DNA from: a virus
Taxonomy: Duplodnaviria > Heunggongvirae > Uroviricota > Caudoviricetes
IMG/VR virus record: IMGVR_UViG_2713896795_000003
Coordinates: 1-37,123 of that record
Length of the DNA: 37,123 nt
Direction: 5' to 3' (one strand)
Part shown: piece by piece, positions 1 to 37,123 of the stretch
How positions within the stretch are numbered: the stretch's first letter is position 1
Layout: every line of letters begins with the position of its first letter
Position numbers and translations under genes: made by a program
The notes under the pieces: generated by a model
Databases searched by the model: none
The model's input: the letters and a program-made list of their open reading frames with translations, nothing else
Told to the model about the DNA's origin: nothing

Positions 1-483
1 TTATTTGATAAGAAGTGAAGGTTTCCCAACCTTGAGTTGAGCGCCTGGGATATTTATTCCTGCTTTTAGTTGGTGCTTGATTGCCAACTTGTCGGCTTTA
101 ATTGTCGTTTCAAACTCAACGTATTCAGGAGGAAGGGCGCTTGAGTCGATGATTTCTACAGTTTCTGACGGTTTGCGGATTGTTACCTGGTGAATACCTG
201 CTCGAATCTTTTTCTTGCCAACCATTTCAAGCGATGACGCTATATATGATTTGATGCTGTCAATCTTATTTTGAATTACTGTGGCTCGCTCATTCAGTGA
301 CTTTGCCTCTTCCTTGAGGCGTTCGGCATAACCAGATTCATTTTTAATGACGGAAAGAAGTTGCTCTATTTTATCGGTAAATTCTCCTTCCATGCCTTCT
401 ATTGTGTCAGCAATCATCTCTGGTTCTAAATCTGAATCCATCAATTTTGCGTATTCATTGGCAATTTCATACAGTTTGCTCAC
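1..483 (-). CDS. Hypothetical recombination-associated protein, possibly Gp157-family
   Basis: Complete minus-strand ORF with TAA at 1-3; GGAGG lies 6 nt before GTG at 483 (the ORF-track TTG at 489 abuts the SD); overlaps recT stop; ~160 aa and position next to recT fit Gp157-type proteins, but family not verified. Confidence 0.5.
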   Translation of the reverse strand: MSKLYEIANEYAKLMDSDLEPEMIADTIEGMEGEFTDKIEQLLSVIKNESGYAERLKEEAKSLNERATVIQNKIDSIKSYIASSLEMVGKKKIRAGIHQVTIRKPSETVEIIDSSALPPEYVEFETTIKADKLAIKHQLKAGINIPGAQLKVGKPSLLIK

Positions 484-1369
484 TGGCAACCTCCAGTTTC
501 GCTTTGCATTCTGCGTAAATGGCTTGTACGTTCTGCTGCAATTTCATTCCAGATGTCAGGCGATATGCTTCTGCAAAATACCTCTTCAAATCATCCATGT
601 TTTCAGCCTGAGCCATTTCATCACAAAGAAGTTGTGCTTTTTCCATTATTTCCTGCTGGCGTTTCCGTTCATCTTCGCGGATATCTTCCTCTGATTTGTG
701 CGGCATAACCGGTTCCTGATGCATACCCTCATCTTCGTTAAGCAGGTGAATGGCATTATCCAGTCGCTGGGCTTTAGGCCAGTATTTGCTGGCGCGTTTA
801 ACTATGGTTTTACGCGCCATCTCTTCCCAGAATGTCTTCCACGGTCCATTCTTTGCCTTGCTCGTTGCTTCCACAGCTTTAATTTCTGCCAGACTCATTT
901 CTTCAGTGAGGTAGTCACCATCTGCTGTTTTAACCGTACAATAACCACCAACAATAGAGCCTCGCTCACCAAATGCGTTGTATTTGTGGGTTGGTGCTGA
1001 ATCAAGGCCGTTTGATTCATAGGTGTCGTTTGAGTACACCAGTTTGCATTGCCCCCACTTAATTGATCCTGTCGACTGTGCAAGGTGAAGTAATCCCATA
1101 TAGCTGATATCAAGGCAAACCATGCCGTCGCGCGGAACTAGATAAGCAAGTTTGCTGGCCGGGTTTAAGGTGATGCCGATCGCCGCAACATTGATGATGG
1201 CGTTCTGTGCGCTGGTTGGATTTGCCAGTGCCGTTTTAGCCAGGTAATCGTTTTTCTGGAAATACTGAATTGCAAACTGGCTTTCCTTAGCCCATGTCAC
1301 CGTCTGTTCAGTCAATGCTCCGCAGAATAACTGCTCCTGCTGTTTAACGAATTCAACGATATTGCTCAT
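467..1369 (-). CDS. recT: RecT/Bet-type single-strand annealing recombinase
   Basis: 300-aa ORF, ATG with GGAGAAG SD; translation recognisable as RecT family; ATGA start/stop overlap with upstream ORF. Confidence 0.8.
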   Translation of the reverse strand: MSNIVEFVKQQEQLFCGALTEQTVTWAKESQFAIQYFQKNDYLAKTALANPTSAQNAIINVAAIGITLNPASKLAYLVPRDGMVCLDISYMGLLHLAQSTGSIKWGQCKLVYSNDTYESNGLDSAPTHKYNAFGERGSIVGGYCTVKTADGDYLTEEMSLAEIKAVEATSKAKNGPWKTFWEEMARKTIVKRASKYWPKAQRLDNAIHLLNEDEGMHQEPVMPHKSEEDIREDERKRQQEIMEKAQLLCDEMAQAENMDDLKRYFAEAYRLTSGMKLQQNVQAIYAECKAKLEVASEQTV

Positions 1370-1677
1370 GCTGCTTCTCCAAAAATGTGTCTGCGCTTGA
1401 ATATTGCGAAGGCATATTCAGCCTTAACTCTTTCGGTTATTGCATCCCAGAACCATTCAGCGGCTTTTTCCTGATAGTTACAGTCATCATCTTCCAGCCA
1501 GTCGATAGCGTCCTTAGTGTGTTCATCTGGTTTATATGAGCGAAGCATTTCGCTTATTGGGTCGCAACGTTTGCAGAGGCGATCAACTTCACTGTTGATT
1601 CGTTCGTAATCTTCATCAGTAAAACTTGCGATTATTTGCGATATTTCACGCTTATCATTCAGAGTCAGAATCATCAT
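1366..1677 (-). CDS. Hypothetical early-left protein (103 aa)
   Basis: ATGATG start with AGGAG SD; stop overlaps recT start (ATGA). Confidence 0.6.
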   Translation of the reverse strand: MMILTLNDKREISQIIASFTDEDYERINSEVDRLCKRCDPISEMLRSYKPDEHTKDAIDWLEDDDCNYQEKAAEWFWDAITERVKAEYAFAIFKRRHIFGEAA

Positions 1678-1762
1678 CTTTCTCCTGTTCTTTGTGCTGA
1701 TTGAGCATTTTGTTCATCTGACGAATGAATTCTTCGTCTGACCAGTTATCTGTAAAACTCAT
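1655..1762 (-). CDS. Small hypothetical ORF (35 aa, acidic C-terminus)
   Basis: Hand-translated; ATG overlaps stop of the cIII-like ORF (ATGA); weak SD; below ORF-track size cutoff. Confidence 0.3.
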   Translation of the reverse strand: MSFTDNWSDEEFIRQMNKMLNQHKEQEKDDDSDSE

Positions 1763-1929
1763 GGACGGCCTTGTTGTTTCAAAATATCCCAAAGCTTTTC
1801 GAGCAAACTTTTCATTCTTGGTTGTTTAAAGTCTGCTCCGGTTAGAATATTTTTTCGTGAATGCTGTACCGATAAAATCGGGTTGAAAGGGCGAACCGAT
1901 GCCGCCCCTGCAATAGCGAACTGTTGCAT
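1759..1929 (-). CDS. cIII: CIII-like small protein (56 aa), putative FtsH inhibitor
   Basis: Hand-translated MQQFAIAGAA...LLEKLWDILKQQGRP resembles lambda CIII (MQYAIAGWPVA...WKRLIDILNQPGVP) from memory; AAGGAG SD 6 nt before ATG. Confidence 0.5.
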   Translation of the reverse strand: MQQFAIAGAASVRPFNPILSVQHSRKNILTGADFKQPRMKSLLEKLWDILKQQGRP

Positions 1930-2012
1930 AGGATGCTCCTTCTGTTTGATTGCATAACGAAAACGCCTCGAGTGAAGCGTTATTGGTATGCGGTAAAGCC
2001 GCGCTTGGCGGC

Positions 2013-2432
2013 TTATTTGAAGATTTCTATGAAATCAAGAACTGATGATATTTCGTGGTTGAACGATTTTCTTTTGTATCTTTCTATCGCAGAATCCACC
2101 TGGTGTTTATAGTCATCGTCGTTTGAGTATTTAACGAAGCATTCTATTGTCTCAGGCGTTACAGCTATGAGGCTCCACCAACCTTCATCAGATTGATATT
2201 CAAACCCCATGCTTTCAAGCCATCCAGCATATTTCCCTCCAGCATCTTGCCAGTGTGTTTTTTCTGCAAGGAAGCTGTTAACCGTCATATGTGCATCAAG
2301 GCATTTATCCAACTGTTTACCATTAAGTAGCCATGCGCTGACAGTTGCACATCCCAAATCAACTGATTGAGTAGAGATATTGAATTGGTCGTAATTATCT
2401 GGATTAACCAGAATATCTGTAATTTCCATCAT
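2013..2432 (-). CDS. Hypothetical protein (139 aa)
   Basis: GGAGGA directly before ATGATG at 2432/2429; the upstream part of the ORF-track frame runs through a terminator hairpin and is unlikely to be coding. Confidence 0.6.
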   Translation of the reverse strand: MMEITDILVNPDNYDQFNISTQSVDLGCATVSAWLLNGKQLDKCLDAHMTVNSFLAEKTHWQDAGGKYAGWLESMGFEYQSDEGWWSLIAVTPETIECFVKYSNDDDYKHQVDSAIERYKRKSFNHEISSVLDFIEIFK

Positions 2433-2441
2433 TCCTCCATC

Positions 2442-2468
2442 AAAAAAAATGCCCTCACACTGGAGGGC
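2442..2468 (-). terminator. Intrinsic terminator inside the leftward early operon (tL-like)
   Basis: Minus-strand hairpin GCCCTCcagtgtGAGGGC followed by ATTTTTTTT, immediately upstream of the 139-aa gene SD. Confidence 0.6.
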
Positions 2469-2572
2469 AAAGAAGATTTCCAATAATCAGAACAAGTCGG
2501 CTCCTGTTTAGTTACGAGCGACATTGCTCCGTGTATTCACTCGTTGGAATGAATACACAGTGCTTATTCGTA

Positions 2573-3043
2573 CTAATAAAACACCCAATTTTCTGTTTCT
2601 TGGTTGTGTCCAAAGTTATATTCAATATCTGGTGTTGATGTATCAATATTCTTCATCCCATCAACAAGAGTTGATACAACAGCCAAATCTTGTTTGATTC
2701 TCATCAAATGGTATTTCTTCCGGCGCAATAAACTTTCAATGGCAAGTTTCTTCGTCGGGAATGCAAAAGATCTTTCTGCATTTTTTGCTACTTTCTTAAT
2801 TGCATATCTATTTCTCCTTTGTTTCCATTCCTGTAACCACAGATTTGGTGCTGGTTTAAAATTAACAATCCAATGCGCAGGAACCAACCATGCATAATGC
2901 TCTGTCTGATGAAAAGCTATATATTGAAGTGCGAATATTTTGATTCCATCTTCTTCAACTGTCGCTTGGAATCTCCAGAAAACAGGCATTCCCTCATGTT
3001 CAGTTTCTGATTCAGGAAAAGGTACGCTCCATGATTTTGTCAT
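2573..3043 (-). CDS. Hypothetical protein (156 aa)
   Basis: ATG at 3043 with GAGGTG SD; no recognisable family. Confidence 0.6.
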   Translation of the reverse strand: MTKSWSVPFPESETEHEGMPVFWRFQATVEEDGIKIFALQYIAFHQTEHYAWLVPAHWIVNFKPAPNLWLQEWKQRRNRYAIKKVAKNAERSFAFPTKKLAIESLLRRKKYHLMRIKQDLAVVSTLVDGMKNIDTSTPDIEYNFGHNQETENWVFY

Positions 3044-3106
3044 ATCTCACCTCAAATAATTCAGTGCAGTGTTTATTCTGTTGTTTATGCCAAAAATAAA
3101 GGACGA

Positions 3107-3730
3107 TTATGCGACCTCGGAAGGAAGTCCAATCATCTTATTCAAATCTTCTACCCGTAAAGCAGGAAGTGCTGTACTTGCTTTATCTGCTTCTTTTGGT
3201 AGCAACTCTTTGCTTTCAGGCCAAACTTCAATAAGTCGCTTAACTGTTGTGACTGAGTTCAAAGCAGCCCATACATTTGATTCGATATCCTTTTTCTTGG
3301 CTTCAAGTTTTTGTTGCAATGCGCAGATTTCATCAAACCTTTTTGTTATTTCGTGTTCTGCGTCAAACATGCATTTATCTTTTTCTGGGGTGGGGAGCAA
3401 TATATCTTCACCGTTGCCGTCTTTTCCGTATGAATGCCAGCCAACCCTTCTTCCAGATACAGTCAGATAAATCGAAGTAGAACGAACATCGCATGAGTAA
3501 AATGAACATCCCATCTTCTCAAGTTCTTCACTTATAGCTGCTAACTTGGATGATAACCGATCCACTTCCTCAGTTTTCTTTTTACCGCCAAACGCAATAA
3601 CTCTGGCGTCAAGTGCAAGCTGGTTCTTTAACTTTGTTACTTCTTCAAGTTCAGTGAAAACCCCAGACTTAATTAAAGCGTTACGAGCGATTTCCTCTTT
3701 CATTCTCGTAGTTAAGCGGATTGATGACAT
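3107..3730 (-). CDS. Hypothetical protein (207 aa)
   Basis: ATG at 3730 (MSSIRLTT...) with GAGGAA SD just after N stop; the longer ORF-track frame overlaps N 3-prime end; no recognisable family. Confidence 0.6.
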   Translation of the reverse strand: MSSIRLTTRMKEEIARNALIKSGVFTELEEVTKLKNQLALDARVIAFGGKKKTEEVDRLSSKLAAISEELEKMGCSFYSCDVRSTSIYLTVSGRRVGWHSYGKDGNGEDILLPTPEKDKCMFDAEHEITKRFDEICALQQKLEAKKKDIESNVWAALNSVTTVKRLIEVWPESKELLPKEADKASTALPALRVEDLNKMIGLPSEVA

Positions 3731-3741
3731 ATTAATTCCTC

Positions 3742-4041
3742 TCAAATAAGTGGTTTGCTGCCTAATTTCATTTTCTGGCGACCAACACAAGTCACCCCCA
3801 TTTCACTGCGTGGCTTGCGGTAGTAAATACGGTTCTGTTTACGCTCGACTTCTTCTGCCTTCTTGCAGCGAAGGCTTCCGAGTGATGCTGCTTTATCTGC
3901 TCTGACGCAACCAGAGAGCTTTAGCGCAATTTTTCGCGCCAGTCGCTGCTCTTGCATTGCCTGTTCACGTTGAGCCTGTCTGCGTGCTCTGCGGCGATTT
4001 CTGGCGTTATCGTCAGCCAGATATGTAATGACTACTGTCAT
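3742..4041 (-). CDS. N: Antitermination protein N-like
   Basis: Arginine-rich motif NARNRRRARRQAQ near N-terminus; C-terminus ...VTCVGRQKMKLGSKPLI resembles lambda N ...ITCSGRQKIKGKSIPLI; GGAGG SD; sits downstream of nutL on the pL transcript. Confidence 0.75.
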   Translation of the reverse strand: MTVVITYLADDNARNRRRARRQAQREQAMQEQRLARKIALKLSGCVRADKAASLGSLRCKKAEEVERKQNRIYYRKPRSEMGVTCVGRQKMKLGSKPLI

Positions 4042-4354
4042 GTTGACCTCCGATGAAACAACTTTGGAAATTTTTTTATTACAAAGTGGTTTCCTTCCCC
4101 GCCAATTAGACGGGGATGGAAGAGCATTTATGAGCCTTCATGGACTCTGCTCGATCAGTTCTATTTAATTAATCTCTCAACTGAATGTAAGTATTCACAT
4201 AAATCCTCCTACCTCTTGTGCAGCTTTCTTGAATATGGTGGCGGCTGCATAACGCCTATGGAATTGACTTTGGCGGTGACGCGCCGGGTGCTTATCTTCC
4301 GGTTGCCGTCGTGCAGCTGCACTTCACGTCACCCCAAAGCCAACTACTCTTTGG

Positions 4355-4397
4355 TTCCCGCATTTCGGCGGGACAATCCCATCAATGTTAAAGAGCC
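4355..4397 (-). promoter_or_regulatory. nutL (boxA GCTCTTTAACA + boxB hairpin)
   Basis: Minus-strand reading gives GGCTCTTTAACA, 12-nt spacer, then hairpin TCCCGC-CGAAAT-GCGGGA; exact inverted copy of the element downstream of cro. Confidence 0.6.
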
Positions 4398-4436
4398 TGC
4401 CAATCTGTTCCGTTTGGCTTCCAGCGTCCTGCTGAT

Positions 4437-4510
4437 GGCTTAAATTTAAGATCTCTTTAATTAATGGTCAAGAGTATTTTTGAAGAAAACTTAAATTTTC
4501 TTTCGTAACT
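4437..4510. promoter_or_regulatory. pL promoter with OL operators
   Basis: Minus-strand -35 TTGACC (4466-4471) and -10 TTAAAT (4444-4449) with 16-nt spacer; 18-bp ATTTAAG-N4-CTTTAAT operator at 4444-4461 and weaker TTAAG-type repeats to 4510. Confidence 0.45.
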
Positions 4511-4533
4511 TAAGTTTGGCTTTGATTTTTAAA

Positions 4534-4562
4534 GGAAATAAAAAAAGGGGCGAATGCCCCTT
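4534..4562 (-). terminator. Intrinsic terminator downstream of repressor gene
   Basis: Minus-strand hairpin GGGGCattcGCCCC followed by TTTTTTTATTT, starting at the cI stop codon. Confidence 0.7.
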
Positions 4563-5211
4563 ATGGAAGGTTTGCTAGTTTTGCATCGACAACTACGCCG
4601 ATGATTTTGCAGTTTCCGTTGATCTCGATCATCGGATATTGTGGGTTAAGTGGTTTTAGAAACTTCCTGCCTGCATCAATAACTAACTTTTTGAAAGTTG
4701 CCTCGTTTTCTCCTTCGAGCTTTGCAACTACCAGTTTCCCGTTACGCGGCTCTACTTCAGGATCGACGAGTATTATCATTCCTTCAGGGATACTGAGACC
4801 GGCTGGAGCCGTCATTGAGTCTCCCTTCACGTCCAACCAAAACGAATCTTCTGAACAGTCTACGGTTGTATCGTACCAGTTATCTATTGCACGCTTATGA
4901 TATGGTTCTACAGCTTCCATCCAGCATCCTGCGCTCACCCAGCTAATCAGAGGGTATGACCCTCTTGGATCATGCCTACTGTGATAGGCAATGTTTGAAA
5001 GACTTTCCTCTCCTTTCATCAGATAGTCAGGGGAACACTTCAACGCATTAGCCAGGGCGAGAAGATTCTCTCCATTTGGCTCTGTCTCAGAGCGTTCCCA
5101 CTGAGATATGGCAACATTAGACACGCCGACCATCTTTCCAAGTGCGGCCTGCCTGATCTTGAGTTCTTTTCTCCGAGCGCGAATGCGCTCTCCCATCAAT
5201 TGAGTTTTCAT
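4561..5211 (-). CDS. c2: CI-type repressor (P22 c2-like; HTH + S24 LexA-like autocleavage domain)
   Basis: 216 aa; N-terminal HTH; C-terminal FWLDVKGDSMTAPAGL...ATFKKL...PLNPQYPMIEINGNCKIIGVV matches lambda CI / P22 C2 from memory; leaderless ATG abutting OR3. Confidence 0.9.
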   Translation of the reverse strand: MKTQLMGERIRARRKELKIRQAALGKMVGVSNVAISQWERSETEPNGENLLALANALKCSPDYLMKGEESLSNIAYHSRHDPRGSYPLISWVSAGCWMEAVEPYHKRAIDNWYDTTVDCSEDSFWLDVKGDSMTAPAGLSIPEGMIILVDPEVEPRNGKLVVAKLEGENEATFKKLVIDAGRKFLKPLNPQYPMIEINGNCKIIGVVVDAKLANLP

Positions 5212-5277
5212 AGTTAAGACATCTTAAATAAACTTGACTTAAGATTCCTTTAGTGGATAATTTAAGTGTTCTTTAAT
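5212..5277. promoter_or_regulatory. OR operators (three 18-bp sites) with pR and pRM
   Basis: Sites AGTTAAGACATCTTAAAT (5212-5229), ACTTAAGATTCCTTTAGT (5237-5254), ATTTAAGTGTTCTTTAAT (5260-5277); pR -35 TTGACT 5234-5239 and -10 ATAATT 5257-5262. Confidence 0.6.
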
Positions 5278-5291
5278 TTCGGAGCGAGTCT

Positions 5292-5477
5292 ATGTACAAG
5301 AAAGATGTTATCGACCACTTCGGAACCCAGCGTGCTGTAGCTAAAGCGTTAGGCATTAGCGACGCAGCAGTCTCTCAGTGGAAGGAAGTCATCCCAGAGA
5401 AAGACGCCTATCGACTGGAAGTCGTTACAGCTGGCGCCCTGAAGTATCAAGAAAGCGCTTACCGCAAAGCGGCATAA
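5292..5477 (+). CDS. cro: Cro repressor (P22-type, 61 aa)
   Basis: MYKKDVIDHFGTQRAVAKALGISDAAVSQWKE... recognised as P22-like Cro from memory; GGAG SD. Confidence 0.85.
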   Translation: MYKKDVIDHFGTQRAVAKALGISDAAVSQWKEVIPEKDAYRLEVVTAGALKYQESAYRKAA

Positions 5478-5483
5478 GCAAAT

Positions 5484-5529
5484 TGCTCTTTAACAGTCAT
5501 GGTCCTCATTCCCGCCGAAATGCGGGAAT
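5484..5529 (+). promoter_or_regulatory. nutR (boxA TGCTCTTTAACA + boxB hairpin)
   Basis: boxA 5484-5495; hairpin ATTCCCGC-cgaaat-GCGGGAAT 5508-5529, 12-nt spacing. Confidence 0.6.
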
Positions 5530-5534
5530 ACAAC

Positions 5535-5570
5535 GCGCATAAGTTGATGCGCATAACTTCTTATTTGTTA
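5535..5570 (+). terminator. Candidate tR1-like terminator
   Basis: Hairpin GCGCAT-aagttg-ATGCGC followed by interrupted T-rich tract; weak. Confidence 0.25.
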
Positions 5571-5610
5571 AGGAAATACTTACATATGGTTCGTGCAAAC
5601 AAACGCAACG
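5565..5610 (-). promoter_or_regulatory. pRE-like CII-activated promoter (TTGC-N6-TTGC)
   Basis: Minus strand TTGCGTTTGTTTGC (plus 5595-5608) overlapping cII start, as in lambda pRE. Confidence 0.45.
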
Positions 5611-5879
5611 AGGCTCTAAGAATCGAGAGTGCGTTGCTTAACAAAATCGCAATGCTTGGAACTGAGAAGACAGCGGAAGCTGTGGGAGTTGATAAGTCGC
5701 AGATCAGCAGGTGGAAGAGGGATTGGATTCCAAAGTTCTCAATGCTGCTTGCTGTTCTTGAATGGGGCGTCGTCGACGACGATATGGCTCGATTGGCACG
5801 ACAAGTTGCTTCGATTCTCACCAATAAAAAACGCCCGGCGGCAACCGAGCGTTCTGAACAAATCCAGATGGAATTCTGA
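5586..5879 (+). CDS. cII: CII transcriptional activator (lambda type, 97 aa)
   Basis: [47 protein letters not shown]... matches lambda CII from memory; the ORF-track start at 5499 is an extension through nutR. Confidence 0.9.
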
Positions 5880-5900
5880 GGTCATTACTGGATCAATCCA
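5824..5900 (-). ncRNA. oop: oop-like antisense RNA (placed by analogy with lambda)
   Basis: cII 3-prime end and the following ~30 bp resemble the lambda oop/pO region; minus-strand GC-rich hairpin followed by U-run near 5825-5850; coordinates approximate. Confidence 0.4.
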
Positions 5901-5911
5901 CAGGAGTCATT

Positions 5912-6058
5912 ATGACAAAACAACTCAGTCCTTACCAGGACAAAATTCACAAACACATACTACGTGATCGCTTCCTGTCCAGCTTCAAGCAGCCTGGTCG
6001 ATTCCGGGCTGAGTTGGAAAAAGTGAAGCTGATGCAGAAGGAGAAAGGTCATGAGTAA
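5912..6058 (+). CDS. Small hypothetical protein (48 aa)
   Basis: Hand-translated [21 protein letters not shown]...; AGGAG SD 7 nt before ATG; stop overlaps O-like gene start. Confidence 0.45.
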
Positions 6059-6911
6059 TCTTGCAACCGTAACACATTTAAGGCCTTCACAACGGCCTGT
6101 GGAGCGTCGTGTGGCAGAAGTTGAAGATGGTTATACCCGTCTTGCAAATGCCCTGTATGAAGAGCTTATCGGCGCAGATTTAACGAAAAATCAGAGCAAG
6201 GTTGCCCACGCCATATGCCGTAAAACATACGGCTACGGTAAAAAGATGGATCGCATTTCTGATAGTCAGTTAGCTCAAATTACCAGGCTGCCAAGACAGA
6301 AGGTAAACAAGGCCAAGAATGAGCTTATCGCGATGAAGGTTATCCTTCGCGAAGGCCAGCAAATCGGGCCTAACAAGAACATCGAAGAATGGCAAATCGA
6401 AGGGTGTCACTACTCTGGTGATAATGTCACTGCATTGGTGACAAAAAGTGTCACCAAAACGGTGACAGCGCTGTCACCAAAACAGGGACACACAAAAGAA
6501 ACTATTACAAAAGAAAAAAGAAATAATAAAAACACTATGTCCGAAAGTGTTCGGACGGAGTGTGAAAAATCATCTGACCGTCACGAAGAAACCGACAAGG
6601 CATTCGAGGAAATATTCTGGTGTGCAGGCATGCGGAAAGCCGGGAAGAAAAACGCGGCTTCGGCATTCAGAACACAGTTCAGGGAATGGCGTAAAACTAC
6701 CAGGGGTACGGCAAGCGAGTTTGCCACGATGCTGGCAGAAGACATCGCATGCAGGAATGGTAAGCAGTTCGGATTCGACAGGTTGTTACCATCGAGCTAC
6801 CTGAACGGTCAGCGCTGGAACGACGAGAAGCCAGAAACTATTCAACCACAATCCAAACCATCATCCGCAATCACCGTATCGAAAACTGGCTACGTGTTTT
6901 TCGACAGGTGA
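6051..6911 (+). CDS. Replication initiator, lambda O-like N-terminal domain
   Basis: N-terminal [36 protein letters not shown]...[13 protein letters not shown]...[11 protein letters not shown] resembles lambda O; iterons lie inside the gene; C-terminal half unlike lambda O. Confidence 0.8.
6405..6535. repeat. Replication origin: four TGTCAC(C)-N5/6-GGTGACA iterons plus AT-rich tract
   Basis: Repeats at 6405-6490 (e.g. TGTCACCAAAACGGTGACA) followed by ACAAAAGAAACTATTACAAAAGAAAAAAGAAATAATAAAAACAC, inside the O-like gene as in ori-lambda. Confidence 0.7.
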
Positions 6912-7018
6912 ACCATGAAATCAAAAATCAAATCGCTACTGGTCGCTGGTTATAACCACGGCTGGTTAAGTATTTCGTTTGTCGATTTCTGGTTTAAAAA
7001 TCTCAATCTGAGGGAATC

Positions 7019-8899
7019 ATGACGCCAAGTGAACTTAGCGACCTGCTTTGGGCGCAGGTTGACAGGGTGGCTCCGCACCTGTTGCCAAACGGCAAGAAAG
7101 AGGGGCATGAGTGGGTTGCCGGTAACGTCAACGGTGACAAGGGAAACAGCCTTAAGGTCAACCTTAGCGGCAAGAAAAAATGGGCTGATTTCGCTGAGGG
7201 AGACGGCGGTGACATGCTTGATTTGTGGATGGCATGTCGTGGAATTAACCTGCATCAGGCTATGCAGGAAGCGAAAGCCTTTCTCGGAATCAAGGATGAC
7301 GATCACCATTTCGATGCCAAACGTGAGAAGAAATTCTCCAGACCTGACCGCAAGAAAATCGCCCGCTACGTTACCAGAACAGAATCCCATCTTGAGTACC
7401 TGCAATCGCGTGGCATATCGCCAGAAGTCGTAAAGCGCTACGAGGTTGTCAGCGGCAAGGTGTGGAATGGAGAACGAGAACTTGATGCACTGGTGCTTCC
7501 GTACAAACGCGATGGTGAGTTGTTGCAGGTCAAGCGAATCAGCACTGAGCGCCCGGACGGGAAGAAAGTCATTATGGCAGAAGGTGATTGCGAACCTTGT
7601 CTGTTCGGATGGCAGGCTCTGGACGCTGGCGTGAGGGCGGTTGTACTTTGCGAAGGCGAAATTGATTGTATGAGCTATGCGCAATACGGCATCTCGGCGT
7701 TATCCGTGCCGTTTGGTGGCGGGAAAGGCGCTAAGCAACAGTGGATTGAGTTTGAGTATCACAACCTCGACAGGTTTGAGGAAATATTCATCTCGATGGA
7801 CGTTGATGATGTTGGTCGTGAAGCCGCAAGGGAAATCGCAAGCCGACTCGGTGAACATCGTTGCCGTCTTGTTACTCTGCCGTACAAAGACATCAACGAA
7901 TGCCTGATGAACGGTGTTACCGAGGATGAAATCTGGCAGTACATCGGCACGGCATCCTACTTCGATCCTGAAGAACTCTACAGCGCGCGAGAGTTTTACC
8001 AGGACACTATCAACGCTTTCTACGGCAAGCAGCAGTATCTGTTTAATCCACCGTGGGAATCTCTGGCAGATAAATTCCAGTTCCGTGAGGCCGAGTTGAC
8101 GCTGGTCAATGGTGTGAACGGTCACGGAAAAACGGAGGTTGTCGGGCATATGGCGCTTGAGGCAATGCGTCAGGGTGTGAAGACGTGCATCGCGTCACTT
8201 GAGCTGAAGCCAGGCATTCTCCTTAAGCGACTTACCCGTCAGGCGACGTGCTGCAAGATGCCGCCAGTGCTGGAAATTGACTCTGCATTTAAATTTTATG
8301 ACGAAAGACTTTGGGTGTTTGGCCTGACCGGAACGGCGAAAGCCGACAGGCTGATCGAAATATTCGACTACGCTCGCCGCCGATACGGCATCCAGTTATT
8401 CATCATCGACAGCCTGATGAAATGTGGCATAGGCGACGATGACTATAACGGGCAGAAGGCGTTTGTTGACTCGATTTGCGATTTCAAAAACAAAACAAAC
8501 TCCCACGTCATTCTCGTTACTCACTCGCGAAAAGGTGACAGCGAAGAAAAACCAACCGGGAAAATGGACGTAAAAGGCTCTGGAGCGATAACAGACCTGA
8601 CAGACAACCTTTTCATCATCTGGCGTAACAAGGCTCGCGAGAGAGCGTTACAGAGAGTTCAGAGTGGTGAAAAGATGTCAGAGAAGGACGAACAGCTACT
8701 GGCATCTCCGGCATCTGTTTTGATGCTTGAAAAGCAACGTAACGGCGAAGGTTGGGAAGGTGGTGTCCCGTTGTTCCTTGACGAGCAATCGCACCAGTTC
8801 CTGCAACTTGAATCAGGATCGCCATATAGCTACATCGCCAATATGCCGAAATCGGAATATGACGAGGCGTGGCGACAGGAAAACGTGACGGAGTATTAA
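7019..8899 (+). CDS. Bifunctional DNA primase/helicase (Toprim + DnaB-like ATPase)
   Basis: 626 aa; Toprim-like VVLCEGEIDCMSYAQYG and DVDDVGREAA; Walker A GVNGHGKT; Walker B LFIIDSL. Confidence 0.8.
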   Translation: MTPSELSDLLWAQVDRVAPHLLPNGKKEGHEWVAGNVNGDKGNSLKVNLSGKKKWADFAEGDGGDMLDLWMACRGINLHQAMQEAKAFLGIKDDDHHFDAKREKKFSRPDRKKIARYVTRTESHLEYLQSRGISPEVVKRYEVVSGKVWNGERELDALVLPYKRDGELLQVKRISTERPDGKKVIMAEGDCEPCLFGWQALDAGVRAVVLCEGEIDCMSYAQYGISALSVPFGGGKGAKQQWIEFEYHNLDRFEEIFISMDVDDVGREAAREIASRLGEHRCRLVTLPYKDINECLMNGVTEDEIWQYIGTASYFDPEELYSAREFYQDTINAFYGKQQYLFNPPWESLADKFQFREAELTLVNGVNGHGKTEVVGHMALEAMRQGVKTCIASLELKPGILLKRLTRQATCCKMPPVLEIDSAFKFYDERLWVFGLTGTAKADRLIEIFDYARRRYGIQLFIIDSLMKCGIGDDDYNGQKAFVDSICDFKNKTNSHVILVTHSRKGDSEEKPTGKMDVKGSGAITDLTDNLFIIWRNKARERALQRVQSGEKMSEKDEQLLASPASVLMLEKQRNGEGWEGGVPLFLDEQSHQFLQLESGSPYSYIANMPKSEYDEAWRQENVTEY

Positions 8900-8976
8900 A
8901 TGACCATCTACATCACTGAGTTAATAACAGGCTTGCTGGTAATCGCAGGCCTTTTTATTTGGGGGAGAGGGAAGTC

Positions 8977-9417
8977 ATGAAAAAACTAACCTTTGAAATT
9001 CGATCTCCAGCACATCAGCAAAACGCTATTCACGCAGTACAGCAAATCCTTCCAGACCCAACCAAACCAATCGTAGTAACCATTCAGCAACGCAACCGCA
9101 GCTTAGACCAGAATCGAAAGCTTTGGGCTTGCCTTGGTGACGTCTCTCGTCAGGTTGAATGGCATGGTCGCTGGCTGGATGCAGAAAGCTGGAAGTGTGT
9201 GTTTACCGCAGCATTAAAGCAGCAGGACGTTGTTCCTAACCTTGCCGGGAATGGCTTTGTGGTAATAGGCCAGTCAACCAGCAGGATGCGTGTAAGCGAA
9301 TTCGCGGAGCTATTAGAGCTTATACAGGCATTCGGTACAGAACATGGCGTTAAGTGGTCAGACGAAGCGCGACTGGCTCTGGAGTGGAAAGCAAGATGGG
9401 GAGACAGGGCGGCATGA
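8977..9417 (+). CDS. ninB: NinB recombination protein
   Basis: [37 protein letters not shown]... matches lambda NinB from memory; start at 8977 (ORF-track frame begins 18 nt earlier). Confidence 0.85.
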
Positions 9418-9590
9418 GGCGACAGCGACGAAGTTTCACCGACATCATCTGCGAAAACTGCAAATACCTTCCAACGAAGCGCTCCAGAAATAAATGCAAG
9501 CCAATCCCAAAAGAATCTGACGTAAAAACCTTCAACTACACGGCTCACCTGTGGGATATCCGGTGGCTAAGACATCGTGCGAGGAAATGA
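9414..9590 (+). CDS. ninE: NinE
   Basis: [27 protein letters not shown]... ; ATGA overlap with ninB stop. Confidence 0.75.
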
Positions 9591-9994
9591 CAATGCTTTT
9601 AATTCAACCTGGATTTGGACTTAGCATCAAAAAAGGCCACATGTTTGGCGAGAAAGAGTCACAACGAAAAATGGTGTCTATCCGGTTGCCATTTATCAGT
9701 ATTTATTGGCTAAACAGGGAGGCAACAAATTATTGGTATACATGCGCCAGAGCAGCATTTAACGACCCTGACTGGTTTGTGAAAAACCACCACGCAGTTC
9801 GTCAGGCAAAGAGAAAGGCCAACATGACATACATGAAGGCGTATCAAAAAGCATGGAAAGAACACCGCGATCGATACCAGCAAGACATGGAAAAGCTTGA
9901 ATCAGAAAACATGGAATTAAGACGAAAGCTTGGTGAAGCAAAACGAGACATTGATGCTTACAAGCGACTTTTTAATGGTGAAAGCCATGCTTAG
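9587..9994 (+). CDS. Hypothetical nin-region protein (135 aa)
   Basis: ATG overlaps ninE stop (ATGA); coiled-coil-like basic C-terminus; family not recognised. Confidence 0.55.
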
Positions 9995-10163
9995 CCCATC
10001 CCAATCCCTTCAATACCAGAAAGAAAGCGTCGAGCGGGCTTTAACGTGCGCTAACTGCGGTCAGAAGCTGCATGTGCTGGAAGTTCACGTGTGCTCCGAT
10101 TGCTGCGCAGAACTGATGAGCGATCCGAATAGCTCAATGTACGAGGAAGAAGACGATGAGTGA
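9987..10163 (+). CDS. ninF: NinF
   Basis: [36 protein letters not shown]... matches lambda NinF from memory. Confidence 0.75.
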   Translation: MLSPSQSLQYQKESVERALTCANCGQKLHVLEVHVCSDCCAELMSDPNSSMYEEEDDE

Positions 10164-10368
10164 TTACCTGAAATGGTATCTCTGCCACCGCTGGTTAATT
10201 AAGTATGCTGTAAAAGACTGGATGACAGCGGATGCCAACAAGCTTAAGCAAAGAAAAGACTATTACTACGCCAGAATGAAGGAAAACTACTGCTCAATTC
10301 GCACTCGCATATTTATTAAAAAAGACCTTCAGTCAATTCTTCAATTGCGAGGGAAGGTAAATGGCTAA
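10156..10368 (+). CDS. Hypothetical small basic protein (70 aa)
   Basis: ATG with GAGGAAG SD, overlaps ninF stop. Confidence 0.5.
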   Translation: MSDYLKWYLCHRWLIKYAVKDWMTADANKLKQRKDYYYARMKENYCSIRTRIFIKKDLQSILQLRGKVNG

Positions 10369-10651
10369 CCTACGCAAAGAAGCGCGCGGCAGAGAATGCC
10401 AGGTACGTATTTACGGTGTATGCAATGGCAATCCTGAAACTACAGTTCTGGCACATTACCGGATGGCTGGAATTTGCGGAACGGGAATGAAGCCTGACGA
10501 CCTGATCGGTGCATGGGCTTGTAGCGCGTGTCACGATGAAATCGACCGACGCACCCATAATCTCGACAACAAAGACGCCAGACTTTACCACCTCGAAGGC
10601 GTGATCAGGACGCAGGCGATACTGCTGAAGGAGGGGAAGATTAAGCCATGA
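10361..10651 (+). CDS. ybcO: YbcO-like protein (DUF1364, putative nuclease)
   Basis: MANLRKEARGRECQVRIYGVCNGNPETTVLAHYR...CSACHDEIDRR resembles DLP12 YbcO from memory. Confidence 0.65.
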   Translation: MANLRKEARGRECQVRIYGVCNGNPETTVLAHYRMAGICGTGMKPDDLIGAWACSACHDEIDRRTHNLDNKDARLYHLEGVIRTQAILLKEGKIKP

Positions 10652-11010
10652 ACGAATATCAGTTTGTGCTTCCATACCCGCCGTCGGTGAATACCTACTG
10701 GCGAAGACGGGGAAGTCAATACTACATCAGCGATAAAGGCCAGAAATACCGAAAAGACGTTCAGCAAATCATCCGCCAACTTAAGTTAGACATTTTCACC
10801 AAATCACGACTCCGCATCAAAGTCATCGCAGACGTTCCAGACTCCCGCCGCCGCGACCTCGACAACATCCTGAAAGGTTTACTCGACTCACTTATCCACG
10901 CCGGATTTGCGGAAGACGACGAGCAATTCGATGACATTCGCGTAATTCGTGGTGTGAAAGTACCGGGCGGACGGCTTGGAATAAAAATCACCGAACTGGA
11001 GAACGTATGA
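10648..11010 (+). CDS. rusA: RusA Holliday-junction resolvase
   Basis: 120 aa with RRRDLDN and GGRLGIKITE motifs typical of RusA; strong GGAGG SD. Confidence 0.8.
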   Translation: MNEYQFVLPYPPSVNTYWRRRGSQYYISDKGQKYRKDVQQIIRQLKLDIFTKSRLRIKVIADVPDSRRRDLDNILKGLLDSLIHAGFAEDDEQFDDIRVIRGVKVPGGRLGIKITELENV

Positions 11011-11195
11011 ACGCCACAATTCAAACGATACCAGAGCTTCTTATCCAGACACGAGGCAATCAGACCGAAGTGGCGAGGATGCTTTCCTGCGCAAGAGGAA
11101 CAGTGCTCAAGTACAACCGAGACAGCAAAGGCGAGCGTCACGTAATAGTTAACGGCGTCCTGATGGTCAAACAGGGCAAGAGGGGAAGACGATGA
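11007..11195 (+). CDS. ninH: NinH-like protein
   Basis: ...GNQTEVARMLSCARGTVLKY... resembles lambda NinH from memory. Confidence 0.65.
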   Translation: MNATIQTIPELLIQTRGNQTEVARMLSCARGTVLKYNRDSKGERHVIVNGVLMVKQGKRGRR

Positions 11196-11815
11196 GACTC
11201 GAAAGCGTAGCTAAATTTCATTCGCCAAAAAGCCCGATGATGAGTGACTCACCACGGGCTACGGCTTCTGACTCTCTTTCCGGTACTGATGTGATGGCTG
11301 CTATGGGGATGGCGCAATCACAAGCCGGATTCGGAATGGCTGCATTCTGCGGTAAGCATGAACTCAGCCAGAACGACAAACAAAAGGCTATCAACTATCT
11401 GATGCAATTTGCACACAAGGTATCGGGGAAATACCGTGGTGTGGCAAAGCTCGAAGGAAATACTAAGGCAAAGGTACTGCAAGTGCTCGCAACATTCGCT
11501 TATGCGGATTATTGCCGTAGTGCCGCGACGCCGGGCGCAAGATGCAGAGATTGTCACGGTACAGGCCGTGCGGTTGATATAGCAAAAACAGAGCAGTGGG
11601 GGAGAGTTGTTGAGAAAGAGTGCGGAAGATGCAAAGGCGTCGGCTATTCAAGGATGCCAGCAAGTGCCGCATATCGCGCTGTAACGATGCTAATCCCAAA
11701 CCTTACTCAACCCACCTGGTCACGCACTGTTAAGCCGCTGTATGACGCTCTGGTGGTGCAATGCCACAAAGAAGAGTCAATCGCAGACAACATTTTGAAT
11801 GCGGTCACACGTTAG
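11192..11815 (+). CDS. Q: Late-gene antiterminator Q (lambda type)
   Basis: 207 aa; MRLESVAKFHSPKSPMMSDSPRATASDSLSG... recognised as lambda Q from memory. Confidence 0.9.
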   Translation: MRLESVAKFHSPKSPMMSDSPRATASDSLSGTDVMAAMGMAQSQAGFGMAAFCGKHELSQNDKQKAINYLMQFAHKVSGKYRGVAKLEGNTKAKVLQVLATFAYADYCRSAATPGARCRDCHGTGRAVDIAKTEQWGRVVEKECGRCKGVGYSRMPASAAYRAVTMLIPNLTQPTWSRTVKPLYDALVVQCHKEESIADNILNAVTR

Positions 11816-11857
11816 CAGCATGATTGCCACGGATGGCAACATATTAACGGCATGATA

Positions 11858-11893
11858 TTGACTTTTTGAATAAAGTTGGGTAAATTTGACCAA
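11858..11893 (+). promoter_or_regulatory. Late promoter pR-prime with qut region
   Basis: -35 TTGACT (11858-11863), 17-nt spacer, -10 TAAATT (11881-11886); sits between Q and the lysis genes as in lambda. Confidence 0.65.
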
Positions 11894-11921
11894 ACGATGG
11901 ATAAATGCACTCGTTAAATAA

Positions 11922-11957
11922 AGCCCTGAGTTAATAGCTCGGGGCTTTTTGCGTTTT
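11922..11957 (+). terminator. Candidate tR-prime terminator
   Basis: Hairpin AGCCCTGAG-ttaatag-CTCGGGGCT (one G-U pair) followed by TTTTGCGTTTT, ~35-60 nt downstream of the pR-prime start. Confidence 0.5.
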
Positions 11958-12248
11958 AAGCACGGCCTTTCTGAAAGCACATCAAACCAAATACCAGACA
12001 GACAAAAATAATCACCTTATCCGCTGTGGCTACGGTGCGGTGTGCTTTGCATAAAAGAAAACCAGCTCAATGGCTGGCTTCGTGAAAGCGGGTGGCAAGA
12101 AGTTGCGCTAACAACCTCCTGCCGTTTTGCCCGTGCATATCGGTCACGAACAAATCTGATTACTAAACACAGTAGCCTGGATTTGTTCTATCAGTAATCG
12201 ACCTTATTCCTAATTAAATAGAGCAAATCCCCTTATTGGGGGTAAGAC

Positions 12249-12572
12249 ATGAAGATGCCAGAAAAACATGACCTGTTAGCCGCCATTCTCGCGGCAAAGG
12301 AACAAGGCATCGGGGCAATCCTTGCGTTTGCAATGGCGTACCTTCGCGGCAGATATAATGGCGGTGCGTTTACAAAAACAGTAATCGACGCAACGATGTG
12401 CGCCATTATCGCCTGGTTCATTCGTGACCTTCTCGACTTCGCCGGACTAAGTAGCAATCTCGCTTATATAACGAGCGTGTTCATCGGCTACATCGGTACT
12501 GACTCGATTGGTTCGCTTATCAAACGCTTCGCTGCTAAAAAAGCCGGAGTAGAAGATGGTGGAAATCAATAA
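12249..12572 (+). CDS. S: Holin/antiholin S (dual start MKM)
   Basis: [34 protein letters not shown]... matches lambda S from memory. Confidence 0.9.
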
Positions 12573-13032
12573 TCAACGTAAGGCGTTCCTCGATATGCTG
12601 GCGTGGTCAGAGGGAACTGATAACGGACGTCAGAAAACCAGAAATCATGGTTATGACGTCATTGTTGGTGGAGAGCTATTCACTGATTACTCCGATCACC
12701 CTCGCAAACTTGTCACGCTAAACCCAAAACTCAAATCAACAGCAGCCGGGCGCTATCAGCTTCTTTCCCGTTGGTGGGATGCCTATCGTAAGCAGCTTGG
12801 CTTGAAAGATTTCTCTCCGAAAAGCCAGGACGCAGTTGCACTGCAGCAGATTAAAGAGCGTGGCGCTTTACCTATGATTGATCGCGGTGATATCCGTCAG
12901 GCAATCGACCGTTGCAGCAATATCTGGGCTTCACTGCCGGGCGCTGGTTATGGTCAGTTCGAGCATAAGGCTGACAGCCTGATTGCAAAATTCAAAGAGG
13001 CTGGCGGAACGGTCAGAGAGATTGAGGTATGA
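12556..13032 (+). CDS. R: Endolysin R (lytic transglycosylase)
   Basis: [39 protein letters not shown]... matches lambda R from memory. Confidence 0.9.
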
Positions 13033-13496
13033 GCAGAGTAACCGCGATTATCTCCGCTCTGGTTATCTGCATCATCGTCTGCCTGTCATGGGCTGTTAAT
13101 CATTACCGTGATAACGCCATGACCTACAAAGAGCAGCTCGATAAAAAAGTCAGTGAGATGAAGCAGGCGACTGCCACCATTACTGACATGCAGCGGCGCC
13201 AGCGTACTGCTGATGCACTTGATGCTAAATACACGAAGGAGTTAGCTGATGCGAAAGCTGAAAATGATGCTCTTCGGCGCAAGCTTGATAATGGTGGCAG
13301 GGTGCTCGTCAAAGGAAAATGCCCTGTGCCATCCTCAGCCGAAACCTCCAGCACCTCCGGCATGGGCAATGATGCCACCGTCGAACTCTCTCCAGTTGCT
13401 GGACGAAACGTTCTCGGTATTCGGGACGGAATCATCAGCGACCAAACAGCACTGAGAACGCTTCAGGAATACATCAGGACGCAATGCCTTCGATGA
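13029..13496 (+). CDS. Rz: i-spanin Rz
   Basis: N-terminal [32 protein letters not shown] like lambda Rz; C-terminal half divergent. Confidence 0.8.
13249..13455 (+). CDS. Rz1: o-spanin Rz1 (lipoprotein) embedded in Rz in the +1 frame
   Basis: [22 protein letters not shown]... with lipobox VAGC and proline-rich stretch; AAGGAG SD 8 nt upstream. Confidence 0.7.
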
Positions 13497-13669
13497 TAGC
13501 GATAATTTTACTCATCATCCTTCACATCTGGCTCTGTAGACAGGGTGGTGATCACTTCTGGAGTGAATCCAGATTAAACATCTCATTGCTGATGCTTGAT
13601 ATTGAGCATCTGGCGCGCGGTAAGGGGCTGCGTTGAGATAAGAGCCAGTAATTACAAACACCAGGATTT

Positions 13670-13695
13670 AGCCTCGCATTCGCGGGGCTTTTTTA
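13670..13695 (+). terminator. Candidate intrinsic terminator between Rz and KilA-N gene
   Basis: Hairpin AGCCTCGC-attc-GCGGGGCT followed by TTTTTT. Confidence 0.4.
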
Positions 13696-13840
13696 CATCT
13701 GCAGTAAACCGCGCATCGCAGCGCGTAACAATCCCGAGTCTTTCAGAAAGCTGAGCCTGAGAATTGCCGTATATGGTGGCGACCATCTCGGGGCGGCTTT
13801 TCTGTGCGAACAGGCTCATCTTTCTAAAAGGTAAGACGCT

Positions 13841-14362
13841 ATGAATATCGTTCCACTAAATTACAAAGGCGAACCTATCCGCTTCAATACTGATGGCTGG
13901 ATTAATGCCACTGATATTGCAAAACGTTTCGGGAAGCGTCTGGATCACTGGTTGTCCAACGCTGAAACTCTCGAATACGTTAGAGCTCTGGATGAGGTTT
14001 ATTCAGGTGAACCATCGAAAATTCTACATACCCGTGATTCCGGGTATGTAAAAACAAGCAAGGCACGAAAGGACAGGGGTGGCGGAACATGGCTGCATCC
14101 AAAGTTATCAGTTGCCTTTGCAAGATGGTGCGATCCGAAATTCTCCGTATGGTGCGACCTGCACATTGATAGTCTGCTTCGCGGTGAACTGACTGAGCAG
14201 CAGAAATATGAGCAAGCATGTCGCATTCGCGATGACCGGAAATCAAAAGCCAGCAATGGGGCAAGAGAGATGGCTCGCTGGCGATGGGATAAGCCGGTTA
14301 TTGAAGCAAATGTCGAGTACTGGCGCGAGCAACTGCAGTTGACTCTCGATATTGCGTGCTGA
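13841..14362 (+). CDS. KilA-N domain protein
   Basis: N-terminal NYKGEPIRFNTDGWINATDIAKRFGKRLDHWL resembles KilA-N/antirepressor-type DNA-binding domain; position after the lysis cassette is typical. Confidence 0.5.
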   Translation: MNIVPLNYKGEPIRFNTDGWINATDIAKRFGKRLDHWLSNAETLEYVRALDEVYSGEPSKILHTRDSGYVKTSKARKDRGGGTWLHPKLSVAFARWCDPKFSVWCDLHIDSLLRGELTEQQKYEQACRIRDDRKSKASNGAREMARWRWDKPVIEANVEYWREQLQLTLDIAC

Positions 14363-14720
14363 TGGCAAACGCAAAACTGCGTTATCGGAAAAATCAAAGC
14401 ATTACGAGAACTGAGCAACGGCTATCCATTACAAAGCCCATCAACGGGTGGGCTTGATAATGAAACCGGAATTTATTCTAGGTAACCAGTTACGGCAGTA
14501 CCACGAAGCAACCCAAGCCAGTAAGTGGGGGAAATAACACTGGCAGCCACTGAAAGATGAACCTCCAGCCTTATGGCAAAAAAGATTCTTTGTGGTGGCG
14601 GACTGATGGAAAGACATCGGTTATTGCAGAGGCCATTCAATGAATGGTCTCGACAATGGCTTATACCCTACACGGGATAACTTAACTGATATCCCTTTTA
14701 ACGGATAAACGGAGCCAACA

Positions 14721-14927
14721 ATGGCAGAGATTATTCCCATGACTGAAGAACAGAAATTCCAGTTAGAGATTTACAAGCTGGTCATGAACCAGAACGCAGC
14801 CGCAGAAGAAGCATTTCAATTCATTGGCACTGACGAACTGAAGCTTGAGCTATTCAAAATTCACTTCCAGTCAGGCGGCGCTAATTCAGATATCACGACC
14901 CGCACTATCGAAGCGGTACGTAAATAG
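14721..14927 (+). CDS. Hypothetical small protein (68 aa)
   Basis: ATG with GGAG SD; upstream of terminase small subunit. Confidence 0.5.
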   Translation: MAEIIPMTEEQKFQLEIYKLVMNQNAAAEEAFQFIGTDELKLELFKIHFQSGGANSDITTRTIEAVRK

Positions 14928-15042
14928 AAGGAAGCGTTAGACCTGTTCACTACCGGAGCGTAAACATGGCAACTCAAGGTTTCGACAACCCATCCAAATT
15001 CCGTGATGAATGGGATAAGCAAGCAGAAGGGAAATAATCAAT

Positions 15043-15468
15043 ATGGCGACTGAGAAAAAGAATGTCGGTCGCCCTTCGGATTACCTGCCGGAGGTGGCTG
15101 ATGATATCTGTGCGCTTCTTGCCTCCGGGGAAAGTCTGGTTAAGGTTTGCAAGCGCCCCGGCATGCCAGCAAAGGCTACTGTATTTCGCTGGCTGTCAGA
15201 GCATGACGAATTTAGAGACAAGTACGCGAAGGCAACTGAGGCGCGAGCTGATTCTATTTTCGAAGAGATATTCGAAATTGCTGACACTGCGATTCCAGAT
15301 GCCGCCGAGGTGGCAAAGGCAAGACTTCGCGTTGATACCCGCAAATGGGCGCTGGCCAGAATGAATCCCCGTAAGTATGGCGACAAGGTAACTAATGAGC
15401 TTGTCGGCAAAGACGGCGGCGCAATCCAGATTGAAACATCACCGATGAGCACTCTATTCGGAAAATGA
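15043..15468 (+). CDS. Terminase small subunit (Sf6 gp1-like, HTH)
   Basis: MATEKKNVGRPSDYLPEVADDICALLASGESLVKVCKRPGMPAKATVFRWL... resembles Sf6-type small terminase from memory; stop overlaps large-subunit start. Confidence 0.75.
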   Translation: MATEKKNVGRPSDYLPEVADDICALLASGESLVKVCKRPGMPAKATVFRWLSEHDEFRDKYAKATEARADSIFEEIFEIADTAIPDAAEVAKARLRVDTRKWALARMNPRKYGDKVTNELVGKDGGAIQIETSPMSTLFGK

Positions 15469-16880
15469 CCTCGATTAATCCTATCTTTGAACCGTTCATT
15501 GAGGCGCATCGCTACAAAGTCGCCAAAGGCGGTCGAGGTAGCGGCAAATCATGGGCAATTGCGAGGCTGCTTGTTGAAGCGGCGCGTCGTCAGCCAGTGC
15601 GTATTCTCTGCGCTCGTGAACTGCAAAACAGTATCAGCGATTCGGTAATCCGGTTGCTTGAAGATACCATCGAGCGTGAAGGGTATTCGGCTGAGTTTGA
15701 AATTCAGCGTTCAATGATTCGTCATCTCGGAACGAATGCTGAATTCATGTTCTACGGCATCAAAAACAACCCGACGAAGATTAAATCGCTCGAAGGCATT
15801 GATATCTGCTGGGTGGAAGAAGCGGAAGCGGTAACGAAGGAATCATGGGATATCCTGATACCAACCATCCGCAAGCCGTTTTCCGAAATATGGGTGAGCT
15901 TTAACCCGAAAAACATCCTCGACGATACCTATCAGAGATTCGTTGTAAATCCTCCCGATGATATTTGCCTGCTGACGGTGAACTACACCGACAACCCGCA
16001 CTTTCCTGAAGTTCTCCGTCTGGAGATGGAAGAGTGCAAACGCAGAAATCCGACATTGTATCGTCACATCTGGCTTGGTGAGCCAGTAAGCGCAAGTGAT
16101 ATGGCAATCATCAAACGTGAATGGCTTGAAGCCGCAACCGATGCGCACAAGAAACTCGGATGGAAAGCGAAGGGCGCGGTTGTCTCTGCGCATGACCCGT
16201 CAGATACAGGACCGGATGCTAAAGGTTACGCATCGCGTCACGGTTCGGTAGTTAAGCGCATTGCCGAAGGTCTGCTGATGGACATCAACGAGGGTGCTGA
16301 CTGGGCTACTTCGCTGGCGATTGAAGACGGCGCTGACCATTACCTGTGGGATGGTGATGGTGTTGGTGCTGGGCTACGCAGACAGACAACGGAAGCGTTC
16401 TCCGGCAAGAAAATCACCGCCACGATGTTCAAGGGTAGCGAATCGCCATTCGATGAAGATGCACCATATCAGGCCGGAGCATGGGCCGATGAAGTCGTAC
16501 AGGGCGACAACGTTCGCACTATTGGCGATGTGTTCCGCAATAAGCGAGCGCAATTCTATTACGCGCTGGCTGACAGGCTGTATCTGACATATCGGGCGGT
16601 TGTTCACGGTGAGTATGCAGACCCCGACGACATGCTGAGTTTCGACAAAGAAGCGATAGGCGAGAAGATGCTGGAGAAGCTGTTTGCAGAACTGACGCAG
16701 ATTCAGCGCAAATTCAATAACAACGGGAAGCTGGAGCTAATGACTAAGGTCGAAATGAAGCAGAAGCTCGGTATTCCATCTCCTAACCTGGCTGATGCGC
16801 TGATGATGTGTATGCATTGCCCAGAGTCGGCTGCGCAACCCGACTATTCCAGTTACTCAATTCCTTGTGGTGTAGGTTGA
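15465..16880 (+). CDS. Terminase large subunit
   Basis: 471 aa; Walker A KGGRGSGKS; nuclease-domain acidic motifs; resembles Sf6 gp2 from memory. Confidence 0.9.
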   Translation: MTSINPIFEPFIEAHRYKVAKGGRGSGKSWAIARLLVEAARRQPVRILCARELQNSISDSVIRLLEDTIEREGYSAEFEIQRSMIRHLGTNAEFMFYGIKNNPTKIKSLEGIDICWVEEAEAVTKESWDILIPTIRKPFSEIWVSFNPKNILDDTYQRFVVNPPDDICLLTVNYTDNPHFPEVLRLEMEECKRRNPTLYRHIWLGEPVSASDMAIIKREWLEAATDAHKKLGWKAKGAVVSAHDPSDTGPDAKGYASRHGSVVKRIAEGLLMDINEGADWATSLAIEDGADHYLWDGDGVGAGLRRQTTEAFSGKKITATMFKGSESPFDEDAPYQAGAWADEVVQGDNVRTIGDVFRNKRAQFYYALADRLYLTYRAVVHGEYADPDDMLSFDKEAIGEKMLEKLFAELTQIQRKFNNNGKLELMTKVEMKQKLGIPSPNLADALMMCMHCPESAAQPDYSSYSIPCGVG

Positions 16881-16881
16881 T

Positions 16882-19080
16882 ATGGCAGAAAAAAAGATGA
16901 CTGACTGGCATCGCAAGGTGCTGTGCAACTTTGATAATGCCTGGTCAGCAACGCAGGATATGCGTGAGCAGATTATTGAGGCTCAACGTTTCGTCCGGGT
17001 ATCCGGCGCACAGTGGGAAGGCAGCACAAACGCTGGTTACTCATTTGATGAAGGCAGGTTTGAGCATTACCCGCGCTTTGAACTGAATAAGATTGCCCGT
17101 GAATGTGATCGCATCATTGGCGAGTATCGACAGAATCGCATAAGCGTTAAATTCAGGCCGAAGGACGATAAGGCATCGGAAGCGTTAGCCGAAAAGATGA
17201 ACGGCAAATTCCGCGCTGACTATCAGGAAACATCCGGTGGCGAAGCGTGTGATAACGCATTTGATGATGCTGTAACGGGCGGATTCGGTTGTTTCCGCAT
17301 GTGTGCCGATTACGAAGATGAAATGGATCCGAGTAACGAGCAGCGACGCATCAGTCTTCTTCCTGTTTACGACCCAGCGACATGCGTCTTCTTCGATCAG
17401 GACAGCAAGCAATATGACCGCTCTGATGCTATGTGGGCTATGGAAATGTTCTCCATGACGCCTAAAGCGTTCGAGGCTGAATACCCTGATTCCATCGCTG
17501 CAAGTCTTTCTCGTGATGACACTGGCACTCAATATGACTGGTCAACTCCTGATGCTATCTATGTTGGTCGCTACTATGAAGTCCGCATAGAGAAGGTGAA
17601 GCTCACGGCATGGCGTAACCCTGTTAGCGGAGAAACGGCAATCTATGATGAAGAGCAAATCAAAGATATTGTTGACGAGCTAACCGATGGTGCATTCGAG
17701 CTGATCGGTGAGAGGACAGTGAAGAAACGCAGAGTTTATTGCGGTCTTCTGTCTGGCGCTGAATGGCTGGAAGAACCGAAGCGTATTCCGGGTGAACATA
17801 TTCCTCTCATCCCGGTATATGGGCGTCGCTCATTTGTTGATAATCAGGAGCGAATCGAAGGCCACGCAGCAAAAGCGATGGATGCGCAGCGTCTTGAGAA
17901 CCTGATGGTTTCCATGATTGCAGATAACGCTACTCAGGCTGGCGGTGATGGCATTCCTATCGTGGATGTTGATTTCATTCCCGGTCCATTAATGAATCAC
18001 TGGGCAGAGAGGAATAAGAAAAGACCTGCAGTTCTTCCCATGACCAGCAAGAAGGACAAAAACGGAACGGTCATTTCAGAGGCTCAGGTTGCTGGCTGGA
18101 CACCTCCGACACAAATGCCTCCTGCTCTTGCCGGGCTATTGCAGTACACCGGAACGGCTATTCAGCAAATTACAGGTGCGTCGCAGCTTGAGAACATGCC
18201 GAGCAACGTCGCTACCGATACCGTTGATAGCATCTTTAATCGGATGGACACGCAGTCCTATATCTACATGGACAACATGGCTAAATCCATGCGCCGTGCT
18301 GGCGTCGTGTGGCTTTCTATGGCTCGTGAAGTCTATGGCAGCGATACGCCAATGCGCATCGTTAATGAGGATGGCAGCGATGACGTGGCGCTGATGACTG
18401 GTGAAGTGGTTGACCGTCAGACAGGGCAGGTTATCGCGCTTAACGACCTTTCGCAGGGTAACTATGAAGTGACTGTCGATGTCGGTCAGTCGTTCGCTAC
18501 TCGCCGTGATGCAACGGTTAAGTCGTTACTTTCCATGCTGGCACTTATCCCACCAGGAACGCCGAAGCACGACCTTGTATCGTCGATGATTCTCGAAAAT
18601 ATGGACGGCGAAGGGATGGACGACCTTAAAGAATACAACCGCAATCAGTTGCTTCTGTCTGGCGTTATCAAGCCGAGAACGCCTGAAGAACAGCAGATGG
18701 TTGAGCAGGCGAAACAACAACAGGCCAGTCAGCCGGATCCGGCTATGGTTGCAGCGCAAGGTCAGCTTCTGGCTGGTCAGGCTGAATTGCAGAAAGCGCA
18801 GAACGAACAGGCAGCCATTCAGGTTAAAGCATTCCAGGCACAGACTGATGCTCAGGTTGCTGCGGCAAATGTTGTGAAAATCCTCGCATCTGCCGATAGT
18901 CAGCAGAAATCTGATATCCGCGAGGCTCTGAAACTTCTCGGACAGTTCCAGCAACAGCAAGGAGACAATGCCCGTGCTGATGCAGAGCTTGTCCTGAAGA
19001 GTCAGGCGCAGGGCCATGCGCAGCGCATGGACATCAACAGCATCCTGCAAAAATCAACTCAGCAACAACCACAGCAGTAA
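16882..19080 (+). CDS. Portal protein (P22 gp1-like)
   Basis: 732 aa; C-terminal QDPAMVAAQGQLLAGQAELQKAQNEQ... and ARADAELVLKSQAQGHAQRMDINSILQ resemble the P22 portal barrel region. Confidence 0.9.
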   Translation: MAEKKMTDWHRKVLCNFDNAWSATQDMREQIIEAQRFVRVSGAQWEGSTNAGYSFDEGRFEHYPRFELNKIARECDRIIGEYRQNRISVKFRPKDDKASEALAEKMNGKFRADYQETSGGEACDNAFDDAVTGGFGCFRMCADYEDEMDPSNEQRRISLLPVYDPATCVFFDQDSKQYDRSDAMWAMEMFSMTPKAFEAEYPDSIAASLSRDDTGTQYDWSTPDAIYVGRYYEVRIEKVKLTAWRNPVSGETAIYDEEQIKDIVDELTDGAFELIGERTVKKRRVYCGLLSGAEWLEEPKRIPGEHIPLIPVYGRRSFVDNQERIEGHAAKAMDAQRLENLMVSMIADNATQAGGDGIPIVDVDFIPGPLMNHWAERNKKRPAVLPMTSKKDKNGTVISEAQVAGWTPPTQMPPALAGLLQYTGTAIQQITGASQLENMPSNVATDTVDSIFNRMDTQSYIYMDNMAKSMRRAGVVWLSMAREVYGSDTPMRIVNEDGSDDVALMTGEVVDRQTGQVIALNDLSQGNYEVTVDVGQSFATRRDATVKSLLSMLALIPPGTPKHDLVSSMILENMDGEGMDDLKEYNRNQLLLSGVIKPRTPEEQQMVEQAKQQQASQPDPAMVAAQGQLLAGQAELQKAQNEQAAIQVKAFQAQTDAQVAAANVVKILASADSQQKSDIREALKLLGQFQQQQGDNARADAELVLKSQAQGHAQRMDINSILQKSTQQQPQQ

Positions 19081-19170
19081 TTAACCCATAACGTGCAATG
19101 GCTGTCTTTATGAGGCCTGGCACCCTATTGCCTTCCGATGGGCTGAACATCGAGTAAACAGGGGTAACAA

Positions 19171-20064
19171 ATGGACCAGATGGCAGAAAACACACCAGAA
19201 GTTGAAATCGAAACCGACGCGTCAGAGCAGATTCCTGATGATGTCGAACTGGCTGAAGAAGTCGAAACAGAAGATGGCAGTGAGTCCTCAGGCAATGATG
19301 CAGAGGAGGCTACTGAAACTGATGACGACGAATCAGAACAGGAATTCTACTTTGGTGACGAAAAGCTGGATTCGCCAACCAGCGAAGATGGCGCTGAGCA
19401 TGGACTGGTAAAACACCTGCGCAAGACGATTAAAGAGAAAGACCGCGAGCTGAAAGAGCTGATGCGTCAGTCTCAGAAACCCGTCGAGCAGCAGCCGGCA
19501 ATCACTCAACCACCGCGAATGCCAAAACTGGATGATGAGGACATCGGTTTCGATGAAGAAATCTACCAGCAACGCATGGCTAAGTGGGCAGAGGATAACG
19601 GTAAGTACCAGCAACAGGAGATGGCTCGCAAGCAGAAGGAGCAGGAGCTTCAGGCTGCCTATCAAGAGCGATTATCCAAATATCAGCAACGTGTTAAGGC
19701 TCTCAAAGTTCCTGGCTATCAGGAAGCTGAGCAGGCCGTACTCGAGGAAATCCCCATCGAGACACAAAACGCGATCCTGTTTGAGTCAGAGAAGCCGGAA
19801 ATCGTTGTTCTGGCACTCGGTCGCAACGCTGAACTGCGCAAGCAACTGGCAGAAGCTACCAACCCCGTAGCAATTGGTCGTCTGCTGGAACGTATCGAAT
19901 CGAAGGCCAGAATCATGCCAAAAGCAAAAACCACGGCAGCCACAACCCCGACAGTTAAGGGGAGCAACGGCGCAGTAATCAATAACCTCGACAAACTGAA
20001 AGCCAAGGCGCTGGAAACTGGTGACTGGACGCCGTATTTCGCCGCTAAAAAGGCAAAAAAATAA
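19171..20064 (+). CDS. Scaffolding protein
   Basis: Acidic N-terminus, coiled-coil middle, basic C-terminal helix-turn-helix-like tail; lies between portal and coat. Confidence 0.7.
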   Translation: MDQMAENTPEVEIETDASEQIPDDVELAEEVETEDGSESSGNDAEEATETDDDESEQEFYFGDEKLDSPTSEDGAEHGLVKHLRKTIKEKDRELKELMRQSQKPVEQQPAITQPPRMPKLDDEDIGFDEEIYQQRMAKWAEDNGKYQQQEMARKQKEQELQAAYQERLSKYQQRVKALKVPGYQEAEQAVLEEIPIETQNAILFESEKPEIVVLALGRNAELRKQLAEATNPVAIGRLLERIESKARIMPKAKTTAATTPTVKGSNGAVINNLDKLKAKALETGDWTPYFAAKKAKK

Positions 20065-20082
20065 CCTATCGGAGCATTAAGC

Positions 20083-21336
20083 ATGGCTAACCAATTAGCA
20101 AAAGACCTTGAAATCATGTTCGAAAACTACGTTGAAGGCTTTGAGGCCGCCTGCGTAGTTTCCCGTAACGCTAAAAAATTCCGTCCCGGTGATACAGCAA
20201 TGCAGCGAGCAGGTGATGTTCTGTATCGTCCGCAGCATTACCACATGAACATTGAGGAAGGCCTCGATCTCAGCAGCAAAACGCCAACAGCACTGGTTCA
20301 GCGCCTTGTTCCTTCAGTGTTCAAGGAGCCGAAAAACATTCTGTACACTCTGGATGCGCGTGAAATGCGTGACCCTGAGCATAAAACTGAAGCTGGTCGC
20401 GCCGCAGGTATGCGCCTTGCTGCACAGATTGACTCGGACCTGATTTCCATGGTCACGCAGCGTGCTACTAACGTGATCACAATGGCTGACTCAACCACAG
20501 GTACACAGGGCCGTGATTTGTGGAACTGTGCGGCAGGTATTGATGCCACCATGACGGCGATTGGTGTACCTCAGGGTATAAACCGTCGCTCTTTCTGGAA
20601 CCCCTTCAACTACAAAGACCTTGCTGGCGAGCTTGGTCACCGTGCCTATGCTCAGGGCGCAACCCTGACAGCATACGAAAAAGCGCAGATCCCTCCGGTT
20701 GCGTCCTTCGATAGCTACAAGACCGATATTTCTGGTCGTGTTCCGAAAGGTACAGCAACTTCCCTGACGCTGGCGGCTGAACCTGCGCACAAGGTTGAAG
20801 CGAAAGATGCCAACGATATGCCAGTGGATAACCGACAGGGGACCATTACGGTATCTGCATCTGGTTTGCAGGTTGGCGATGCGTTCACCATTGCTGGCGT
20901 GAATTCTGTACACCAGATCACCAAAGACACCACCGGGCAGCCGCAGGTATTCCGCGTTCTGGCAGTAAGCGGAACGACAGTAACTATCTCCCCGAAAATT
21001 CTGCCGCCTGACAACGCAGATGTTGCCAGCCGTCCATATGCAAACGTTGATGCTAACGCGGCAAATGGTGCAGCAATTACCATTCTCAACAAAAATGCAG
21101 CACCGGCTAACCTGTTCTGGGCTGATGGTTCTGTTGAACTGATGTACGGAAAACTGGCGTTCCCGACTGGTCAGGGTCCACAGGTAATGACAGCAACCAC
21201 CGAGCAGGGCGCTACGCTGATCATGTCTTACGCCTTCGACCACATCAAAGGCGTAACCACTGCTCGTTTCACCACTCTGTACGGTTGCTCTGTACTTGTT
21301 CCTGAATATACGGGCATCGTTATTGCCGGGCAGTAA
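20083..21336 (+). CDS. Major coat protein (P22 gp5-like)
   Basis: 417 aa; synteny; followed by a strong terminator. Confidence 0.85.
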   Translation: MANQLAKDLEIMFENYVEGFEAACVVSRNAKKFRPGDTAMQRAGDVLYRPQHYHMNIEEGLDLSSKTPTALVQRLVPSVFKEPKNILYTLDAREMRDPEHKTEAGRAAGMRLAAQIDSDLISMVTQRATNVITMADSTTGTQGRDLWNCAAGIDATMTAIGVPQGINRRSFWNPFNYKDLAGELGHRAYAQGATLTAYEKAQIPPVASFDSYKTDISGRVPKGTATSLTLAAEPAHKVEAKDANDMPVDNRQGTITVSASGLQVGDAFTIAGVNSVHQITKDTTGQPQVFRVLAVSGTTVTISPKILPPDNADVASRPYANVDANAANGAAITILNKNAAPANLFWADGSVELMYGKLAFPTGQGPQVMTATTEQGATLIMSYAFDHIKGVTTARFTTLYGCSVLVPEYTGIVIAGQ

Positions 21337-21341
21337 TTTTG

Positions 21342-21366
21342 GTGGGGCTTCGGCCCCATTTTTATT
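21342..21366 (+). terminator. Intrinsic terminator after coat gene
   Basis: GGGGCttcgGCCCC followed by ATTTTTATT. Confidence 0.75.
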
Positions 21367-21377
21367 GGGAGAAGACA

Positions 21378-21566
21378 ATGGCACGAACAATGCTCTATAA
21401 GCCTGGAAACATGATCACCTGTGGTCAGTTTGCTGTCGATTACATCATTGTTGATGACGAAGAAGTTAAATCTCACCTGAAAAAAGGCTGGGTAAAAACC
21501 CCTGAAGAAACCGCAACGAAGCAAAAAGTGGCTAAGGCGGAAGAAGATGGCGAAAACGAAGGGTGA
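21378..21566 (+). CDS. Hypothetical small protein (62 aa)
   Basis: ATG at 21378 with GGGAGAAG SD just after the terminator; the ORF-track frame starting at 21339 begins inside the hairpin. Confidence 0.5.
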   Translation: MARTMLYKPGNMITCGQFAVDYIIVDDEEVKSHLKKGWVKTPEETATKQKVAKAEEDGENEG

Positions 21567-22008
21567 TCTCGTTCTTAAGGCTTTACGAAAAGCCGGGCTG
21601 TATTCCAATGCCACGTTGACAGATGCCGACCCTCAGGCAATAGAAGATGCCATTAATGACCTCGAAGACATGATGGCAGCATGGCAGGCGAAAGGTATCG
21701 AGCTTGGATATCAGTTTGCTGATACAGAAAACGGCATCATGCCGTTACCTGACGATGATTCAGGTATCCCTGCATGGGCAAATGATGGCGTCGCTTTGAA
21801 ACTCGCTGTGCAAGTGTGCATGGATAACGTCATTCAGCCGTCAGACGCTCTCCTTACCGCTGCTGACAGTGCATATCAGACAATCTGTATCGCTTTAACC
21901 AAAATACCACCACTTGAGCGACGAAATGACATGCCTCGCGGTAGTGGTAACAAAAGCGCGTTTACGTGGAATCGGTTTTACATCGAGAAAGATGATCCGA
22001 GTACGTGA
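21547..22008 (+). CDS. Head-completion / tail accessory protein (P22 gp4-like)
   Basis: 153 aa; synteny between coat and gp10. Confidence 0.65.
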   Translation: MAKTKGDLVLKALRKAGLYSNATLTDADPQAIEDAINDLEDMMAAWQAKGIELGYQFADTENGIMPLPDDDSGIPAWANDGVALKLAVQVCMDNVIQPSDALLTAADSAYQTICIALTKIPPLERRNDMPRGSGNKSAFTWNRFYIEKDDPST

Positions 22009-22017
22009 GGTGAATAA

Positions 22018-23436
22018 ATGCCGATTCAGCAACTTCCGCTTATGAAAGGTGTCGGCAAAGACTTTCGAAACGCCGACTATATCGACTATCTGCCAGTAAA
22101 TATGTTGGCTACACCCAAAGAAATCCTTAACAGCAGCGGATATCTTCGCTCATTCCCGGGCATTGCAAAACGTTCTGATGTGAACGGTGTATCTCGAGGC
22201 GTCGAGTACAACATGGCGCAGAATGCTGTTTATCGCGTGTGTGGTGGCAAGCTGTACAAAGGAGAAAGTGAAGTCGGTGATGTTGCCGGAAGTGGTCGCG
22301 TATCAATGGCGCATGGTCGGACATCACAGGCGGTAGGCGTTAATGGTCAACTTTTCGAGTATCGCTATGATGGCACGGTTAAAACCGTCTCAAACTGGCC
22401 TGCAGACAGCGGATTTACGCAGTATGAATTAGGTTCGGTTCGTGACATTACTCGCTTACGTGGGCGTTATGCGTGGTCAAAAGACGGTACTGATTCATGG
22501 TTTATCACTGATCTTGAAGACGAATCGCATCCTGACCGCTACAGCGCACAATATCGGGCAGAATCACAGCCTGACGGCATCATCGGCATCGGAACATGGC
22601 GAGACTTCATCGTCTGCTTTGGCTCATCGACGATTGAATATTTCTCCCTGACTGGTGCAACCACAGTTGGTGCTGCTTTGTATGTCGCACAGCCATCGCT
22701 GATGGTGCAGAAAGGCATTGCCGGGACTTACTGCAAAACGCCGTTTGCTGATTCGTATGCGTTCATCAGCAATCCGGCAACAGGTGCGCCGTCTGTGTAC
22801 ATCATCGGTTCCGGTCAGGTGTCACCAATCGCCAGCGCGAGCATTGAGAAAATCCTCCGCTCCTACACTGCTGATGAACTGGCTGATGGTGTGATGGAAT
22901 CGCTGCGATTTGATGCTCATGAGTTGCTGATTATCCACCTTCCGCGCCATGTTCTCGTGTACGACGCATCTTCAAGCGCCAATGGTCCGCAATGGTGTGT
23001 GTTGAAAACTGGCTTGTATGACGATGTGTACCGCGCTATCGACTTCATTTACGAAGGCAATCAGATAACGTGCGGCGATAAGCTGGAATCGGTGACCGGG
23101 AAATTGCAGTTCGATATCAGCAGTCAGTATGGTCTTCAACAGGAACACTTGCTGTTTACTCCACTGTTCAAAGCGGATAACGCCAGATGCTTCGACCTTG
23201 AGGTTGAATCGTCAACTGGCGTTGCGCAGTACGCTGACCGCCTTTTTCTCTCTGCAACCACTGACGGCATCAATTACGGGCGTGAGCAGATGATTGAGCA
23301 GAATGAACCGTTCGTTTACGACAAACGCGTTTTGTGGAAGCGGGTCGGACGCATCAGGAAAAATGTCGGCTTCAAATTGCGCGTTATCACGAAGTCACCT
23401 GTCACTCTGTCTGGCTGCCAGATAAGGATTGAGTAA
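22018..23436 (+). CDS. Head-completion protein (P22 gp10-like)
   Basis: 472 aa, same length as P22 gp10; synteny. Confidence 0.75.
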
Positions 23437-24284
23437 TGGCGGATTCGAATCTCAATGTGCCGGTAATCATCCAAGCTACGCGGCTCGATACATCAATCCT
23501 TCCACGCAATATCTTCTCGCAGTCATATCTGCTGTACGTTATCGCACAGGGTGCTGATGTTGGTAACGTGGCGAATAAGGCCAACGAGGCCGGACAGGGC
23601 GCTTATGATGCACAGGTCAGGAACGATGAGCAGGATGTGATACTGGTCAATCACGAAATTCGACTGGCATCGGCCGAAGCGAAGATTCAGGACCACGAAA
23701 CAAGGATCACTAACGCAGAAGCGGCGATAGTCGGCCTTGATTCACGATTAACGACAGCAGAAAACGATATTGATTATCTGACGGATGAAGTTGTCGCCAT
23801 TCAAAACACGCTTTCAGGCCATGAAACGCGCATCGATGCTCTGGAGTATGCCACTACTCGCAAGAAGTCAGAGGTTGTTTACTCTGGCGTATCAGTAACC
23901 ATCCCGACAGCGCCGACCAACCTTGTTAGCCTGCTGAAAACGCTCACGCCGTCATCCGGCACGTTGGCACCATTCTTCGACACCGTTAACAACAAGATGG
24001 TTGTGTTCAACGAGAACAAAACCCTGTTCTTCAAGCTGTCGATTGTCGGGACGTGGCCCAGCGGAACCACCAACAGATCAATGCAGCTAACCTTTTCCGG
24101 CTCTGTTCCTGATACACTGGTAAGCAGTCGTAACTCGGCGACAACAACCGATAACATCCTGTTAGCTACGTTCTTCAGCGTGGATAAAGACGGTTTTCTT
24201 GCCACAAATGGCAGCACGTTAACCATTCAGTCAAATGGTTCGGCGTTTACTGCCACAACTATCAAGATAATCGCGGAGCAGTGA
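23436..24284 (+). CDS. Tail needle (P22 gp26-like) with C-terminal knob
   Basis: N-terminal [43 protein letters not shown]... like P22 gp26; coiled-coil repeats; ~90-aa extra C-terminal domain. Confidence 0.8.
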
Positions 24285-24739
24285 TGATTCAGTTCAAACC
24301 AACGCGAAACATCGACCTGATCGAAGCTGTAGGAAATCACCCTGACATTATCGCCGGAAGCAATAACGGTGATGGATACGACTACAAACCTGATTGCCGT
24401 TACTTTGAGGTGAACGTGCACGGGCAGTTCGGCGGCATTGTTTACTATCAGGAGATTCAGCCGCTGACATTCGATTGCCACGCCATGTACCTGCCAGAGA
24501 TTCGCGGCTTCAGCAAGGAAATCGGGATGGCGTTCTGGCGATACATTCTGACTAACACCACCGTTCAGTGCGTCACATCGTTCGCCGCACGCAAATTCCG
24601 CCACGGTCAGATGTACTGCGCAATGATTGGACTTAAGCGTGTAGGAACCATCAAGAAATACTTCAAAGGCGTGGATGACGTGACATTTTACAGTGCTACA
24701 CGCGAAGAACTAATCGAATTCCTGAATCACGGGAGATAG
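24284..24739 (+). CDS. Assembly protein (P22 gp14-like)
   Basis: Synteny; ATG at 24284 overlaps tail-needle stop (TGATG); GGAG SD. Confidence 0.55.
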   Translation: MIQFKPTRNIDLIEAVGNHPDIIAGSNNGDGYDYKPDCRYFEVNVHGQFGGIVYYQEIQPLTFDCHAMYLPEIRGFSKEIGMAFWRYILTNTTVQCVTSFAARKFRHGQMYCAMIGLKRVGTIKKYFKGVDDVTFYSATREELIEFLNHGR

Positions 24740-24741
24740 CC

Positions 24742-25434
24742 ATGTTATATGCATTTAAGCTGGGCAGAAAACTGCGCGGCGAGGAACCTTATTGCCCTGA
24801 AAAAGGCGGGAAAGGTGGCAGCTCTGATAAAAGCGCAAAGTATGCAGCAGAAGCTCAGAAGTATGCCGCAGACCTGCAAAATCAGCAGTGGCAGACGATC
24901 ATGAAAAACCTTGCTCCGTTCACGCCTCTTGCGGAGCAGTATGTTAACCAGCTTCAGAACCTTTCCAGTTTAGAAGGTCAGGGGCAGGCACTTAATCAGT
25001 ATTACAACTCTCAGCAGTATAAAGACCTTGCAGGTCAGGCTCGTTACCAGAGTCTTGCTGCTGCGGAGGCGACGGGTGGACTTGGTTCGACAGCCACAAG
25101 CAATCAACTGGCTACGATCGCGCCGACTCTCGGTCAGTCTTGGCTATCAAACCAGATGAGCAATTACAACAATCTGGCAAACGTTGGTCTTGGTGCTCTG
25201 CAAGGTCAGGCAAACGCCGGGCAGACGTACGCCAACAACATGAGCAGCATTGCACAGCAAAGCGCAGCTCTTGCCGCTGCTAATGCCAATAAACCATCAA
25301 GTCTTCAGACTGCAATTAGCGGTGGCACGTCTGGTGCGATTGCCGGTGCAGGTCTTGCCAGCCTTTTGGGAACTTCAACGCCTTGGGGCGCTGGCATTGG
25401 TGCTGGTATCGGATTGCTTGGCTCGTTGTTTTAA
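24742..25434 (+). CDS. Ejection protein (P22 gp7-like)
   Basis: 230 aa; Gln/Ala-rich with Gly-rich hydrophobic C-terminus; synteny. Confidence 0.7.
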   Translation: MLYAFKLGRKLRGEEPYCPEKGGKGGSSDKSAKYAAEAQKYAADLQNQQWQTIMKNLAPFTPLAEQYVNQLQNLSSLEGQGQALNQYYNSQQYKDLAGQARYQSLAAAEATGGLGSTATSNQLATIAPTLGQSWLSNQMSNYNNLANVGLGALQGQANAGQTYANNMSSIAQQSAALAAANANKPSSLQTAISGGTSGAIAGAGLASLLGTSTPWGAGIGAGIGLLGSLF

Positions 25435-25443
25435 GGGGTAATA

Positions 25444-26784
25444 ATGGCTACTTGGCAAGGATCAAATGGCGGATTGTTGGCTGGTATCGGCGGCGTCAAC
25501 TCAAACGCTCCGAGCGTAAATGACATCGGCAATACGCTTCAGCTTATCAGGCAGAACAATGATATTGAGCGTTCAGGCGCTAACAATGTTGGGCTGACTG
25601 CTTTGCAAGGCCTTTCAGGTATTGCAGGGGTGTTTCAGCAGGAAAAGCAGGCTCAGCGGCAGAAAGAATTTCAGCAGGCGTACGCTAATGCTTATGCGTC
25701 TGGTGATCGCGGTGCTTTGCGTCAGTTGGCTACTCAATATCCAGACCAGATTGAATCCGTTCGTAAAGGCATGGGATTCATTGATGAAGACCAGCGCAAT
25801 TCTATCGGCACCTTAGCGGCTGGCGCTCGTCTTGCGGCATCGTCTCCAGAAGCAATGCAATCATGGCTGCAAAACAACGCCAAGGAACTGACTCGCGTCG
25901 GTGTTGACCCTAATAACGTTGCTCAGATGTATCAGCAGAATCCTTCAGGATTTGGTGAGTTTGTTGATCACCTTGGGATGGCTGCGCTTGGTCCGATTGA
26001 TTACTTCAATGTTCAGGACAAGATGGCTGGTCGCCAACTTGAGAAAGGGCGATTGGATGAAAGCATCCGTCAGGCTGACATGGAGAACGCGAGAGGATGG
26101 GCAAATATCCAAAACGCTCAACTAGACAGGGCTCAGCGGGCACAAATGCATAATGATAACGTAGCCCTGAAGTTGCAGGAATTAGGGATGAAACAACAGG
26201 AAAGCGGAAAGATTGACCCAAAACTTGTTCGAGATCTGAATAGTGATATTAATGGGTTCTCAAAGAATTATTCTGCAATGCGCAGTGCTTCTGACAACCT
26301 ACAAGCCCTTGGGAAGCGCAACACTCCAGCCGCGCAGTTGGGAATGATTTTCAACTATATGAAATCGCTGGATCCGCAATCTGTGGTACGCGAAGGTGAG
26401 CAAGTGCAGGTAAAACGCACTGATGGAATATTCGGCACACTTGGTAACTATGTTAGCCAATTATCTAACGGCAAGATGCTGAATAATGAGCAAGTCCAAG
26501 ACTTAATCAACACCTCAAAACTGATGGCAAATACTGAAGGCGAAAAGTTTAATCAGCAAATGGATGATTATCTTTCAACTTATGGAGATTCTCTCCCCAG
26601 CGGACTAACTAAGCAATTGCAATCCAGAAAAGCCAAGCTGTATGAAGATATTCAGCAGCCTGCGCAACAACAGACACAACAAGCAACATCTGGCGGTCAA
26701 ACATTTCGAGAAGGTATGACCGCGAAAAATCCTAAAACTGGTCAGAAAATTATTTACAGGAACGGACAATGGCAACCAATGTAG
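25444..26784 (+). CDS. Ejection protein (P22 gp20-like)
   Basis: 446 aa; synteny. Confidence 0.7.
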   Translation: MATWQGSNGGLLAGIGGVNSNAPSVNDIGNTLQLIRQNNDIERSGANNVGLTALQGLSGIAGVFQQEKQAQRQKEFQQAYANAYASGDRGALRQLATQYPDQIESVRKGMGFIDEDQRNSIGTLAAGARLAASSPEAMQSWLQNNAKELTRVGVDPNNVAQMYQQNPSGFGEFVDHLGMAALGPIDYFNVQDKMAGRQLEKGRLDESIRQADMENARGWANIQNAQLDRAQRAQMHNDNVALKLQELGMKQQESGKIDPKLVRDLNSDINGFSKNYSAMRSASDNLQALGKRNTPAAQLGMIFNYMKSLDPQSVVREGEQVQVKRTDGIFGTLGNYVSQLSNGKMLNNEQVQDLINTSKLMANTEGEKFNQQMDDYLSTYGDSLPSGLTKQLQSRKAKLYEDIQQPAQQQTQQATSGGQTFREGMTAKNPKTGQKIIYRNGQWQPM

Positions 26785-28892
26785 GTTTACCAGAGGGGTT
26801 TGTTCTGGATGAACAGCCTGATAACTCACAACTTCCTGATGGCTTTGTGCTTGATTCCCAACCAGAACAGCAGCAATCTCCTTTGGTTTCACCAGAGGAA
26901 AATTCCAGACAGGAAAATGTTGTTAATAATGCTAACGGTTTCGACCGTTTTATGTATGGCGTTCTCAGTGGATTGATGGATGTTGGTAAAGGTGTTGGCC
27001 TGTTTCAGGATATGACACCAGAAGAGCAAGCCGCAATTCAGTCTCTACAGCAGAAGTTAGCGGCAAAACCATCAACCGCACAAGATGTTGGTGAGTTTGT
27101 TGGACAAGCAGCGCCATTTGTTAGTGGTGGTGGGATTATTTCTCAGGTTCCGAAAGGGGCGGCAAGGCTGGCTGCCGCCGCAGGGCTTGGTGCTGGAGAA
27201 GGGGCTATTGTAGCCAATGGAACAAATAGCGATGTTGCTTCCGGCGCTGCTATTGGCGCTGTGGCTGGCCCTGTAGCCGAGATTGTTGGTCCAGCGCTTG
27301 GGAAGATTGCAGGAAAAATTAAAAATAGTGCCGGAGATATTTATCGCTCATCCGTAGGGATGGGCAGTAAATCATCTAAAGCAACGTTAAAGAAAGCTGC
27401 TGGTGCAATGGATAATAAATTTATTGGTGGGCAACGAGCTATTCAAGATTTCGCCGATGAAGTTAATCCTGATTTTAACGCGATAAATGCTATTCGTGAG
27501 CTAGAACTGGAAAATTATGCCACTCCAGGCATGATCTCTAATAATCCTGCTGTCAGGGCTCTTGATAATGCAGTGGCAAGTCTCCCTGGAACAGAGATTA
27601 GTGAGGCGCATAAGCGTTTTATTACTGAATTAGGAAGAAAAGCTGATGAAATGATAACTTCATTTGGGGGAAACCTTGATAAGCAACTGGTTTCTGACAG
27701 GCTTGCAGATAATTTTGATAAAACCATTTCATCATTACAAAATCAGTCAGATAACATCTACAACAAAATTGCCGAAAAGGTACCTGTAAGAGACCGGATT
27801 GAGGCAACTAATACATTGAATTTTTTAGAGGATTTTGCTGATGACATAGGTGGAATTGATGAATTATCTCCAATAATGAAGCGGACATTGAACCGACTTG
27901 ATCCAAACACCTTGCCAACGTATGGGCGTTTAGATCTCGCTAGAAAGCAGGTTGGACAAGCTATTGGCAAAGGCTCTGGTCCATTCAAGGATGAAGAAAC
28001 AGGTGTTCTTAAAAAGTTATATGCAGCCATAACAGATGACCAACAGGCTGTCGCAGAAAAATATGGCGCAGGGGAATTATGGACGCTTGGTAAGGAGTTG
28101 GTAAAAAAACGAAAATCCATTGAAGATGATGCTGTAACCGTCTTGGGTAGAAAACTTCAGCAATCAGCAATTCCAAAAGTTGAAAGTGCTGTTGTTAATA
28201 TGGCAAAAGGAAACGGTGGCGACTTTAGGCAATTAATGAAGTCGATTCCAAAGGATATGCGGCAGGAAGTTGCGCTCACCTCAATGAATAAAGCATTTAC
28301 CAGCTATGCCAAATCACCTGGTCAGCAATTAGGAGTTGATGGATTTGTAAAATGGTATAACGGAATGTCACGCAATGGGGCCAATATGAAGGCTCTCCGT
28401 GATGCTATTGGCACAGATGCATCAAAGCGCCTTGATACGATTTATCAAGCAGCTAAGGCTATGAATAGACTCAATACTGGTAAGCAGTATGCTAGTAGTC
28501 TTGTGGATCAGCAAGTTAATAACTTTCTGAAAGAAAAGGGTAGTCTCGCAAAAATTTATGGAATAGCCTCAAAAGCTGCTGCGGCGGAAGGTATTACAAG
28601 CTTATCTGGTCTTCCTGGTGTAGGTGCAACAGGGGTGATAACGTCCGCATTGATGTCAGGGAAAACAAGCAGGATAAAGGCTGCTGATGCTCTACTGTCT
28701 TCTCCTGAGTTTAAATCAATGCTATTTCGCCTGCAAAACGCACCAGTAGACAGAGCAGAAGTGAGACGCGTAATAGAAAGGAAACTGATGCAATCTGGGG
28801 CATTTAAGAGATGGGAGAAAACCTTATCAACAGATGAAGCAAAAACCATTGCCCGCACGGGGATTATTACATGGCTCGCTAGTGACAGTTAG
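26769..28892 (+). CDS. Ejection protein (P22 gp16-like)
   Basis: 707 aa; synteny; start overlaps gp20 3-prime end. Confidence 0.7.
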   Translation: MATNVGLPEGFVLDEQPDNSQLPDGFVLDSQPEQQQSPLVSPEENSRQENVVNNANGFDRFMYGVLSGLMDVGKGVGLFQDMTPEEQAAIQSLQQKLAAKPSTAQDVGEFVGQAAPFVSGGGIISQVPKGAARLAAAAGLGAGEGAIVANGTNSDVASGAAIGAVAGPVAEIVGPALGKIAGKIKNSAGDIYRSSVGMGSKSSKATLKKAAGAMDNKFIGGQRAIQDFADEVNPDFNAINAIRELELENYATPGMISNNPAVRALDNAVASLPGTEISEAHKRFITELGRKADEMITSFGGNLDKQLVSDRLADNFDKTISSLQNQSDNIYNKIAEKVPVRDRIEATNTLNFLEDFADDIGGIDELSPIMKRTLNRLDPNTLPTYGRLDLARKQVGQAIGKGSGPFKDEETGVLKKLYAAITDDQQAVAEKYGAGELWTLGKELVKKRKSIEDDAVTVLGRKLQQSAIPKVESAVVNMAKGNGGDFRQLMKSIPKDMRQEVALTSMNKAFTSYAKSPGQQLGVDGFVKWYNGMSRNGANMKALRDAIGTDASKRLDTIYQAAKAMNRLNTGKQYASSLVDQQVNNFLKEKGSLAKIYGIASKAAAAEGITSLSGLPGVGATGVITSALMSGKTSRIKAADALLSSPEFKSMLFRLQNAPVDRAEVRRVIERKLMQSGAFKRWEKTLSTDEAKTIARTGIITWLASDS

Positions 28893-29116
28893 TCAACTTT
28901 GGTTATTTTGCCTTCTTTTTCTTGATGAACTTTGCATCCATCATCTTTTGATAGCCAAACTAAAAACTTTAAAACCTTAAACACAAGTACGGCTACTGCA
29001 ATGAAAGCACCAATCGCAATTATTGCTAGTGAAATTATTTGCATTGGTGCTTTTAATGCTGGGAAAACAGTGTAAATGAGCAAAAAAACAGCAATTATGA
29101 TGAGCCATTGCTTCAT
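28889..29116 (-). CDS. Hypothetical small membrane protein (75 aa, two predicted TM helices)
   Basis: ATG with GGGAGGA SD; hydrophobic stretches WLIIIAVFLLIYTVF and IISLAIIAIGAFIAVAVLVFKVL; 3-prime end overlaps gp16 stop convergently. Confidence 0.6.
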   Translation of the reverse strand: MKQWLIIIAVFLLIYTVFPALKAPMQIISLAIIAIGAFIAVAVLVFKVLKFLVWLSKDDGCKVHQEKEGKITKVD

Positions 29117-29144
29117 GTTGTCCTCCCAGGTTTTATTGGTAAGA

Positions 29145-29705
29145 TCACTGCTTTATTTTGGTATCATGGGTTTCACTAGCGGCTTCCTTCGCAGTCGGCT
29201 CAGAAACCTTGAAGTAAGATTGAATCTGCGGAAGCGTTATGATTACCGCAAGCATAGCGAGAACCGCACCAACGAGCCATTGGGTCGCGGTCATGGATGT
29301 TTTAATGCCATCAATTTGACCTTTGAGCCCTGCAACTTCGCCATTGCTAGCGAATATCTGTCCCTTAATTTCATTAAGTGACTGATTCATAGCTGTAAAT
29401 TGCTTAGATTGGAATTCTCTGAAAGCTGAAATTTCAGCGCGCATGTTAGCAGATATTAACTCAATTTCTGCTTTGTTTTGACCAAGCTTCGCGTCAATCT
29501 CTTCTCTTGATGGGCTGCCCATAGCATGCTCCTCAGTGTATTGTTTTCCAAGATAAGCGATATTATTGTTTTTGGTTATATCATTCTTGGTAACTGGAGG
29601 CGAAGCATTGGACTTTTCTCCTATGCCACCTGTCGACCCCATACGACCAAGCGTTCTCTTTTTCTCCGCTGCATGATCAGCATTTACGGCAGGAAAAGTA
29701 ATCAT
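29145..29705 (-). CDS. Hypothetical membrane-anchored coiled-coil protein (186 aa; alternative 125-aa form from ATG 29522)
   Basis: Heptad-like central region and C-terminal TM WLVGAVLAMLAVIITL; ATG 29705 has poor SD whereas internal ATG 29522 has GAGGAG at -7. Confidence 0.55.
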   Translation of the reverse strand: MITFPAVNADHAAEKKRTLGRMGSTGGIGEKSNASPPVTKNDITKNNNIAYLGKQYTEEHAMGSPSREEIDAKLGQNKAEIELISANMRAEISAFREFQSKQFTAMNQSLNEIKGQIFASNGEVAGLKGQIDGIKTSMTATQWLVGAVLAMLAVIITLPQIQSYFKVSEPTAKEAASETHDTKIKQ

Positions 29706-29712
29706 GGCTCTG

Positions 29713-29991
29713 TCAGCTTAATTTTTTTGATTCTTCGTGTTGAGAAACTATATACTTAGCCAGTTCAAGAAGTTGATTTTCACTCATGCGAATGTTGGCA
29801 ATTTGGTATCTAACTGGCTGAATCTCCTCATTATTAACCCAGTCTGAAACATGCTTAAAAAATGCTATTGAACCAAATCTTGCTCCGACATCCCCAAAAG
29901 ACGAGTAAGCAAATCCATCAGCATACTCATTTACAGCATCACTTGAGTCCTTGAAGATGGTTTCTCTGAAGTTCACTTTGGTATCTGTCAT
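29713..29991 (-). CDS. Hypothetical protein (92 aa)
   Basis: ATG 2 nt after mnt stop with AAGGA SD inside mnt 3-prime end (translational coupling). Confidence 0.55.
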   Translation of the reverse strand: MTDTKVNFRETIFKDSSDAVNEYADGFAYSSFGDVGARFGSIAFFKHVSDWVNNEEIQPVRYQIANIRMSENQLLELAKYIVSQHEESKKLS

Positions 29992-29993
29992 AT

Positions 29994-30242
29994 TTATTTA
30001 TCCTTACCATACATGGTCTTTAGCGTCTCAACATCGTGTTCAAGATCTATCAATCGTGATGCTATAGTTGCAAGGTCTAGTGCTTGAATGTGTTTATTTT
30101 TTTCGGTCCACGCTTCAAGTGCCGCGACCATCTCAGCATTTAATGAACGAGAATTAGCCTCAGCAAGTTCAATAAGACGTTCCTTTATCTCTACAGGAAG
30201 CCTCAGATTCACTTGAGGGTTTTTGTACTTACGATCAGACAT
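29994..30242 (-). CDS. mnt: Mnt-like ribbon-helix-helix repressor
   Basis: 82 aa; RHH motif VNLRLPVEIKERLIELAEANSRSLNAEMVAAL resembles P22 Mnt, plus C-terminal helical tail; divergent from arc. Confidence 0.65.
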   Translation of the reverse strand: MSDRKYKNPQVNLRLPVEIKERLIELAEANSRSLNAEMVAALEAWTEKNKHIQALDLATIASRLIDLEHDVETLKTMYGKDK

Positions 30243-30263
30243 CGCCGCATCCTGAATAATTTT

Positions 30264-30335
30264 TTACCACAGGATATGTAGGTATCTATTGACTATCAAT
30301 GCGTACCTAAATACTATGTATGCGTACCACATACA
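30264..30335. promoter_or_regulatory. Divergent overlapping promoters (Pmnt leftward, Pant rightward) with palindromic operators
   Basis: Pant -35 TTGACT 30289-30294 / -10 TACTAT 30312-30317; Pmnt -35 TTGATA (plus 30294-30299) / -10 TATCCT (plus 30271-30276); nested palindrome TAGGTA...ATTGA-cta-TCAAT...TACCTA 30279-30309; palindrome TGTATG-N7-CATACA 30317-30335. Confidence 0.5.
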
Positions 30336-30347
30336 ACGGAGGATACA

Positions 30348-30488
30348 ATGAAGGTTAAAACACTGCGTATGCCAGAGAAGCTAGAAAAAATTCTTGAAGA
30401 AAAAGCAAAGGAAGAGTGTCGCTCATTCAGTGCAGAAGTAATTAAACGGGTGCTGGACAGCCTGAAGAGGGAGGGGGTAACAGTGTGA
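30348..30488 (+). CDS. arc: Arc-like ribbon-helix-helix repressor (46 aa)
   Basis: Hand-translated MKVKTLRMPEKLEKILEEKAKEECRSFSAEVIKRVLDSLKREGVTV resembles P22 Arc; GGAGG SD 7 nt before ATG. Confidence 0.6.
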   Translation: MKVKTLRMPEKLEKILEEKAKEECRSFSAEVIKRVLDSLKREGVTV

Positions 30489-30658
30489 TTTGCTTGGATG
30501 CAGTAGTCAAAGAGATTGTGCTTACCATTTTGAGACCAAATTTTGTTCATGGCGAATCATTTGGCGCGAACGAAAAATTGAGAAGAGAAAGAGTATTCAG
30601 TGGCAAGCGCACGTTTTCAGAAGTGATGCTTGATGCGGCAAAGAAATCAAAACAGTGA
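30485..30658 (+). CDS. Hypothetical small ORF (57 codons, GTG start)
   Basis: GTG overlaps arc stop (GTGTGA) with G-rich SD; no ATG alternative; may instead be non-coding spacer. Confidence 0.2.
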   Translation: MICLDAVVKEIVLTILRPNFVHGESFGANEKLRRERVFSGKRTFSEVMLDAAKKSKQ

Positions 30659-30721
30659 AGCCCCAACTGCGGGAACAGTCAGGGCTTCGGTATCGTAAAA
30701 CCACGCATAGGAATTAACGAC
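30645..30721 (-). ncRNA. sar: Candidate sar-like antisense RNA covering the ant translation initiation region
   Basis: Minus-strand promoter -35 TTGATA (plus 30751-30756), 17-nt spacer, -10 TATACT (plus 30728-30733); minus-strand hairpin GAAGCCC...GGGCTTC (30657-30688) followed by U-rich tract. Confidence 0.4.
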
Positions 30722-31645
30722 ATGAAAAGTATAGCAACAGCAGTATCTACTATCAATGTACCATTCCACGGCGCAGAGCTTTATGTTGTCAATCACAACG
30801 GCGAACCGTACACCCCAATGAAACCTATCGTTGAGGGAATGGGGCTAGACTGGAAATCTCAACATAAGAAGATTTCTCAACGCTTCTCGAAGGGTATGGT
30901 GGAAATCACCATACCTTCTGCCGGTGGGGTGCAAGCCATGATTTGTATGGCTTTACGAAAATTGGCAGCTTGGTTGAACAGCATCAGTCCTAACAAAGTC
31001 CGCCCTGAAATCCGCGACAAGGTAATCCAGTATCAGGAAGAGTGTGACGATGTGCTCTATGAGTACTGGACTAAAGGCCATGTGGTTAACCCGCGCAAAG
31101 CTAAAAAGGCGTTGCCGGGGAAAATCACCACTGAACAGCAGGAAGCCATTAAACAACTCGTCATGAGTCGTGGTCAGTCTCTGCCAAAAGAAAAACAGGC
31201 GAAGGCAATGATTACCATGTGGTCGTCACTGAAATCCCATTTTGGATGTTCGTACAAAGAAATCAGTGAGGAGCAGTTTACAGAAGCACTGTCACTTGCA
31301 GCTCGAGTTCCACTTGAAGGTGAGTTCATTGGCAAACAAGAGAAGAAAGCAAACGAGCTTTCTGCAAAAGAAGCAAACAGCCTTGTATGGCTATGGGATT
31401 ATGCCAACCGCTCACAGGCATTATTCCGCGAACTTTATCCGGCATTAAAACAAATTCAATCGAACTATTCCGGCAGATGTCATGACTGCGGTTATGAGTT
31501 CTCCCGTATTATCGATATAGCGAGAGACGTTTTAATCAATCACTCACGAGATGTTGATATCAATGAGCCAGACGGACCAACGAATCTTTCCGCATGGATG
31601 AGACTTAAGAATAAAGAATTACCTCCTTCAGTACATAACTACTGA
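30722..31645 (+). CDS. ant: Antirepressor Ant
   Basis: 307 aa; N-terminal region ...LYVVNHNGEPYTPMKPIVEGMGLDWKSQ...LRKLAAWLNSISPNKVRPEIRDKVIQYQEECDDVLYEYW resembles P22 Ant from memory; follows mnt/arc. Confidence 0.8.
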   Translation: MKSIATAVSTINVPFHGAELYVVNHNGEPYTPMKPIVEGMGLDWKSQHKKISQRFSKGMVEITIPSAGGVQAMICMALRKLAAWLNSISPNKVRPEIRDKVIQYQEECDDVLYEYWTKGHVVNPRKAKKALPGKITTEQQEAIKQLVMSRGQSLPKEKQAKAMITMWSSLKSHFGCSYKEISEEQFTEALSLAARVPLEGEFIGKQEKKANELSAKEANSLVWLWDYANRSQALFRELYPALKQIQSNYSGRCHDCGYEFSRIIDIARDVLINHSRDVDINEPDGPTNLSAWMRLKNKELPPSVHNY

Positions 31646-31662
31646 CAGATAACCAACGCAAC

Positions 31663-31688
31663 AACCCAGCTTCGGCTGGGTTTTTTTA
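31663..31688 (+). terminator. Intrinsic terminator after ant
   Basis: CCCAGCttcgGCTGGG followed by TTTTTTTA. Confidence 0.75.
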
Positions 31689-31698
31689 TGCCCAAAAT

Positions 31699-31786
31699 TC
31701 ACCGTAGCTACTCAGCGGCTATGGCCTTGAGAGATAGCACTACACAAAAAGTGTAGTGCAAAAAGCAAACAAATACTCACCGTAGC
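31699..31786. repeat. Direct-repeat / inverted-repeat / direct-repeat element
   Basis: TCACCGTAGC at 31699-31708 and 31777-31786 flanking a perfect 9-bp-stem hairpin GCACTACAC-aaaaa-GTGTAGTGC (31737-31759). Confidence 0.4.
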
Positions 31787-32102
31787 CACGCTGCAGCGAT
31801 TCCTTTTATCTGGAGCAGATTAAATGACAGATATTATAAATAGGAATTGTTATTTAATAATATTTGAAAATGAAAATCATGGACGATAGGAATAAAAGTA
31901 GTACTTGTTATTTTTAAGTGACGCATTAAACGCATAAAGCATATGTCTGTTGATCAAGATTCTTGCTTGTTGTAAAATAATTGTTTTGTTCATGTTGCAT
32001 AGTTTTAAAATGGATAGAAGATTATTTTTCAAAACAATTGCATCTTTGTCTGCAGTCATTCCGTTTTCTTCAATATCTAAATTTTCAAACAGGATGACTA
32101 AT

Positions 32103-34808
32103 ATGCCTGAGATAACTCCAAATGTTGTAATTGGGATGCCTTCTCAACTCTTCACTATGGCGCGTTCTTTTAAAGCCGTAGCTAATGGCAAAATTTATAT
32201 CGGTAAAATTGACACTGACCCGGTAAATCCTGAAAACCAGATTCAGGTTTATGTGGAGAACGAAGACGGCTCTCACGTTCCTGTTTCTCAACCAATCATC
32301 ATTAACGCTGCTGGATATCCGGTATATAACGGACAGATTGCCAAATTCGTAACTGTGCAAGGCCATTCTATGGCTGTTTACGATGCTTATGGCACTCAGC
32401 AGTTTTATTTTCCAAATGTATTAAAATACGATCCAGATCAGTTTGGCCCAGACTTCAAAGAGCAGTTATCTCAATCAGGAGCATACATTAATGATGATTC
32501 AAAAGGTGATGCATTAATTGGTGTAAGGCAGCCATTTACCGGGGCTGTAACTATAACTCAGCATGAAAACAATGCTCTTTTCTTAAATGTAAAACAATTT
32601 GGAGCAATTGGGGATGGGAAATATCATCCATTATCTGAGTGGTTTTCTTCAATTTCTGAAGCAAAATCCTTATATCCTTTTGTTGACTCATTATCTCAGT
32701 CAATAGACTGGGCCGCGTGGCAAGCTGCCCTTAACACAGGAAAGGTTATTTATGGTACTGATAATGCGTATGTAATAACGGATACGTTAACACCTGTTTC
32801 TGGTGGTGGGATAATTTGTCTTGGTGTGGGCAAATGGGTCTCAGGATATACTGCAACATTTGCTCCTGATATTACCACAGGAACCACATTCCTGATGTAC
32901 GGGGTAGGAAATAAAAAATATACTGTAGATTGTGTTTCTAATATGGATGTTAGTGGTGGTGTGGTTTCTAATCCATCTTCCGAAGACCCGTATACAACAA
33001 CGGCACCTGCGTCATCATATGATTTATTGGATTTTACTAACGGTGATGCTAATGGGGCTATAAGAGCCACGCTTAAACCATTCTCTGCCGCAATATTGAT
33101 GCCTGAGACAGGATGTGTTCGTCTTGAGAACTTTCGTATTGTTCCATATTTCAATGGGCTGGATGGTTATAAAGACATTGCAAATACCGGTCTTGGCGAT
33201 GAGTGGGATGTAGGTATTTGGTCACGTGCTTCTTTTGGCAATGAATACCGCAATTTGCAGGTGGTTGGATACTGGCGCAAGACGGCACTTTTAAAAACGA
33301 ACATTCCTGTATCTGGCACGCTGGCCGCTCAGGGCGAGGATGAAAACTATTATCACTGTAGATTCCAAGGATTCAAGGGTGTTTCGATCCGCGCCCATGA
33401 TGTATTCCGAATTACAGCGGTAACGTCCAGCACTATCGAAATCCCATGGTCAGCAAGCCACACCTTCGAAACGTCCGGGGTTTTAAGATCTGGAGGCAGG
33501 AATTTCACTTATTCAGGATTATCCGTATCCGGTGATAAGTTAGTATTTACTGGAGTGTCTAACGCTTCTGAGGCAACAGTAGGTTCTACTATACGGCGAA
33601 ATGACATAGATAACTTTGGTATGGCGGGAACGCAATTTTTCGATTGCTACATTACCAGCCTGTATCACCACACACATCTGCTTGCCACATCGCAATACCT
33701 GTCTCAACCATTCAGCCGACCATCAGAGTGTATGGAGGTTTCAGGGGAACCAGTTCGCGGTGTACAGGTACATGCAGGAACCATTCAGGGATGGGATGAT
33801 GTTCTTATTCATCTACATGACTGTGGAAATATGAACTTTTACAGTACATATTTCGAAAGCCAGCAAGCATATGTAACTATAAATGGTGGTAATGCTATTG
33901 GTTATGGAGCACGTATGATAGCTTCCCGGCAATCAACAAGCTCATTACCATATGCAGCAGGGAATACTCGAGTGCTTAGAATGGTCGGGTGCTCTGAAGG
34001 CAATGGCGTTGACTGGGGGCATGTATTTAACAACTATACAGGAGGAAGATATAATTCTGGAGACGGTGTATTTAACCCCCGCGATGCATTTATAGACCAT
34101 AAATCTCTTCCTGAGCAGTCAGGAGGTGAGTCAAGACTCGTATCACAAAAAGGAAATGCCAGAGTAGTATGTGGTGTTGGTAAAACTGTACTGCTTGGAC
34201 CAACGTCAGGAGATTGTAATTTACAGAGTAATACTGGAAGTTTAAATATTAGAAGTGGGATAAGAGTAAGAATCGGTCACGCTGATGGAACAGACTGGTG
34301 GTTGGCAGATGCTAATAAAATAGCTCCTGTTGATGATAATGTTAAAGCTATTGGACAGCCATCAAACAGATGCTCTGTTATTTATGCAGGAACCGGGTCA
34401 ATCAATACATCAGATGAAACTCTTAAAACAAGATATGATATTCTTAATGCAGAGCGTGATGCCGCTATTGAAATAAAGTCAGTCATCTATAAATTTAAAT
34501 TTAATGACTCAATTAATCACAAAGGAATTGAGTCGTCCAGGTATCATTTTGGCGTTGGCGCTCAAACCGTAGGGGATATTCTTAGAAAGCATGGTTTAAA
34601 CCCTGAGCAATATGCTTTTTGGTGTTACGATGAATGGCCTGACGTATGGGATGAAGAGGTGATAACTGAAGAGAGCACAGATCCTGATACAGGTGAGAAA
34701 ATTTATTCTCAATATAAAACAGGAGATATGATTCTTGTAAAAAAAGCAGGAGGACGCTACGGAATTCGTTATGACGAATTGGCTATGTTTATATTAATGG
34801 CAATGTAG
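32103..34808 (+). CDS. Tailspike: P22-type head-binding domain + beta-helix receptor-binding/depolymerase domain + C-terminal S74-type chaperone domain
   Basis: N-terminus [46 protein letters not shown]... resembles P22 tailspike head-binding domain; central QFGAIGDG pectate-lyase-like motif; C-terminal SDETLK motif; AGGA 8 nt before ATG 32103 (alternative ATG 32094). Confidence 0.85.
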
Positions 34809-34826
34809 TTGCAATAAATGCAGTAT

Positions 34827-34858
34827 ATCCCGCATAAAAAATGCGGGATTGTTTTTAT
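34827..34858 (+). terminator. Intrinsic terminator after tailspike
   Basis: ATCCCGCAT-aaaaa-ATGCGGGAT followed by TGTTTTTAT. Confidence 0.75.
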
Positions 34859-35149
34859 CTGGTGTATTTATGAATTTTAAGTAAATTTTAGTATTGATTA
34901 CTGCATCGCAGTTAAAGCCTCATTACCTATGAGGCAAAACTGAGACACACAAGGCTTTGCACTGGATTGCAAGGCTTTGTGCTATTCGATTGTGGTTGAG
35001 GCTGATCACTCTACCTTCTCATCAAGCCAATCCGCCCACCATTGCATCATTTCTCTGCGCTTATCGAGATACTGAGCATGGTTGTAAATTCAGCAAACGA
35101 CGTAATGTGTTTGACAAAAAATTAGCGCAAGAAGACAAAAAGTCACCTT

Positions 35150-35326
35150 GCGCTAATGCTCTGTTACAGGTCACTAATACCATCTAAGTGGTTGATTCAT
35201 AGTGACTGGATATGTTGTGTTTTGTAGCATTGTGTAGTCTATTTTTTAGACTAAAAATATTGTAATGCATTGATATTAATGGTTTTTAATGTTTCACGTT
35301 CAGCTTTTTTATACTAACTTGAGCGA
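35150..35326. other. attR: lambda-type P arm plus 15-bp core GCTTTTTTATACTAA (35312-35326)
   Basis: Core matches the lambda att common core; left flank CTGTTACAGGTCACTAATACCATCTAAGT...GTTGATTCATAGTGACTG resembles lambda attP P arm; right flank CTTGAGCGAAACGGGAAGG resembles E. coli attB B-prime arm (from memory). Confidence 0.8.
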
Positions 35327-35407
35327 AACGGGAAGGTAAAAAGACAAAAAGTTGTTTTTAATACCTTTAAGTGATACCAGATGGCATTGCGCCATCTGGC
35401 AGAGTGA

Positions 35408-35884
35408 TTAACTAAACATCGCAGTAATCGAGGCACTCGCCAGAGAGTGAAAATGAACGTTAAACCCGACCATCGCGCCGCTGGCACCTTCATCGACATC
35501 AATACGTTCTACATCCAGCGCGTGAACGGTAAAAATGTAGCGATGGGTTTCGCCTTTCGGCGGCGCTGCGCCATCGTACCCGGTTTTACCAAAGTCGGTA
35601 CGCGTCTGCAAAACGCCGTCTGGCATAGCTACCAGACCAGAGCCAAACCCTTGCGGTAATACGCGGGTATCAGCGGGTAAATTAACAACTACCCAGTGCC
35701 ACCAGCCGGAGCCGGTTGGCGCATCCGGGTCATAGCAGGTGACAACAAAACTTTTCGTTCCCACAGGAACATCATCCCACGCCAGATGCGGTGAAATATT
35801 ATCGCCATCGTAACCCATGCCGTTAAAGACATGACGATGCGGCAGCTTATCGCCATCGCGCAGATCGTTACTGATGAGTTTCAT
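35408..35884 (-). CDS. ybhB: YbhB (PEBP/RKIP-family protein), host gene
   Basis: 158 aa MKLISNDLRDGDKLPHRHVFNGMGYDGDNISPHLAWDDVP... recognised as E. coli YbhB; GGAGGC SD. Confidence 0.9.
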   Translation of the reverse strand: MKLISNDLRDGDKLPHRHVFNGMGYDGDNISPHLAWDDVPVGTKSFVVTCYDPDAPTGSGWWHWVVVNLPADTRVLPQGFGSGLVAMPDGVLQTRTDFGKTGYDGAAPPKGETHRYIFTVHALDVERIDVDEGASGAMVGFNVHFHSLASASITAMFS

Positions 35885-35992
35885 TAGAATGCCTCCGGGA
35901 AACCTCGGCCTTCAGACCGGGGAGGAAAGGAGGCGGTTTTCCGACTAACTGTACTTTGCATAATCACATTTTCCTCTTTAGTATGTGAACAC

Positions 35993-37123
35993 ATGAAACG
36001 CGCATATAAATACCGGTTTTACCCGACAACTGAGCAGGCTGAGCTTTTAGCTCAGACGTTTGGCTGTGTGCGCTTCGTCTACAATTCCATCCTTCGTTGG
36101 CGTACCGATGCGTACTACGAGCGAAAAGAAAAGATCGGTTATCTACAGGCCAACGCTCGCCTTACGGCGCTCAAAAAAGAGCCTGAATACATATGGCTGA
36201 ATGATGTTTCCTGCGTTCCCCTCCAGCAGTCGTTGCGCCACCAACAAGCCGCCTTTGCTAACTTCTTTGCCGGACGAGCTGCATATCCGGCTTTCAAAAG
36301 CAAACGGCACAAACAGGTGGCTGAGTTCACTGCCAGCGCGTTTAAACACCGTGACGGCGAGTTGTATATAGCAAAGAGCAAGTCGCCGCTGGATGTTCGC
36401 TGGAGTCGAGAATTACCATCTGCGCCGTCAACCGTTACCATTTCCAGAGATAGCGCTGGCAGGTACTTTGTTTCCTGCCTGTGTGAGTTTGAACCTGTAT
36501 CAATGCCTGTTACCGCTAAAACGGTCGGCATTGATGTGGGCTTAAAAGATTTATTCGTCACCGATACCGGATTCAAAACCGACAATCCCCGCCACACCGC
36601 TAAATATGCGAAGCGATTAACGCTGCTACAGCGACGTTTAAGCAGGAAGCAAAAAGGCTCAAGAAACCGTATTAAAGCCCGCTTAAAGGTCGCCCGACTC
36701 CACGCGAAAATCGCCGATTGCCGGATGGACAATCTGCACAAGTTGTCCCGCAAACTGATTAACGAAAACCAAGTTGTTTGCGTCGAATCCCTCAAGGTGA
36801 AAAACATGATCCGCAACCCGAAGCTGTCTAAAGCAATAGCTGACGCAGGCTGGAGCGAACTTGTTCGCCAGCTCCAGTACAAAGGCAAATGGGCCGGGCG
36901 GTCAGTGGTCGCCATTGACCAGTATTTACCGTCCTCAAAATGCTGTAGTTGCTGCGGTTTCACCATGCAAAAAATGCCTCTTAATGTTCGTAAATGGCAC
37001 TGCCCTGAATGCGGCGCAGACCATGATCGCGACATTAACGCGGCACGTAATATTAAAGCTGCCGGGCTGGCAGTGTTAGCCCACGGAGAGCCTGTAAACC
37101 CTGAATCGCAGCACGCGGCTTAG
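35993..37123 (+). CDS. tnpB: TnpB (IS200/IS605-family OrfB, RuvC-like RNA-guided nuclease family)
   Basis: 376 aa; RuvC-I TVGIDVGLKD, RuvC-II VVCVESL, RuvC-III CGADHDRDINAARNI; zinc-finger CSCCG...CPECG; no tnpA in window. Confidence 0.85.
   Translation: MKRAYKYRFYPTTEQAELLAQTFGCVRFVYNSILRWRTDAYYERKEKIGYLQANARLTALKKEPEYIWLNDVSCVPLQQSLRHQQAAFANFFAGRAAYPAFKSKRHKQVAEFTASAFKHRDGELYIAKSKSPLDVRWSRELPSAPSTVTISRDSAGRYFVSCLCEFEPVSMPVTAKTVGIDVGLKDLFVTDTGFKTDNPRHTAKYAKRLTLLQRRLSRKQKGSRNRIKARLKVARLHAKIADCRMDNLHKLSRKLINENQVVCVESLKVKNMIRNPKLSKAIADAGWSELVRQLQYKGKWAGRSVVAIDQYLPSSKCCSCCGFTMQKMPLNVRKWHCPECGADHDRDINAARNIKAAGLAVLAHGEPVNPESQHAA

Follow-up and report, generated by a model that had tools for sequence, protein, structure and literature searches.

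Candidate accessory gene cassettes around a PreS/tL2a-like locus in the early-left operon of a P22-like lambdoid phage

What are the three genes that lie between the antiterminator gene N and cIII in the phage record IMGVR_UViG_2713896795_000003, and do they belong together? A sequence-only reading of this record (positions 1 to 37,123, the whole stretch analyzed, referred to here as the window) had found no features to assign to the three genes and had treated them as a unit. We found that the first (gene A) encodes a full-length Nmad5 protein (PF18757) and that the other two (genes B and C) fall into existing PHROGs, and both breakpoints and co-occurrence identify the three as independent cassettes. 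As a whole, the explanation that we favor, by a modest degree, is that these are accessory cassettes arranged around PreS/tL2a, gated by N and used for host manipulation or counter-defense in the lytic phase. The features of the locus, in the direction of transcription, are as follows.

4443 to 4471, minus strand: pL-like sigma-70 promoter (TTGACC, 17 nt spacer, TAAATT) from the promoter scan, with a putative function
4356 to 4396, minus strand: putative nutL-like site, read from the sequence
3742 to 4041, minus strand: N-type antiterminator gene, 99 aa, pI 11 (phrog_271, “anti-termination protein N-like,” E 4.8e-37)
3107 to 3730, minus strand: gene A, a solo Nmad5-family protein of 207 aa (PF18757, phrog_1965)
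2573 to 3043, minus strand: gene B, a basic protein of 156 aa (pI 9.1) of the HK97 gp45 / 933W ST933Wp19 family (phrog_1636)
2531 to 2558, minus strand: perfect 12-bp hairpin upstream of the PreS homolog, from RNA folding and alignment
2442 to 2529, minus strand: predicted homolog of the lambda sRNA PreS/LPR1, 88 nt, from sequence identity to lambda, with a putative 5′ end
2442 to 2469, minus strand: intrinsic terminator corresponding to lambda tL2a, from the terminator scan and identity to lambda
2013 to 2429, minus strand: gene C, an acidic PHROG 8967 protein of 138 aa (pI 4.5) in the ea10 slot (phrog_8967, E 6.1e-87)
1954 to 2012, minus strand: two conserved hairpins between gene C and cIII, from the terminator scan
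1759 to 1929, minus strand: cIII-like gene, 56 aa (phrog_550, “CIII,” E 1e-22), the downstream edge of the variable interval

The three minus-strand genes occupy 3730–3107, 3043–2573 and 2429–2013, and each has a Shine-Dalgarno (SD) site. That of gene A, which starts 11 nt past the stop codon of N, is GAGAGGAA, and that of gene B is GAGGTGAG. Among close homologs of the three genes pN/pS is 0.05–0.28. Among distant homologs pN is only 0.23–0.44 with synonymous sites saturated (pS 0.75–0.94), and the protein alignments have numerous invariant columns and no frame disruptions. The genes are genuine and under purifying selection, so the earlier recognition of three ORFs with good SD and start contexts between N and cIII was borne out by the coordinates, the SD sites and this selection. 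The lengths given for the first two, 207 and 156 aa, also stand, and the third is trivially corrected from 139 to 138 aa. Gene C has candidate ATG starts at 2432 and 2429. We chose 2429 because homologs are 138 aa long and begin MEITDI, and because the spacing of the GGAGGA SD fits this start better. A TTG at 2483 in the ORF list is not credible as a start, as the ORF would then span the terminator. The G+C content of genes A–C is 36–40%, compared with 46.7% for the window.

The flanks place this interval in the early-left region. The N gene has a weak Pfam N_peptide match, and prophage copies 97–100% identical to it are annotated as N. Upstream, the pL-like promoter is just downstream of a C2/cI-type repressor gene (4561–5211), and the nutL-like site consists of a boxA-like GCTCTTTAAC (4396–4387) and a boxB-like hairpin, TCCCGC-CGAAAT-GCGGGA (4373–4356). 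In mEp235, a boxA is annotated at the position matching this site. At the other end, the first hairpin between gene C and cIII is GCCGCCAAGCGCGGC followed by TTT (2012–1995) and the second is AACGCTTCACTCGAGGCGTT followed by TTTCGTT (1981–1954). Lambda and 933W have both of them after ea10; in HK97 and mEp235 the second is conserved as well. These hairpins (1954–2012) may correspond to the further tL2 sites of lambda.

The terminator that had been noted between the second and third genes is canonical (2469–2442). It comprises TGCCCTCCAGTGTGAGGGCA at 2469 to 2450 followed by eight T residues at 2449 to 2442, giving a 7-bp stem with five G-C pairs, a 6-nt loop and U8, and the HK97 annotation has a putative terminator at the equivalent site. 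What the earlier account missed is that PreS/LPR1, a conserved sRNA locus, appears to end at this terminator. Over about 115–120 nt the sequence differs from the lambda ral-ea10 spacer by only 1–2 bases, at the T-run, the alignment with lambda is invariant from GCACTGTGTATTC through GAGGGC, and the region folds with z = -4.5. In lambda, PreS/LPR1 maps to the ral-ea10 spacer with tL2a as its 3′ end and is expressed only in the lytic cycle; it is an Hfq-dependent sRNA of ~88/68 nt that boosts translation of host dnaN (bioRxiv 10.1101/2024.10.31.621285). We counted the extent of the homolog back from the 3′ end using the published size of ~88 nt. On this identity, the terminator between genes B and C is read as the end of the lambda PreS locus, and an Hfq-bound, dnaN-regulating PreS RNA is predicted for this phage from lambda. 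Rfam 15 contains no family matching PreS, and a Rfam search of positions 1–8000 returned only a chance RefA1 match over the repressor terminator. Just upstream, the 12-bp hairpin GUGUAUUCAUUC-CAAC-GAGUGAAUACAC (2531–2558) is kept in lambda, HK97, mEp235 and 933W.

The gene order in the window is N, Nmad5 (gene A), HK97-gp45-type (gene B), PreS/tL2a, PHROG-8967 (gene C) and cIII, and that in lambda is N, (sieB), orf28, ral, PreS/tL2a, ea10 and cIII. By this comparison, genes A and B fill the ral-side slot and gene C the ea10 slot. The two phages share the N and cIII flanks, a ~100% identical PreS/tL2a block, the distal hairpins and the placement relative to pL and nutL. However, none of the three genes in these slots is shared: their products are unrelated to Ral, Orf28, SieB and Ea10, and the window, unlike lambda, has no sieB-like gene on the opposite strand. 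Between the same flanks, lambda has ral/orf28/sieB and ea10, mEp235 has Nun and Nmad5, HK97 has only gp45, and 933W has p19 and ea10. These differing occupants agree with the earlier description of the interval as a variable accessory segment of lambdoid phages.

Breakpoints from pairwise BLAST are sharp. HK97 matches the window at 3059–2445 and again at 1991–1936, and mEp235 matches at 3834–3062, 2564–2445 and 1991–1936. Comparison with mEp235 and lambda sets the edges of the gene B cassette at 3061 and 2565. Those of the gene C cassette are 2444 and 1992, the 3′ edge being the hairpin that follows ea10 in lambda, and by alignment gene C replaces ea10 exactly. Homology between gene C and Ea10 (DUF2528) was considered and rejected, given an hhalign probability of 1.1% against lambda Ea10. 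Taken together, positions 3730–2013 would form the hypervariable, accessory part of the early-left (pL) operon in a P22-like lambdoid phage, where three unrelated single-gene cassettes would recombine independently at short conserved junctions, and these junctions would flank a fixed landmark formed by the PreS sRNA locus and tL2a.

Among 5426 E. coli genomes, gene A was detected in 209, gene B in 593 (~11% of complete genomes, including Stx phages) and gene C in 35. The A-B junction occurs in 48 of the 5426, and all three genes in only two. Gene B is present in 23% of the genomes with gene A, which is similar to its share of carriers of the PreS block (593/~2233), indicating no linkage between A and B. 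The 23 lambdoid IMG/VR loci with gene C include 18 in which it lies downstream of the same terminator (-40 to -13), and at such loci the upstream partners vary and never include gene B. These observations bear on the possibility that the three genes encode one functional, operon-encoded module. They are indeed adjacent and co-oriented in the window and in two STEC genomes, and one Vibrio phage has distant relatives of A and B in one early operon. Nevertheless, each gene occurs alone in many phages, the junction in 48 of 209 carriers of A is near the background for B, the triple is as rare as stated, no IMG/VR locus pairs C with B, and a conserved sRNA and terminator stand between B and C. The co-occurrence counts largely refute a single module, to which we give hardly any credence. 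From the sequence comparisons, the three are best described as independently swappable single-gene cassettes, that is, ordinary accessory genes from already catalogued families, and the main addition made here is the PreS identity of the terminator.

If this identification holds, a plain-looking terminator in thousands of E. coli prophages would be a PreS sRNA locus, and the locus would act as a fixed pivot for exchange of accessory genes, so that the limits of cargo slots in lambdoid and Stx phages could be set by a simple rule. What the analysis offers is help with annotation, and hypotheses; it does not reveal a new kind of system.

The layout also suggests how the genes are expressed. The pL-like promoter (4471–4443), the nutL-like site (4396–4356), the N gene (4041–3742) and tL2a (2469–2442) are all on the minus strand ahead of gene C, and the genes for RecT and gp157 are downstream of A–C. 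The scan found no promoter-like site in the N-A (11 nt), A-B (63 nt) and tL2a-C (~10 nt) spacers; as a crude search for the sigma-70 consensus that a weak or non-sigma-70 promoter could escape, it carries moderate weight. Given tL2a and a promoterless spacer before gene C, and the pL-like promoter, nutL-like site and N upstream, the layout supports N-dependent, delayed-early expression of gene C as its natural reading, in line with the earlier suggestion that the distal gene probably depends on N antitermination. Both the N dependence and the efficiency of tL2a in this phage are extrapolated from lambda.

Following this layout and lambda biology, genes A, B and C would have no promoters of their own and would all be transcribed from pL once the repressor is lost. 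Transcripts without N modification would end at tL2a and yield PreS, and RNA polymerase modified by N at nutL would read through into gene C, cIII, kil and the RecT recombination genes. As transcription would start from pL after loss of the repressor and be gated by N, the three would be delayed-early lytic-phase genes and not lysogenic-conversion genes. The morons of HK97 and HK022, in the sense of Juhala et al. 2000, offer a comparison, as A–C are likewise single extra genes with lower G+C content, patchy distribution among relatives and sharp boundaries. Classic morons have their own promoter and terminator and are expressed from the prophage. In this they differ from A, B and C, for which the scan found no promoter and which appear to ride the pL transcript.

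An alternative is that at least one of the genes is a prophage defense or superinfection-exclusion gene expressed in the lysogen, like SieB, Rex or BstA. Lambda sieB sits in the homologous N-ral interval, some E. coli prophages have a “superinfection exclusion protein” directly past the PreS/tL2a block, the low G+C content of A–C is typical of acquired cargo, and gene B was found only in temperate phages and prophages. Against this, the genes have no preceding promoter-like sites and are co-oriented with pL behind N, PADLOC matches are lacking for the three proteins and for 51 relatives of gene C, and none of the three shows transmembrane segments or nuclease/NTPase motifs. Moreover, genes A and C have homologs in strictly virulent phages, where lysogenic defense would be senseless. 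We regard expression in the lysogen for defense as unlikely; since lambda sieB shares the interval, a prophage-protective role is conceivable, most of all for gene B.

The preferred reading, that the three proteins manipulate the host or counter its defenses during lytic growth and are probably non-enzymatic, is held with moderate to low confidence. Each would be a stand-alone, non-enzymatic binding protein acting in lytic growth. The PHROGs to which they are assigned are labeled “unknown function.” The profile and defense-database check that had been proposed gave no match to Ral, Kil, Ea10/DUF2528 or SieB in Pfam at E ≤ 1, and in PADLOC-DB 2.0 nothing for A or C and a chance-level Cas1_II (E 0.022) for B, with no consistent matches among the 51 gene C relatives. 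NCBIfam searches of the three proteins returned no match, PDB sequence searches with single proteins and profiles gave nothing below E 0.02, and no similarity to any known anti-defense protein was found in sequence or structure. An anti-defense function for even one of the three would matter for phage-therapy host range and Stx-phage biology.

Gene A matches PF18757 with E 2.7e-71 and 240.3 bits (cut-off 27), residues 4–203 aligning with positions 1–206 of the 206-position model. It is 96.6% identical to mEp235_037 and shares the full-length domain and C-terminal motif with other Nmad5 proteins (mEp235_037, YuA gp15, Dhillonvirus). The Dhillonvirus members differ in being longer, with an insertion. 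The most conserved part of gene A is this C-terminal motif, NSVTTVKRLIEVWPE...LPAL.V.DLNKMIGLP, and the form NSV.T.K.LI..WPE ... LN..G.P is common to gene A and distant members. Residues T162, L166, W170, P171, E172, L196, N197, G201 and P203 are invariant among the E. coli, Vibrio, Pseudomonas and Dhillonvirus proteins. The AF2 model (pLDDT 86) consists mainly of long helices with one beta-hairpin, and a comparison with PDB folds matched only coiled coils. The model thus points to a long helical-bundle protein that is not enzyme-like.

RefSeq annotates gene A as Nmad5, and its entry for the E. coli protein reads “putative nucleotide modification protein,” which raises the alternative that gene A modifies phage DNA bases, with B and C accessory to that pathway. 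In Pseudomonas phage YuA, Nmad5 (gp15) has gp14, a 5-hmdU DNA kinase helical-domain protein, on one side and gp17, a dUMP hydroxymethylase, on the other, and the defense candidates of the DefensePredictor paper include a “nucleotide modification associated domain” next to a 5-hmdU kinase. YuA has such hypermodification enzymes near Nmad5, but the window does not: tblastn of gp13, gp14, gp17 and gp18 against the whole window gave nothing at E < 0.3, only gp15 matching, at gene A, whose neighbors are N and gene B. Nmad5 also occurs without these enzymes in Klebsiella, Providencia, Vibrio, Dhillonvirus and mEp235, the confident model of gene A is a predicted helical bundle without an enzyme-like fold, and A, B and C assort independently. 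We consider base modification very unlikely. As the lambdoid copies stand alone and the model suggests a helical adaptor more than an enzyme, the label “Nmad5 family putative nucleotide modification protein” probably misleads in their case.

Nmad5 homologs occur in virulent Dhillonvirus phages, where a point mutant of Nmad5 escapes the Tmn defense and the gene is toxic when cloned (PMC11846954). Tmn escape by a K-to-E change is the sole phenotype reported for the family. If the SMA8 numbering is that of the 254-aa Oekolampad homolog, this change would map to K164/R165 of TVKRLIEVWPE in the C-terminal motif. The link between Nmad5 and defense is indirect, as deletion of nmad5 in Dhillonvirus left Tmn sensitivity unchanged (PMC11846954).

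Elsewhere, some early operons of Klebsiella and Providencia prophages and of Vibrio phages begin with an Nmad5 homolog. Nmad5 is often found beside replication and recombination genes, and a role in DNA metabolism fits at least as well as counter-defense.

Gene B matches PHROG 1636 over 1–156 of 156 (E 7.2e-111) and is 98.1% identical to HK97 gp45, 98.7% to the 933W protein and ~98% to the H-19B and phi24B copies. The HK97, 933W and H-19B genes are likewise located between N and PreS/tL2a, although in the window the Nmad5 gene is interposed between N and gene B, unlike in HK97 and 933W. The family is thus one carried by the phages 933W, H-19B and phi24B. The AF2 model from 21 homologs (pLDDT 55.6) was too poor for a fold search, and Pfam searches of 21 relatives gave only sub-threshold matches to zf-H2C2, Put_DNA-bind_N and PvuRts1I-like_N, on which we do not rely. 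Gene B encodes a small basic protein in which one long helix is amphipathic, and it possibly binds nucleic acid. An HxT motif and two conserved His residues suggested an Acb1-like 2H-phosphoesterase; this was dropped because the second motif is missing, helix is predicted for the C-terminal half and no sequence in the PDB matches. A literature search with the gene A and B accessions, HK97 gp45 and PhiR12/mEp235 yielded no functional account.

Genes A and/or B could also be accessory factors of replication or recombination (partners of the clamp, SSB or recombinase) rather than counter-defense proteins. In Vibrio phages Athena1 and PvVp04 the gene next after Nmad5 is that for the replication initiator O, and a Providencia prophage has an operon that begins with Nmad5 and includes DUF2800, an Enc34-type ssDNA-binding protein and DNA polymerase A. 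In Salmonella phage NX263, a “DNA binding protein” and a phage “DNA polymerase III beta subunit” are encoded in one operon with a homolog of gene B. In HK97 and 933W, gene B is the immediate neighbor of PreS, by which host DnaN is raised, and in the window A–C precede RecT and gp157. However, this is guilt by association from a handful of loci, and since the early operons of temperate phages always hold replication and recombination genes, proximity is weak evidence. Most lambdoid phages lack A and B, which are dispensable in this sense, and no recognized clamp-binding or SSB-tail motif was seen in either. We find replication or recombination factors doubtful, if the most plausible of the alternatives to lytic-phase host manipulation or counter-defense.

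Gene C is 64–66% identical over its full 138 aa to proteins of rV5-like Vequintavirinae (e.g., FV3 ORF194), and no lambdoid phage match was found in the phage collection searched. All 51 relatives scanned match PHROG 8967, and 61 distant relatives share DWGGxYAxWL...GWWS, a DWGG...GWWS core also found in the rV5-like PHROG 8967 proteins. In the rV5-like phages, which are virulent, the homologs sit within a run of small early genes. Those copies belong to large virulent myoviruses, whereas gene C appears to be carried as cargo by a temperate P22-like phage, where tL2a would gate its expression. Gene C encodes a small acidic Trp-rich protein that strictly virulent phages also carry, and our preferred guess is an inhibitor or mimic of a host protein. 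As a rare gene common to virulent rV5-like and temperate phages, it is a reasonable candidate for counter-defense screens.

A more ambitious combination can be proposed, tentatively and with the odds rather against it. Gene C would be the founding example of a family of small acidic Trp-rich proteins that neutralize a host defense or DNA-metabolism factor and are traded between virulent rV5-like and temperate lambdoid phages, displacing ea10 at a slot gated by PreS/tL2a, and the solo Nmad5 would be a non-enzymatic effector whose C-terminal motif is sensed by Tmn. When gene C was searched against plasmids using tblastn, a single record was recovered, which is evidently the genome of an rV5-like phage.

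The window derives from a P22-like E. coli phage or prophage resembling CUS-3, Kapi1 and E212. Its early-left operon lies on the minus strand and continues past cIII into a kil-region ORF, RecT and a gp157-family gene. The features that concern us are:

5211-4561, minus: C2/cI-type repressor gene
4471-4443, minus: pL-like promoter
4396-4356, minus: nutL-like boxA/boxB
4041-3742, minus: N (phrog_271)
3730-3107, minus: gene A (Nmad5), 207 aa, with Shine-Dalgarno (SD) sequence
3043-2573, minus: gene B (HK97 gp45 type), 156 aa, with SD sequence
2442-2564, minus: putative locus of the sRNA PreS (LPR1) ending in tL2a, a ~120-nt block nearly identical in sequence to the lambda ral-ea10 spacer
2531-2558, minus: perfect 12-bp hairpin GUGUAUUCAUUC/GAGUGAAUACAC with a 4-nt loop, just 5′ of the PreS homologue
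2469-2442, minus: terminator, TGCCCTCCAGTGTGAGGGCA followed by T8
2429-2013, minus: gene C (PHROG 8967), 138 aa, SD GGAGGA
1929-1759, minus: cIII (phrog_550)

The three minus-strand ORFs between N and cIII, each with an SD sequence, are present as described in the sequence-only reading. Among close homologues pN/pS is 0.05-0.28, and among distant ones synonymous sites have reached saturation but non-synonymous divergence is only 0.23-0.44. Genes A, B and C are real genes. Their G+C content is 36-40%, compared with 46.7% for the window, as expected of acquired cargo. Gene C, previously given as 139 aa, is confirmed as an ORF and is best read as 138 aa. We place its start at the second ATG (2429) because homologues start with MEITDI and the GGAGGA is better spaced there. 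A TTG start at 2483, from a mechanical ORF call, was dismissed, as it reads through the terminator.

The spacer between genes B and C is the most informative part of the interval. Its 140 nt (2575-2436) fold into three hairpins (z = -4.5), and part of the block occurs in about 2233 of 5426 E. coli genomes. Alignment with the lambda ral-ea10 intergenic region revealed a block, from GCACTGTGTATTC to GAGGGC, that is invariant over about 115 nt. The Hfq-dependent sRNA LPR1/PreS, found in about 2,500 genomes, maps to this lambda region; it is ~88 nt long, is processed to ~68 nt, and has the early-left terminator tL2a as its 3′ end (Silverman et al., bioRxiv 10.1101/2024.10.31.621285). The same authors show that PreS production is limited to the lytic cycle and that the sRNA boosts dnaN translation and aids phage replication (Silverman et al., bioRxiv 10.1101/2024.10.31.621285). 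By this identity, we assign the terminator in the window as lambda tL2a and the spacer as a predicted PreS locus. The terminator had been correctly recognized from sequence but read only as such, and the sRNA locus was missed; Rfam 15 contains no family matching the block. The 12-bp hairpin, which is unchanged in lambda, HK97, mEp235 and 933W, could serve as a processing site setting the 5′ end of PreS or could bind a protein.

The gene order N - Nmad5 - gp45-type - PreS/tL2a - PHROG8967 - cIII parallels that of lambda, N - (sieB) - orf28 - ral - PreS/tL2a - ea10 - cIII. Gene C is followed by a hairpin, GCCGCCAAGCGCGGC-TTT, then by a second, AACGCTTCACTCGAGGCGTT, with a short T-rich tract. In lambda and 933W the same elements stand downstream of ea10, so gene C is an exact replacement for ea10. 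The two proteins are unrelated (hhalign probability 1.1%; Ea10 is DUF2528).

BLAST comparisons with HK97, mEp235, 933W and prophages revealed sharp breakpoints. HK97 is colinear with the window over 3059-2445 and then jumps to 1991, and mEp235 is colinear over 3834-3062, then 2564-2445, then from 1991. From these breakpoints, the gene B cassette is an insertion of 3061-2565 and the gene C cassette an insertion of 2444-1992. The hexamer GCACTG lies on both edges of the gene B cassette (about 3061-3066 and about 2559-2564), whereas in lambda and mEp235 the flanks are contiguous via a single GCACTG, suggesting exchange by recombination at this short shared sequence. In 18 of 23 lambdoid IMG/VR loci with gene C the same terminator lies 13-40 nt 5′ of the gene C ATG; the 5′ partner varies, and is Nmad5 in four and gene B in none. 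The A-B junction was detected in 48 E. coli genomes (23% of Nmad5 carriers). Gene B is about as frequent in genomes that have the conserved spacer block (593 of about 2233), and all three genes co-occur in only two STEC genomes. Given the sharp breakpoints and the agreement of these counts, we find no evidence of a three-gene system: genes A-C are independent cassettes. Their earlier placement as variable accessory cargo holds, and the interval falls within known kinds of lambdoid genome organization.

In two IMG/VR loci with gene C (L014 and L030), a tL2a-like terminator lies 300-420 nt 5′ of gene C rather than directly before it, suggesting that a further small cassette can fit between them.

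No promoter-like site precedes genes A, B or C (spacers of 11, 63 and about 10 nt). Because pL, a nut-like site and N lie upstream, the lambda model applies: transcripts without N modification would stop at tL2a, giving PreS, and N-modified polymerase would pass into gene C and beyond. The earlier suggestion that the distal gene depends on N is thus reasonable, and is strengthened by the terminator being tL2a. This N-gated layout without own promoters implies that genes A-C probably provide lytic-phase functions rather than lysogenic conversion.

Searches yielded no match of genes A-C to Ral, Kil, Ea10 or SieB, and none in PADLOC, NCBIfam or any PDB sequence. The genes had been called unrecognised, yet each belongs to a family (below), and they are better described as “known unknowns.” We infer their functions overall with low to moderate confidence.

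Gene A encodes a full Nmad5 domain (PF18757, E 2.7e-71; phrog_1965), 96.6% identical to mEp235_037, carried also by some Stx phages and found in 209 of 5426 complete E. coli genomes, where RefSeq labels it “Nmad5 family putative nucleotide modification protein.” The AF2 model (40 homologues) is confident (pLDDT 86, pTM 0.71). Three long helices span residues 8-72, followed by a beta-hairpin (86-100), a further long helix (127-158) and, C-terminally, a small helical region bearing the most conserved Nmad5 motif. The family name originates from contexts such as that of YuA gp15, whose neighbours include 5-hmdU kinase and hydroxymethylase genes. The window encodes neither partner, and Nmad5 is similarly unaccompanied in Klebsiella and Providencia prophages, Vibrio phages, mEp235 and Dhillonvirus, often as the first gene of an early operon or adjoining replication genes. 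The only experimental handle is from Dhillonvirus: phages with a K-to-E change in Nmad5 escape Tmn defence, those with nmad5 deleted do not, and cloning is hampered by toxicity of the gene (PMC11846954). If SMA8 numbering is that of the 254-aa Oekolampad homologue, we infer that this lysine would align with K164/R165 of the conserved TVKRLIEVWPE motif.

Gene B belongs to phrog_1636 and was detected in 593 of the 5426 complete E. coli genomes. It shares 98% identity with HK97 gp45, 933W ST933Wp19 and the H-19B and phi24B counterparts; relatives extend throughout Enterobacterales, and a Vibrio phage has a distant one (hhalign 97.7%). The protein is basic (pI 9.1), and only a long C-terminal helix is modelled with moderate confidence, the rest poorly. 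Its relatives have only weak, sub-threshold Pfam matches, which lean towards nucleic-acid binding. That genes A and B are replication or recombination accessory factors is a serious rival reading, given that Nmad5 adjoins replication genes in other phages and a gene B homologue in Salmonella phage vB_SpuS_NX263 shares an operon with a phage-encoded “DNA polymerase III beta subunit.”

The NX263 homologue (64% identity) is the first gene of that operon (2501-4901), which also encodes a “DNA binding protein” and a MarR-type regulator. Gene B adjoins PreS, which raises host DnaN, in HK97, 933W and the window; together these could be coincidence or a clamp-related theme. In Vibrio phage vB_Vp_PvVp04_M (2989-5068), the distant gene B relative and an Nmad5 relative (37% identity) are two genes apart in one early operon, just 5′ of the replication initiator. 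Outside Escherichia, nothing else hints at an association of A with B, and the E. coli counts show no linkage.

Gene C (phrog_8967) is acidic (pI 4.5) and Trp-rich, and occurs in only 35 of 5426 complete E. coli genomes. Its relatives in the phage collection are confined to rV5-like Vequintavirinae (~65% identity), virulent phages that carry them within runs of early genes, close to a Macro-domain gene. An exhaustive profile search detected 61 distant relatives (125-150 aa) sharing DWGGxYAxWL...GWWS...A.xP.N...F, none with a Pfam or PADLOC assignment. In several lambdoid lineages gene C occupies the last accessory position ahead of cIII and the recombination genes. Our favoured guess is that it inhibits a host protein. 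The interest of the interval is modest, resting on the functions of three widespread families and the unusual distribution of gene C.

Macro domains are often tied to ADP-ribose signalling or counter-defence; in phage FV3 (4195-4653) such a protein (PF01661, E 1e-5) is encoded two genes 3′ of the rV5-type homologue. In other lambdoid-like prophages with a 60-62% identical gene C homologue, the same accessory interval (L039, 2913-3581; L040, 2747-3340) has further occupants: genes for a DUF551 protein and for a pentapeptide-repeat protein that may mimic DNA, and an HNH-AP2 homing-endonuclease-like gene. Sixteen “Campylobacter phage” records (MG0656xx, 135-143 kb) encode the rV5-type gene at the identity seen in E. 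coli rV5-like phages, and the 137.5 kb E. coli “plasmid” CP057073.1 also has it; the former appear to have mislabelled hosts, and the latter appears to be a phage genome deposited as a plasmid. Lastly, a weak Rfam match to the Enterococcus sRNA RefA1 (4470-4564, minus; 25 bits, gathering score 94) overlaps a strong terminator (AAGGGGCATTCGCCCCTT plus T-run) directly 3′ of the repressor gene, and is almost certainly a chance match to the terminator hairpin.

Follow-up and report, generated by a model that had tools for sequence, protein, structure and literature searches.

Mosaic structure of the early-right to terminase region of a P22-like prophage at the lambda attachment site, with a known boundary sequence at the cII joint

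The analysed window (IMG/VR record IMGVR_UViG_2713896795_000003; 37,123 nt) represents a prophage of the P22-like group (Lederbergvirus), integrated at the lambda attachment site of an E. coli-type chromosome. The prophage terminates in a proper attR that has the lambda core, and the host gene ybhB comes next; the closest records are classified as Lederbergvirus. The ORF map and the homologies yield the lambdoid gene order N, repressor, cro, cII, replication, nin, Q, lysis, terminase, virion genes, collinear with the annotated records of lambda, P22, Sf6, HK620 and CUS-3. The features of the region 3742-16880 are listed in Table 1.

Table 1. Features of the region 3742-16880 and their nearest relatives
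Feature	Position	Strand	Remarks
N-like antiterminator gene, CUS-3 type	3742..4041	-	99% protein identity to CUS-3
P22-type immC (OL, c2, OR/PRM/PR, cro)	4444..5497		inherited in E. coli (CUS-3) version
c2 repressor	4561-5211	-	protein identity 92% to P22, 100% to CUS-3
OR/PRM/PR	5212-5291		OR region 92/96 nt identical to P22 OR
cro	5292-5477	+	protein identity 95% to P22, 100% to CUS-3
cII module, lambda-type	5569..5879	+	96.9% nt identity to lambda
cII gene	5586-5879	+	99% protein identity to lambda
pRE CII box	5595-5608		TTGCGTTTGTTTGC, found by sequence
oop terminator, terminator-like hairpin	5855-5828	-	hairpin and T-run span 5855-5822
Pan-lambdoid boundary block, 33 bp	5887..5919		maps exactly to Sf6 bsq5, 27827-27859
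oop RNA 5' end, homologous position	5901	-	mapped from lambda 38675
pO -10	5909-5914		ATTATG (CATAAT on minus strand), mapped from lambda 38683-38688; overlaps start codon
DUF2740 small gene (HK620 hkaW / P22 orf48 homologue), first replication-module gene	5912..6058	+	Pfam DUF2740, E = 9e-29
Replication module, Sf101/mEp043/720R6 type	6051..8899	+	98.6% nt identity to Sf101 and mEp043 over 5887-9417
O-like initiator	6051-6911	+	Pfam Phage_rep_O
ori-like iterons	6425-6490		inside O-like initiator gene
Toprim primase/DnaB-like helicase fusion	7019-8899	+	Pfam Toprim_2 and DnaB_C
ninA/tR2 boundary block	8900-8965	+	equals start of Sf6 bsq6; P22 and HK620 tR2 sites map to 8900-8960
ninB, lambda-type	8977-9417	+	98% protein identity to lambda
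nin-region cassettes	9414..10368	+	ninE, ninX-slot gene, ninF, orf70
ninE	9414-9590	+	protein identity 93% to lambda, 95% to P22 and Sf6
ninX-slot gene, ECP1 / H-19B / VT1-Sakai type	9587-9994	+	
ninF, P22/720R6 type	9987-10163	+	protein identity 96% to P22, 85% to lambda
orf70, 720R6/mEp043 type	10156-10368	+	
hkbD (DUF1364)-rusA-ninH cassette, HK620/HK97-type	10360..11196	+	
Q segment, lambda-type	11182..11915	+	96.3% nt identity to lambda; includes pR'/qut region
Q antiterminator	11192-11815	+	100% protein identity to lambda
paQ	11479-11492	-	CII box found by sequence
Lysis genes, lambda-type (S, R, 5' part of Rz)	12078..13145	+	95.3% nt identity to lambda
S	12249-12572	+	99% protein identity to lambda
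R	12556-13032	+	99% protein identity to lambda
Sf6 bsq7 block inside Rz	13098-13145		lambda-type lysis segment terminates here
Rz 3' part (and Rz1), HK620/Kapi1 type	13145..13461	+	
KilA-N domain gene	13841..14362	+	Pfam KilA-N, E = 3e-24
Sf6-type terminase	15043..16880	+	Pfam Sf6_terminase, E = 2e-44; 87.5% nt identity to Sf6
TerS	15043-15468	+	90% protein identity to Sf6
TerL	15465-16880	+	100% protein identity to Sf6 over 96% of length

The N-like protein has a weak match to Pfam N_peptide. It is 98% identical to its HK620 counterpart over 65% of the length, in the N-terminal two-thirds only, and the gene contains an intragenic break near 3850 (HSP ends at 3820-3850). The immunity region has a c2-type repressor, cro and operators of the P22 sequence type, in agreement with the earlier reading of this DNA made from the sequence alone. 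At the nucleotide level, it matches P22 at 77-95% and CUS-3 at 99-100% identity. The OL region has 136 identical columns among the 169 aligned with P22; the differences from P22 include four substitutions in the OR region and 8% of c2. The proteins of cII, Q, S and R are of the lambda type, also as proposed.

The replication module contains an O-like initiator and a primase-helicase fusion; the latter has no match in lambda or P22 in the protein comparison. At the ninA/tR2 block the match to phage 720R6 stops at 8965 and the match to lambda begins at 8900, with 96.1% nucleotide identity to lambda over 8900-9417. The sequence-only reading had assigned ninB, ninE and ninF to lambda. This holds for ninB, but ninE is slightly closer to P22 and Sf6, and ninF is of the P22/720R6 type, as is its alignment at the 5' end. 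In the ninX slot, the segment matches ECP1 at 100% and Stx1 phages and H-19B at 98-99% identity. The hkbD-rusA-ninH cassette is 97-98.6% identical at the nucleotide level to HK620, CUS-3, 720R6, Kapi1 and mEp043, and the 720R6 and CUS-3 matches end at 11196.

In the Q segment, P22 pR' aligns to 11858-11886. Rz is an intragenic mosaic: its protein identity is 90-94% with HK620 and Kapi1 and 53-60% with lambda, Sf6, CUS-3 and Sf101, and the sliding-window identities in the 3' part are 91-97% and 54-61%, respectively. The KilA-N gene is 98.6% identical at the nucleotide level to Salmonella P22-like phages (SPN3UB, SE1, others), and both its flanks are spanned in E. coli genomes. The terminase genes were correctly recognised as Sf6-type; over its initial ~200 nt, terS is diverged from Sf6 (~78%).

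The virion genes, described earlier as P22-like, follow the P22 order terS, terL, portal, scaffold, coat, gp4, gp10, gp26, gp14, gp7, gp20, gp16, and the tailspike has the P22 head-binding domain (Pfam Head_binding, E = 2e-65). However, portal, scaffold and coat are not close to P22 gp1, gp8 and gp5: protein identity to P22 is 35% for portal and 29% for coat, and the protein comparison gave no P22 match for scaffold, whereas all three are of the CUS-3 type (95-99% protein identity). Genes 10 to 20 are Sf6-type (94% nucleotide identity over 22008-26042). The segment 15037-24286 has collinear 94-96% nucleotide matches to Sf101, Kapi1, CUS-3 and 720R6.

Sliding-window comparison with lambda, P22, Sf6, HK620, CUS-3, Sf101, mEp043, vB_EcoP-720R6 and Kapi1 resolved 3742-16880 into some 20 segments, each with 92-100% identity to a different phage; with denser sampling than these nine reference genomes some breakpoints would shift by a few nucleotides. 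Neighbouring segments have different nearest relatives, and similarity between them is lost abruptly: at 94 alignment ends, ungapped identity averages 88% over the 40 nt inside and falls to 27%, that is, random, over the 40 nt outside. The proposed module-level mosaicism with sharp junctions is confirmed, and uniform similarity to a single known phage was not observed. The best phage record covers 62% of the region and none reaches 80%; among 5,426 complete E. coli genomes one does (81%). The breakpoints tend to lie near gene ends. The 39 breakpoint clusters have a median distance of 27 nt to a gene end, compared to 117 nt for random positions, and 44% of them are within 20 nt of a gene end (11% by chance); none of 10,000 permutations reached the observed placement (P<1e-4).

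The best single match is phage vB_EcoP-720R6 (ON470605), with 98.2% identity over the covered 62%. It shares with the window the lambda-type cII joined to the DUF2740/O/primase-helicase module (5569-8965), the ninF to ninH block, and integration next to ybhB/bio. It differs in the immunity region (cI with 37% protein identity) and the Rz 3' end, carries additional genes between the helicase and ninB, and has a 21-type Q with tRNAs and Rha in place of KilA-N. CUS-3 (CP000711), a K1-specific P22-like prophage of E. coli RS218, is 98.9% identical over 3741-5875 (N, P22-type c2/cro, lambda-type cII) and shares hkbD-rusA-ninH, S, R, TerL and the portal/scaffold/coat type. However, it has a different replication module (O/DnaB-type), roi in the nin region, a 21-type Q, and a different Rz 3' end, KilA-N-slot gene and TerS N-terminus, and it integrates elsewhere. 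Shigella phage Sf101 (NC_027398) and coliphage mEp043 (NC_019706) resemble the window at 98.6% over 5887-9417 (DUF2740, O-like, Toprim primase-helicase, ninB) and in the lambda-type Q, S and R, but have another immunity region and a P22/Sf6-type cII. Sf101 additionally shares the terminase and the CUS-3-type head genes, and has dam, ninG and ninI in place of the orf70-hkbD-rusA set, whereas mEp043 is a siphovirus with unrelated virion genes.

The joint between cII and the replication module was of particular interest in the sequence-only reading. It falls in a 33-bp block common to lambda, P22, Sf6, HK620, Sf101, mEp043 and 720R6 (seven reference phages; the alignment included ten sequences, the window and nine phages). 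This joint had already been annotated, as boundary sequence bsq5 of Sf6. Boundary-sequence annotation is reportedly due to Clark, Casjens and co-workers, who studied HK620, Sf6 and CUS-3. The bsq5, bsq6 and bsq7 elements of the Sf6 record correspond to the window breakpoints at 5887-5919, 8900 and 13098-13145. Those in the Sf6 and CUS-3 GenBank records are the same in kind, and the window is one more combination of flanks around them.

The block, whose flanks are unrelated between phages on one or both sides, contains the oop RNA 5' end, the pO -10 box and GGAG as ribosome-binding site, and it extends over the first 8 nt of the downstream ORF. In lambda, the oop transcript is ~77 nt long and overlaps the 3' end of cII. 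Its 5' end is at 38675 and the pO -10 box is at 38683-38688, 8-13 nt to its right, and pO activity requires sequence well into O (PMC5869508). In the window, the cII 3' end, with the terminator hairpin inside cII, is of the lambda type, and the oop 5' end and the ATTATG over the start codon lie at positions homologous to those of lambda. In contrast, the -35 box of lambda is in O (TTGAGT), and that of the window would lie in DUF2740, with TGGTAA as a candidate. Rfam at gathering thresholds gave no match in the pO-oop stretch, its sole match in the window being sar RNA. In this prophage oop is probably expressed from pO.

The lambda homology (96.9%) spans 5569-5919, with the lambda O ATG aligned at 5912-5914, and past ATGACAAA the two sequences are unrelated. 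The lambda-like context of the ORF at 5912, followed by divergence, is therefore as described. It does not, however, represent reuse of the lambda O start through a joint in this genome. Since the start codon overlaps the -10 box of the leftward oop promoter, the same sequence extends 8 nt into the ORF, be it lambda O or DUF2740. The joint can be placed only somewhere in 5887-5919, not exactly at the start. Nor is the ORF a by-product of the joint: it is a conserved DUF2740 gene, whose protein is 100% identical to HK620 hkaW, Sf101 gp43, mEp043 gp53 and the 720R6 protein and 85% identical to P22 orf48, and its context is the shared block. The cII/DUF2740 combination occurs also in 720R6 and in 13 of the at least 116 IMG/VR loci listed, so the pairing is old, widespread and not particular to the window. 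In all, the earlier interpretation is partly supported, most of its type assignments being right.

We further considered at least 116 loci with the 29-mer of this block (at least 115 IMG/VR contigs, lambda, 720R6 and the window). Among these, two main types of the cII 3' end and three main types of the downstream gene (lambda O, DUF2740, Sf6 gene-42-like) occur in all six combinations, which persist when duplicate junction sequences are removed. Because the IMG/VR search pattern demanded a T at its start, two cII types are favoured, and many of the contigs represent related prophages; the frequencies are therefore not population estimates. SNPs inside the block are found in all four combinations, both with the left flank and among themselves. 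The 'A' allele at 5908 was not seen with the lambda-O right flank among the matches listed, and thus crossovers between 5908 and 5919 are not demonstrated.

It is highly probable (about 0.92) that the window is a natural P22-like lambdoid prophage at attB-lambda, assembled by recombination, and that the region comprises its early-right, nin, lysis and terminase part. Such patchworks are the normal, long-described architecture of lambdoid prophages, and the mosaicism seen here, with modules of the lambda, P22, Sf6 and CUS-3 types, is real but ordinary. Indeed, P22-like phages have mosaic early regions, lambda-type Q included (PMC2629481). Recombination over evolutionary time within a shared lambdoid gene pool would have built the genome, so that every functional cassette has a closest relative of its own. 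There are two classes of joints. The first is formed by short blocks conserved in all partners and carrying shared regulatory signals: pO/oop/SD (5887-5919), the ninA/tR2 terminator (8900-8965) and the Rz-internal block (13098-13145). Here 33-66 bp of homology would allow crossovers, by phage Red/RecT/Erf or host RecA, to swap otherwise unrelated flanks. The second class, in the nin region, mostly shares 0-15 bp between the parental types, at overlapping stop and start codons (9406-9417, 9587-9595, 9987, 10158-10163, 10360, 11182-11196); these joints may result from rare joining events, either non-homologous or based on microhomology, after which selection kept the products with intact genes.

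Another possibility is that random non-homologous recombination across the genome produced every joint, the one at 5887-5919 included, selection having kept the products with intact genes and signals, and that the block is conserved solely for pO/oop and the ribosome-binding site, with no role in recombination. Random joining with selection is said to be the model of Hendrix and Juhala. It agrees with the short overlaps in the nin region, with the breaks inside N, ninF, Rz and terS, and with the functional content of the block, whose conservation would be expected anyway. However, the three largest module swaps coincide with the 33-66 bp blocks common to both partners, and the SNP haplotypes of the 29-mer are shuffled relative to both flanks, as repeated crossovers within the block would yield. 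We consider random joining at all joints rather unlikely.

It is very improbable that the contig is a chimera, assembled from reads of several lambdoid prophages in a single host. Such misassembly is conceivable, as E. coli genomes with any match have a median of two and up to 12 matching places, but the lambdoid map is complete and uninterrupted, the ORFs are intact, and the prophage end is proper. Moreover, for every joint at least one independent record, of a phage or a genome, runs across it at high identity: 720R6 (5569-8965), Sf101 (5887-9417), CUS-3 (8965-9595), NZ_OZ121081 (9414-10165 and 14620-19880), mEp043 (10021-13144), Kapi1 (12078-13693) and E. coli 81EVA (13400-14800). Vertical descent without exchange, with very different substitution rates among genes, could account for immC, whose identities to P22 (77-95% nucleotide, 92-95% protein) resemble ordinary divergence of one module, but it is refuted by the fall of identity to random within a few nucleotides at joints, by unrelated families in the same slots (Toprim primase-helicase instead of lambda P or a DnaB-type helicase, lambda-type Q instead of the 21-type Q of other phages) and by the different nearest relatives of the segments at 97-100% identity.

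Within the preferred reading, assembly by recombination, the block 5887-5919 may be more than a regulatory patch that is passively conserved: a hotspot, or linker, in whose roughly 30 bp homologous crossovers would produce most exchanges between the immunity/cII and replication modules of lambdoid phages. Both the shuffling of SNP haplotypes in the block and the occurrence of every flank combination are compatible with this. On the other hand, the recombination pathway of any given joint cannot be read from sequence comparison, and functional conservation alone would also put breakpoints at the block; we regard the hotspot as a tentative suggestion, at somewhat less than even odds. Should it hold, the joint at 5887-5919 would speak more for the boundary-sequence model than for purely random illegitimate recombination.

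The region from N to terL (3742-16880) was compared first with lambda, P22, Sf6 and HK620, and then also with vB_EcoP-720R6 (720R6), CUS-3, Sf101, mEp043 and Kapi1, in sliding windows of 150 nt; protein identities were computed gene by gene. It is a natural mosaic with many nearest relatives (see the table). The gene order is that of the standard lambdoid map, with the P22 order for the virion genes. The segments containing the ninX-slot gene and the KilA-N gene have no match in the nine references. Neither is novel, as close relatives were found in other phages. The KilA-N segment is shared with Salmonella P22-like phages (SPN3UB, SE1 and others) at 98.6% identity, whereas its neighbours are of E. 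coli/Shigella types, which points to a recent exchange across host genera.

Features of the window and their closest relatives (window coordinates; nt, nucleotide identity)
Feature	Position	Relative	Identity or score
N, P22-type OL-c2-OR-cro, cII	3741-5875	CUS-3	98.9% nt
206-bp insertion in leader	4057-4262	CUS-3	
cII frame	5499-5879		
cII module	5569-5919	lambda	96.9% nt
oop terminator hairpin	5855-5828 (-)		
33-bp boundary block	5887-5919		
DUF2740 gene, O-like initiator, Toprim primase/helicase, ninB	5887-9417	Sf101, mEp043	98.6% nt
oop start equivalent	5901 (-)	lambda	
pO -10 equivalent	5909-5914	lambda	
Annotated oop promoter equivalent	5909-5937	P22	
DUF2740 ORF	5912-6058	Pfam DUF2740	E = 9e-29
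Three 19-nt palindromic iterons	6425-6490		
ninA/tR2, ninB	8900-9417	lambda	96.1% nt
ninE	9406-9595	Sf101	98.9% nt
ninX-slot gene	9588-9990	ECP1; Stx1 phages and H-19B	100%; 98-99%
ninF, orf70, hkbD, rusA, ninH	9987-11196	720R6	98.6% nt
Q, pR', qut	11182-11915	lambda	96.3% nt (Q protein 100%)
tR' region	11915-12078	Sf101, mEp043 only	97% nt
S, R, 5' part of Rz	12078-13145	lambda	95.3% nt
3' part of Rz	13145-13461	HK620, Kapi1	91-97% nt
orf50 and flanks	13461-13845	CUS-3, Sf101	97.9% nt
KilA-N gene and flank	13840-14490	SPN3UB, SE1	98.6% nt
DUF2560 gene	14485-14970	all P22-like references	95-99% nt
terS, terL	15037-16880	Sf6/HK620 type	87.5% nt overall
Portal, scaffold, coat	16882-22008	CUS-3 type; P22	95-99%; 29-35% (protein)
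gp10, gp26, gp14, gp7, start of gp20	22008-26042	Sf6 type	94% nt
immI (ant) region	29997-31708	CUS-3	94-96% nt
sar antisense RNA (RF00262)	30654-30720 (-)		76.6 bits
Tailspike	31950-34808	P22 head-binding domain (Pfam)	E = 2e-65
attR, P-arm-like stretch (210 nt)	35112-35321	lambda attP P-arm	87.6%
Core GCTTTTTTATACTAA	35303-35317	lambda core	exact
Host ybhB (PEBP family)	35408-35884		
TnpB / IS605-OrfB-type gene (376 aa)	35993-37123		

The junctions are sharp, as had been read from the sequence alone. At 94 ends of strong alignments the mean ungapped identity over 40 nt was 88% inside and 27% beyond the end, falling to random within a few nucleotides. Rate heterogeneity was rejected as the source of the patchwork. 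An assembly chimera is not a serious option either, since each joint recurs, with a high-identity match across it, in one or more independent phages or complete genomes. Clustering of 114 alignment ends yielded 39 breakpoints. The closest start or stop of a gene is a median of 27 nt away from them, compared with 117 nt at random; for 44% it is no more than 20 nt away (11% by chance). Neither value was reached in any of 10,000 permutations. Some breaks are intragenic (N, ninF, Rz and terS).

One joint lies between cII and the DUF2740 gene. The ORF at 5912 had been claimed to start in a lambda O-like context and then to diverge, and the alignment agrees: the start codon of lambda O (38686-38688) corresponds to 5912-5914, and 38 of the 40 positions in 5880-5919, ending in GGAGTCATTATGACAAA, are identical to lambda, the sequences being unrelated beyond. 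The ORF is a bona fide conserved gene, its product being 100% identical to HK620 hkaW, Sf101 gp43 and mEp043 gp53, and 85% to P22 orf48. The 33-bp block at this boundary, (T)ACTGGATCAATCCACAGGAGTMATTATGAC, is shared by P22, where it ends in ATGCC, and by Sf6, HK620, Sf101, mEp043 and 720R6. Phages bearing it differ to its left, in the 3' end of cII/c1, to its right, in the replication gene that comes first, or on both sides. CUS-3 and Kapi1 have no such block; their divergence begins at 5875, directly past the stop codon of cII. In the GenBank record of Sf6, positions 27827-27859 are labelled 'bsq5; boundary sequence' and correspond exactly to the block. The start of bsq6 corresponds to position 8900, and bsq7 to 13098-13145, the site of the break within Rz.

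In lambda, base 38,675 is the first of the OOP RNA, oop overlaps the 3' end of cII by 52 nt, and the -10 element of pO lies 8-13 nt to the right of the OOP start, at 38683-38688 (ATTATG, including the start codon of O) (PMC5869508). The equivalent elements, including the oop terminator hairpin, all occur in the window. pO, whose hexamers are too weak for the thresholds, escaped the consensus promoter scan, and the candidate assignment comes from homology to lambda and from the P22 annotation. The minus-strand sequence at pO, TGTCATAAT, resembles an extended -10 element (TGn followed by a hexamer). Such an element would explain why conservation continues 5-8 nt into whichever ORF comes next.

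IMG/VR was scanned with a 29-mer containing three degenerate positions, which matched at least 120 contigs; its leading T leaves out the P22-type c1 ends. We analysed 116 loci with 200 nt present on both sides, from the matches listed together with lambda, 720R6 and the window; many of the listed contigs are related prophages. Among them there are two main types of cII 3' end on the left and three main types on the right (lambda O, DUF2740 and a small gene similar to Sf6 gene 42). The second cII allele is followed by these in 26, 16 and 19 loci, and the lambda-type cII in 30, 13 and 5 loci, respectively, among the matches listed. All six combinations persist among the 87 unique sequences that remain from these matches after removal of identical junctions. 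The block itself, in the same 116 loci, carries A..C or T..A at 5895/5899 and C or A at 5908, and among the matches listed all four combinations occur, both between these variants and the type of left flank and between the variants themselves. This shuffling is what repeated crossovers inside the block would give. The haplotype of the window (lambda-type cII, A..C, C, DUF2740) is found in seven of the 116 loci, including the window, among the matches listed.

The three large swaps (immunity/cII versus replication, replication versus nin, and 5' versus 3' part of Rz) have 33-66 bp common to both parental types at the joint. The simplest account of them would be homologous crossover in a conserved regulatory block. 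The small nin cassettes have 0-15 bp of common sequence at overlapping stop and start codons, and would fit joining without homology or by microhomology, with later selection that kept genes intact.

The repressor, cro and operators had been assigned to the P22 immC type. Indeed, c2 and cro are 92% and 95% identical to the P22 proteins, and 92 of 96 nt of the OR region match P22. However, the immunity is not simply that of P22: nucleotide identity is 99-100% to CUS-3 and 77-95% to P22, and the region is the E. coli (CUS-3) version of the P22 type. The lambda-type cII call holds as well (99% protein identity). An upstream ATG at 5499 is in frame with cII, and the CUS-3 record annotates a longer product (126 aa) from it; the 97-aa form is likely, since lambda similarity begins at 5569 and the lambda cII start corresponds to 5586. 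TTGCN6TTGC boxes are in no excess over chance overall (5 observed, 3.7 expected); the only meaningful ones are the pair at positions homologous to those in lambda. Relative to HK620, the leader contains an insertion between nutL/pL and N, both sides of which abut HK620 position 7660; CUS-3 also carries it. It was rejected as a small mobile element, because it has no convincing terminal repeats and is found in 134 of 5,426 E. coli genomes, mostly as a single copy. The iterons within the O-like gene (TGTCAC..GTGACA, spacing 23-24 nt) lie where the replication origin of a lambdoid phage would be expected.

The other type calls fared unevenly. Q (100% protein identity), S and R (99%) and ninB (98%) are of lambda type. 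ninE is equally close to all references, with no specific affinity to lambda, and the nearer relative of ninF is P22 (96%; lambda, 85%). No tRNA genes were found downstream of Q in the window, whereas Sf6, Kapi1 and 720R6 have them there. The Sf6-type terminase call is borne out (TerS 90%, TerL 100% identical to Sf6). The first ~200 nt of terS (15043-15250) are ~78% identical to Sf6, HK620, Sf101 and Kapi1, and the remainder of the gene 96-98%. Identity to the Sf6/HK620 type is then 93-99% across most of the remaining segment, and near the 3' end of terL it is 79%, compared with 99% for CUS-3-type references. Over the part of the query that covers terS, with its diverged 5' third, no phage record exceeded 86%. 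The E. coli prophage NZ_OZ121081 aligns through terS (14620-19880; 96% over the whole alignment), and thus a new packaging specificity seems unlikely; the diverged stretch may represent a variant form of the N-terminal region in Sf6-type TerS. The virion genes are P22-like in synteny only: the portal and coat proteins are 35% and 29% identical to P22, and 97% and 95% to CUS-3. Position 22008 is a further mosaic joint, within the virion cluster.

The sar RNA was the sole Rfam match in the window, with no match for oop or nut; it marks a P22-type immI (ant) region. The tailspike ends in an endosialidase-chaperone (Peptidase_S74) region, none of the nine references matches its body at the nucleotide level, and its GC content is 38-41% against ~50% in the rest of the prophage.

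By megablast, 606 of 50,697 phage records match the region and none covers at least 80% of it. The top match is 720R6 (62% coverage, 98.2% identity), followed by Kapi1, phiv205-1, CUS-3, mEp043, Sf101 and HK620. Some match is present in 5,119 of the 5,426 complete E. coli genomes, and one genome reaches 80% coverage (81%). The flanks give the same picture. The prophage is closed by a lambda-type attR, in which the P-arm-like stretch runs into the exact core, followed by host ybhB; thus it is a P22-like (Lederbergvirus-type) prophage in attB-lambda. Past ybhB, similarity to the 720R6 flank ends at the TnpB / IS605-OrfB-type gene. Hence the lambda attachment site is used by a P22-like prophage, with an IS-type gene alongside in the host flank.

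It is known that the early regions of lambdoid and P22-like phages are pervasively mosaic, that a lambda-type Q occurs in P22-like phages, and that procapsid genes fall into distinct types which are rarely exchanged (PMC2629481 and references therein). The window is one more combination of modules, absent as such from the phage collection and the 5,426 E. coli genomes, and nothing different in kind from known mosaics. The observation made by the sequence-only reading stands and its interpretation was right in part; the phenomenon was already known, has little significance beyond annotation and opens no new question. The window is a clean worked example of how homology breaks coincide with boundary blocks for which the Sf6 and CUS-3 records already have annotations. 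Its modules are P22-type immunity, lambda-type cII, Q, S, R and attR, Toprim primase-helicase replication, Sf6-type terminase and CUS-3-type head genes, a map that helps to predict immunity, packaging and host range.

Follow-up and report, generated by a model that had tools for sequence, protein, structure and literature searches.

The immunity region and its two inverted elements

The window, by which we mean the whole 37,123-nt stretch of DNA analysed (IMG/VR record IMGVR_UViG_2713896795_000003), comes from a P22-like phage (Lederbergvirus). Its immunity region is laid out in the order N (minus strand), nutL, a promoter-like site, AT-rich operator-like repeats, a terminator, the repressor gene, a second promoter-like site, cro, nutR and cII. 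N, a transcription antiterminator of 99 amino acids, is encoded by an intact ORF at 3742–4041 (minus strand) and has a C-terminus of the phage 21/lambda type, in agreement with an earlier reading of the letters alone (hereafter the sequence-only reading), which had placed an N-like protein there. The candidate pL promoter (TTGACC-17-TAAATT; 4443–4471, minus strand) is sigma-70-like and lies inside the operator-like inverted repeats (oL) at 4442–4517. The repressor gene at 4561–5211 (minus strand) encodes a cI/c2-type protein with HTH_3 and Peptidase_S24 domains and has its terminator at 4545–4562 (minus strand). The candidate pR promoter (TTGACT-16-GATAAT; 5234–5261, plus strand), also sigma-70-like, precedes cro at 5292–5477 (plus strand; P22_Cro family, E = 8.7e-28), and cII is found at 5586–5879 (plus strand; Phage_CII, E = 1.7e-48). 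The window has a repressor, operators and Cro of the P22 type; over this region it is 98.9% identical to the P22-like coliphage CUS-3 and in part related to phage 21.

The two nut elements were described in the sequence-only reading as exact inverted copies, each made up of a boxA-like sequence, a 12-nt spacer and the hairpin TCCCGC-CGAAAT-GCGGGA. The boxA 11-mer GCTCTTTAACA is indeed present in exactly two copies in the window, at 4386–4396 (boxA-L, minus strand) and 5485–5495 (boxA-R, plus strand); as RNA it reads GCUCUUUAACA, matches the consensus, stands 5′ of boxB on the transcript and is identical to the sequence annotated in phage 21 as boxA-L. Likewise, the window has exactly two copies of the hairpin 18-mer, TCCCGCCGAAATGCGGGA, at 4356–4373 (minus strand) and 5510–5527 (plus strand), and no match was obtained in 100 dinucleotide-preserving shuffles even with up to two mismatches permitted. 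By itself the boxA 11-mer is not improbable, because at least two hits with at most one mismatch were obtained in 16 of 100 shuffles; its significance comes from its fixed position, 5′ of both hairpins on the same strand. In its exact form, the inverted repeat covers 19 nt (4355–4373 and 5510–5528). The spacers between boxA and TCCCGC, which are 12 nt at nutL (4374–4385) and 14 nt at nutR (5496–5509), are unlike in sequence as well as in length, and the description as exact copies with a common 12-nt spacer therefore holds for boxA and the hairpin, and for the spacer length at nutL, but not for the sites over their full length.

RNA folding, which had been proposed as a check, gave each hairpin as the predicted minimum-free-energy structure. 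At nutL, boxB-L (UCCCGC-CGAAAU-GCGGGA; 4355–4373, minus strand) has 6 bp at −10.5 kcal/mol (z = −2.8); at nutR, boxB-R (AUUCCCGC-CGAAAU-GCGGGAAU; 5508–5529, plus strand) has 8 bp at −12.5 kcal/mol (z = −4.1). In a 108-nt fold boxA-R was predicted to pair with a downstream UGUUAAGG stretch. A search against Rfam over 3000–6500 (E up to 1) returned no family at the nut sites, and two sub-threshold matches elsewhere in the stretch.

Each nut site lies, in sense orientation for the early transcript to which it belongs, 3′ of a promoter-like site (4471–4443 on the minus strand for the pL side and 5234–5261 on the plus strand for the pR side), and the pair brackets the immunity region, with the opposite orientations that the sequence-only reading had given them. 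G+C-rich hairpins this close to promoters might also terminate or attenuate transcription, or serve cI or Cro as operator-like sites in the DNA, but such a function is exceedingly improbable. There is no U-tract 3′ of either hairpin and neither was called by a terminator scan; the actual operators are built of a different, AT-rich repeat (ATTTAAG..CTTAAAT) unlike the nut hairpins; and the same hairpins lie beside seven repressor/operator sets, which rules out repressor binding. A second hairpin (GCGCAU-AAGUUG-AUGCGC; 5535–5552, plus strand, predicted fold), followed by a U-rich stretch, marks a candidate tR1 region, and the tR1 annotation of phage HK620 starts at the equivalent of window position 5527. 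The consensus terminator scan found no canonical intrinsic terminator just 3′ of nutR and did not call the 5535–5552 hairpin. The first gene expected to need read-through past nutR/tR1 should be cII.

Neither the kind of element nor its sequence is new. Identical sequences are annotated in phage HK620 (GenBank AF335538), in an annotation that dates from 2001, as "nutL; putative N-utilization leftward" (GGCTCTTTAACATTGATGGGATTGTCCCGCCGAAATGCGGGA) and "nutR; putative N-utilization rightward" (CGCTCTTTAACAGTCATGGTCCTCATTCCCGCCGAAATGCGGGAAT), and boxA, spacer and boxB are identical at both sites (HK620 features 7753–7794 and 9423–9468). The identification as nutL and nutR made in the sequence-only reading is thus borne out by anatomy and orientation and by the GenBank features that the same sequences bear. 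The window also has in common with HK620 the combination that defines its type, namely boxB UCCCGC-CGAAAU-GCGGGA together with an N arginine-rich motif (ARM) containing DDNARNRRRARRQAQREQ. We are confident that these two elements serve an N-dependent processive antitermination system whose specificity is of the HK620 type, one as its nutL and the other as its nutR. No experiment on, or biochemical characterisation of, the HK620-type N/boxB pair was found in the literature searched, a search that did not take in the HK620 genome paper.

Stem covariation and the boxB loop

The HK620-type boxB was compared over 22 distinct hairpins, the divergent loci being from Cronobacter, Pantoea and Phytobacter and from many uncultured viral contigs; a scan of genome contigs with the N alignment confirmed only four loci, yet these were the most informative. 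In the stem alignment, 90.3% of the cells were paired, and changes on both sides were seen at six of the eight pairs. Compensatory changes were present in 34 cells, as against 11.9 ± 3.1 in shuffles, none of 500 shuffles reached the observed score, and the paired fraction was at most 58% when the register of the alignment was slid. The boxB stem varies with its pairing kept, and the loop is conserved.

Among genuine hairpins, CGAAAU was by far the commonest loop, and the others were UGAAAU, AGAAAU, CGUAAU, CGCAAU, CGAGAU and AGAGAU. These loops follow the rule N-G-N-R-A-U, of which positions 4 and 6 were probed by targeted scans: all matches to scans for C or U at loop position 4, or for a base other than U at position 6, were stemless. 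In a metagenome scan for a base other than G at loop position 2, none of the matches listed reached seven of seven pairs, and the distribution of pair counts among these matches fits chance; the scan is weak negative evidence. Four phages, each with a single N, carry A-GAGA-U at nutL and C-GCAA-U at nutR; the features common to the two loops, the GNRA core and the 3′ U, are therefore presumably what N must read. A large group of hits of the form GCGC-UGAAAU-GCGU, considered as a further nut class, was set aside; in phages of approximately 54 kb, these hits occupy the nin region, upstream of NinG/RusA-like genes.

The arginine-rich motif of N and its association with the loop

The N protein of the window is 99% identical to that of CUS-3, and its match to the Pfam N_peptide family is weak (E = 8e-4, under the curated cut-off). 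Codons 1–33 (3943–4041, minus strand) contain the ARM, MTVVITYLADDNARNRRRARRQAQREQAMQEQR, and form the proposed boxB-binding module. The ARM core, DNARNRRRA(R/K)R, is nearly invariant even though the rest of the homologues are only 50–70% identical or have a C-terminus of another type. HK620 N is such a case: its residues 1–56, ARM included, are identical to those of the window, but its C-terminus is different and H-19B-like (…CLPNVAIYAAGYRKSKQLTAR), and its immunity cassette is also different. The N leader RNA, from nutL to the N start (4042–4355, minus strand), has a predicted whole-leader fold with z = −4.4, with a long hairpin at 4262–4345 (predicted fold, z = −4.6) and a 208-bp inserted module at 4056–4263. 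It is 314 nt long here, against 105 nt in HK620 and HK620-like loci, and 306–562 nt in others.

One comparison is with phage 21, whose N is also of 99 amino acids and whose nut sites have the same layout, with the same boxA (GCUCUUUAACA), a spacer of approximately 12–14 nt and a hairpin with a 6-nt loop; the 5′ leader of its pL transcript is identical through boxA. Over residues 34–99 the two N proteins are identical at 64 of 66 positions (97%), but over residues 1–33 at only 6 of 33 (18%). In a gapless alignment, the phage 21 ARM (GTAKSRYKARRAELIAERR, the NMR peptide, checked against PDB 1NYB) and that of the window (DNARNRRRARRQAQREQAM) agree at only five of 19 positions. The loops differ as well, CUAACC in phage 21 (a UAAC, or "UMAC", core with a C·C flank) against C-GAAA-U here, and the nutL and nutR stems of phage 21 differ from each other whereas both stems are identical in the window. 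The phage 21 hexaloop adopts a 4-nt GNRA-like UAAC fold flanked by a non-canonical C·C pair (PMC12550061; PDB 1NYB). The window thus has a 6-nt loop in common with the phage 21 type (CUAACC hexaloop with an S-R-Y-K-A-R-R ARM), but the loop is CGAAAU, and R-R-R replaces R-Y-K in the ARM.

P22 itself provides a second comparison. The P22 gp24 (N)/boxB pair (PDB 1A4T) follows the same system logic, but the P22 ARM is unrelated in sequence. When the P22 N peptide was searched against PDB sequences, there was no match. The pentaloop of P22 boxB, GACAA, has its C looped out (PMC12550061). The loop here has 6 nt and is not a GNRA-like pentaloop with one extruded base, the type found in lambda and P22. 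The window has a P22-like immunity cassette, but its N/nut module is not that of P22.

Several N/boxB specificities have long been recognised among lambdoid phages. The lambda boxB loop is a pentaloop (GAAAA or GAAGA) that extrudes one base and is closed by a U-A pair, and the lambda boxA is a weaker one, CGCUCUUA; the boxA of the window is of the rrn consensus and not this weaker variant. The statement in the sequence-only reading that the loop is unlike the lambda pentaloop was correct, since it is a hexaloop, as in phage 21, of a different sequence. Lambda otherwise uses the same logic, in that its pL and pR transcripts both carry boxA and boxB and the ARM of its N is N-terminal (PDB 1QFQ, 6GOV); the C-terminal 35 residues of the window's N (65–99) are 57% identical to the lambda N C-terminus (PDB 6GOV), while the middle region of lambda N is unrelated.

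The nut sites could be genuine and the N specificity nevertheless not a separate class, if the pair were cross-reactive with lambda-type N or Nun. The ARM core NRRRARR does resemble the lambda TRRRERR, with RRRxRR in common (checked in PDB 1QFQ and 6GOV), and the loop core is GNRA here, as in lambda, whose loop has a GNRA-type fold. We nevertheless regard this as unlikely. The loop of the window has 6 nt, must end in a 3′ U and is closed by a C-G pair, against the lambda pentaloop on U-A. In addition, BLASTP of the full-length N proteins aligned C-terminal residues only and left the ARMs unaligned, a PDB sequence search with N matched only the C-terminal stretch of lambda N, and the position of lambda Trp18 would be Ala here. 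On the lambda side, Legault and colleagues reportedly observed in 1998 that the lambda N peptide accepts a boxB version with a GAAA tetraloop. Even in phages that have diverged widely, however, the ARM and the loop each hardly vary, and this speaks for a specific, co-adapted pair.

A separate specificity is likewise suggested by the way in which the loop tracks the ARM. In 43 non-redundant ARM/nutL/nutR combinations there was no exception to the association, although this number overstates the independent events because many of the compared loci share descent: ARMs with an R-R-R/K core always occurred with N-GNRA-U loops, at nutL and nutR alike, and the five with an R-Y-K/R core (phage 21 and the loci L095, L096, L091 and L093) with CUAACC, CUAACA, CUGACA or CUAAUC. 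L092 and L093 have an identical nutR stem, down to a C·A mismatch, and differ in loop and ARM together (CGAAAU with NRRRARR in L092 versus CUAAUC with SRYRARR in L093). L219 (AKNRRRARR, loop CGAAAU) and L091 (SKNRYRARR, loops CUGACA and CUAACA) have ARM cores that differ essentially by Arg versus Tyr. The distinct N specificity proposed in the sequence-only reading thus receives comparative support, in that only the ARM has strongly diverged from phage 21 N and the loop follows it.

These comparisons allow a further, tentative proposal, to which we give rather less than even weight: the HK620-type pair may represent a fourth structurally distinct mode of N-peptide/boxB recognition, in which a GNRA tetraloop on a non-canonical N·U pair is bound by an NRRRA(R/K)R helix, and specificity may switch between this type and the phage 21 type when a single Arg is replaced by Tyr, at ARM position 17, and the loop core is altered as well (GNRA versus UAAC/UGAC). 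The N·U pair would take the forms C·U, U·U and A-U, and the Arg/Tyr comparison behind the switch is that of NRRRARR with NRYRARR in L219 and L091.

Linkage, occurrence and a model of antitermination

The HK620 specificity type is common. The 58-nt nutR region was found in 25 phage records, and the same sites are present in CUS-3, HK630, mEpX2, HK140 and IME10, with boxA annotated in HK630, mEpX2 and HK140. The nutR sequence is also present in 499 of 5,426 complete E. coli genomes (approximately 9%), where it bears no annotation at all; RefSeq leaves the class unannotated. The specificity class extends to Stx-converting phages and to prophages of Cronobacter, Pantoea and Phytobacter.

In 80 viral contigs encoding an N of at least 96% identity, the same boxB was present at nutL and nutR without exception. 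Between the two sites, these loci hold seven immunity-region sequence types, in intervals of 1.17 to 3.0 kb, which have in common only approximately 50 bp at the nutR end and approximately 85 bp at the nutL end. The same N, nutL and nutR surround seven cassettes, and the trio has therefore been kept together while repressor, operators and cro were exchanged. A comparison of HK620 and phage 21 DNA shows how the specificity is packaged: the two are identical from the pL transcript start through boxA, divergent over the spacer, boxB-L, the leader and codons 1–33, and identical again from codon 34. Since the divergent tract is continuous, the nutL specificity and the ARM codons form one block of approximately 250 bp, which explains why N specificity and nutL move jointly during cassette swaps between nut sites.

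Seven cassettes bounded by the same short ends would also be seen if the inverted sequences served mainly as DNA-level linkers for homologous recombination, shuffling immunity cassettes as "boundary sequences" with a secondary or absent role as RNA, and the N-cI interval of CUS-3 is in fact annotated "bsq5; boundary sequence". A linker would have no need of a hairpin, however, and neither compensatory stem changes around a fixed loop, nor loop variation that obeys GNRA, nor co-variation with a protein motif would be expected of it. We therefore hold this explanation to be very improbable, and if the sequences do anchor recombination, this is more plausibly a side effect of their being conserved for function.

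As nut sites of the HK620 type, the two elements would work as follows. For NusB–NusE binding, boxA must be single-stranded. The leftward pL and rightward pR transcripts would each carry a single-stranded, rrn-consensus boxA (GCUCUUUAACA) that would recruit the host NusB–NusE(S10), followed 12–14 nt further 3′ by the boxB hairpin with its N-G-N-R-A-U hexaloop. The affinity of NusB:NusE for the rrnG BoxA is approximately 10 times that for the lambda nut BoxA (PMC2800207). N, encoded directly 3′ of nutL, would bind boxB by means of the arginine-rich helix at its N-terminus (core NRRRARR), and its middle and C-terminal parts, which are common with phage 21 N and partly with lambda N, would bind NusA and RNA polymerase. 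The complex would then pass terminators, allowing expression of cII, the replication genes and the leftward early genes. By analogy with the C·C-flanked UAAC fold of phage 21, the loop may fold as a genuine GNRA tetraloop, with a non-canonical N1·U6 pair on which it stacks.

In summary, the descriptive novelty of this study lies in the N-GNRA-U loop rule, the ARM core, a candidate Arg/Tyr determinant, the linkage of boxB-L with the ARM codons and the prevalence of the class. The N-GNRA-U loop and the DNARNRRRA(R/K)R core are a candidate orthogonal pair beside those of lambda, P22 and phage 21. If the proposed recognition mode proves true, the HK620 type would provide one more orthogonal pair for peptide-RNA tethering, as well as a natural series on specificity switching.

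The leader between nutL and N

The RNA between nutL and the start of N (4042-4355, minus strand) is 314 nt in length in the window. Directly 3′ of boxB-L, the boxB hairpin of nutL, a long hairpin was predicted at 4262-4345 (minus strand; GUUGGCUUUGGGGUGACGUG...CGCGUCACCGCCAAAGUCAAU, -41 kcal/mol, z -4.6). Its arms vary among loci (GGGGUGACGUG/CGUCACCGCC, GGGAUUGGAUG/CAUCCAAUCGCC and GGGGUGUGGUG/CACCACACCACC), and the changes, judged by eye, look compensatory. The hairpin looks like a counterpart of the RNase III-sensitive hairpin in the N leader of lambda.

Across related loci (including L019, L030, L008, L004 and L080), the nutL-to-N leader ranges from 105 to 562 nt, and this leader is an insertion hotspot. 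In the window it carries an inserted module of 208 bp (4056-4263, minus strand), located between 'caaagtcaat' and 'catcggaggtcaac', whereas the 105-nt leaders of HK620 and phage 21 lack this module. Only three phage records contain the module, which occurs as two alleles of about 70% identity, one of the CUS-3/window type and the other of the HK140/L033 type. Both alleles share a mini-ORF starting MQPP (ATGCAGCCGCCA) and a Shine-Dalgarno sequence with a start-stop (AGGAGGATTTATGTGA), and both have a G+C hairpin whose sequence is allele-specific (4090-4121 on the pL-sense strand, z -5.7). No Rfam match was found for the module, which might modulate N translation. The leaders of related loci carry other inserts as well: one is a hydrophobic ORF of 39 aa (MLDIMTNPILGGLVTTFAICFGFTIWSEVDDWMWERKNK), and another, about 250 nt long, comes straight after boxB.

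On the other side of N, the gene directly downstream in the early left operon (3107-3730, minus strand) codes for a protein with nucleotide modification associated domain 5 (Nmad5; PF18757, E 2.7e-71), an unusual occupant of that place.

Hairpins 3′ of nutR and within cII

Just 3′ of boxB-R, the boxB hairpin of nutR, lies a second hairpin, GCGCAU-AAGUUG-AUGCGC, followed by a U-rich stretch (5535-5552, plus strand). The matching place in HK620 is annotated as tR1, and the consensus scan did not call the window hairpin as a terminator. Inside the 3′ end of cII, in antisense orientation, lies a strong hairpin that resembles a terminator and has a T-run (5828-5855, minus strand). Its position is that of the lambda oop RNA terminator, and an oop-like RNA is annotated in the homologous region of HK629.

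Nut-like sequences in other records

An exact copy of the E. coli-type nutR was found at 253467-253517 in the 254-kb record of Aeromonas phage AP1 (MT713136.1), about 1 kb from the record end; the record is possibly contaminated or a chimeric assembly. Viral contigs L242-L308, each of about 54 kb, have in their nin region a boxA-like TGCTCTTTAAAAATCC and, after it, a short GCGC-UGAAAU-GCGU hairpin (e.g., L242, 8734-8764). A small Cys-rich ORF and NinG- and RusA-like genes lie downstream of this pair, which may be a further nut-like site or may be coincidental.

Operators and mosaic composition

P22-type operator repeats (ATTTAAG....CTTAAAT) are present in both oL (4442-4517) and oR (5216-5276) of the window, and its cro belongs to the P22_Cro family. 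In the window, therefore, the immunity cassette is of the P22 type, the N arginine-rich motif and its nut sites are of the HK620 type, the body of N is of the phage 21 type, and cII is of the lambda type.

Follow-up and report, generated by a model that had tools for sequence, protein, structure and literature searches.

A lambda O-type initiator with an internal iteron origin and a T7 gene 4-like primase-helicase in the replication module of a P22-like Escherichia coli prophage

In a P22-like E. coli prophage, a lambda O-type initiator gene with an internal origin is followed by a primase-helicase gene resembling gene 4 of phage T7; this is its replication module. We confirmed this arrangement in IMG/VR virus record IMGVR_UViG_2713896795_000003, a stretch of 37,123 nucleotides called the window here (Table 1). 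From the gene content, and from the co-inheritance of the C-terminal domain of the initiator with the helicase, we infer that initiator, helicase and primase would form a self-contained system working without a P-type loader. The module itself is already known, and the ES18 record (AY736146) carries a like annotation. Because it had been sequenced and annotated before in mEp043, Sf101, ES18, epsilon34 and phi24B, we regard it as real but ordinary. The literature covers this type of module in epsilon34, phi24B and the Anderson typing phages, and the epsilon34 paper names the region the ES18-type replication region (PMC2629481); our literature searches found no experimental work on the replication module.

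Table 1. Features of the replication module, in window coordinates.
Feature	Position	Strand	Evidence
O-like replication initiator gene, 286 aa	6051..6911	+	ORF; Phage_rep_O; mEp043/Sf101 DNA 98.9% identical, annotated 'DNA replication protein O'
N-terminal origin-binding domain, aa 20-114, lambda O type	6108..6392	+	PF04492, TIGR01610; identity to lambda O
Iteron 1, TGTCACTACTCTGGTGATA	6405..6423	.	Pattern match and shuffle test
Iteron 2, TGTCACTGCATTGGTGACA	6425..6443	.	Pattern match and shuffle test
Iteron 3, TGTCACCAAAACGGTGACA	6449..6467	.	Pattern match and shuffle test
Iteron 4, TGTCACCAAAACAGGGACA	6472..6490	.	Pattern match and shuffle test; spacing as in lambda
AT-rich tract, presumed DNA-unwinding element and joint between mosaic modules	6491..6535	.	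GC; lambda/ES18 alignment; chimera joints
14-nt inverted repeat right of the AT tract	6532..6563	.	86% complementary; kept in ES18 also
Initiator C-terminal domain core, aa 179-259, small helical domain without Pfam/NCBIfam entry	6585..6827	+	
Conserved 35-aa ORF, ES18 gp60 homologue	6915..7022	+	phrog_21848 E 4e-26; stop overlaps primase-helicase start (ATGA)
T7 gp4/Twinkle-like primase-helicase, 626 aa	7019..8899	+	T7 gp4, Twinkle, phrog_239; 'DNA primase/helicase' in mEp043, 720R6, SEN22
DnaG/T7-type zinc-binding-domain homologue, aa 26-90, four zinc ligands missing	7094..7288	+	TIGR01391; no CxxC
Toprim domain, aa 209-296, acidic motifs EGEID, DVDD, KDINE	7643..7906	+	PF13155; T7 alignment
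SF4 (RecA-fold) helicase domain, aa 355-594: Walker A GHGKT, Walker B IID, motif H3 His	8081..8800	+	AAA_25, DnaB_C, T7 gp4 alignment

Across all 2849 bp, the module DNA is matched at 98.6-98.9% identity by mEp043, Sf101 and vB_EcoP-720R6 (98.9% for the first two), and SEN22 matches it at 91.4%. These four phages share the iterons of the window, its 35-aa ORF and its primase-helicase, without any difference of substance, in surrounding genomes that are mosaic. The annotations in the relatives read 'DNA replication protein O' and 'DNA primase/helicase', the latter in mEp043, 720R6 and SEN22. The module is present in 298 of the 5426 complete E. coli genomes. Neither lambda P, nor DnaC, nor a second helicase was found between O and ninB, and an Rfam scan of positions 4000-10000 returned no credible RNA. 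The original prediction had left the 35-aa ORF at 6915-7022 unmentioned; a gene for an HNH endonuclease parts it from the helicase in some relatives.

The initiator had been described as having a lambda O-type N-terminal domain, four iterons and an AT-rich tract inside its own gene, and a C-terminal half unlike that of lambda O, and our searches bear out all three statements. Pfam Phage_rep_O (PF04492) matches aa 20-114 with an E of 1.1e-37 and TIGR01610 matches the same domain with an E of 1.6e-30, both above the curated cut-offs, and BLASTP aligns the protein with lambda O at 49% identity over aa 1-157. A PDB sequence search with the initiator gave no solved relative at E<=1 except one chance match. 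The iterons, four palindromes of 19 bp, lie just after the part of the gene coding for the N-domain, and each fits TGTCAC-N7-GTGACA with 0-1 mismatch. When the window was shuffled (n=200), matches never numbered more than 2 in any 100 bp, and 2 were reached in 3 shuffles only. Their start-to-start spacing (20/24/23) is that of the lambda iterons, annotated at 39034, 39054, 39078 and 39101. Directly to their right, the AT-rich tract has a GC content of 20%, against a window mean of 46.7% and within the lowest 0.3% of 45-bp windows, and it is near-identical to the tracts of lambda and ES18.

Across loci, different types of N-domain come with different iteron sequences. The TGTCAC..GTGACA iterons accompany close relatives of the window N-domain and TTAGC..GCTAA iterons its distant relatives, while ATCCCTC..GAGGGA iterons go with the N-domain of lambda and ES18, and GGGGCAGGAGCTGCCC repeats with the HTH_36 N-domain of phi24B.

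The C-terminal domain of the initiator does not resemble that of lambda O. BLASTP found no similarity to lambda O past aa 157, and hhalign, run with a profile of 26 C-domain sequences against lambda O aa 140-299, returned a probability of 0.1%; homology to the C-terminal, P-binding half of lambda O was therefore rejected. Searches of Pfam (at E<=10) and NCBIfam with the C-domain gave no family match, and its profile produced against the PDB one chance match only (E 0.06). The domain belongs to a family of 369 clusters that is absent from both Pfam and NCBIfam. Among 36 downstream ORFs scanned beside distant members of this family, 8 encode DnaB-type helicases, 5 IstB/DnaC-like ATPases and 3 lambda P, so that the fold is not specific to a gp4-like partner.

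The original prediction had called the next gene a Toprim-plus-DnaB-like protein and not a P-type loader. The next large gene does encode a Toprim and an SF4 helicase domain in 626 aa and is no P-type loader, and no match to P appeared in the related C-domain loci. The term 'DnaB-like' is loose, since the protein resembles T7 gp4 and Twinkle and gave no match to the DnaB N-domain (PF00772). Its closest solved relatives are T7 gp4 (E 2.7e-23, aa 192-539) and Twinkle (E 6.5e-14). Pfam assigns it Toprim_2 (PF13155, E 3e-12) and AAA_25, and DnaB_C scores 23.8 bits, under the 27-bit Pfam cut-off. The match to phrog_239 'DNA primase/helicase' (E 2e-171) places it in a replicative family, as had been proposed, and not in a non-replicative one. 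PADLOC found no match to a defence system, only similarity to Toprim proteins of the DnaG type, and we therefore rejected a role in defence.

The catalytic motifs are largely those of T7 gp4. The acidic Toprim motifs EGEID, DVDD and KDINE align with EGEID, DMDE and KDANE of T7, and the helicase motifs GHGKT, LE, IID, TH and GSGA (H1, H1a, H2, H3 and H4) are conserved. At the N-terminus, TIGR01391 (dnaG) matches aa 26-143 with an E of 9e-10, but this region contains no CxxC pairs, and a Cys4 motif is missing from the first 110 residues of every enterobacterial orthologue; the distant relative in locus L142 retains CPEC...CNHC. The position of the T7 arginine finger, R522, is occupied by Lys (DVKGSGA) in those enterobacterial orthologues that allowed the motif to be located. 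Given the missing zinc ligands and this Lys, full primase and helicase activity is not guaranteed.

Natural chimeras separate the two halves of the initiator, and the joints in PhiR12_1 and ES18 fall inside the AT-rich tract. In PhiR12_1, an N-domain and iterons of the window type (99.6%) are joined to the C-domain of lambda with P and Ren; in ES18, the N-domain and iterons of lambda are joined to a C-domain of the window type (96%), gp60 and the primase-helicase (94%). Across the chimeras, then, iterons travel with the N-domain and the C-domain with the helicase partner. We examined 19 diverse genome loci with C-domains sharing 44% identity or more with that of the window; the primase-helicase stands directly downstream in them wherever the downstream ORFs are intact, even next to an unrelated N-domain. 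It is likewise present in 79 of 80 IMG/VR loci, the remaining locus ending before the gene. No lambda P or loader gene was found in related loci carrying the window-type C-domain. Spearman correlations with primase-helicase distances (0.70 for the C-domain, 0.61 for the N-domain) are too close to discriminate between the two domains, and what does inform is a qualitative pattern: one N-domain gives way to another without homology to it, and the C-domain and primase-helicase never separate. Co-inheritance of the O C-domain and the helicase is also what would be expected of neighbouring genes in general.

These sequence comparisons point to a theta-type module of the lambda style in which, probably, the phage primase-helicase of the T7 gp4 type replaces the P loader as well as the functions of host DnaB and DnaG. 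The steps of such a mechanism are modelled on the lambda O and P22 gp18/gp12 systems. Bound by dimers of the N-domain, the iterons would be wrapped into an O-some, which would destabilise the AT tract with the aid of pR transcription through the origin. The C-terminal helical domain would then dock the primase-helicase onto the melted DNA. The hexamer would assemble there without a loader of the P or DnaC type, and no release step by DnaK/DnaJ/GrpE would therefore be needed. The helicase would unwind the DNA, the Toprim primase would lay primers and host Pol III would carry out synthesis. The C-domain (~85 residues, consensus AFExFWxAGMRK...FGFDKLHPTTYLNGERWNDE) is joined to four or more origin-binding N-domains that are unrelated to one another (Phage_rep_O, HTH_36, DUF1376 and DUF6291). 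In a more tentative proposal, which we think less likely than not, it would be a portable, partner-matching adaptor, each subfamily docking a specific helicase system. In the window it would load the gp4-like primase-helicase directly on the O-some without a loader, the 35-aa peptide possibly aiding, and the primase would do without a zinc finger.

The state of the primase bears on an alternative in which only the helicase half is active. A zinc-less N-domain could not recognise template sites, host DnaG would prime, and initiator and helicase would act as P22 18/12 do, the attached primase domain being vestigial. T7 gp4 without its zinc domain is not known to make template-directed primers, and the primase activity of Twinkle has been lost in animals; the loss of Cys4 from the first 110 residues throughout the enterobacterial orthologues, in a family where a distant homologue keeps it, would fit such a course. 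However, the Toprim acidic residues (EGEID, DxD, KDxNE) are strictly kept in orthologues down to 60% identity, and conservation is also high in the N-terminal segment that lacks the zinc ligands. Both points argue for selection on a working primase region, and we consider a dead primase unlikely.

The identity of the origin helicase and of its adaptor could also be read differently. The partners of distant C-domain relatives include loaders for host DnaB (lambda P, IstB/DnaC-like), and one could imagine that DnaB is still the origin helicase here, recruited by the C-domain of O directly or via host DnaC, with the phage enzyme serving another stage (late rolling-circle replication or restart) or protecting against interference by the host or rival phages. 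This is very improbable in view of the subfamily at 44% identity and above, where every locus whose downstream ORFs are intact has the primase-helicase after the C-domain and no loader gene, and of the lambda C-domain, which brings lambda P and Ren along when joined to the same N-domain and iterons; in P22, too, a phage helicase replaces DnaB. We give hardly any credence to the remaining possibility, that the 35-aa protein is the true adaptor or mini-loader between O-some and helicase and the C-domain has another job, such as oligomerisation or single-stranded DNA binding. The ORF lies between both genes wherever it is found, its stop overlaps the start of the helicase, and its protein sequence is kept in divergent loci. 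Against such a role, it was not detected in the gap of 8 of the 18 loci examined (including L098, L100 and L104, with gaps of 4-18 bp), all of which still keep the C-domain and the primase-helicase; the HNH endonuclease gene splits it from the helicase in some relatives; and the protein has no detectable homology to any loader. Docking of the primase-helicase by the C-domain is the reading we prefer.

The main value of these results lies in correct annotation. About 5% of complete E. coli genomes carry this type of module, as do some Shiga-toxin phages, and its genes are labelled there 'O' and 'P', although this 'P' is a helicase-primase and not a loader of DnaB. If the proposed mechanism is true, these phages should replicate independently of the host DnaB, DnaC, DnaG and DnaK chaperone system. 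Such independence would have consequences for host range, for drugs or defence systems that target the lambda P-DnaB step, and for the way in which conclusions drawn from lambda are applied to Stx phages. How initiator C-domains choose their helicase partner could be studied with the ready set that the natural chimeras offer (window, PhiR12_1, ES18 and phi24B).

Among known systems, gp59-gp60-gp61 of ES18, with which we group gp50-52 of epsilon34, are close to the module, with the same gene order and orthologous C-domain (96%), 35-aa ORF (97%) and primase-helicase (94%). In the ES18 record (AY736146), an internal rep_origin is marked as 'similar to lambda ori' and a product is listed as 'putative primase/helicase; similar to phage T7 gene 4'. 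The ES18 N-domain is of the lambda type (98% to lambda) with ATCCCTC..GAGGGA iterons, whereas that of the window is 53-56% identical and goes with TGTCAC..GTGACA iterons. With lambda O, ori-lambda and P, the window shares the N-domain family, an origin in the O gene, four palindromic iterons at a spacing of 20/24/23, the AT tract, and a location in the pR operon, with cII on one side and the nin genes on the other. It differs from lambda in its non-homologous C-domain, in the absence of P and ren, and in a partner that is a helicase-primase instead of a loader of host DnaB. Genes 18 and 12 of P22 follow the same logic, an O-like initiator and then a phage replicative helicase replacing the loader. 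P22 gp12 is a DnaB-family helicase without primase, and thus a precedent for a phage helicase replacing DnaB; the helicase of the window is instead gp4/Twinkle-like and fused to a Toprim primase. A comparison of module types in the literature terms the protein 'a nonhomologous primase-helicase protein' (PMC10307801). The 626-aa protein shares with T7 gp4 and Twinkle the domain order (zinc region, Toprim, SF4) and the catalytic motifs, but compared with T7 gp4 it lacks zinc ligands, has Lys at R522, carries an insertion of ~25 residues and ends in a longer C-terminal tail. Unlike both, it belongs to a temperate phage, with an initiator and an iteron origin and no phage DNA polymerase. Finally, 'O' and 'P' of the Stx phages phi24B and Min27 correspond to the module in the C-domain (95-97%), the 35-aa ORF (71%) and the primase-helicase (99% outside the insert). 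Their initiator N-domain, in contrast, is HTH_36 and not Phage_rep_O, their repeats differ, and their primase-helicase has an intein in the Walker A loop (PMC3430580), which that of the window does not carry.

As the original prediction had it, the N-terminal domain of the initiator is of the lambda O type: Pfam Phage_rep_O (E 1.1e-37) and TIGR01610 both recognise residues 20-114, and residues 1-157 share 49% identity with lambda O, with no relationship past that point. That prediction had also held that the C-terminal half is unlike lambda O. Indeed, we found no match to this half in Pfam, NCBIfam or PDB sequences, and when a profile built from 26 diverse relatives was compared with the C-terminal half of lambda O, hhalign detected no similarity (probability 0.1%). 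The half is a real, widespread domain (C-domain): with HMMER it reaches 369 clusters at E<=1e-3 among 1.84 billion cluster representatives, nearly always as the C-terminal part of 250-330-aa proteins, with the consensus AFExFWxAGMRK...FGFDKLHPTTYLNGERWNDE. According to the relatives' precomputed Pfam domains, its fusion partners at the N-terminus are Phage_rep_O, HTH_36, DUF1376 and DUF6291, and its AlphaFold model has a confident four-helix core (pLDDT about 90).

The iterons and AT-rich tract proposed inside the initiator gene were confirmed. Four iterons of 19 bp, each an imperfect palindrome TGTCAC-N7-GTGACA, are adjoined on the right by a tract with 20% GC, which places it among the 0.3% of 45-bp windows poorest in GC and is followed by a 14-nt inverted repeat. 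At up to two mismatches, about 1.5 matches to the iteron pattern are expected by chance in the whole 37-kb window, and 200 shuffles gave at most two per 100-bp span. A weaker fifth match, inside the primase-helicase gene, is within the chance expectation. The start-to-start spacing (20/24/23) equals that of the annotated lambda iterons (39034, 39054, 39078, 39101), and we take the offset from the start codon, 354 nt against 348 nt in lambda, as the same. The AT-rich tract can be aligned nearly base for base with those of lambda and ES18 and, as in lambda, iterons and tract together code for the linker that joins the two protein halves.

Features of the replication module and its surroundings
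Feature	Position	Strand	Remark
Terminator-like hairpin	5855-5828	-	strong, 12 pairs then T run; within cII-like gene
DUF2740 ORF	5912-6058	+	48 aa; Pfam E 9e-29; 8-nt overlap with initiator start
Initiator gene	6051-6911	+	286-aa ORF
Iteron 1	6405-6423		
Iteron 2	6425-6443		
Iteron 3	6449-6467		
Iteron 4	6472-6490		
AT-rich tract	6491-6535		
35-aa ORF	6915-7022	+	MKSKIKSLLVAGYNHGWLSISFVDFWFKNLNLRES; between initiator and primase-helicase
Primase-helicase gene	7019-8899	+	626-aa ORF
Primase N-terminus	7094-7288	+	
Weaker fifth iteron match	7121-7139	+	2 mismatches
Codon of Lys519	8573-8575		
Short hydrophobic ORF	8900-8980	+	begins directly after primase-helicase stop
Terminator-like hairpin	8929-8952		within span of short hydrophobic ORF

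Comparison of related loci shows that the iteron sequence goes with the type of N-domain. The palindromes measure 17-19 bp and their 20/24/23 spacing is constant while their sequence varies: TGTCAC..GTGACA in the window and in loci L090, L094, L095 and L098, with close relatives of its N-domain; TTAGC..GCTAA in loci L091 and L099, with distant relatives; ATCCCTC..GAGGGA in lambda and ES18, with the lambda type; and GGGGCAGGAGCTGCCC in phi24B, with HTH_36. The C-domain, for its part, goes with the downstream partner. In PhiR12_1 the window-type N-domain and iterons (99.6% identity) lead into a lambda C-domain with lambda P and Ren; in ES18 the N-domain and iterons are those of lambda, and the window-type C-domain, gp60 and the primase-helicase come next; and in phi24B and Min27 an HTH_36 N-domain is joined to the window-type C-domain and primase-helicase. 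The joints of all these chimeras fall within the conserved AT-rich tract. In phi24B, three GGGGCAGGAGCTGCCC repeats (L007 1398-1463, spacing 21 and 24) occupy the equivalent place in the HTH_36-type initiator gene, so even with an unrelated N-domain the origin keeps its place within the gene, ahead of the C-domain that these initiators share.

Among the 80 IMG/VR loci whose C-domain is nearly identical, 79 carry the primase-helicase and the remaining one ends before the gene. In a scan with one genome per species, a primase-helicase orthologue lies immediately downstream in 19 of 19 loci where the C-domain is at least 44% identical, five of which have an unrelated N-domain. The neighbours of more distant C-domains include DnaB-type helicases (8/36), IstB/DnaC-like ATPases (5/36) and lambda P (3/36). 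All in all, the fold thus serves initiators in general as a C-terminal module, with subfamilies that track their partner. Two Rodentibacter loci (L115 5294-5977, L116 2486-3175) encode C-domain-family initiators (38-43% identical) followed by a lambda P-type protein, despite the lack of detectable kinship between the lambda O C-domain and this family.

The next large gene encodes, as anticipated, a Toprim-plus-helicase protein. It matches Toprim_2 (E 3e-12) and AAA_25, with a DnaB_C match under the Pfam threshold, and phrog_239, 'DNA primase/helicase' (E 2e-171); among proteins of known structure it comes closest to T7 gp4 (E 2.7e-23) and Twinkle (E 6.5e-14). With respect to T7 gp4 it keeps Walker A (GHGKT), the H1a Glu, Walker B (IID) and the H3 His. 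Its Lys519 (DVKGSGA) aligns with R522 (RGSGA), the arginine finger of T7 gp4; this Lys is conserved in the enterobacterial orthologues where the motif could be located. A role in a defence system was rejected, the PADLOC match being Toprim/DnaG-type similarity only. Stx-phage orthologues (Min27, L004 1995-4903; phi24B, L007 1996-4902; L014; L028) contain an intein of about 330 aa in the Walker A loop (GHGK/ACPL...THN/TEVV), absent from the window protein, and in some IMG/VR relatives (L039, 4504-4998; L052, L055, L070, L073 and L075) a 164-aa ORF whose motifs suggest a free-standing HNH homing endonuclease separates the 35-aa ORF from the primase-helicase. With this insertion as well as the intein, the gene stands out as one that selfish elements target. 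In Min27 the gene also has a frameshift near the 3' end, by which 'ORF31 putative DNA primase' becomes a separate ORF.

The original prediction is correct in observation and interpretation alike, the demonstrated part being anatomy and co-inheritance, with a self-contained initiator-helicase-primase system as the likely reading. The most likely mechanism follows by analogy with lambda O/P and P22 18/12. The N-domain would bind the four iterons in an O-some, after which the AT tract would melt; the C-domain would recruit the phage primase-helicase, which would assemble on the DNA so opened with no loader of the P or DnaC type, unwind and prime, with synthesis by host Pol III.

Of the competing explanations we give most weight to an inactive primase, with priming by host DnaG. 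The primase N-terminus shares homology with the DnaG/T7 zinc-binding region (TIGR01391, E 9e-10), yet all four zinc ligands are absent from it across the whole enterobacterial clade of orthologues; the Toprim acidic motifs of T7 gp4 are kept. A Chryseobacterium relative (L142, 5294-5623), also downstream of a C-domain-family initiator, retains the zinc motif CPEC...CNHC. Next in weight is that the origin helicase is still host DnaB. Least weight goes to the 35-aa peptide as the actual adaptor. Its stop overlaps the primase-helicase start (ATGA), the protein is kept in divergent genomes (motif AGYNHG...WF.KL.LR) and corresponds to ES18 gp60 and phrog_21848, and the ORF was undetected in 8 of 18 related loci examined.

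Overall, the window represents a P22-like E. coli phage or prophage of mosaic composition (best matches vB_EcoP_Kapi1, 720R6 and CUS-3), and the module sits in its lambdoid immunity and early-right region, with a P22 c2-like repressor on the minus strand, cro, a cII-like gene and the DUF2740 ORF upstream, and NinB and nin genes downstream. The DUF2740 ORF holds the same position in mEp043, PhiR12_1 and ES18, and P22 orf48 is found under the same upstream segment. The hairpin within the cII-like gene, which has no Rfam match, lies at the place that the terminator of the oop antisense RNA occupies in lambda. The ES18 nin region has an annotated NinA-like gene of 81 bp, the length of the short hydrophobic ORF, located after an additional gene, gp62.

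The 2849-bp module is 98.6-98.9% identical in DNA to mEp043, Sf101 and vB_EcoP-720R6 and 91% to SEN22, all annotated with 'DNA replication protein O' and 'DNA primase/helicase', and it is found in 298 of 5426 complete E. coli genomes; our literature search found no experimental study of it. Mildly new are only four points: the C-domain as a widespread family without a Pfam or NCBIfam entry, the clean set of natural domain-swap chimeras, the zinc ligands missing from the primase N-terminus, and the Lys at the arginine-finger position. The ES18 record (GenBank AY736146) already lists gp59 'similar to phage lambda gpO', a rep_origin 'similar to lambda ori', gp60, and gp61 as 'putative primase/helicase; similar to phage T7 gene 4'; the epsilon34 replication region has been called ES18-like (PMC2629481), and the phi24B 'P' has been described as intein-bearing, combining TOPRIM with a GP4d helicase (PMC3430580). 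The finding adds one more, unremarkable member to a type of lambdoid replication module that is already documented.

Follow-up and report, generated by a model that had tools for sequence, protein, structure and literature searches.

In several lambdoid phages, the lysogeny decision (cII/oop) meets replication at a small gene of the early operon known as orf48. The orf48 genes of P22 (P22gp50, NP_059609) and HK022 (AAB60271), together with hkaW of HK620, belong to one family (PF10872) and have the same length of 48 codons. In P22 and HK022, the gene has the same place after cII/c1 and oop, and it overlaps the start of the replication initiator (gene 18 in P22 and O in HK022) by the same 8 nt. 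The annotated order in P22 is c1, oop terminator, oop promoter, orf48, gene 18 and gene 12, and the CDS note in the HK022 GenBank entry (U02466) reads 'sequence well conserved in phage p22; orf48 gene product; unknown'. According to Hayes et al. (PMC3349717), orf48 is naturally absent from lambda, and its slot is filled by hkaW in HK620 and by gp53 in HK97. Gp53 of HK97 (HK97p43) has 53 aa, starts in the oop/p_o linker with the same Shine-Dalgarno (SD) sequence and ATGACAAA as orf48, and overlaps O by 14 nt; by eye, its peptide is unrelated to orf48 after residue 3, and on that basis it is not a DUF2740 member. In lambda, the same SD (ACAGGAGTCATT) and ATGACAAA form the start of O. The published description of this region (PMC3349717) is consistent with that assignment.

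The stretch of DNA analysed here, called the window below, is the whole 37,123 nt of the IMG/VR virus record IMGVR_UViG_2713896795_000003 (Caudoviricetes). Compared with P22 and HK022, nothing essential differs in its orf48 region, and its downstream initiator is a different O-like allele. In contrast to lambda, where the start opens O directly, the start in the window opens orf48, and the initiator begins 139 nt further on at an overlapping ATG. The features of the immediate neighbourhood are as follows.

5586-5879, plus strand: cII, encoding a lambda-type CII of 97 aa (Pfam PF05269 Phage_CII, 163.2 bits; PHROG 191), with the start at 5586 assigned from its full-length alignment with the CII profile
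about 5901 to 5825, minus strand: putative oop antisense RNA, placed by homology, overlapping the 3' end of cII, with a terminator stem at 5828-5855 and a T run
5902-5906, plus strand: SD of orf48, AGGAG, read in the sequence, with 5 nt spacing to the ATG at 5912
5909-5937, minus strand: putative p_o promoter, placed by homology with P22, with an extended -10 TGTCATAAT at 5909-5917 and a weak -35 TGGTAA at 5932-5937
5912-6058, plus strand: orf48 (DUF2740), 48 sense codons from the ATG at 5912, then TAA at 6056-6058
6051-6058, plus strand: stop/start overlap of 8 nt, ATGAGTAA, between the orf48 TAA and the O-like ATG at 6051
6051-6911, plus strand: O-like replication initiator of 286 aa (Pfam PF04492, 128.8 bits; PHROG 277)

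The gap between the end of cII and the orf48 ATG is 32 nt, and the initiator has a good SD of its own (GGAG, 6040-6043, 7 nt spacing). The first-pass annotation of this DNA had described a genuine small gene with a good SD, lying between cII and the O-like gene and overlapping the start of the latter with its stop, and the coordinates bear out each part of that description. Nevertheless, a 48-codon ORF alone is weak evidence, since 68 ORFs of at least 25 aa lie in the 5.5-kb stretch around it; thus, the case for orf48 rests on comparative evidence.

The same annotation had seen no obvious family, a view that has to be given up. The product scores 99.4 bits with Pfam PF10872 (DUF2740), where the cut-off is 27, and its residues 6-48 align to profile positions 1-43 of 43; with PHROG 1913 it gives E = 2.7e-28 over profile positions 1-48 of 48. 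It is identical to the P22 orf48 protein at 41 of 48 residues (85%), and by blastn the DNA shares 99.4% identity with the orf48 region of HK022. The HMM match, the identity to the founding members and the early-right position ahead of, and overlapping, the initiator all place the window gene in this family. The 48-codon ORF is orf48 of P22 and HK022, already known and annotated since the 1980s-90s. A blastn search with positions 5880-6080 returned 329 phage records, including HK022, Stx1 and Stx2 phages, mEp phages and Sf101, and the 147-nt sequence is carried by 400 of 5426 complete RefSeq E. coli genomes, in which PGAP routinely names the product 'DUF2740 family protein'. Being routinely annotated, the gene is not a discovery, and as a discovery it would matter little: it went on record with the sequencing of the replication regions of P22 and HK022, and a Pfam family exists. 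However, about 7% of complete E. coli genomes contain orf48, as do Stx-converting phages, and few uncharacterised genes of the lambdoid early operon are as widespread.

An exhaustive profile search of 1.84 billion representative proteins gave essentially one 50%-identity cluster and a few short relatives, with no tie to any larger or characterised protein; the family is thus narrow and enterobacterial. The orf48 product had no match in an NCBIfam scan, in a PDB sequence profile search, or among the PADLOC anti-phage defence models at E <= 1. The literature on DUF2740, PF10872 and hkaW yielded no functional study, and neither an orf48 experiment nor a ribosome-profiling or proteomic report of its translation was found. 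Two namesakes were set aside: the equation of orf48 with gnarl1 (Silas et al. 2025) was rejected, as the number comes from that paper's library and the gene belongs to lytic phages, and the ORF48 entries in a Citrobacter rodentium prophage paper are unrelated.

The putative oop RNA and its promoter lie across the start of orf48. The oop region has a stable fold (z = -2.75), and the 5' end of the RNA was placed by homology with lambda oop. The P22 annotation 'oop terminator/promoter; similar to phage lambda' also supports the placement, and OOP was detected in the P22-like prophage BTP1 (PMC7067206). Rfam is without an oop family, and an Rfam scan of the whole window gave no oop match. A sigma-70 consensus scan did not call p_o, whose placement is by homology with the P22 annotation, where the oop promoter runs from -3 to +26 of orf48, the same position as the putative p_o of the window. 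A hybrid p_o with a lambda -10 and a P22 -35 was described by Hayes 2012 (PMC3349717). The overlap of p_o with codons 1-9 would explain the nucleotide conservation of the first orf48 codons.

Selection on the reading frame and linkage to the initiator

The first search gave 80 loci that all encode the same protein and were of no use for dN/dS; searches using divergent members widened the set to 187 loci with orf48. These contain 37 distinct alleles, all 147 nt long, with no indels and no internal stops. Variable sites fall at codon positions 1, 2 and 3 in the numbers 17, 17 and 34, and dN/dS is 0.27 in the annotated frame (Nei-Gojobori, summed over all pairs), whereas the other two plus-strand frames give 1.57 and 1.05. 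Within the gene, dN/dS is 0.11 in the core (codons 17-39) and 0.37 and 0.53 at the two ends, and synonymous variation is present at conserved codons. Two distant members of 46 aa (P0056 and P0061), placed on contigs, are saturated at synonymous sites (pS 0.8-0.9, pN 0.3-0.4), yet they keep the motif HKxI[LI]RDx[FL]L...RxE[LW][ED]xVK, parts of which fall outside the arms of the RNA helix treated below. Complete, uninterrupted copies have 46-48 codons, and an SD-like sequence stands 5' of the ATG in nearly all unrelated upstream contexts. On this evolutionary evidence, orf48 is a genuine protein-coding gene under purifying selection, and its translation into protein seems probable. The first-pass annotation had named conservation of the frame and dN/dS among relatives as the way to check the ORF, and both now speak for it.

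The protein of 48 aa has a net charge of about +6 and a predicted helix at residues 7-23, a QPG turn and a second helix at residues 28-44. AF2 models it as a basic helical hairpin (pLDDT 79.8), and fold searches with this model gave no informative structural match. Rare variants in the protein database (the P0001, P0039 and P0036 set) carry internal duplications, with 58 aa where FLSSFKQP is repeated and 54 aa where KLKLKLT is inserted, and P0036 shows a local frameshift followed by restoration. Thus, helix 1 or 2 tolerates some length change in individual genomes.

On its right side, orf48 is bound to the initiator with great regularity. All 187 loci have an ATG placed so that the last 8 nt of orf48, stop codon included, overlap the next gene; in the two distant members the overlap is 4 nt (ATGA) and 8 nt. 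The downstream initiator begins with MSN (MDN in locus L008) and comes from at least two unrelated families, one O-like (PF04492) and one of the HK022-O type, which is without a Pfam match. In contrast, the left side varies: identical orf48 alleles adjoin at least five different cII/c1 alleles, the orf48 loci have 11 different upstream neighbour clusters, and at about 15 loci other genes, such as a ParB-HTH gene, a methyltransferase, a YdaT-like gene and one with a weak sliding-clamp-like match, stand between cII and orf48. Likewise, one distant member has a 249-aa gene between cII and the DUF2740 gene. Since the overlap is kept at 187 of 187 loci while the upstream genes vary, orf48 is tied to the replication module and not to cII. 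The label 'cII-replication junction' given by the first-pass annotation is therefore right for the window and for the replication half of the name, but adjacency to cII is lost at the loci with other genes after cII.

The borders of the gene can also be read from where homology ends. Between phages with different initiators, homology stops exactly at the orf48 stop codon. The conserved segment on the left (cII 3' end, oop, SD and ATGACAAA) is common to HK97, where it opens Gp53, and to lambda, where it opens O itself. Bounded by mosaic joints on both sides, orf48 is thus a discrete cassette that functionally goes with the replication module. That it is so strictly linked to the start of the initiator, in phages with different initiator families, is a modestly new point.

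Genes inserted to the left of orf48 were seen in the L128/L154 group, the L093 group, L184, L090, L179 and L194, with about 3 kb of upstream sequence compared. As extra genes between cII and orf48 occur in a minority of related prophages, the left border of orf48 seems to be a hotspot for the insertion of accessory genes.

A predicted helix over the initiator start

Coupled overlapping cistrons with a masked downstream ribosome-binding site (RBS) are known from other systems, for example the coat and replicase genes of MS2. The orf48 mRNA is predicted to share the features of this type: a paired downstream SD and AUG, a stop/start overlap and an accessible upstream start. The difference is that in the window these features are predicted only, with modest covariation. 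The helix concerned was predicted by RNAalifold and has two arms.

5963-5976, plus strand: 5' arm, codons 18-22 of orf48, CGUGAUCGCUUCCU
6040-6053, plus strand: 3' arm, containing the initiator SD (GGAG, 6040-6043) and AUG (6051-6053)

The mRNA at 5895-6085 folds better than its shuffles (MFE z = -2.96), and RNAalifold on the 37 alleles recovers the helix 5963-5976/6040-6053. Across the 37 alleles, 99% of the helix cells are paired, none of 500 shuffles reached the observed pairing or covariation score, and slid registers of the arms all score far lower. Two compensatory pairs occur: 9 alleles have A-U in place of U-G, and 7 have U-A in place of C-G. Over 73 distinct native contexts, the mean unpaired probability is 0.04 for the initiator AUG versus 0.62 for the orf48 AUG, a degree of inaccessibility (<=0.05) found for 4 of 29 start codons in the window. 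Masking of the initiator AUG is likewise predicted for the two distant members, despite their saturated synonymous divergence. In addition, the Arg18 codon, which pairs with the initiator AUG in the window helix, is CGU in 39 of 39 sequences.

Several caveats attach to the helix. Its covariation comes down to about two substitution events, and a C-A mismatch at one helix pair is present in three recombinant alleles. Both arms are also under constraints of other kinds, from the RDR motif of the peptide and from the SD and AUG. The MFE structure of orf48 taken as a whole does not exceed shuffle controls; the RBS-masking helix alone did. Moreover, the initiator has its own good SD (GGAG, 7 nt), and thus it may not depend on coupling. 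The predicted RBS-masking helix is, with these qualifications, a second modestly new point.

If the helix forms, ribosomes would load at the accessible and conserved orf48 SD and ATG, melt the pairing between codons 18-22 and the initiator SD and AUG as they translate, and terminate 3 nt past the initiator AUG. Because translating ribosomes would both open the helix and end so close to the AUG, initiator synthesis would be coupled to orf48; we put the odds of such coupling at about even. If true, coupling would explain how the small gene travels with any initiator allele, and it would offer a handle for tuning the replication of Stx phages.

Taken together, the best explanation is that orf48 is a coding gene that opens the replication module as its first cistron, within the early-right (pR) operon, that its translation may couple initiator synthesis, and that its peptide is separately selected; we give this joint reading a probability of roughly 55%.

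Readings of the orf48 product

Lambda O and HK97 O work without orf48, and orf48 is therefore not required for O-type replication in general. Under the joint reading, the selected peptide would most likely be a dispensable accessory or regulatory factor of the early replication or lysis-lysogeny period, and its target would be something that these phages share, a host factor or nucleic acid, rather than a particular initiator. A more far-reaching version is offered tentatively, as a possibility with the odds against it: in many P22-, HK022- and Stx-type phages, orf48 might exert a two-in-one control, in which its translation unmasks the initiator RBS, so that initiator dosage follows the ribosome traffic through a start set atop the convergent oop promoter, while the hairpin peptide separately acts on the common host factor or nucleic acid.

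One alternative holds that orf48 is purely a leader, whose translation delivers ribosomes and opens the initiator RBS and whose peptide has no function of its own. The strictly conserved overlap and the predicted masking helix would be expected of such a leader, and in HK97 this site is taken by the unrelated 53-aa Gp53, which shares the SD and ATGACAAA with orf48 and overlaps O by 14 nt. Likewise, the distant member L192 keeps the RBS and the overlap while the frame of its C-terminal codons is shifted against the initiator ATG, and dN/dS is higher at the ends of the gene (0.37 and 0.53). However, a peptide free of constraint would be hard to reconcile with a core dN/dS of 0.11 alongside synonymous variation at conserved codons, with distant members that are saturated at synonymous sites yet keep the two-helix motif, partly outside the helix arms, or with a length fixed at 46-48 codons in complete, uninterrupted copies. 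We consider the pure leader unlikely.

A small regulator of lysis-lysogeny is less probable still, with orf48 acting either as a CIII-like FtsH inhibitor that protects CII or as a Rop-like modulator of OOP/cII antisense pairing. The gene adjoins cII and oop, and its product is a small, basic, helical hairpin. There is also a superficial likeness to lambda CIII, a 'QPG after an amphipathic helix', which was counted in favour of this reading. However, sequence and fold comparisons give no support for CIII or Rop. Kinship with lambda CIII (PF02061) was rejected, as BLASTP gave no alignment at E <= 100 and Pfam did not list the family at E <= 10, and a helical-hairpin RNA-binding protein of the Rop/Rom type was rejected as well, the model showing no structural match to the Rop fold. 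In addition, a CIII-like ORF is already present in the window, at 1759-1929 on the minus strand. This ORF encodes 56 aa (MQQFAIAGAAS...SLLEKLWDILKQQGRP), is lambda CIII-like by eye and, like orf48, falls below the 60-aa ORF cut-off.

It is very improbable that conservation acts at the DNA level only, with the sequence serving as oop promoter or as a linker for recombination between immunity and replication modules and the ORF being incidental. The first 26 nt of orf48 do coincide with p_o, and identical alleles join at least five cII alleles to at least two initiator families, with homology ending at the stop, which is the behaviour of a mosaic boundary. But variation is concentrated at third positions, and dN/dS is well below 1 in the annotated frame only; moreover, the 37 alleles are free of indels, the protein motif is kept in distant members, and an SD-like sequence accompanies the ATG in nearly all unrelated upstream contexts.

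Finally, the reading as a tail protein, taken from PHROG 1913 and many RefSeq phage records and with nothing in its favour beyond the label itself, can be dismissed, because the 48-aa gene has its place in the early-right operon, flanked by cII/oop and by the initiator gene that it overlaps, occurs in phages with different tails (HK022 and mEp, P22 and the window, Stx phages) so that neither its location nor co-variation with tail type fits, and is called hypothetical or 'unknown' in the original GenBank and P22 annotations. The label stands in PHROG 1913, NC_002371 (P22gp50), NC_019706, NC_027398 and NC_008464. Probably a mis-annotation that was passed on from record to record by way of PHROG and RefSeq, it is unsupported and should not be propagated further.

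The phage around orf48

The best genome matches of the window are Kapi1, 720R6 and CUS-3. An Rfam scan of the window gave a single match, the sar RNA, a marker of a P22-type immI (ant) region; this RNA and the best genome matches identify the window as a P22-like prophage. The remaining features outside the orf48 neighbourhood are the following.

30654-30720, minus strand: sar antisense RNA (Rfam RF00262, 76.6 bits against a gathering score of 43)
6405-6490, plus strand, inside the O-like gene: four palindromic iterons of about 19 nt, TGTCAC-N7-GTGACA, spaced 20-24 nt
after the iterons to 6516, plus strand: A-rich stretch with repeated ACAAAAGAAA
7019-8899, plus strand: Toprim and DnaB-like primase-helicase of 626 aa (PHROG 239, E = 1.9e-171), the partner of the O-like initiator

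Judged by their sequence, the iterons and the A-rich stretch are a lambda-style origin within the initiator gene. The initiator of the window is followed by the 626-aa primase-helicase, unlike P22, which has gp12, or lambda, which has a P-type loader; this gene illustrates the shuffling of modules to the right of orf48.

What the first reader, a model, noticed from the sequence alone, without database searches (positions are those of the whole stretch)
11858..11957. pR-prime followed by a very short-range terminator
A lambda-like pR-prime (TTGACT-17-TAAATT) is followed within ~60 nt by a hairpin plus U-tract. The constitutive late leader RNA would therefore be only ~55-65 nt, shorter than the lambda 6S RNA as I remember it (~190 nt), and Q would have to read through this tR-prime to express the lysis and virion genes.
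Basis: partly seen in the sequence, partly recalled or inferred. Interest (0 to 1): 0.4.

Follow-up and report, generated by a model that had tools for sequence, protein, structure and literature searches.

The report
P22-type late promoter with short leader
This is the ordinary late-gene switch of a lambda-like phage (promoter, Q-loading site and a terminator about 60 bases downstream), in the same form already annotated in phage P22 and common among its relatives, so it is real but not new.

Summary
A lambda-identical pR' (TTGACT-17-TAAATT, 11858-11886) lies 43 bp after a Q gene that is 206/207 identical to lambda Q. It is followed by the sigma-dependent pause element AACGAT (11893-11898). 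A strong hairpin (11920-11948, -19 kcal/mol, z = -4.2) with a U-tract follows, predicting a ~58-65 nt leader. The 111-bp module is 95.5% identical to P22, whose GenBank records annotate the same P late/PR', qut, +1 and 't late or tR'; antiterminated by gene 23 protein'. It also occurs in HK022, HK97, HK544, the mEp phages, Sf101 and Emek. At least 80% of it is found in 333 of 5,426 complete E. coli genomes. Compared with lambda, the leader is identical in register to +26 and then lacks about 135 nt of the 6S RNA body. Among 80 distinct regions downstream of lambda-family Q genes (Q identity down to ~40%), 59 of 75 with a detected terminator predict leaders of 57-79 nt. The short form is therefore the usual one and lambda's 194 nt is a longer variant. 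Verdict: already known, low interest. The only open question is whether the ~60-nt RNA also acts in trans, as StxS does.

The parts
11192..11815 (+). Q antiterminator gene (lambda type, 207 aa)
   Evidence: ORF. 206/207 identical to lambda Q and 202/207 to P22 gp23.
11858..11886 (+). Late promoter pR' (P late): -35 TTGACT 11858-11863, 17-bp spacer, -10 TAAATT 11881-11886
   Evidence: Hexamers and spacing are identical to lambda pR'. The homologous bases are annotated as promoter in HK544 and P22.
11864..11906 (+). qut region: the Q-binding element between -35 and -10, plus the start-site-proximal pause region
   Evidence: Coordinates transferred from the HK544 'Qut' feature and the P22 'qut' feature. 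The spacer differs from lambda at 2 bases and is identical to P22.
11893..11898 (+). Predicted +1 (A11893) and sigma-dependent pause element, the -10-like AACGAT at +1 to +6
   Evidence: Identical to lambda. The P22 records place the late RNA 5' nucleotide 7 nt after the -10. The A-A-n-n-n-T positions are invariant in distant relatives.
11920..11948 (+). tR' hairpin: 13 pairs, 6 G-C, 2 G-U, loop AAT
   Evidence: -19.1 kcal/mol, z = -4.2. The homologous bases are annotated 't late or tR'' in P22 and 'rho-independent terminator' in Emek. The stem is weaker on the minus strand (-13.5 kcal/mol) because the G-U pairs become A-C mismatches.
11946..11957 (+). U-tract of tR' (TTTTTGCGTTTT)
11893..11955 (+). 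Predicted constitutive late leader RNA, about 58-65 nt (3' end inferred, not mapped)
   Evidence: Inference from +1 and the hairpin position.
12249..12572 (+). Holin S, the first late gene that needs read-through
   Evidence: ORF. The upstream region and start are identical to lambda S.
12556..13496 (+). Endolysin R (12556-13032) and spanin Rz (13029-13496), with Rz1 embedded at 13249-13455
   Evidence: ORFs. Functional assignment is by homology to the lambda lysis cassette (established knowledge).

Best explanation
The region is the Q-dependent late-gene regulatory cassette of a lambdoid, P22-like phage, in its P22/HK022/HK97 form.

Proposed mechanism, with each step marked as shown or inferred:
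1. Host sigma-70 RNA polymerase starts constitutively at pR', with +1 at about 11893 (inferred by homology).
2. It pauses at about +16/+17 because sigma region 2 rebinds the -10-like AACGAT at +1 to +6 (inferred by homology).
3. Without Q, it terminates at the intrinsic terminator tR' (hairpin 11920-11948 plus U-tract). This releases a leader RNA of about 60 nt and keeps the lysis and virion genes silent (inferred).
4. When Q has accumulated, it binds the QBE between -35 and -10 and loads onto the paused complex with NusA. It prevents terminator hairpin formation, so polymerase reads through tR' into S, R, Rz and the morphogenetic genes (inferred from the lambda mechanism).

Shown here: the sequence elements, their identity to lambda and P22, the stability of the hairpin, and its conservation.
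Not shown here: the actual start site, the pause, the 3' end and Q read-through. These rest on lambda and P22 work; no transcripts were examined.

The leader is short simply because this lineage lacks the ~135-nt body of lambda 6S RNA between +26 and the terminator.
For: - Q is 206/207 identical to lambda Q.
- The promoter hexamers, spacer length, AACGAT and the first 26 transcribed bases align with lambda pR'.
- The -35 to -10 segment is identical to P22, and P22 gp23 and lambda Q are interchangeable (PMC8022706).
- P22 records BK000583 and AF527608 annotate promoter, qut, +1 and 't late or tR'; antiterminated by gene 23 protein' at the homologous bases, which are 95.5% identical over 111 nt. 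Emek annotates the terminator.
- Hairpin stability: -19.1 kcal/mol, z = -4.2. Whole leader: z = -4.6.
- The hairpin is strand-specific, -19.1 on the plus strand against -13.5 on the minus strand.
- Distant Q-lambda-family loci (Q 39-89% identical) keep the same order of promoter, AAnnnT, GCC...GGC hairpin and T5. Leaders of 57-79 nt are predicted in 59 of 75. Stem rungs 4-8 are paired in 98% of 40 distinct hairpins, through several pair types.
- The cassette layout matches the canonical description in PMC9388147.
- Short terminated late-promoter RNAs have been reported for P22, 21, phi80 and 82 (PMC7547250 citing Roberts et al. 1976).
Against: - No transcript data for this phage were examined.
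- The P22 +1 and terminator notes are themselves 'similar to lambda' inferences, and I could not read the 1976 P22 experiments.
- Among close relatives the hairpin shows no compensatory changes, because the sequences are too similar.
- The covariation seen in distant relatives comes from hairpins picked by a folding-based finder, which inflates the paired fraction.
- The U-tract is interrupted (U5 GCG U4), so termination efficiency is unknown.
Confidence: 0.9

Rival explanations
1. As well as being the by-product of antitermination control, the ~60-nt leader is a trans-acting, Hfq-binding regulatory RNA made in lysogens. This would parallel StxS of Shiga-toxin phages or the Hfq-bound lambda 6S RNA.
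For: - StxS derives from the terminated pR' leader and regulates rpoS and stx1 (PMC7547250).
- Lambda 6S RNA is present in lysogens, is recovered with Hfq and forms chimeras with host RNAs (bioRxiv 10.1101/2024.10.31.621285).
- The window's leader has the usual Hfq-module look: an A/U-rich single-stranded stretch (UAAAUAAA) directly before a terminator hairpin with a U-tail.
- The leader sequence is almost invariant across 19 variants.
Against: - The invariance of +1 to +27 is already explained by DNA-level constraints (pause element, Q loading).
- The rest of the RNA is just the terminator, leaving almost no free 'seed' sequence.
- No Rfam family matches.
- Across the wider family the sequence between the pause element and the hairpin is not conserved.
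- No target or binding data exist.
Confidence: 0.15
2. The hairpin at 11920-11948 is only a partial terminator. The effective block to late transcription lies further downstream, for example at the lambda-conserved hairpin at 12094-12127, so the dominant leader is longer than 60 nt.
For: - The U-tract is interrupted by GCG.
- A second hairpin followed by GUUUUG lies 140 nt downstream and is very stable in lambda (-28.4 kcal/mol, z = -4.5).
Against: - In the window that second hairpin carries two stem mismatches (-19.4 kcal/mol, z = -2.3) and has only four U.
- The first hairpin is the element conserved at this position throughout the family, and it is the one annotated as tR' in P22.
Confidence: 0.08
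3. The promoter-like and terminator-like matches are chance features of an A+T-rich intergenic region and have no function.
For: Generic pattern counts in the 3-kb region do not exceed shuffled expectation.
Against: - Base-for-base identity with lambda pR'.
- No shuffle folds as well as the real sequence.
- Conservation in hundreds of phages and prophages.
- The same architecture persists behind Q genes only about 40% identical.
Confidence: 0.01

Closest known systems
Phage P22 late control region (P late/PR', qut, t late/tR', read through by gp23)
   Same: - The module is 95.5% identical over the 111 nt.
- The -35, spacer (QBE) and -10 are identical.
- The +1 position is the same, the hairpin is the same apart from its loop, and the U-tract is the same.
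- The antiterminator is 98% identical.
- The predicted leader is about 60 nt in both.
   Different: - The hairpin loop differs (AAT against TTAACC), as do two bases just upstream of +1.
- About 25 nt after the terminator the sequence diverges from P22 and follows the HK544/HK022 type.
Phage lambda pR' - 6S RNA - tR'
   Same: - Same Q (206/207).
- Same promoter hexamers and spacing, same pause element, and the same first ~26 transcribed bases in register.
- Same 170 bp upstream of S.
- Same mechanism (PMC9388147).
   Different: - The lambda leader is 194 nt, processed to ~121 nt. It contains ~135 nt absent here, including the start of orf-64.
- The terminator hairpins are not clearly homologous.
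- Two QBE bases differ.
StxS small RNA of Shiga-toxin phages
   Same: A constitutive pR' transcript is terminated at tR' in lysogens, giving a short RNA as a by-product of Q control (PMC7547250).
   Different: - StxS is a 74-nt RNase E product of a 258-nt leader and has demonstrated Hfq binding and targets.
- Here the primary transcript itself would be ~60 nt, and no trans function is known.
- Sequence similarity was not tested, because no StxS sequence was at hand.
IsrK of the Salmonella Gifsy-1 prophage
   Same: A short RNA produced from an antitermination-controlled prophage promoter (PMC4825925, as summarised in PMC7547250).
   Different: IsrK acts in cis on translation of the longer read-through transcript and belongs to a different regulatory module. 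No relationship was tested here.

Membership tests
Q-lambda-type late antitermination cassette (Q gene, PR', QBE, SDPE, terminator, late genes; PMC9388147) | A Q-lambda-family antiterminator gene immediately upstream | tested here: met
   11192-11815 is 206/207 identical to lambda Q.
Q-lambda-type late antitermination cassette (Q gene, PR', QBE, SDPE, terminator, late genes; PMC9388147) | A sigma-70 promoter just downstream of Q, with the lambda pR' hexamers and spacing | tested here: met
   TTGACT-17-TAAATT at 11858-11886, 43 bp after the Q stop, aligned with lambda.
Q-lambda-type late antitermination cassette (Q gene, PR', QBE, SDPE, terminator, late genes; PMC9388147) | A Q-binding element between -35 and -10 that this Q can recognise | tested here: inconclusive
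   The spacer differs from lambda at 2 of 17 bases but is identical to P22. P22 gp23 is interchangeable with lambda Q (PMC8022706). Binding itself was not tested.
Q-lambda-type late antitermination cassette (Q gene, PR', QBE, SDPE, terminator, late genes; PMC9388147) | A sigma-dependent pause element (-10-like) in the initial transcribed region | tested here: met
   AACGAT at 11893-11898 is identical to lambda. AAnnnT is invariant in distant relatives. Pausing itself is not testable here.
Q-lambda-type late antitermination cassette (Q gene, PR', QBE, SDPE, terminator, late genes; PMC9388147) | An intrinsic terminator between the promoter and the late genes | tested here: met
   Hairpin at 11920-11948 with U-tract, -19.1 kcal/mol, z = -4.2. 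Conserved position in the family. Annotated as tR' in P22.
Q-lambda-type late antitermination cassette (Q gene, PR', QBE, SDPE, terminator, late genes; PMC9388147) | Lysis and virion genes downstream on the same strand | tested here: met
   S, R, Rz and Rz1 at 12249-13496 on the + strand. Portal, terminase and coat genes follow, as in P22-like phages.
Q-lambda-type late antitermination cassette (Q gene, PR', QBE, SDPE, terminator, late genes; PMC9388147) | Q-dependent read-through and Q-independent termination, shown experimentally | not testable with these tools
   Needs in vitro transcription or RNA mapping.
Lambda 6S RNA (the 194-nt leader) | Sequence homology along the whole RNA | tested here: not met
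   Only +1 to about +26 aligns. About 135 nt of the 6S body is absent. Leaders fall into two discrete types.
Any curated RNA family (Rfam 15) | A match reaching the family's gathering score | tested here: not met
   Only sub-threshold terminator-like hits (NsiR1 17.9 bits against 39; Thr leader).

The most novel reading that the evidence does not exclude
In lysogens of P22/HK022/HK97-type phages (carried by about 6% of complete E. coli genomes), the constitutive ~60-nt pR' leader would be an abundant Hfq-associated small RNA acting in trans on host or phage mRNAs. This would be a minimal counterpart of StxS and would give the 'by-product' RNA a function of its own.
Probability: 0.12. Interest if true: 0.45.

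Novelty: already known. Interest (0 to 1): 0.1.

Why it matters
It matters little as a discovery. The element is the textbook Q-dependent late switch in the form already annotated for P22, and it is present in many sequenced phages and prophages.

The comparative result has modest value for annotation. Among lambda-family Q cassettes a ~60-70-nt leader is the usual form, and lambda's 194-nt 6S RNA is one of several longer variants. Terminated late leaders are now being examined as regulatory RNAs (StxS, lambda 6S). This very common ~60-nt species would therefore be a cheap candidate to check in existing lysogen RNA-seq or Hfq data sets.

Tried and rejected
- **Rfam.** Permissive search of 11000-13000 and gathering-level search of the whole window: nothing for the leader, only sub-threshold terminator look-alikes.
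- **Covariation among close relatives.** 19 distinct short leaders showed no double changes. The sequences are about 94% identical per column, so the test says nothing either way.
- **5' hairpin (+1 to +23) predicted by folding.** The G4-C20 pair is broken in 2 of the 19 distinct leader variants, including Emek. I do not count it as a feature.
- **Q search in the species-representative genome set.** About half of the hits were 100%-identical Q matches in unrelated taxa (Pseudomonas, Shewanella, Bacillota MAGs and others), some on ~48.4-48.5-kb contigs. These look like lambda DNA contamination. Only five divergent loci were useful.
- **Profile search of viral contigs with alignment A4.** It returned only near-identical Q genes. 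Single divergent queries were needed to get diversity.
- **Primary literature.** The P22 genome paper and the phage 21 late-region paper are not held, so the size of the P22 leader measured in 1976 could not be checked.
- **19-codon hydrophobic ORF on the minus strand** (VIIFVCLVFGLMCFQKGRA, about 12015-11956). I considered it as a small toxin-like gene ending at a bidirectional tR'. I rejected it because my hand translation of the corresponding P22-type and other variant sequences listed showed the frame interrupted or changed to non-hydrophobic residues.
- **6-codon ORF in the leader** (ATGGATAAATGCACTCGTTAA, 11897-11917). It has no ribosome-binding site, and lambda has ATGGGTTAA at the same place. 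I treat it as chance.

Full report
**What is in the sequence.**
- The window encodes a 207-aa Q protein at 11192-11815. It is 206/207 identical to lambda Q and 202/207 identical to P22 gp23.
- Forty-three bases after its stop codon lie TTGACT (11858-11863), a 17-bp spacer and TAAATT (11881-11886).
- AACGAT follows at 11893-11898.
- A 13-pair hairpin, AAAGCCCTGAGTT-AAT-AGCTCGGGGCTTT, occupies 11920-11948, and its T-tract TTTTTGCGTTTT ends at 11957.
- The holin S starts at 12249 and is followed by R, Rz and Rz1.

**Is it more than chance?** The generic consensus scans are not significant on their own: 2 promoter-like sites against 3.3 expected, and 5 terminator-like sites against 3.1 expected. 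The specific evidence is strong:
- The 65-nt leader folds at -23.3 kcal/mol (z = -4.6, 0 of 200 shuffles as good).
- The hairpin alone folds at -19.1 kcal/mol (z = -4.2, 0 of 200).
- On the opposite strand the same bases give only -13.5 kcal/mol, because two G-U pairs become mismatches. This argues that the plus-strand RNA is what is selected.

**Comparison with lambda and P22.**
- Alignment A1 shows the window is colinear with lambda from the end of Q through -35, spacer (2 substitutions), -10 and AACGAT, up to about +26.
- Lambda then has about 135 extra bases, the body of 6S RNA, before its own tR'.
- The two sequences rejoin about 170 bp upstream of S.
- The P22 records BK000583 and AF527608 annotate, at bases 95.5% identical to window 11850-11960: 'P late or PR'', the qut site, the late RNA 5' nucleotide 7 nt after the -10, and 't late or tR'; antiterminated by gene 23 protein action'.
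- Transferring those features puts +1 at 11893 and tR' at 11920-11948.
- Phage Emek annotates the same hairpin as a rho-independent terminator, and HK544 annotates the promoter and Qut site.
- With termination 7-9 nt past the stem, the leader is about 58-65 nt.

**How common is it?**
- The 511-bp Q-S intergenic region occurs at 95% identity or more in 126 phage records. These include HK022, HK97, HK544, HK140, HK106, the mEp phages, Sf101, ECP1 and Emek.
- The 111-bp module is covered at 80% or more in 84 phage records and in 333 of 5,426 complete E. coli genomes. About 200 further genomes have only the promoter-proximal 66 nt.
It gave two discrete leader types that diverge after +26: 63 short and 55 lambda-like long.
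- The short leader is followed by several unrelated downstream sequences, some of them lambda-like. A mosaic joint therefore lies right after the terminator.

**Wider family.** Loci with Q proteins only 39-89% identical were retrieved from Yokenella, Pectobacterium, Kalamiella, Erwinia, Chimaeribacter and many IMG/VR contigs.
- They keep the same order of parts: promoter, an AAnnnT element at the start site, TCGTT, then a GCC...GGC hairpin with T5.
- A script applied to 80 distinct Q-downstream regions predicted leaders of 57-79 nt in 59 of the 75 where a terminator was found, and 110-231 nt in the other 16. Lambda itself was missed by the single-hairpin rule.
- In 40 distinct hairpins, stem rungs 4-8 are paired in 98% of cases through several pair types. 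Shuffled partners give 69% on average, and at most 78% in 2,000 shuffles.
- One caveat applies: the hairpins were chosen by folding, which inflates pairing.
- Among close relatives there is no covariation to count.
- The short leader is thus the usual state of the family, and lambda's 194-nt 6S RNA is one of the longer variants.

**Mechanism.** The parts match the canonical Q-dependent cassette: Q gene, PR', sigma-dependent pause element, terminator, late genes (PMC9388147).
- Polymerase starts constitutively, pauses at about +16/+17 on the -10-like AACGAT, and without Q terminates at tR'.
- Q bound at the QBE loads onto the paused complex with NusA. It forms a nozzle on the RNA-exit channel that prevents terminator hairpins from forming, so polymerase reads into S, R, Rz and the virion genes.
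- Because Q loads at the pause, the distance to the terminator is not critical. This fits the 57-231-nt range seen in the family.
- These steps are inferred from lambda and P22. Nothing here measures RNA.

**Literature context.**
- Short terminated RNAs from the late promoters of P22, 21, phi80 and 82 were reported decades ago (PMC7547250, citing Roberts et al. 1976).
- Lambda 6S RNA is 194 nt, is processed to ~121 nt, is present in lysogens and is recovered with Hfq (bioRxiv 10.1101/2024.10.31.621285).
- StxS is a 74-nt RNase E product of the 258-nt pR' leader of Stx phages and has trans targets.
- The only non-trivial possibility left open is that this ~60-nt leader also acts in trans. The A/U-rich stretch before a U-tailed terminator fits an Hfq module. 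However, almost the whole RNA is already accounted for by DNA-level constraints and the terminator, and the linker is not conserved in the wider family. I give this about 0.12.

**Verdict.** The feature is the already-annotated P22/HK022/HK97-type pR'-qut-tR' module. Novelty: already known. Interest: low.

Noticed in passing
window 11479-11492 (-) and 11255-11228 (-): Inside the Q gene, on the opposite strand, lies a perfect CII-type site, TTGCGAGCACTTGC. About 230 nt further along that strand is a hairpin with a T5 tail. These correspond to the paQ/a23 antisense promoter, the C1-binding site and the a23 terminator annotated in P22. This is a known feature.
   Followed up: partly
window 12081-12048 (-): A terminator-like hairpin on the minus strand (GAAGCCAGCC-ATTGAG-CTGGTTTT plus CTTTTAT; -14.8 kcal/mol, z = -2.9) lies between tR' and S. 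It would stop transcription running antisense from the lysis genes towards Q. It is present in HK544 and Emek but not in lambda. No minus-strand promoter was found to its right.
   Followed up: partly
window 12094-12127 (+): A hairpin followed by GUUUUG is conserved with lambda. In lambda it has a perfect 10-bp stem (-28.4 kcal/mol, z = -4.5). Here it carries two stem mismatches (-19.4 kcal/mol, z = -2.3). It may be a second, downstream terminator or a processing site of the late leader region.
   Followed up: partly
window 11946-12060; loci L279-L327: The tR' hairpin and the ~100 nt after it, including the palindrome CTTTCTGAAAG at 11967-11977, are found almost unchanged behind a different Q type. 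That type is 254 aa and about 50% identical, with a different promoter and QBE (TTTACAAAGTGGCGAT...TTTAAT). The terminator and its downstream segment therefore travel as a module separate from Q and pR'.
   Followed up: partly
window 30654-30720 (-): Rfam sar RNA (RF00262) matches at 76.6 bits against a gathering score of 43. This is the antisense regulator of ant in the P22 immI region, so the window carries a P22-type secondary immunity region. The window as a whole is a mosaic P22-like podovirus closest to Kapi1, CUS-3 and E212.
   Followed up: no
loci L006-L047 (genome-contig search): Q sequences 100% identical to the query turn up in assemblies of unrelated organisms (Pseudomonas, Shewanella, Oceanobacillus, Bradyrhizobium, Segatella and Collinsella MAGs and others). 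Some are on ~48.4-48.5-kb contigs, and nearly all carry the lambda-type long leader. This looks like lambda DNA contamination of public assemblies.
   Followed up: partly
window 13841-14362 (+): A 173-aa ORF sits between the lysis cassette and the packaging genes, at a typical 'moron' position. Its N-terminus looked to me like a KilA-N/Bro-N type DNA-binding domain, but I did not search it against any library.
   Followed up: no

Follow-up and report, generated by a model that had tools for sequence, protein, structure and literature searches.

The interval between the ejection protein genes and mnt of P22-like prophages raises the question whether the three small genes that it carries here form one membrane-acting defence unit that is switched on in the lysogen, as a sequence-only reading had proposed, or whether they have to be considered separately. 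The window, i.e. the whole stretch of 37,123 nucleotides that was analysed, is an E. coli P22-like prophage. The open reading frames of mnt and of the three genes, called gA, gB and gC in the following, are all present on the minus strand, and the region is arranged as follows:

26769..28892, plus strand: ejection protein gene at the gp16 position, 707 aa, placed by synteny with the Inj_translocase and P22_gp7 genes
28889..29116, minus strand: gC, inner-membrane protein with two TM helices and a charged tail at the C-terminus, 75 aa, phrog_7294, at the sieA position
29145..29705, minus strand: gB, tail-anchored coiled-coil protein, 186 aa, phrog_5820
29713..29991, minus strand: gA, soluble partner protein of type T1, 92 aa, phrog_4231
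29994..30242, minus strand: mnt-like repressor gene of the ribbon-helix-helix type, 82 aa, which opens the leftward operon (PF03869, PGAP)
30348..30488, plus strand: arc-like repressor gene, 46 aa (Pfam Arc, 3.4e-8)
30654..30720, minus strand: sar antisense RNA (Rfam RF00262, 76.6 bits; gathering score 43)
30722..31645, plus strand: ant antirepressor gene (ORF list; PGAP and Pfam names in near-identical loci)

The tight packing and the co-orientation with mnt are as described before, with intergenic gaps of 2 nt (mnt-gA), 7 nt (gA-gB) and 28 nt (gB-gC). The gp16-type ejection gene, whose product gives no match of its own in a Pfam scan, converges on gC with an overlap of 4 nt, and the tailspike gene is also found on the mnt-side flank together with arc, the sar RNA and ant. 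These flanks agree with the proposed moron slot, and the interval between gene 16 and mnt is documented as the 'ant moron', the site of sieA in P22 (PMC2629481; PMC10883804). In CUS-3, a YafO-toxin-like gene is located in the same interval. With a GC content of 0.38-0.44, the region is not marked as foreign. All three are real genes: each belongs to a PHROG family of unknown function (E 3e-47, 5e-97 and 2e-50 for gA, gB and gC), the length and order of the genes are kept in diverged alleles, and the substitution patterns indicate purifying selection (pN 0.066 versus pS 0.74 for gA; dN/dS 0.30 for gB and 0.35 for gC against its distant allele).

The product of the window mnt gene matches the Pfam family Arc (PF03869) with 40.2 bits versus a cut-off of 20.4 (3e-10), and PGAP names it 'Arc family DNA-binding protein'. 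The C-terminal tetramerisation domain of Mnt (PF11423) found no match in this protein in the Pfam scan; it is present in the Mnt relatives of loci L012, L017 and L031. Upstream of mnt, the promoter that had been postulated on this side is represented by a predicted site with an overlapping operator-like repeat:

30271..30299, minus strand: predicted Pmnt-like promoter, TTGATA-17-TATCCT, consensus scan
30289..30317, plus strand: predicted Pant-like promoter, TTGACT-17-TACTAT, consensus scan
30275..30313, no strand assigned: operator-like inverted repeat with 18-nt arms, overlapping both divergent promoters

Since the number of sites in the promoter consensus scan is not above that in shuffled sequence, the Pmnt-like site is backed by its position only. 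The classical P22 Mnt operator ATAGGTCCACGGTGGACCTAT is found at the equivalent place in related loci. An operon read from an Mnt-controlled promoter should be on in the lysogen, and we infer that the leftward operon mnt-gA-gB-gC is expressed in this state.

The membrane topology of the products is consistent with one soluble and two membrane proteins, as had been suggested. In gA, a hydrophobic segment is absent. Its AF2 model (pLDDT 73) shows disordered residues 1-20 followed by three beta strands and a C-terminal helix, and we propose a small cytoplasmic protein with a beta3-alpha fold. The COMM domain, a beta3-alpha dimerisation module, is among the closest known systems for this fold. In gB, one hydrophobic segment is detected at about residues 137-165 (Kyte-Doolittle windows >= 1.6), and the AF2 model consists of a single long helix from residue 67 to 157 with both ends disordered. 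The conserved motif SREE(I/L)DAKL opens the long helix, and a short tail follows the C-terminal membrane helix. Relatives of gB form 10 clusters at 90% identity, and the invariant columns range from S66, R67, E68 and E69 to G146, A150 and P159. The following parts of gB can be distinguished:

29631..29705, minus strand: N-terminal peptide, residues 1-25 (M-I-T-F-P-A-V-N-A-D...), conserved among gA-linked alleles, proposed gA docking site
29211..29510, minus strand: conserved core, residues 66-165, with the SREEIDAKL motif, coiled coil and TM helix
29217..29279, minus strand: predicted transmembrane helix, about residues 143-163 (Kyte-Doolittle; helical in the AF2 model)

According to the topology from hydropathy and the AF2 model, only about 20 residues of gB would reside in the periplasm, and the rest of gA-gB would be nearly all cytoplasmic. 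gC is hydrophobic over residues 1-57, which we read as two TM helices with a break at P19-K22-P24.

Scans of gA, gB and gC against Pfam, NCBIfam, PHROGs and PADLOC returned only PHROGs of unknown function and sub-threshold coiled-coil matches, in agreement with the initial impression that no virion or replication protein is encoded here. The PADLOC-DB 2.0.0 models gave no match at E <= 1 save a meaningless 2TM match at 0.44, fold searches against PDB and BFVD gave nothing significant, and a PDB sequence profile search with the gB alignment yielded generic coiled-coil (SMC) matches only (E >= 0.025). gB resembles the CCDC90/MCUR1-like family (PF07798, formerly DUF1640) in the order of coiled coil and C-terminal TM helix, and some gB copies are named 'CCDC90 family protein' by PGAP. 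The C-terminal half of PF07798 weakly matches 9 of 10 gB relatives and two distant ones (best 1.1e-6), with scores of 21.5-29.1 bits that all lie under the gathering cut-off of 33.5 (21.5 for the window gB, 29.1 for the best distant relative). This family includes neither the SREE(I/L)DAKL motif of gB nor its proposed docking region at the N-terminus. A 149-aa protein of UPF_BP1 was considered as a gB relative and rejected, as BLASTP detected no similarity.

A small soluble partner followed by a gB-like gene occurs at about 20 distinct loci in roughly ten enterobacterial genera, and in all but one of them (~19/20) the pair lies directly after a lysogeny repressor; like the gene anatomy, this synteny is directly observed. 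The repressor belongs to the Arc/Mnt type in the window, L012-15, L017, L030 and L031, and to the HTH+Peptidase_S24 or CI-type HTH proteins in HK97, HK542, Klebsiella ST15-VIM1phi2.1, Yersinia, Phytobacter, Citrobacter, Buttiauxella and a Providencia plasmid prophage. The exception, L021 from Pantoea, carries the pair among tail genes without an adjoining repressor. In lambdoid prophages, gB-like pairs, including gp49-gp48 of HK97, are placed right after cI in the slot of lambda rexAB; this cI-N interval, long recognised as mosaic and as a hotspot, is home to rexAB and bstA (PMC8585504). In the cI-linked pair of Yersinia, the one protein is truly homologous to gA (hhalign, E 1e-18, probability 99.1%) and the other is a gB homologue, so that the same pair serves two different lysogeny-repressor operons, which strengthens the idea of a linkage to the repressor. 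As judged by these sequence comparisons, gA-gB is a rare, self-contained mobile two-gene module. Among 5426 E. coli genomes, 9 contain it, and the gA family has only 8 cluster representatives in 1.84e9 proteins; given this rarity, any selective benefit is not broad. ETEC and other pathotype isolates are numerous among the carrier strains.

The claim that the three genes constitute one module does not survive this comparison. gC is missing from every lambdoid locus where gA-gB follows cI, and of the 5426 E. coli genomes, 34 carry gC while 9 carry gA-gB. gC is thus independent of gA-gB, and the three genes are not one unit.

Within the pair, at least five types of partner protein are found. The similarity of gA to the T3 partner type (P = 1e-4, probability 57%) is suggestive only, and HK97 gp49 was rejected as a gA relative (no BLASTP match; hhalign probability 0.6%). 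gB cores from loci that differ in partner type can share as much as 88% identity, while their N-termini are at shuffled-sequence background. Where the partner type is shared but the cores are distant, a common motif is still seen at the N-terminus (local scores 80-105, background 25 +/- 5.5). The similarity of the gB N-terminus tracks partner type with a permutation p of 2e-4, compared to 0.08 for the core. gB is therefore subject to modular cassette exchange, in which the partner and the N-terminal peptide swap on a constant core. From this co-variation, we propose that gA may dock on the N-terminal peptide of gB.

What function could such a pair have? The explanation that we favour, with somewhat less than even confidence and from genomic context, is a lysogen-expressed, Rex-like module of sensor and membrane effector formed by gA-gB, with gC as a separate Sie-like protein. 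gB would be a tail-anchored inner-membrane protein, composed of a cytoplasmic N-terminal peptide, a flexible linker, the coiled-coil helix, the TM segment and a short periplasmic tail. gA would be docked on the N-terminal peptide, and the cassette of partner and peptide would be the sensor that supplies specificity, with the conserved coiled-coil/TM core of gB as membrane effector. A cue from an infecting phage would be sensed in the cytoplasm and relayed to gB, the membrane would be perturbed and the infection aborted or excluded, as by lambda RexA/RexB. The Rex phenotype is an abortive infection with loss of membrane potential. Like gA-gB, for which co-transcription is read from synteny, RexA/RexB is a two-gene set of one soluble and one inner-membrane protein in a lysogeny-repressor operon, and the cI-N interval of lambda rexAB is the one occupied by gA-gB homologues. 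The proteins differ in that RexB has four TM helices compared to one TM helix and a coiled coil in gB, and gA has only about a third of the size of RexA. The PADLOC-DB scan found no similarity to RexA/RexB in a release that may not include Rex models. A single-TM coiled coil is no obvious channel, unlike the four-TM RexB, which speaks against the Rex-like reading. An anti-phage function of gA-gB is what we infer from this context.

In line with the candidate superinfection-exclusion module of the sequence-only reading, gA, gB and gC could instead jointly act as a SieA-like device that stops DNA entry of P22-like phages at the inner membrane. SieA is, like gC, membrane-located and encoded between gene 16 and mnt, where gC is convergent with gene 16. 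We consider the joint device unlikely, given that gC and gA-gB are inherited separately and that gA-gB is also found in lambdoid siphophage prophages, without gC and without the gp16/gp20 conduit. SieA is moreover larger, with several TM helices and a cytoplasmic motif FxRYPxEAxxFNK; gB has one TM helix and gC two, neither carries the motif, a six-frame search of the window found no part of it, and the Pfam and PHROGs scans of the three proteins gave no SieA homology. The cytoplasmic bulk of gA-gB fits better with a Rex-like sensor and effector than with a SieA-like block in the periplasm or membrane. RexAB has also been reported to help the transition to lytic growth, and gA-gB could by analogy tune the lysis-lysogeny switch or induction of the prophage, e.g. 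as a membrane tether that sequesters or releases a small regulator. This appears quite improbable to us: the same module is combined with unrelated repressors and unrelated partner types, which a specific regulatory contact would hardly allow, at one locus it is surrounded by tail genes and away from any repressor, and the Pfam scan of gA, gB and gC matched no DNA-binding family.

For two further explanations, the chances are smaller. A lysogenic-conversion factor for host physiology (envelope stress, stationary-phase survival, virulence) that has no anti-phage role would be in line with the diverse host-directed roles of morons (PMC3594210), with tail-anchored coiled coils of the CCDC90/DUF1640 type that have no known phage role and with the pathotype carriers mentioned above. 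Yet the turnover of partners on a constant core and the location in rexAB/bstA/sieA hotspots are typical of arms-race genes, and we regard such a factor as a slim prospect. We give hardly any credence to gB and gC as a holin pair that aids phage lysis in the manner of XhlA/XhlB. XhlA of PBSX and the XhlA-like holin partners of Gram-positive phages are phage-encoded, combine a cytoplasmic coiled coil at the N-terminus with a TM helix at the C-terminus and lie beside a small two-TM protein, an architecture shared by gB-gC; gC resembles a class II holin with its two TM helices and charged C-terminal tail, and PGAP assigns 'hemolysin XhlA family' to a protein that occupies this slot in a different prophage. 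However, the genes discussed here are antisense to late transcription and lie inside a repressor operon, not in a lysis cassette. None of the lambdoid loci with gB has gC, and the two genes are not linked outside P22-like prophages. No match of the window gB or gC to Pfam XhlA (PF10779) or to holins was found at E <= 1, and one relative matches Phage_holin_2_1 at a non-significant 0.017. As candidate lysis-position ORFs, identified by position and size only, are found elsewhere in the window (12249-13496), we set the lysis-cassette reading aside.

No part of a silent prophage is expressed better than the intervals behind cI and mnt, which have already yielded rexAB, bstA and sieA. A pair that was so far unannotated recurs in both intervals, in some ten genera of enterobacteria. 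With its constant core in the membrane and its swappable cassettes of partner and peptide, it looks suited to changing specificity. We suggest, more tentatively than the Rex-like function itself, that gA-gB, HK97 gp49-gp48 and their relatives may represent an unrecognised class of modular repressor-operon defence, with swappable sensor cassettes on a tail-anchored coiled-coil effector. A defence system of this kind would introduce a new effector type, the single-TM coiled coil, and a simple model of sensor exchange; otherwise, the gA-gB family still defines the content of the 'rex slot' in many lambdoid phages. Our searches of the literature on HK97 gp48/gp49, HK244/HK542, DUF1640 and phage, and tail-anchored Abi proteins retrieved no functional report. 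With HK97 genes 49 and 48 in the family, the hypothesis is directly testable with existing strains.

gC most plausibly acts on its own, e.g. in an entry block similar to SieA or gp15. HK97 gp15 (YebO-like) is a very small, prophage-expressed inner-membrane exclusion protein that is encoded by a moron beside virion genes (PMC3594210). Both gC and gp15 are very small inner-membrane moron proteins; gC has two TM helices, and sequence similarity between them was not detected. gC abuts gene 16 at the position held by sieA in P22, and it is preceded by an invariant GGAGG Shine-Dalgarno sequence.

The window is a nearly complete E. coli P22-like (Lederbergvirus-type) prophage; in the sequence search its segment 28700-30400 was 99.6% identical to prophages in the chromosomes of ETEC and other E. 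coli. The sequence-only reading had described three tightly packed genes behind an Mnt-like repressor gene, and this anatomy is borne out: four minus-strand ORFs, their spacing, the promoter-like sites and the immI and gene-16 flanks are all found.

30242..29994, minus strand, mnt-like gene, 82 aa (Pfam Arc, 40.2 bits; Arc/Mnt-type ribbon-helix-helix protein)
29991..29713, minus strand, gA, 92-aa ORF
29705..29145, minus strand, gB, 186-aa ORF
29116..28889, minus strand, gC, 75-aa ORF
30299-30271, minus strand, promoter-like site upstream of the mnt-like gene, divergent from the next
30289-30317, plus strand, promoter-like site, divergent from the previous
30654-30720, minus strand, sar antisense RNA between arc and ant (Rfam RF00262, 76.6 bits)
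4561-5211, minus strand, cI-type repressor gene, one border of the rex slot (the cI-N interval)
3742-4041, minus strand, N-like gene, its other border

The four genes are separated by 2, 7 and 28 nt, and gC carries a strong ribosome-binding site, GGAGG, which is invariant across six alleles. An inverted repeat with 18-nt arms overlaps both divergent promoter-like sites. At the corresponding position, related loci have the classical P22 Mnt operator; the operator sequence of the window differs from that of P22. Beyond the promoter-like sites follow arc, ant and the tailspike gene on the plus strand; with sar located between arc and ant, this prophage therefore contains a complete P22-type immI region. 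At the other end, gC is convergent with the 707-aa protein at the gene 16 position, and the stop codons overlap.

All three are real genes. Each falls into a PHROG family of unknown function (E 3e-47 to 5e-97), and two more diverged alleles, with gB 60% and 52% identical to that of the window, keep the whole set from mnt through gA, gB and gC to gene 16 in the same order in other P22-like prophages. Codon comparisons show constraint on all three, with pN 0.066 versus a saturated pS of 0.74 for gA, dN/dS of 0.30 for gB and 0.35 for gC against a distant allele. gA and gB are also rare. Among 5.8e9 proteins, gB falls into 10 clusters (90% identity). gA forms 11 clusters, and an exhaustive profile search through 1.84e9 proteins yielded just 8 representatives of it. 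gC is found more often, but its range is narrow: its 21 clusters share at least 85% identity, and 619 contigs of E. coli and Salmonella carry the identical sequence.

gA and gB constitute a mobile pair linked to lysogeny repressors. Over its C-terminal two-thirds, gB shares 35-40% identity with HK97 gp48 and with proteins of HK542, HK244, HK225 and a Klebsiella phage. In the records examined for HK97, HK542 and the Klebsiella phage, the gB-like gene is located directly downstream of cI and before N, the slot of lambda rexAB, and in each a small ORF precedes it. Further loci came from scans of genome, viral and plasmid collections, analyzed by ORF maps and profile searches; the order repressor, small soluble ORF, gB-like gene recurs in the loci mapped, with the exception of one Pantoea locus. 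A Pfam scan of eight upstream genes returned HTH plus Peptidase_S24 (cI-like) for five, CI-type HTH proteins for two and Arc plus Repressor_Mnt for one. A Yersinia lambdoid prophage has a true homologue of gA as its small ORF (hhalign probability 99.1%), and therefore the same pair is found after cI and after Mnt.

In the present prophage the pair sits in the mnt operon, and the rex slot (4042-4560) holds no ORF of at least 70 aa on the repressor strand. The Pantoea pair (L021/L040, 3462-4465), the only one not adjoining a repressor, has tail-type genes next to it, as a classical moron of a late operon would. A trio of HTH repressor, 100-aa ORF and gB-like gene (L045, 3676-5399) is located on a Providencia stuartii IncC plasmid; trios of this type lie in a prophage-like region of conjugative IncC plasmids.

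The small ORF, here called the partner, occurs in at least five types: gA (T1), HK97 gp49-like (T2), a 100-aa type (T3), a 144-aa type (T4) and a CxxC...CxxC type (T5). T3 may be distantly related to gA, as judged from profile alignment (hhalign P = 1e-4, probability 57%); no relationship was detected among the other types. We cut each gB-like protein at the SREE motif and examined N-terminal parts and cores separately. Between loci of different partner type, core identity reaches 88%, while the N-terminal regions of these proteins score like shuffled sequence. Conversely, proteins with the same partner type and distant cores (~30% identity) have an N-terminal motif in common, for T3 VDAFxMPAYHEK, with local scores of 80-105 versus a background of 25 +/- 5.5. 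N-terminal similarity follows partner type (permutation p = 2e-4; core, p = 0.08). The gA homologue of Salmonella phage UPF_BP1 is followed by a coiled-coil/TM protein other than gB, and by eye the N-terminus of that protein resembles the one in gB copies whose partner is of the closest gA subtype. What is exchanged is therefore the partner together with the N-terminal peptide, which argues for physical contact between the two.

The predicted model of gB shows residues 1-60 disordered, one continuous helix over 67-157 (pLDDT 75-94) and a disordered tail, with a single hydrophobic segment at residues ~137-165. gB has no signal peptide, so its first 140 residues are predicted to lie in the cytoplasm and just ~20 in the periplasm. 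In the family alignment S-R-E-E is invariant at the helix start, and small residues of the TM helix are conserved (G146, A150, A153, P159). Weak matches to Pfam CCDC90-like (DUF1640), all under cut-off, were obtained for nine of ten relatives. Otherwise near-identical gB-like proteins (L020, L036, L037, L038) vary in how many Pro-Ala dipeptide repeats their short periplasmic tail contains.

gC is a separate unit. Among 5426 complete E. coli genomes it occurs in 34, and gA-gB in 9. It keeps its position against gene 16 in other prophages, where the genes that separate it from mnt are quite different, and the mosaic junction is found some tens of nucleotides upstream of the gC start codon. Where the neighbour is a different, P22-type gp16, gC itself is only 51% identical. 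gC is missing wherever gA-gB follows cI. Close alleles (window 28889-29116 versus L008 and L012) show dN/dS of ~0.9-1.6 with changes clustered in the first TM helix, which could be due to diversifying selection, or to recombination with its junction within gC.

Both slots are documented hotspots of prophage-expressed anti-phage genes, the interval after cI with rexAB and bstA (PMC8585504) and the gene 16-mnt interval with sieA (PMC2629481, PMC10883804). The latter, the ant moron slot, gathers toxin- or defence-type cargo, including a YafO-toxin-like gene in phage CUS-3 (2671-3090; PF13957, 3e-11). Some anti-phage role of the module is, on balance, probable. That gA-gB act as a Rex-like sensor/effector is a more tentative proposal, for which we would give slightly less than even chances; it fits better than a SieA-like entry block because the mass of the pair is mostly cytoplasmic and a variable partner is placed on a constant membrane core. 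For an entry block gC is the better candidate, being a tiny integral membrane protein placed where P22 has sieA, but it lacks the SieA motif. Its residues 1-57 are hydrophobic, interpreted as two TM helices, and it ends in a charged tail of 20 residues.

Less likely rival readings are a three-gene superinfection-exclusion device, control of the phage's own switch, a host-fitness factor and an XhlA/XhlB-like lysis pair. In tests for SieA, RexAB, CCDC90-like, XhlA, holins and any PADLOC model none of the proteins was recognized as a member. Literature searches turned up no work on the function of HK97 gp48/gp49 or their relatives. Accessory modules expressed in the lysogen from a repressor operon are already known as a kind; for the protein families and the cassette architecture we found no description in the literature.

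The ant moron of CUS-3 also has two mnt copies. In the same slot of E. coli Res13-Lact-EA06-22 (L008, 2738-3016, plus strand, opposite mnt), PGAP names a 'hemolysin XhlA family protein' that has no Pfam match. Elsewhere in the window, the early left operon encodes a protein of 227 aa (3107-3790, minus strand) that contains a full-length Nmad5 domain (nucleotide modification associated domain 5; E 3.8e-71). Just past the tailspike gene lies a PEBP/YbhB-type gene (35408-35884, minus strand; PF01161, 1.4e-41), probably host DNA or an additional moron at the prophage end.

Follow-up and report, generated by a model that had tools for sequence, protein, structure and literature searches.

The 105-bp gap (30243–30347) between the divergent mnt-like and arc-like genes of a P22-like prophage raises the question of how the two repressor genes are controlled from the DNA that they share, and whether that control follows the arrangement of phage P22. 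In P22, Mnt represses the promoter Pant in the lysogen, and so favours Pmnt, and Arc expressed from Pant shuts both promoters (PMC2724298, PMC11016777). Arc, Mnt and their P22 operators have become textbook models of β-sheet DNA recognition and of promoter competition. A variant of this system would offer a natural experiment on the co-evolution of ribbon–helix–helix (RHH) specificity and promoter geometry.

The DNA analysed here, referred to as the window, is the 37,123-nucleotide stretch of the IMG/VR virus record IMGVR_UViG_2713896795_000003 (Caudoviricetes). Positions 30264–30335 of the window probably serve as the hub from which transcription of a CUS-3-type immunity-I (immI; mnt/arc–ant) module is controlled. 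The control region is an uncharacterised and widespread variant of the P22 Arc/Mnt switch and not a new kind of element. No description of the promoters or operators of the CUS-3-type control region was found in the searchable literature.

Gene organisation of the immunity-I module

The mnt-like gene is divergent from an arc–ant operon, and the module lies between a gene-16 homologue and the tailspike gene, as judged from open reading frames, Pfam matches and synteny with CUS-3 and P22. Gene order and orientations are identical to those of P22 and epsilon34, in which the module has the same neighbours. In each case a Mnt-type gene (RHH plus C-terminal helix) is divergent from a small Arc-type gene heading the ant operon, and a sar antisense RNA runs across the ant start. 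The present locus differs from P22 and epsilon34 in an extra gene, orf57, between arc and ant. The features on either side of the control region are as follows.

29994–30242, minus strand: mnt-like gene, encoding an 82-aa RHH repressor with a C-terminal helix (Pfam, PDB, PHROG, AF2)
30243–30263, minus strand: predicted mnt leader of ~21 nt, read from the sequence, its start placed 7 nt downstream of the −10 hexamer
30251–30254, minus strand: mnt Shine–Dalgarno sequence AGGA, read from the sequence
30338–30342, plus strand: arc-like Shine–Dalgarno sequence GGAGG
30348–30488, plus strand: arc-like gene, encoding a 46-aa RHH protein (Pfam Arc, PDB 1arq)
30485–30658, plus strand: orf57, 57 aa, function unknown, between arc and ant (phrog_17642, E 6e-40)
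30654–30720, minus strand: sar antisense RNA, full-length match (Rfam RF00262, 76.6 bits, E 1.5e-15)
30688–30657, minus strand: sar terminator-like site (sequence scan)
30756–30728, minus strand: sar promoter TTGATA-17-TATACT (promoter scan)
30722–31645, plus strand: ant antirepressor gene (Pfam P22_AR_N, E 6e-45; P22_AR_C, E 5e-27)

The score of the sar RNA in the Rfam search compares with a gathering score of 43 for RF00262, and the RNA overlaps the ant ribosome-binding site. A Pfam search with orf57 returned no match.

The closest sequenced phage is the E. coli K1 phage CUS-3 (CP000711), with 94.8% identity over 75% of the query. Its control region is the same, with a handful of differences over the 105-bp intergenic region, and the sole difference inside the three candidate repressor sites described below is a change of T30284 to G in site A. 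Unlike the present locus, CUS-3 has an additional mnt of the P22 type further downstream, and another ORF occupies the place of orf57. The epsilon34 genome paper described CUS-3 and HS-1 as apparently lacking arc, so that their control of Ant may differ from that in P22 (PMC2629481). However, an intact 46-aa Arc-like ORF is present in CUS-3, unannotated, inside a stretch labelled 'boundary sequence'. The present locus bears on whether CUS-3-type phages control Ant 'differently from P22', a suggestion made when arc was overlooked. The Salmonella phage SEN22, the mnt DNA of which is ~82% identical, has the same control region and the same three sites.

The Mnt-like and Arc-like proteins

An earlier sequence-only reading had named the flanking genes mnt and arc, and Pfam and PDB matches bear out both names. 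The N-terminal RHH domain of the 82-aa Mnt-like protein is homologous to Mnt and Arc: it matches Pfam Arc (PF03869, E 3e-10) and, across residues 8–51, the N-domain of P22 Mnt (PDB 1mnt, E 3e-5). Past residue 51 the protein has no sequence similarity to P22 Mnt. Over its full length it matches phrog_795 (E 7e-27), which appears to be the family of P22 Mnt itself, judging by the same 'partition protein ATPase' label.

The AF2 monomer model of the Mnt-like protein (pLDDT 76.6) has helices at residues 17–29, 34–48 and 57–79, and the C-terminal helix 57–79 is modelled with a pLDDT of ~80–90. In a Foldseek search, the best structural match to the model was Arc in complex with operator DNA (1par, at a probability of 1.00), and the RHH protein MatP was found among the weak matches at ranks 19, 27 and 30. 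MatP has a C-terminal coiled coil, comparable with the C-terminal helix predicted in the Mnt-like protein.

The β-strand of the Mnt-like protein, PQVNLRLP, and the residues before it (Y-K-N/H) are invariant among 39 homologues of 49–94% identity. Alignment to solved structures places the base-reading positions at Q10, N12 and R14. The same residues are found in P22 Arc as Q9, N11 and R13, whereas P22 Mnt reads DNA with H6, N8 and R10. The product of the first gene in the Pant operon is, at 46 aa, a small RHH protein of the Arc type (~50 aa); it matches Pfam Arc (PF03869, E 3e-8) and P22 Arc (1arq, E 2e-3), and its predicted reading residues are V3, T5 and R7.

A back-to-back promoter pair

A promoter scan of the 105-bp intergenic region returned two promoter-like matches and no others. 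Conservation is given below as counts among 35 distinct versions of the control-region core, the sampling of which is described in a later section.

30289–30294, plus strand: Pant −35 hexamer TTGACT (promoter scan; TTGACT or TTGACA in 35/35 cores)
30312–30317, plus strand: Pant −10 hexamer TACTAT (promoter scan; TACTAT in 23/35 and TAATAT in 6/35 cores)
30299–30294, minus strand: Pmnt −35 hexamer TTGATA (promoter scan; kept in 31/35 cores)
30276–30271, minus strand: Pmnt −10 hexamer TATCCT (promoter scan; TAnnnT in 35/35 cores)

The Pant-like and Pmnt-like promoters each have nine of 12 consensus matches and a 17-bp spacer. The −35 hexamers had been read as overlapping, and base pair 30294 is indeed common to both, at the coordinates first given. 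The combination TTGACT/A-17-TACTAT or TAATAT is found at Pant in 29 of the 35 cores. At Pmnt, the −35 hexamer occurs in the variant forms TTGAAT, TTGCTA and TTGCCA, and the −10 hexamer as TATCCT, TATTCT, TAATCT, TACTAT, TACTCT, TAACAT, TACCAT, TAATAT or TAGTAT. Despite these nine different hexamers, the spacer between the Pmnt −10 and −35 elements is 17 bp in all 35 cores. Conservation reaches 95% or more at positions 30271, 30275 and 30276, and positions 30272–30274 vary. As the anchor bases are fixed and the middle bases are free, this pattern points to a working σ70 −10 element.

The predicted back-to-back promoter pair is thus well supported through conservation. Competition between the two polymerases, which had been suggested from the shared base pair, is plausible because each polymerase would need upstream DNA occupied by the other.

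The arrangement had also been described as the layout expected for Arc and Mnt operators, and here the comparison with P22 tells against the description: the promoters of P22 and epsilon34 are interleaved, whereas those of the present locus are back-to-back. In P22, Pant (14793–14821, plus strand) and Pmnt (14826–14798, minus strand) occupy the same 34 bp. The starts of P22 are ~37 bp apart, in comparison with ~60 bp predicted here. In P22 and epsilon34 each −10 hexamer abuts the −35 hexamer of the other promoter, and a single 21-bp Oarc fills the common spacer; this interleaving around Oarc is not found in the present locus. The 17-bp Omnt of P22 lies just downstream of the promoter pair. The present locus has three 10-bp candidate sites in place of Oarc and Omnt. 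The further statement that the operators differ from those of P22 proved correct, as neither Oarc ATGATAGAAGCACTCTACTAT nor Omnt AGGTCCACGGTGGACCT has a match anywhere in the window at up to 3 mismatches. Among the loci compared, the Omnt core is found in P22 and epsilon34 only. The parts list of P22 is retained, and its wiring is changed.

Palindromes in the intergenic region

Three palindromes, the first two nested, cover the promoter pair and the predicted Pant start. They are listed without strand.

30275–30313: 39-bp imperfect palindrome that takes in site A, the two −35 hexamers and site B, centred on 30294
30279–30309: 31-bp palindrome TAGGTA...TACCTA, with ATTGA/TCAAT nested in it, inside the 39-bp palindrome
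30317–30335: 19-bp palindrome TGTATGCG-TAC-CACATACA around site C (TGTATG-N7-CATACA)

The 31-bp nested palindrome had been described on the shared −35 region, and it is present there as described. The 39-bp palindrome that contains it has arms of 18 nt (30275–30292 and 30296–30313), complementary at 14 of 18 positions. The inner palindrome ATTGA/TCAAT coincides with the two −35 hexamers and, because it is made of them, does not constitute independent evidence for an operator. The second palindrome, originally read as TGTATG-N7-CATACA, is really an 8-N3-8 element with 7/8 complementarity. Its position at the Pant start stands; on its own it is at chance level, and its right arm is only moderately conserved. 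Across related loci the left arm of this palindrome is conserved and the right arm is variable, being lost or re-spaced in L058–L062 and L069.

In dinucleotide shuffles of the intergenic region, the large palindrome was equalled or beaten in 32 of 2000 (1.6%) and the score of the 19-bp palindrome was equalled in 1377 of 2000, which places the latter not above chance. A triple repeat with 21-bp phasing was reached in 31 of 1000 shuffles, and Tandem Repeats Finder reported no tandem repeat in the sequence. Taken from this one sequence, the evidence for the palindromes and for the phased repeat is marginal or at chance level. Support for the reality of these features is comparative and does not come from statistics within the window.

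Conservation of the control-region core

A search with the Mnt-like protein yielded 80 viral or prophage loci of 49–100% protein identity, to which six further contigs were added, from Klebsiella, Citrobacter, Serratia, an Erwinia-like element, Shewanella and Xenorhabdus. The same core is present in 83 loci (the present locus counted) in 35 distinct versions, and core-bearing loci occur in E. coli, Salmonella, Klebsiella, Citrobacter, Serratia, Erwinia-like and Shewanella elements. Conservation was assessed in 26 distinct locus variants with less than 70% identity at mnt third codon positions. In these variants, the mnt third codon positions have a mean identity of 41% to the present locus, which is near random. 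The 53-bp core (30278–30330) has a mean identity of 88%, above that of mnt codon positions 1 and 2, and the leaders on either side of the core are unalignable across loci. At the level of sequence, the comparison shows strong purifying selection on the three candidate sites.

The invariant strand of the Mnt-like protein parallels the invariant DNA core. Covariation between protein and DNA was sought as a means of assigning the sites, and none was found; the reading residues of the repressors and the sites themselves are nearly invariant. The same DNA is found beside a Mnt-like N8/H8 change, beside two Arc-like subtypes and, in a few loci, beside an Arc-like strand PSSVRFP or PVSVRMP in place of the usual one. 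As there is no protein–DNA covariation, assignment of sites to proteins from sequence is impossible.

Phage phiv205-1, Kapi1 and a Xenorhabdus prophage (L084) carry yet other immI intergenic sequences. Since these control regions differ, immI evidently exists in several types, and their sequences offered no guide to reading the present one.

Three phased 10-bp candidate sites

The conserved bases that do not belong to the promoters form three 10-bp near-palindromes with the consensus TAGGTACCTA and a GTAC/GTAT core. Matches to this consensus are given for the present locus and as means over the 35 cores, again without strand.

30279–30288: site A, TAGGTATCTA, 9/10 matches, in the Pmnt spacer (mean 8.7/10)
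30300–30309: site B, TGCGTACCTA, 8/10 matches, in the Pant spacer (mean 7.8/10)
30321–30330: site C, TGCGTACCAC, 6/10 matches, over the predicted Pant start (mean 5.6/10)

The centres of sites A, B and C are spaced by exactly 21 bp, and the three sites would therefore lie on the same side of the helix. Site B adjoins the Pmnt −35 hexamer, with its centre at about −40 of Pmnt. The positions of sites B and C correspond to those of P22 and epsilon34, which likewise have one repressor site within the spacer of Pant and another across its start. Diverged loci carry site A as TGCGTACCTA (L080), TACATACCTA (L082 and L087) or the near-perfect TAGGTACCTG (L085, Shewanella). As site A can take the form of B or C, the three appear to be interchangeable versions of one element. 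In another locus (L089), a natural deletion of exactly 21 bp fuses sites B and C.

By analogy with known operators, the size and dyad symmetry of each candidate site fit one RHH dimer (PMC2724298). CopG, MetJ, NikR and MatP likewise combine the RHH fold with short symmetric boxes or with a bridging domain; beyond that fold they have no sequence relationship to the present repressors. From the pattern of conservation, three 10-bp sites phased at 21 bp appear to describe the conserved non-promoter bases better than the second palindrome does. Site C is a poor palindrome match (6/10), which counts against the three-site model, as does the centre spacing in P22 Arc and Mnt tetramers, which is half of the 21 bp seen here. 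Genome-wide, the 10-mer has no overall enrichment (9 matches observed versus 6.1 expected). Genome-wide rarity of the degenerate 10-mer pattern was dropped as evidence, as the three sites had supplied the pattern and the argument is circular.

A two-operator arrangement, the direct positional analogue of Oarc and Omnt in P22, would account for some of the same bases but is rather unlikely. An Arc-like tetramer would occupy the central palindrome, consisting of the 13-bp ATTG-N5-CAAT (30288–30300) extended by TAGGTA/TACCTA, and would block both −35 hexamers, and a Mnt-like tetramer would occupy the 19-bp palindrome at the Pant start. The central ATTG-ACTAT-CAAT shares its 4-N5-4 geometry with the operators of Arc (TAGA-N5-TCTA) and CopG (TGCA-N5-TGCA) (PMC2724298), the 19-bp palindrome is placed at the Pant start as the 17-bp Omnt is in P22, and the two palindrome centres are 32 bp apart, in comparison with 28 bp in P22. 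However, the central element is inseparable from the two −35 hexamers, and four loci (L063, L065, L074 and L085) have G in place of its outer base, A30288. The 19-bp palindrome, for its part, is at the chance level reported above, and the gap between its arms shrinks from 7 bp to 4 and to 0 bp in L069 and L058–L062. Furthermore, the two-operator arrangement explains only in part the strong conservation of 30279–30288 and 30300–30309, the stretches described here as sites A and B.

Proposed mechanism of the switch

It is proposed that the control region consists of the two promoters and a three-site array of RHH operators, and this overall picture is likely to be correct. Pant would direct rightward transcription of arc, orf57 and ant, and Pmnt leftward transcription of mnt, both being σ70 promoters. 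In the lysogen, the Mnt-like repressor would bind sites C and B on the Pant side, turning ant off and leaving Pmnt free or favoured. The Mnt-like protein may be a dimer of dimers held together by its C-terminal helix, and may bridge sites C and B, which are two helical turns apart. A Mnt-like dimer bound at site B would lie ~40 bp upstream of the Pmnt start. After infection, Arc-like protein made from Pant would bind the symmetric centre of the region and turn down both promoters, its targets being sites A and B, the ATTG-N5-CAAT element, or both. The assignment of the Mnt-like protein to sites C and B and of the Arc-like protein to the symmetric centre is much less likely than this overall picture, at below even odds.

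The array also invites comparison with the right operator of phage λ. In λ OR, the sites OR1, OR2 and OR3 lie between PR and PRM, as 17-bp sites spaced at 23–24 bp and read by helix–turn–helix proteins. The present region resembles λ OR in having three related, partly symmetric and phased sites across divergent back-to-back promoters, with one site per promoter and a middle site that abuts the −35 hexamer of the maintenance promoter. It differs in that the readers are RHH proteins, the sites are of 10 bp and the period is 21 bp. Furthermore, the promoters are closer together than in λ, and their −35 hexamers overlap.

A stronger version of this likeness, in which the three TAGGTACCTA-like sites would form a λ OR-like tripartite operator used by both RHH repressors with opposite orders of preference, is doubtful. 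Under such a scheme, a Mnt-like tetramer would fill sites C and B cooperatively, so that Pant is repressed and Pmnt is permitted or stimulated; it would reach site A, and so repress its own gene, only when abundant. The first choice of the Arc-like dimer would be site A, the most symmetric of the three, and Pmnt would be the first promoter to be shut. If the tripartite scheme were true, a bistable switch of the CI/Cro style would have been built independently from RHH proteins, and a mobile module would have carried it across Enterobacterales and into other groups.

Alternative origins of the conserved bases

The bases assigned above to the Pmnt −10 element might instead belong to an mnt leader transcribed from a P22-like interleaved promoter, with a −10 hexamer GATAGT (30297–30292), a −35 hexamer TACATA (30320–30315) and a start near 30285. 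The 43-nt leader so produced could fold, with AUCCUG and CAGGAU pairing to mask the ribosome-binding site. Interleaving has its precedent in P22; the leader hairpin here has a predicted energy of −9.3 kcal/mol (z −2.0), and most homologues are able to pair the −10-proximal bases with the Shine–Dalgarno region through different sequences. Nevertheless, an interleaved Pmnt is very unlikely: it has only 7 of 12 consensus matches and was missed by the promoter scan, and TAnnnT at 30271–30276, held at the same 17-bp distance from the −35 hexamer in all 35 cores, is hard to explain as leader RNA only. A conserved hairpin in the mnt leader was likewise rejected as a feature, as individual sequences pair the −10 region with the Shine–Dalgarno sequence but RNAalifold yields no consensus hairpin.

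As an observation in its own right, the mnt Shine–Dalgarno sequence and the Pmnt −10 region are complementary to each other. Pairing of the two in RNA, if it forms, would mean that some mnt transcripts start further upstream.

That the core is conserved as a recombination 'boundary sequence' exchanged between mosaic phages, and not for repressor binding, is extremely improbable: the CUS-3 record does give the label 'bsq2; boundary sequence' to DNA reaching from the intergenic region as far as ant, and the module clearly moves between types of phage, but the conserved block is only ~55 bp long with diverged leaders and coding DNA on both sides, its variation is structured (the middle of the −10 hexamer is free, and the hexamer anchors and site cores are fixed), and the DNA-reading strand of the adjacent repressor is likewise invariant.

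Distribution and significance

Among 5426 complete E. coli genomes, 184 contain the module. UTI89 and O104:H4 strains are among them, and their annotation gives both repressor genes no more than the name 'Arc family DNA-binding protein'. It is also found in many Enterobacterales and in Shewanella, sometimes beside λ-like tail genes. The back-to-back promoter pair with its three candidate sites is of moderate interest, being relevant to DNA recognition by RHH proteins, to promoter competition and to prophage cross-immunity. It bears on cross-immunity because some prophages carry two heterotypic mnt genes in tandem.

Distribution and composition of the immI module

Loci from Shewanella (L085), Klebsiella (L086) and Citrobacter (L087) also carry this mnt–operator–arc–ant module, and there its neighbours are lambda-like tail-tip (GpJ), tape-measure or Big_2 genes. 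The module is therefore a mobile moron whose range extends beyond P22-like podoviruses.

Some prophages carry two mnt genes of different types in tandem (CUS-3, L001 1217–1746; the homologous locus L019; Xenorhabdus, L084 1245–1734). In CUS-3, the gene of the type found in the window precedes a P22-type mnt, and P22 Omnt is absent from the 3.7 kb of CUS-3 read. In Xenorhabdus, another mnt type precedes the window-type gene. Such heterotypic tandems may give a prophage combined immunity to several immI types.

A published comparison (PMC2629481) described the ant morons of CUS-3 and HS-1 as apparently lacking arc. The unannotated 'bsq2 boundary sequence' of CUS-3 (CP000711) contains an intact, 46-residue Arc-like ORF at 1853–1993, which corresponds to window positions 30348–30488.

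Two further elements lie upstream of, or at, the ant start:
30485–30658, + strand: orf57, 57 residues, unknown function, inserted between arc and ant (phrog_17642)
30654–30756: complete sar antisense RNA with promoter and terminator (Rfam, 76.6 bits)

The GTG start codon of orf57 overlaps the arc stop codon (GTGA). The phage phiv205-1 has the same version of orf57 as the window, whereas CUS-3 has an unrelated Cys-rich ORF in this position. The sar promoter is TG-extended (TTGATA-17-TATACT) and, together with the terminator, overlaps the ant start, as in P22.

Promoter variation

In L089 (around 1420–1500, reverse strand), a naturally occurring deletion of exactly 21 bp joins sites B and C, two of the candidate 10-bp near-palindromes between mnt and arc, and removes the −10 hexamer of the rightward promoter Pant. 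In L013 and L053, the Pant −10 reads TGCTAT rather than TACTAT. The ant operons carrying these lesions may be silenced.

In window-type loci, the −10 hexamers of the leftward promoter Pmnt are pyrimidine-rich at positions 4–5, and they are complementary to the mnt Shine–Dalgarno region. In the window (30249–30276; ATCCTG/CAGGAT), the predicted hairpin scores −9.3 kcal/mol (z −2.0). RNAalifold found no consensus −10/Shine–Dalgarno hairpin among the homologues; the pairing in other homologues uses different sequences.

Annotation and an additional 10-mer

RefSeq phage records and PHROGs give Mnt homologues (NC_002371 mnt, SEN22 gp18 and phrog_795) the label 'partition protein ATPase'; for an 82-residue RHH repressor, this label looks like a propagated mis-annotation. 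A single additional approximate copy of the 10-mer, TTGGTATCTA (29803–29812), falls within an unknown ORF (29713–29991) downstream of mnt and probably arose by chance.
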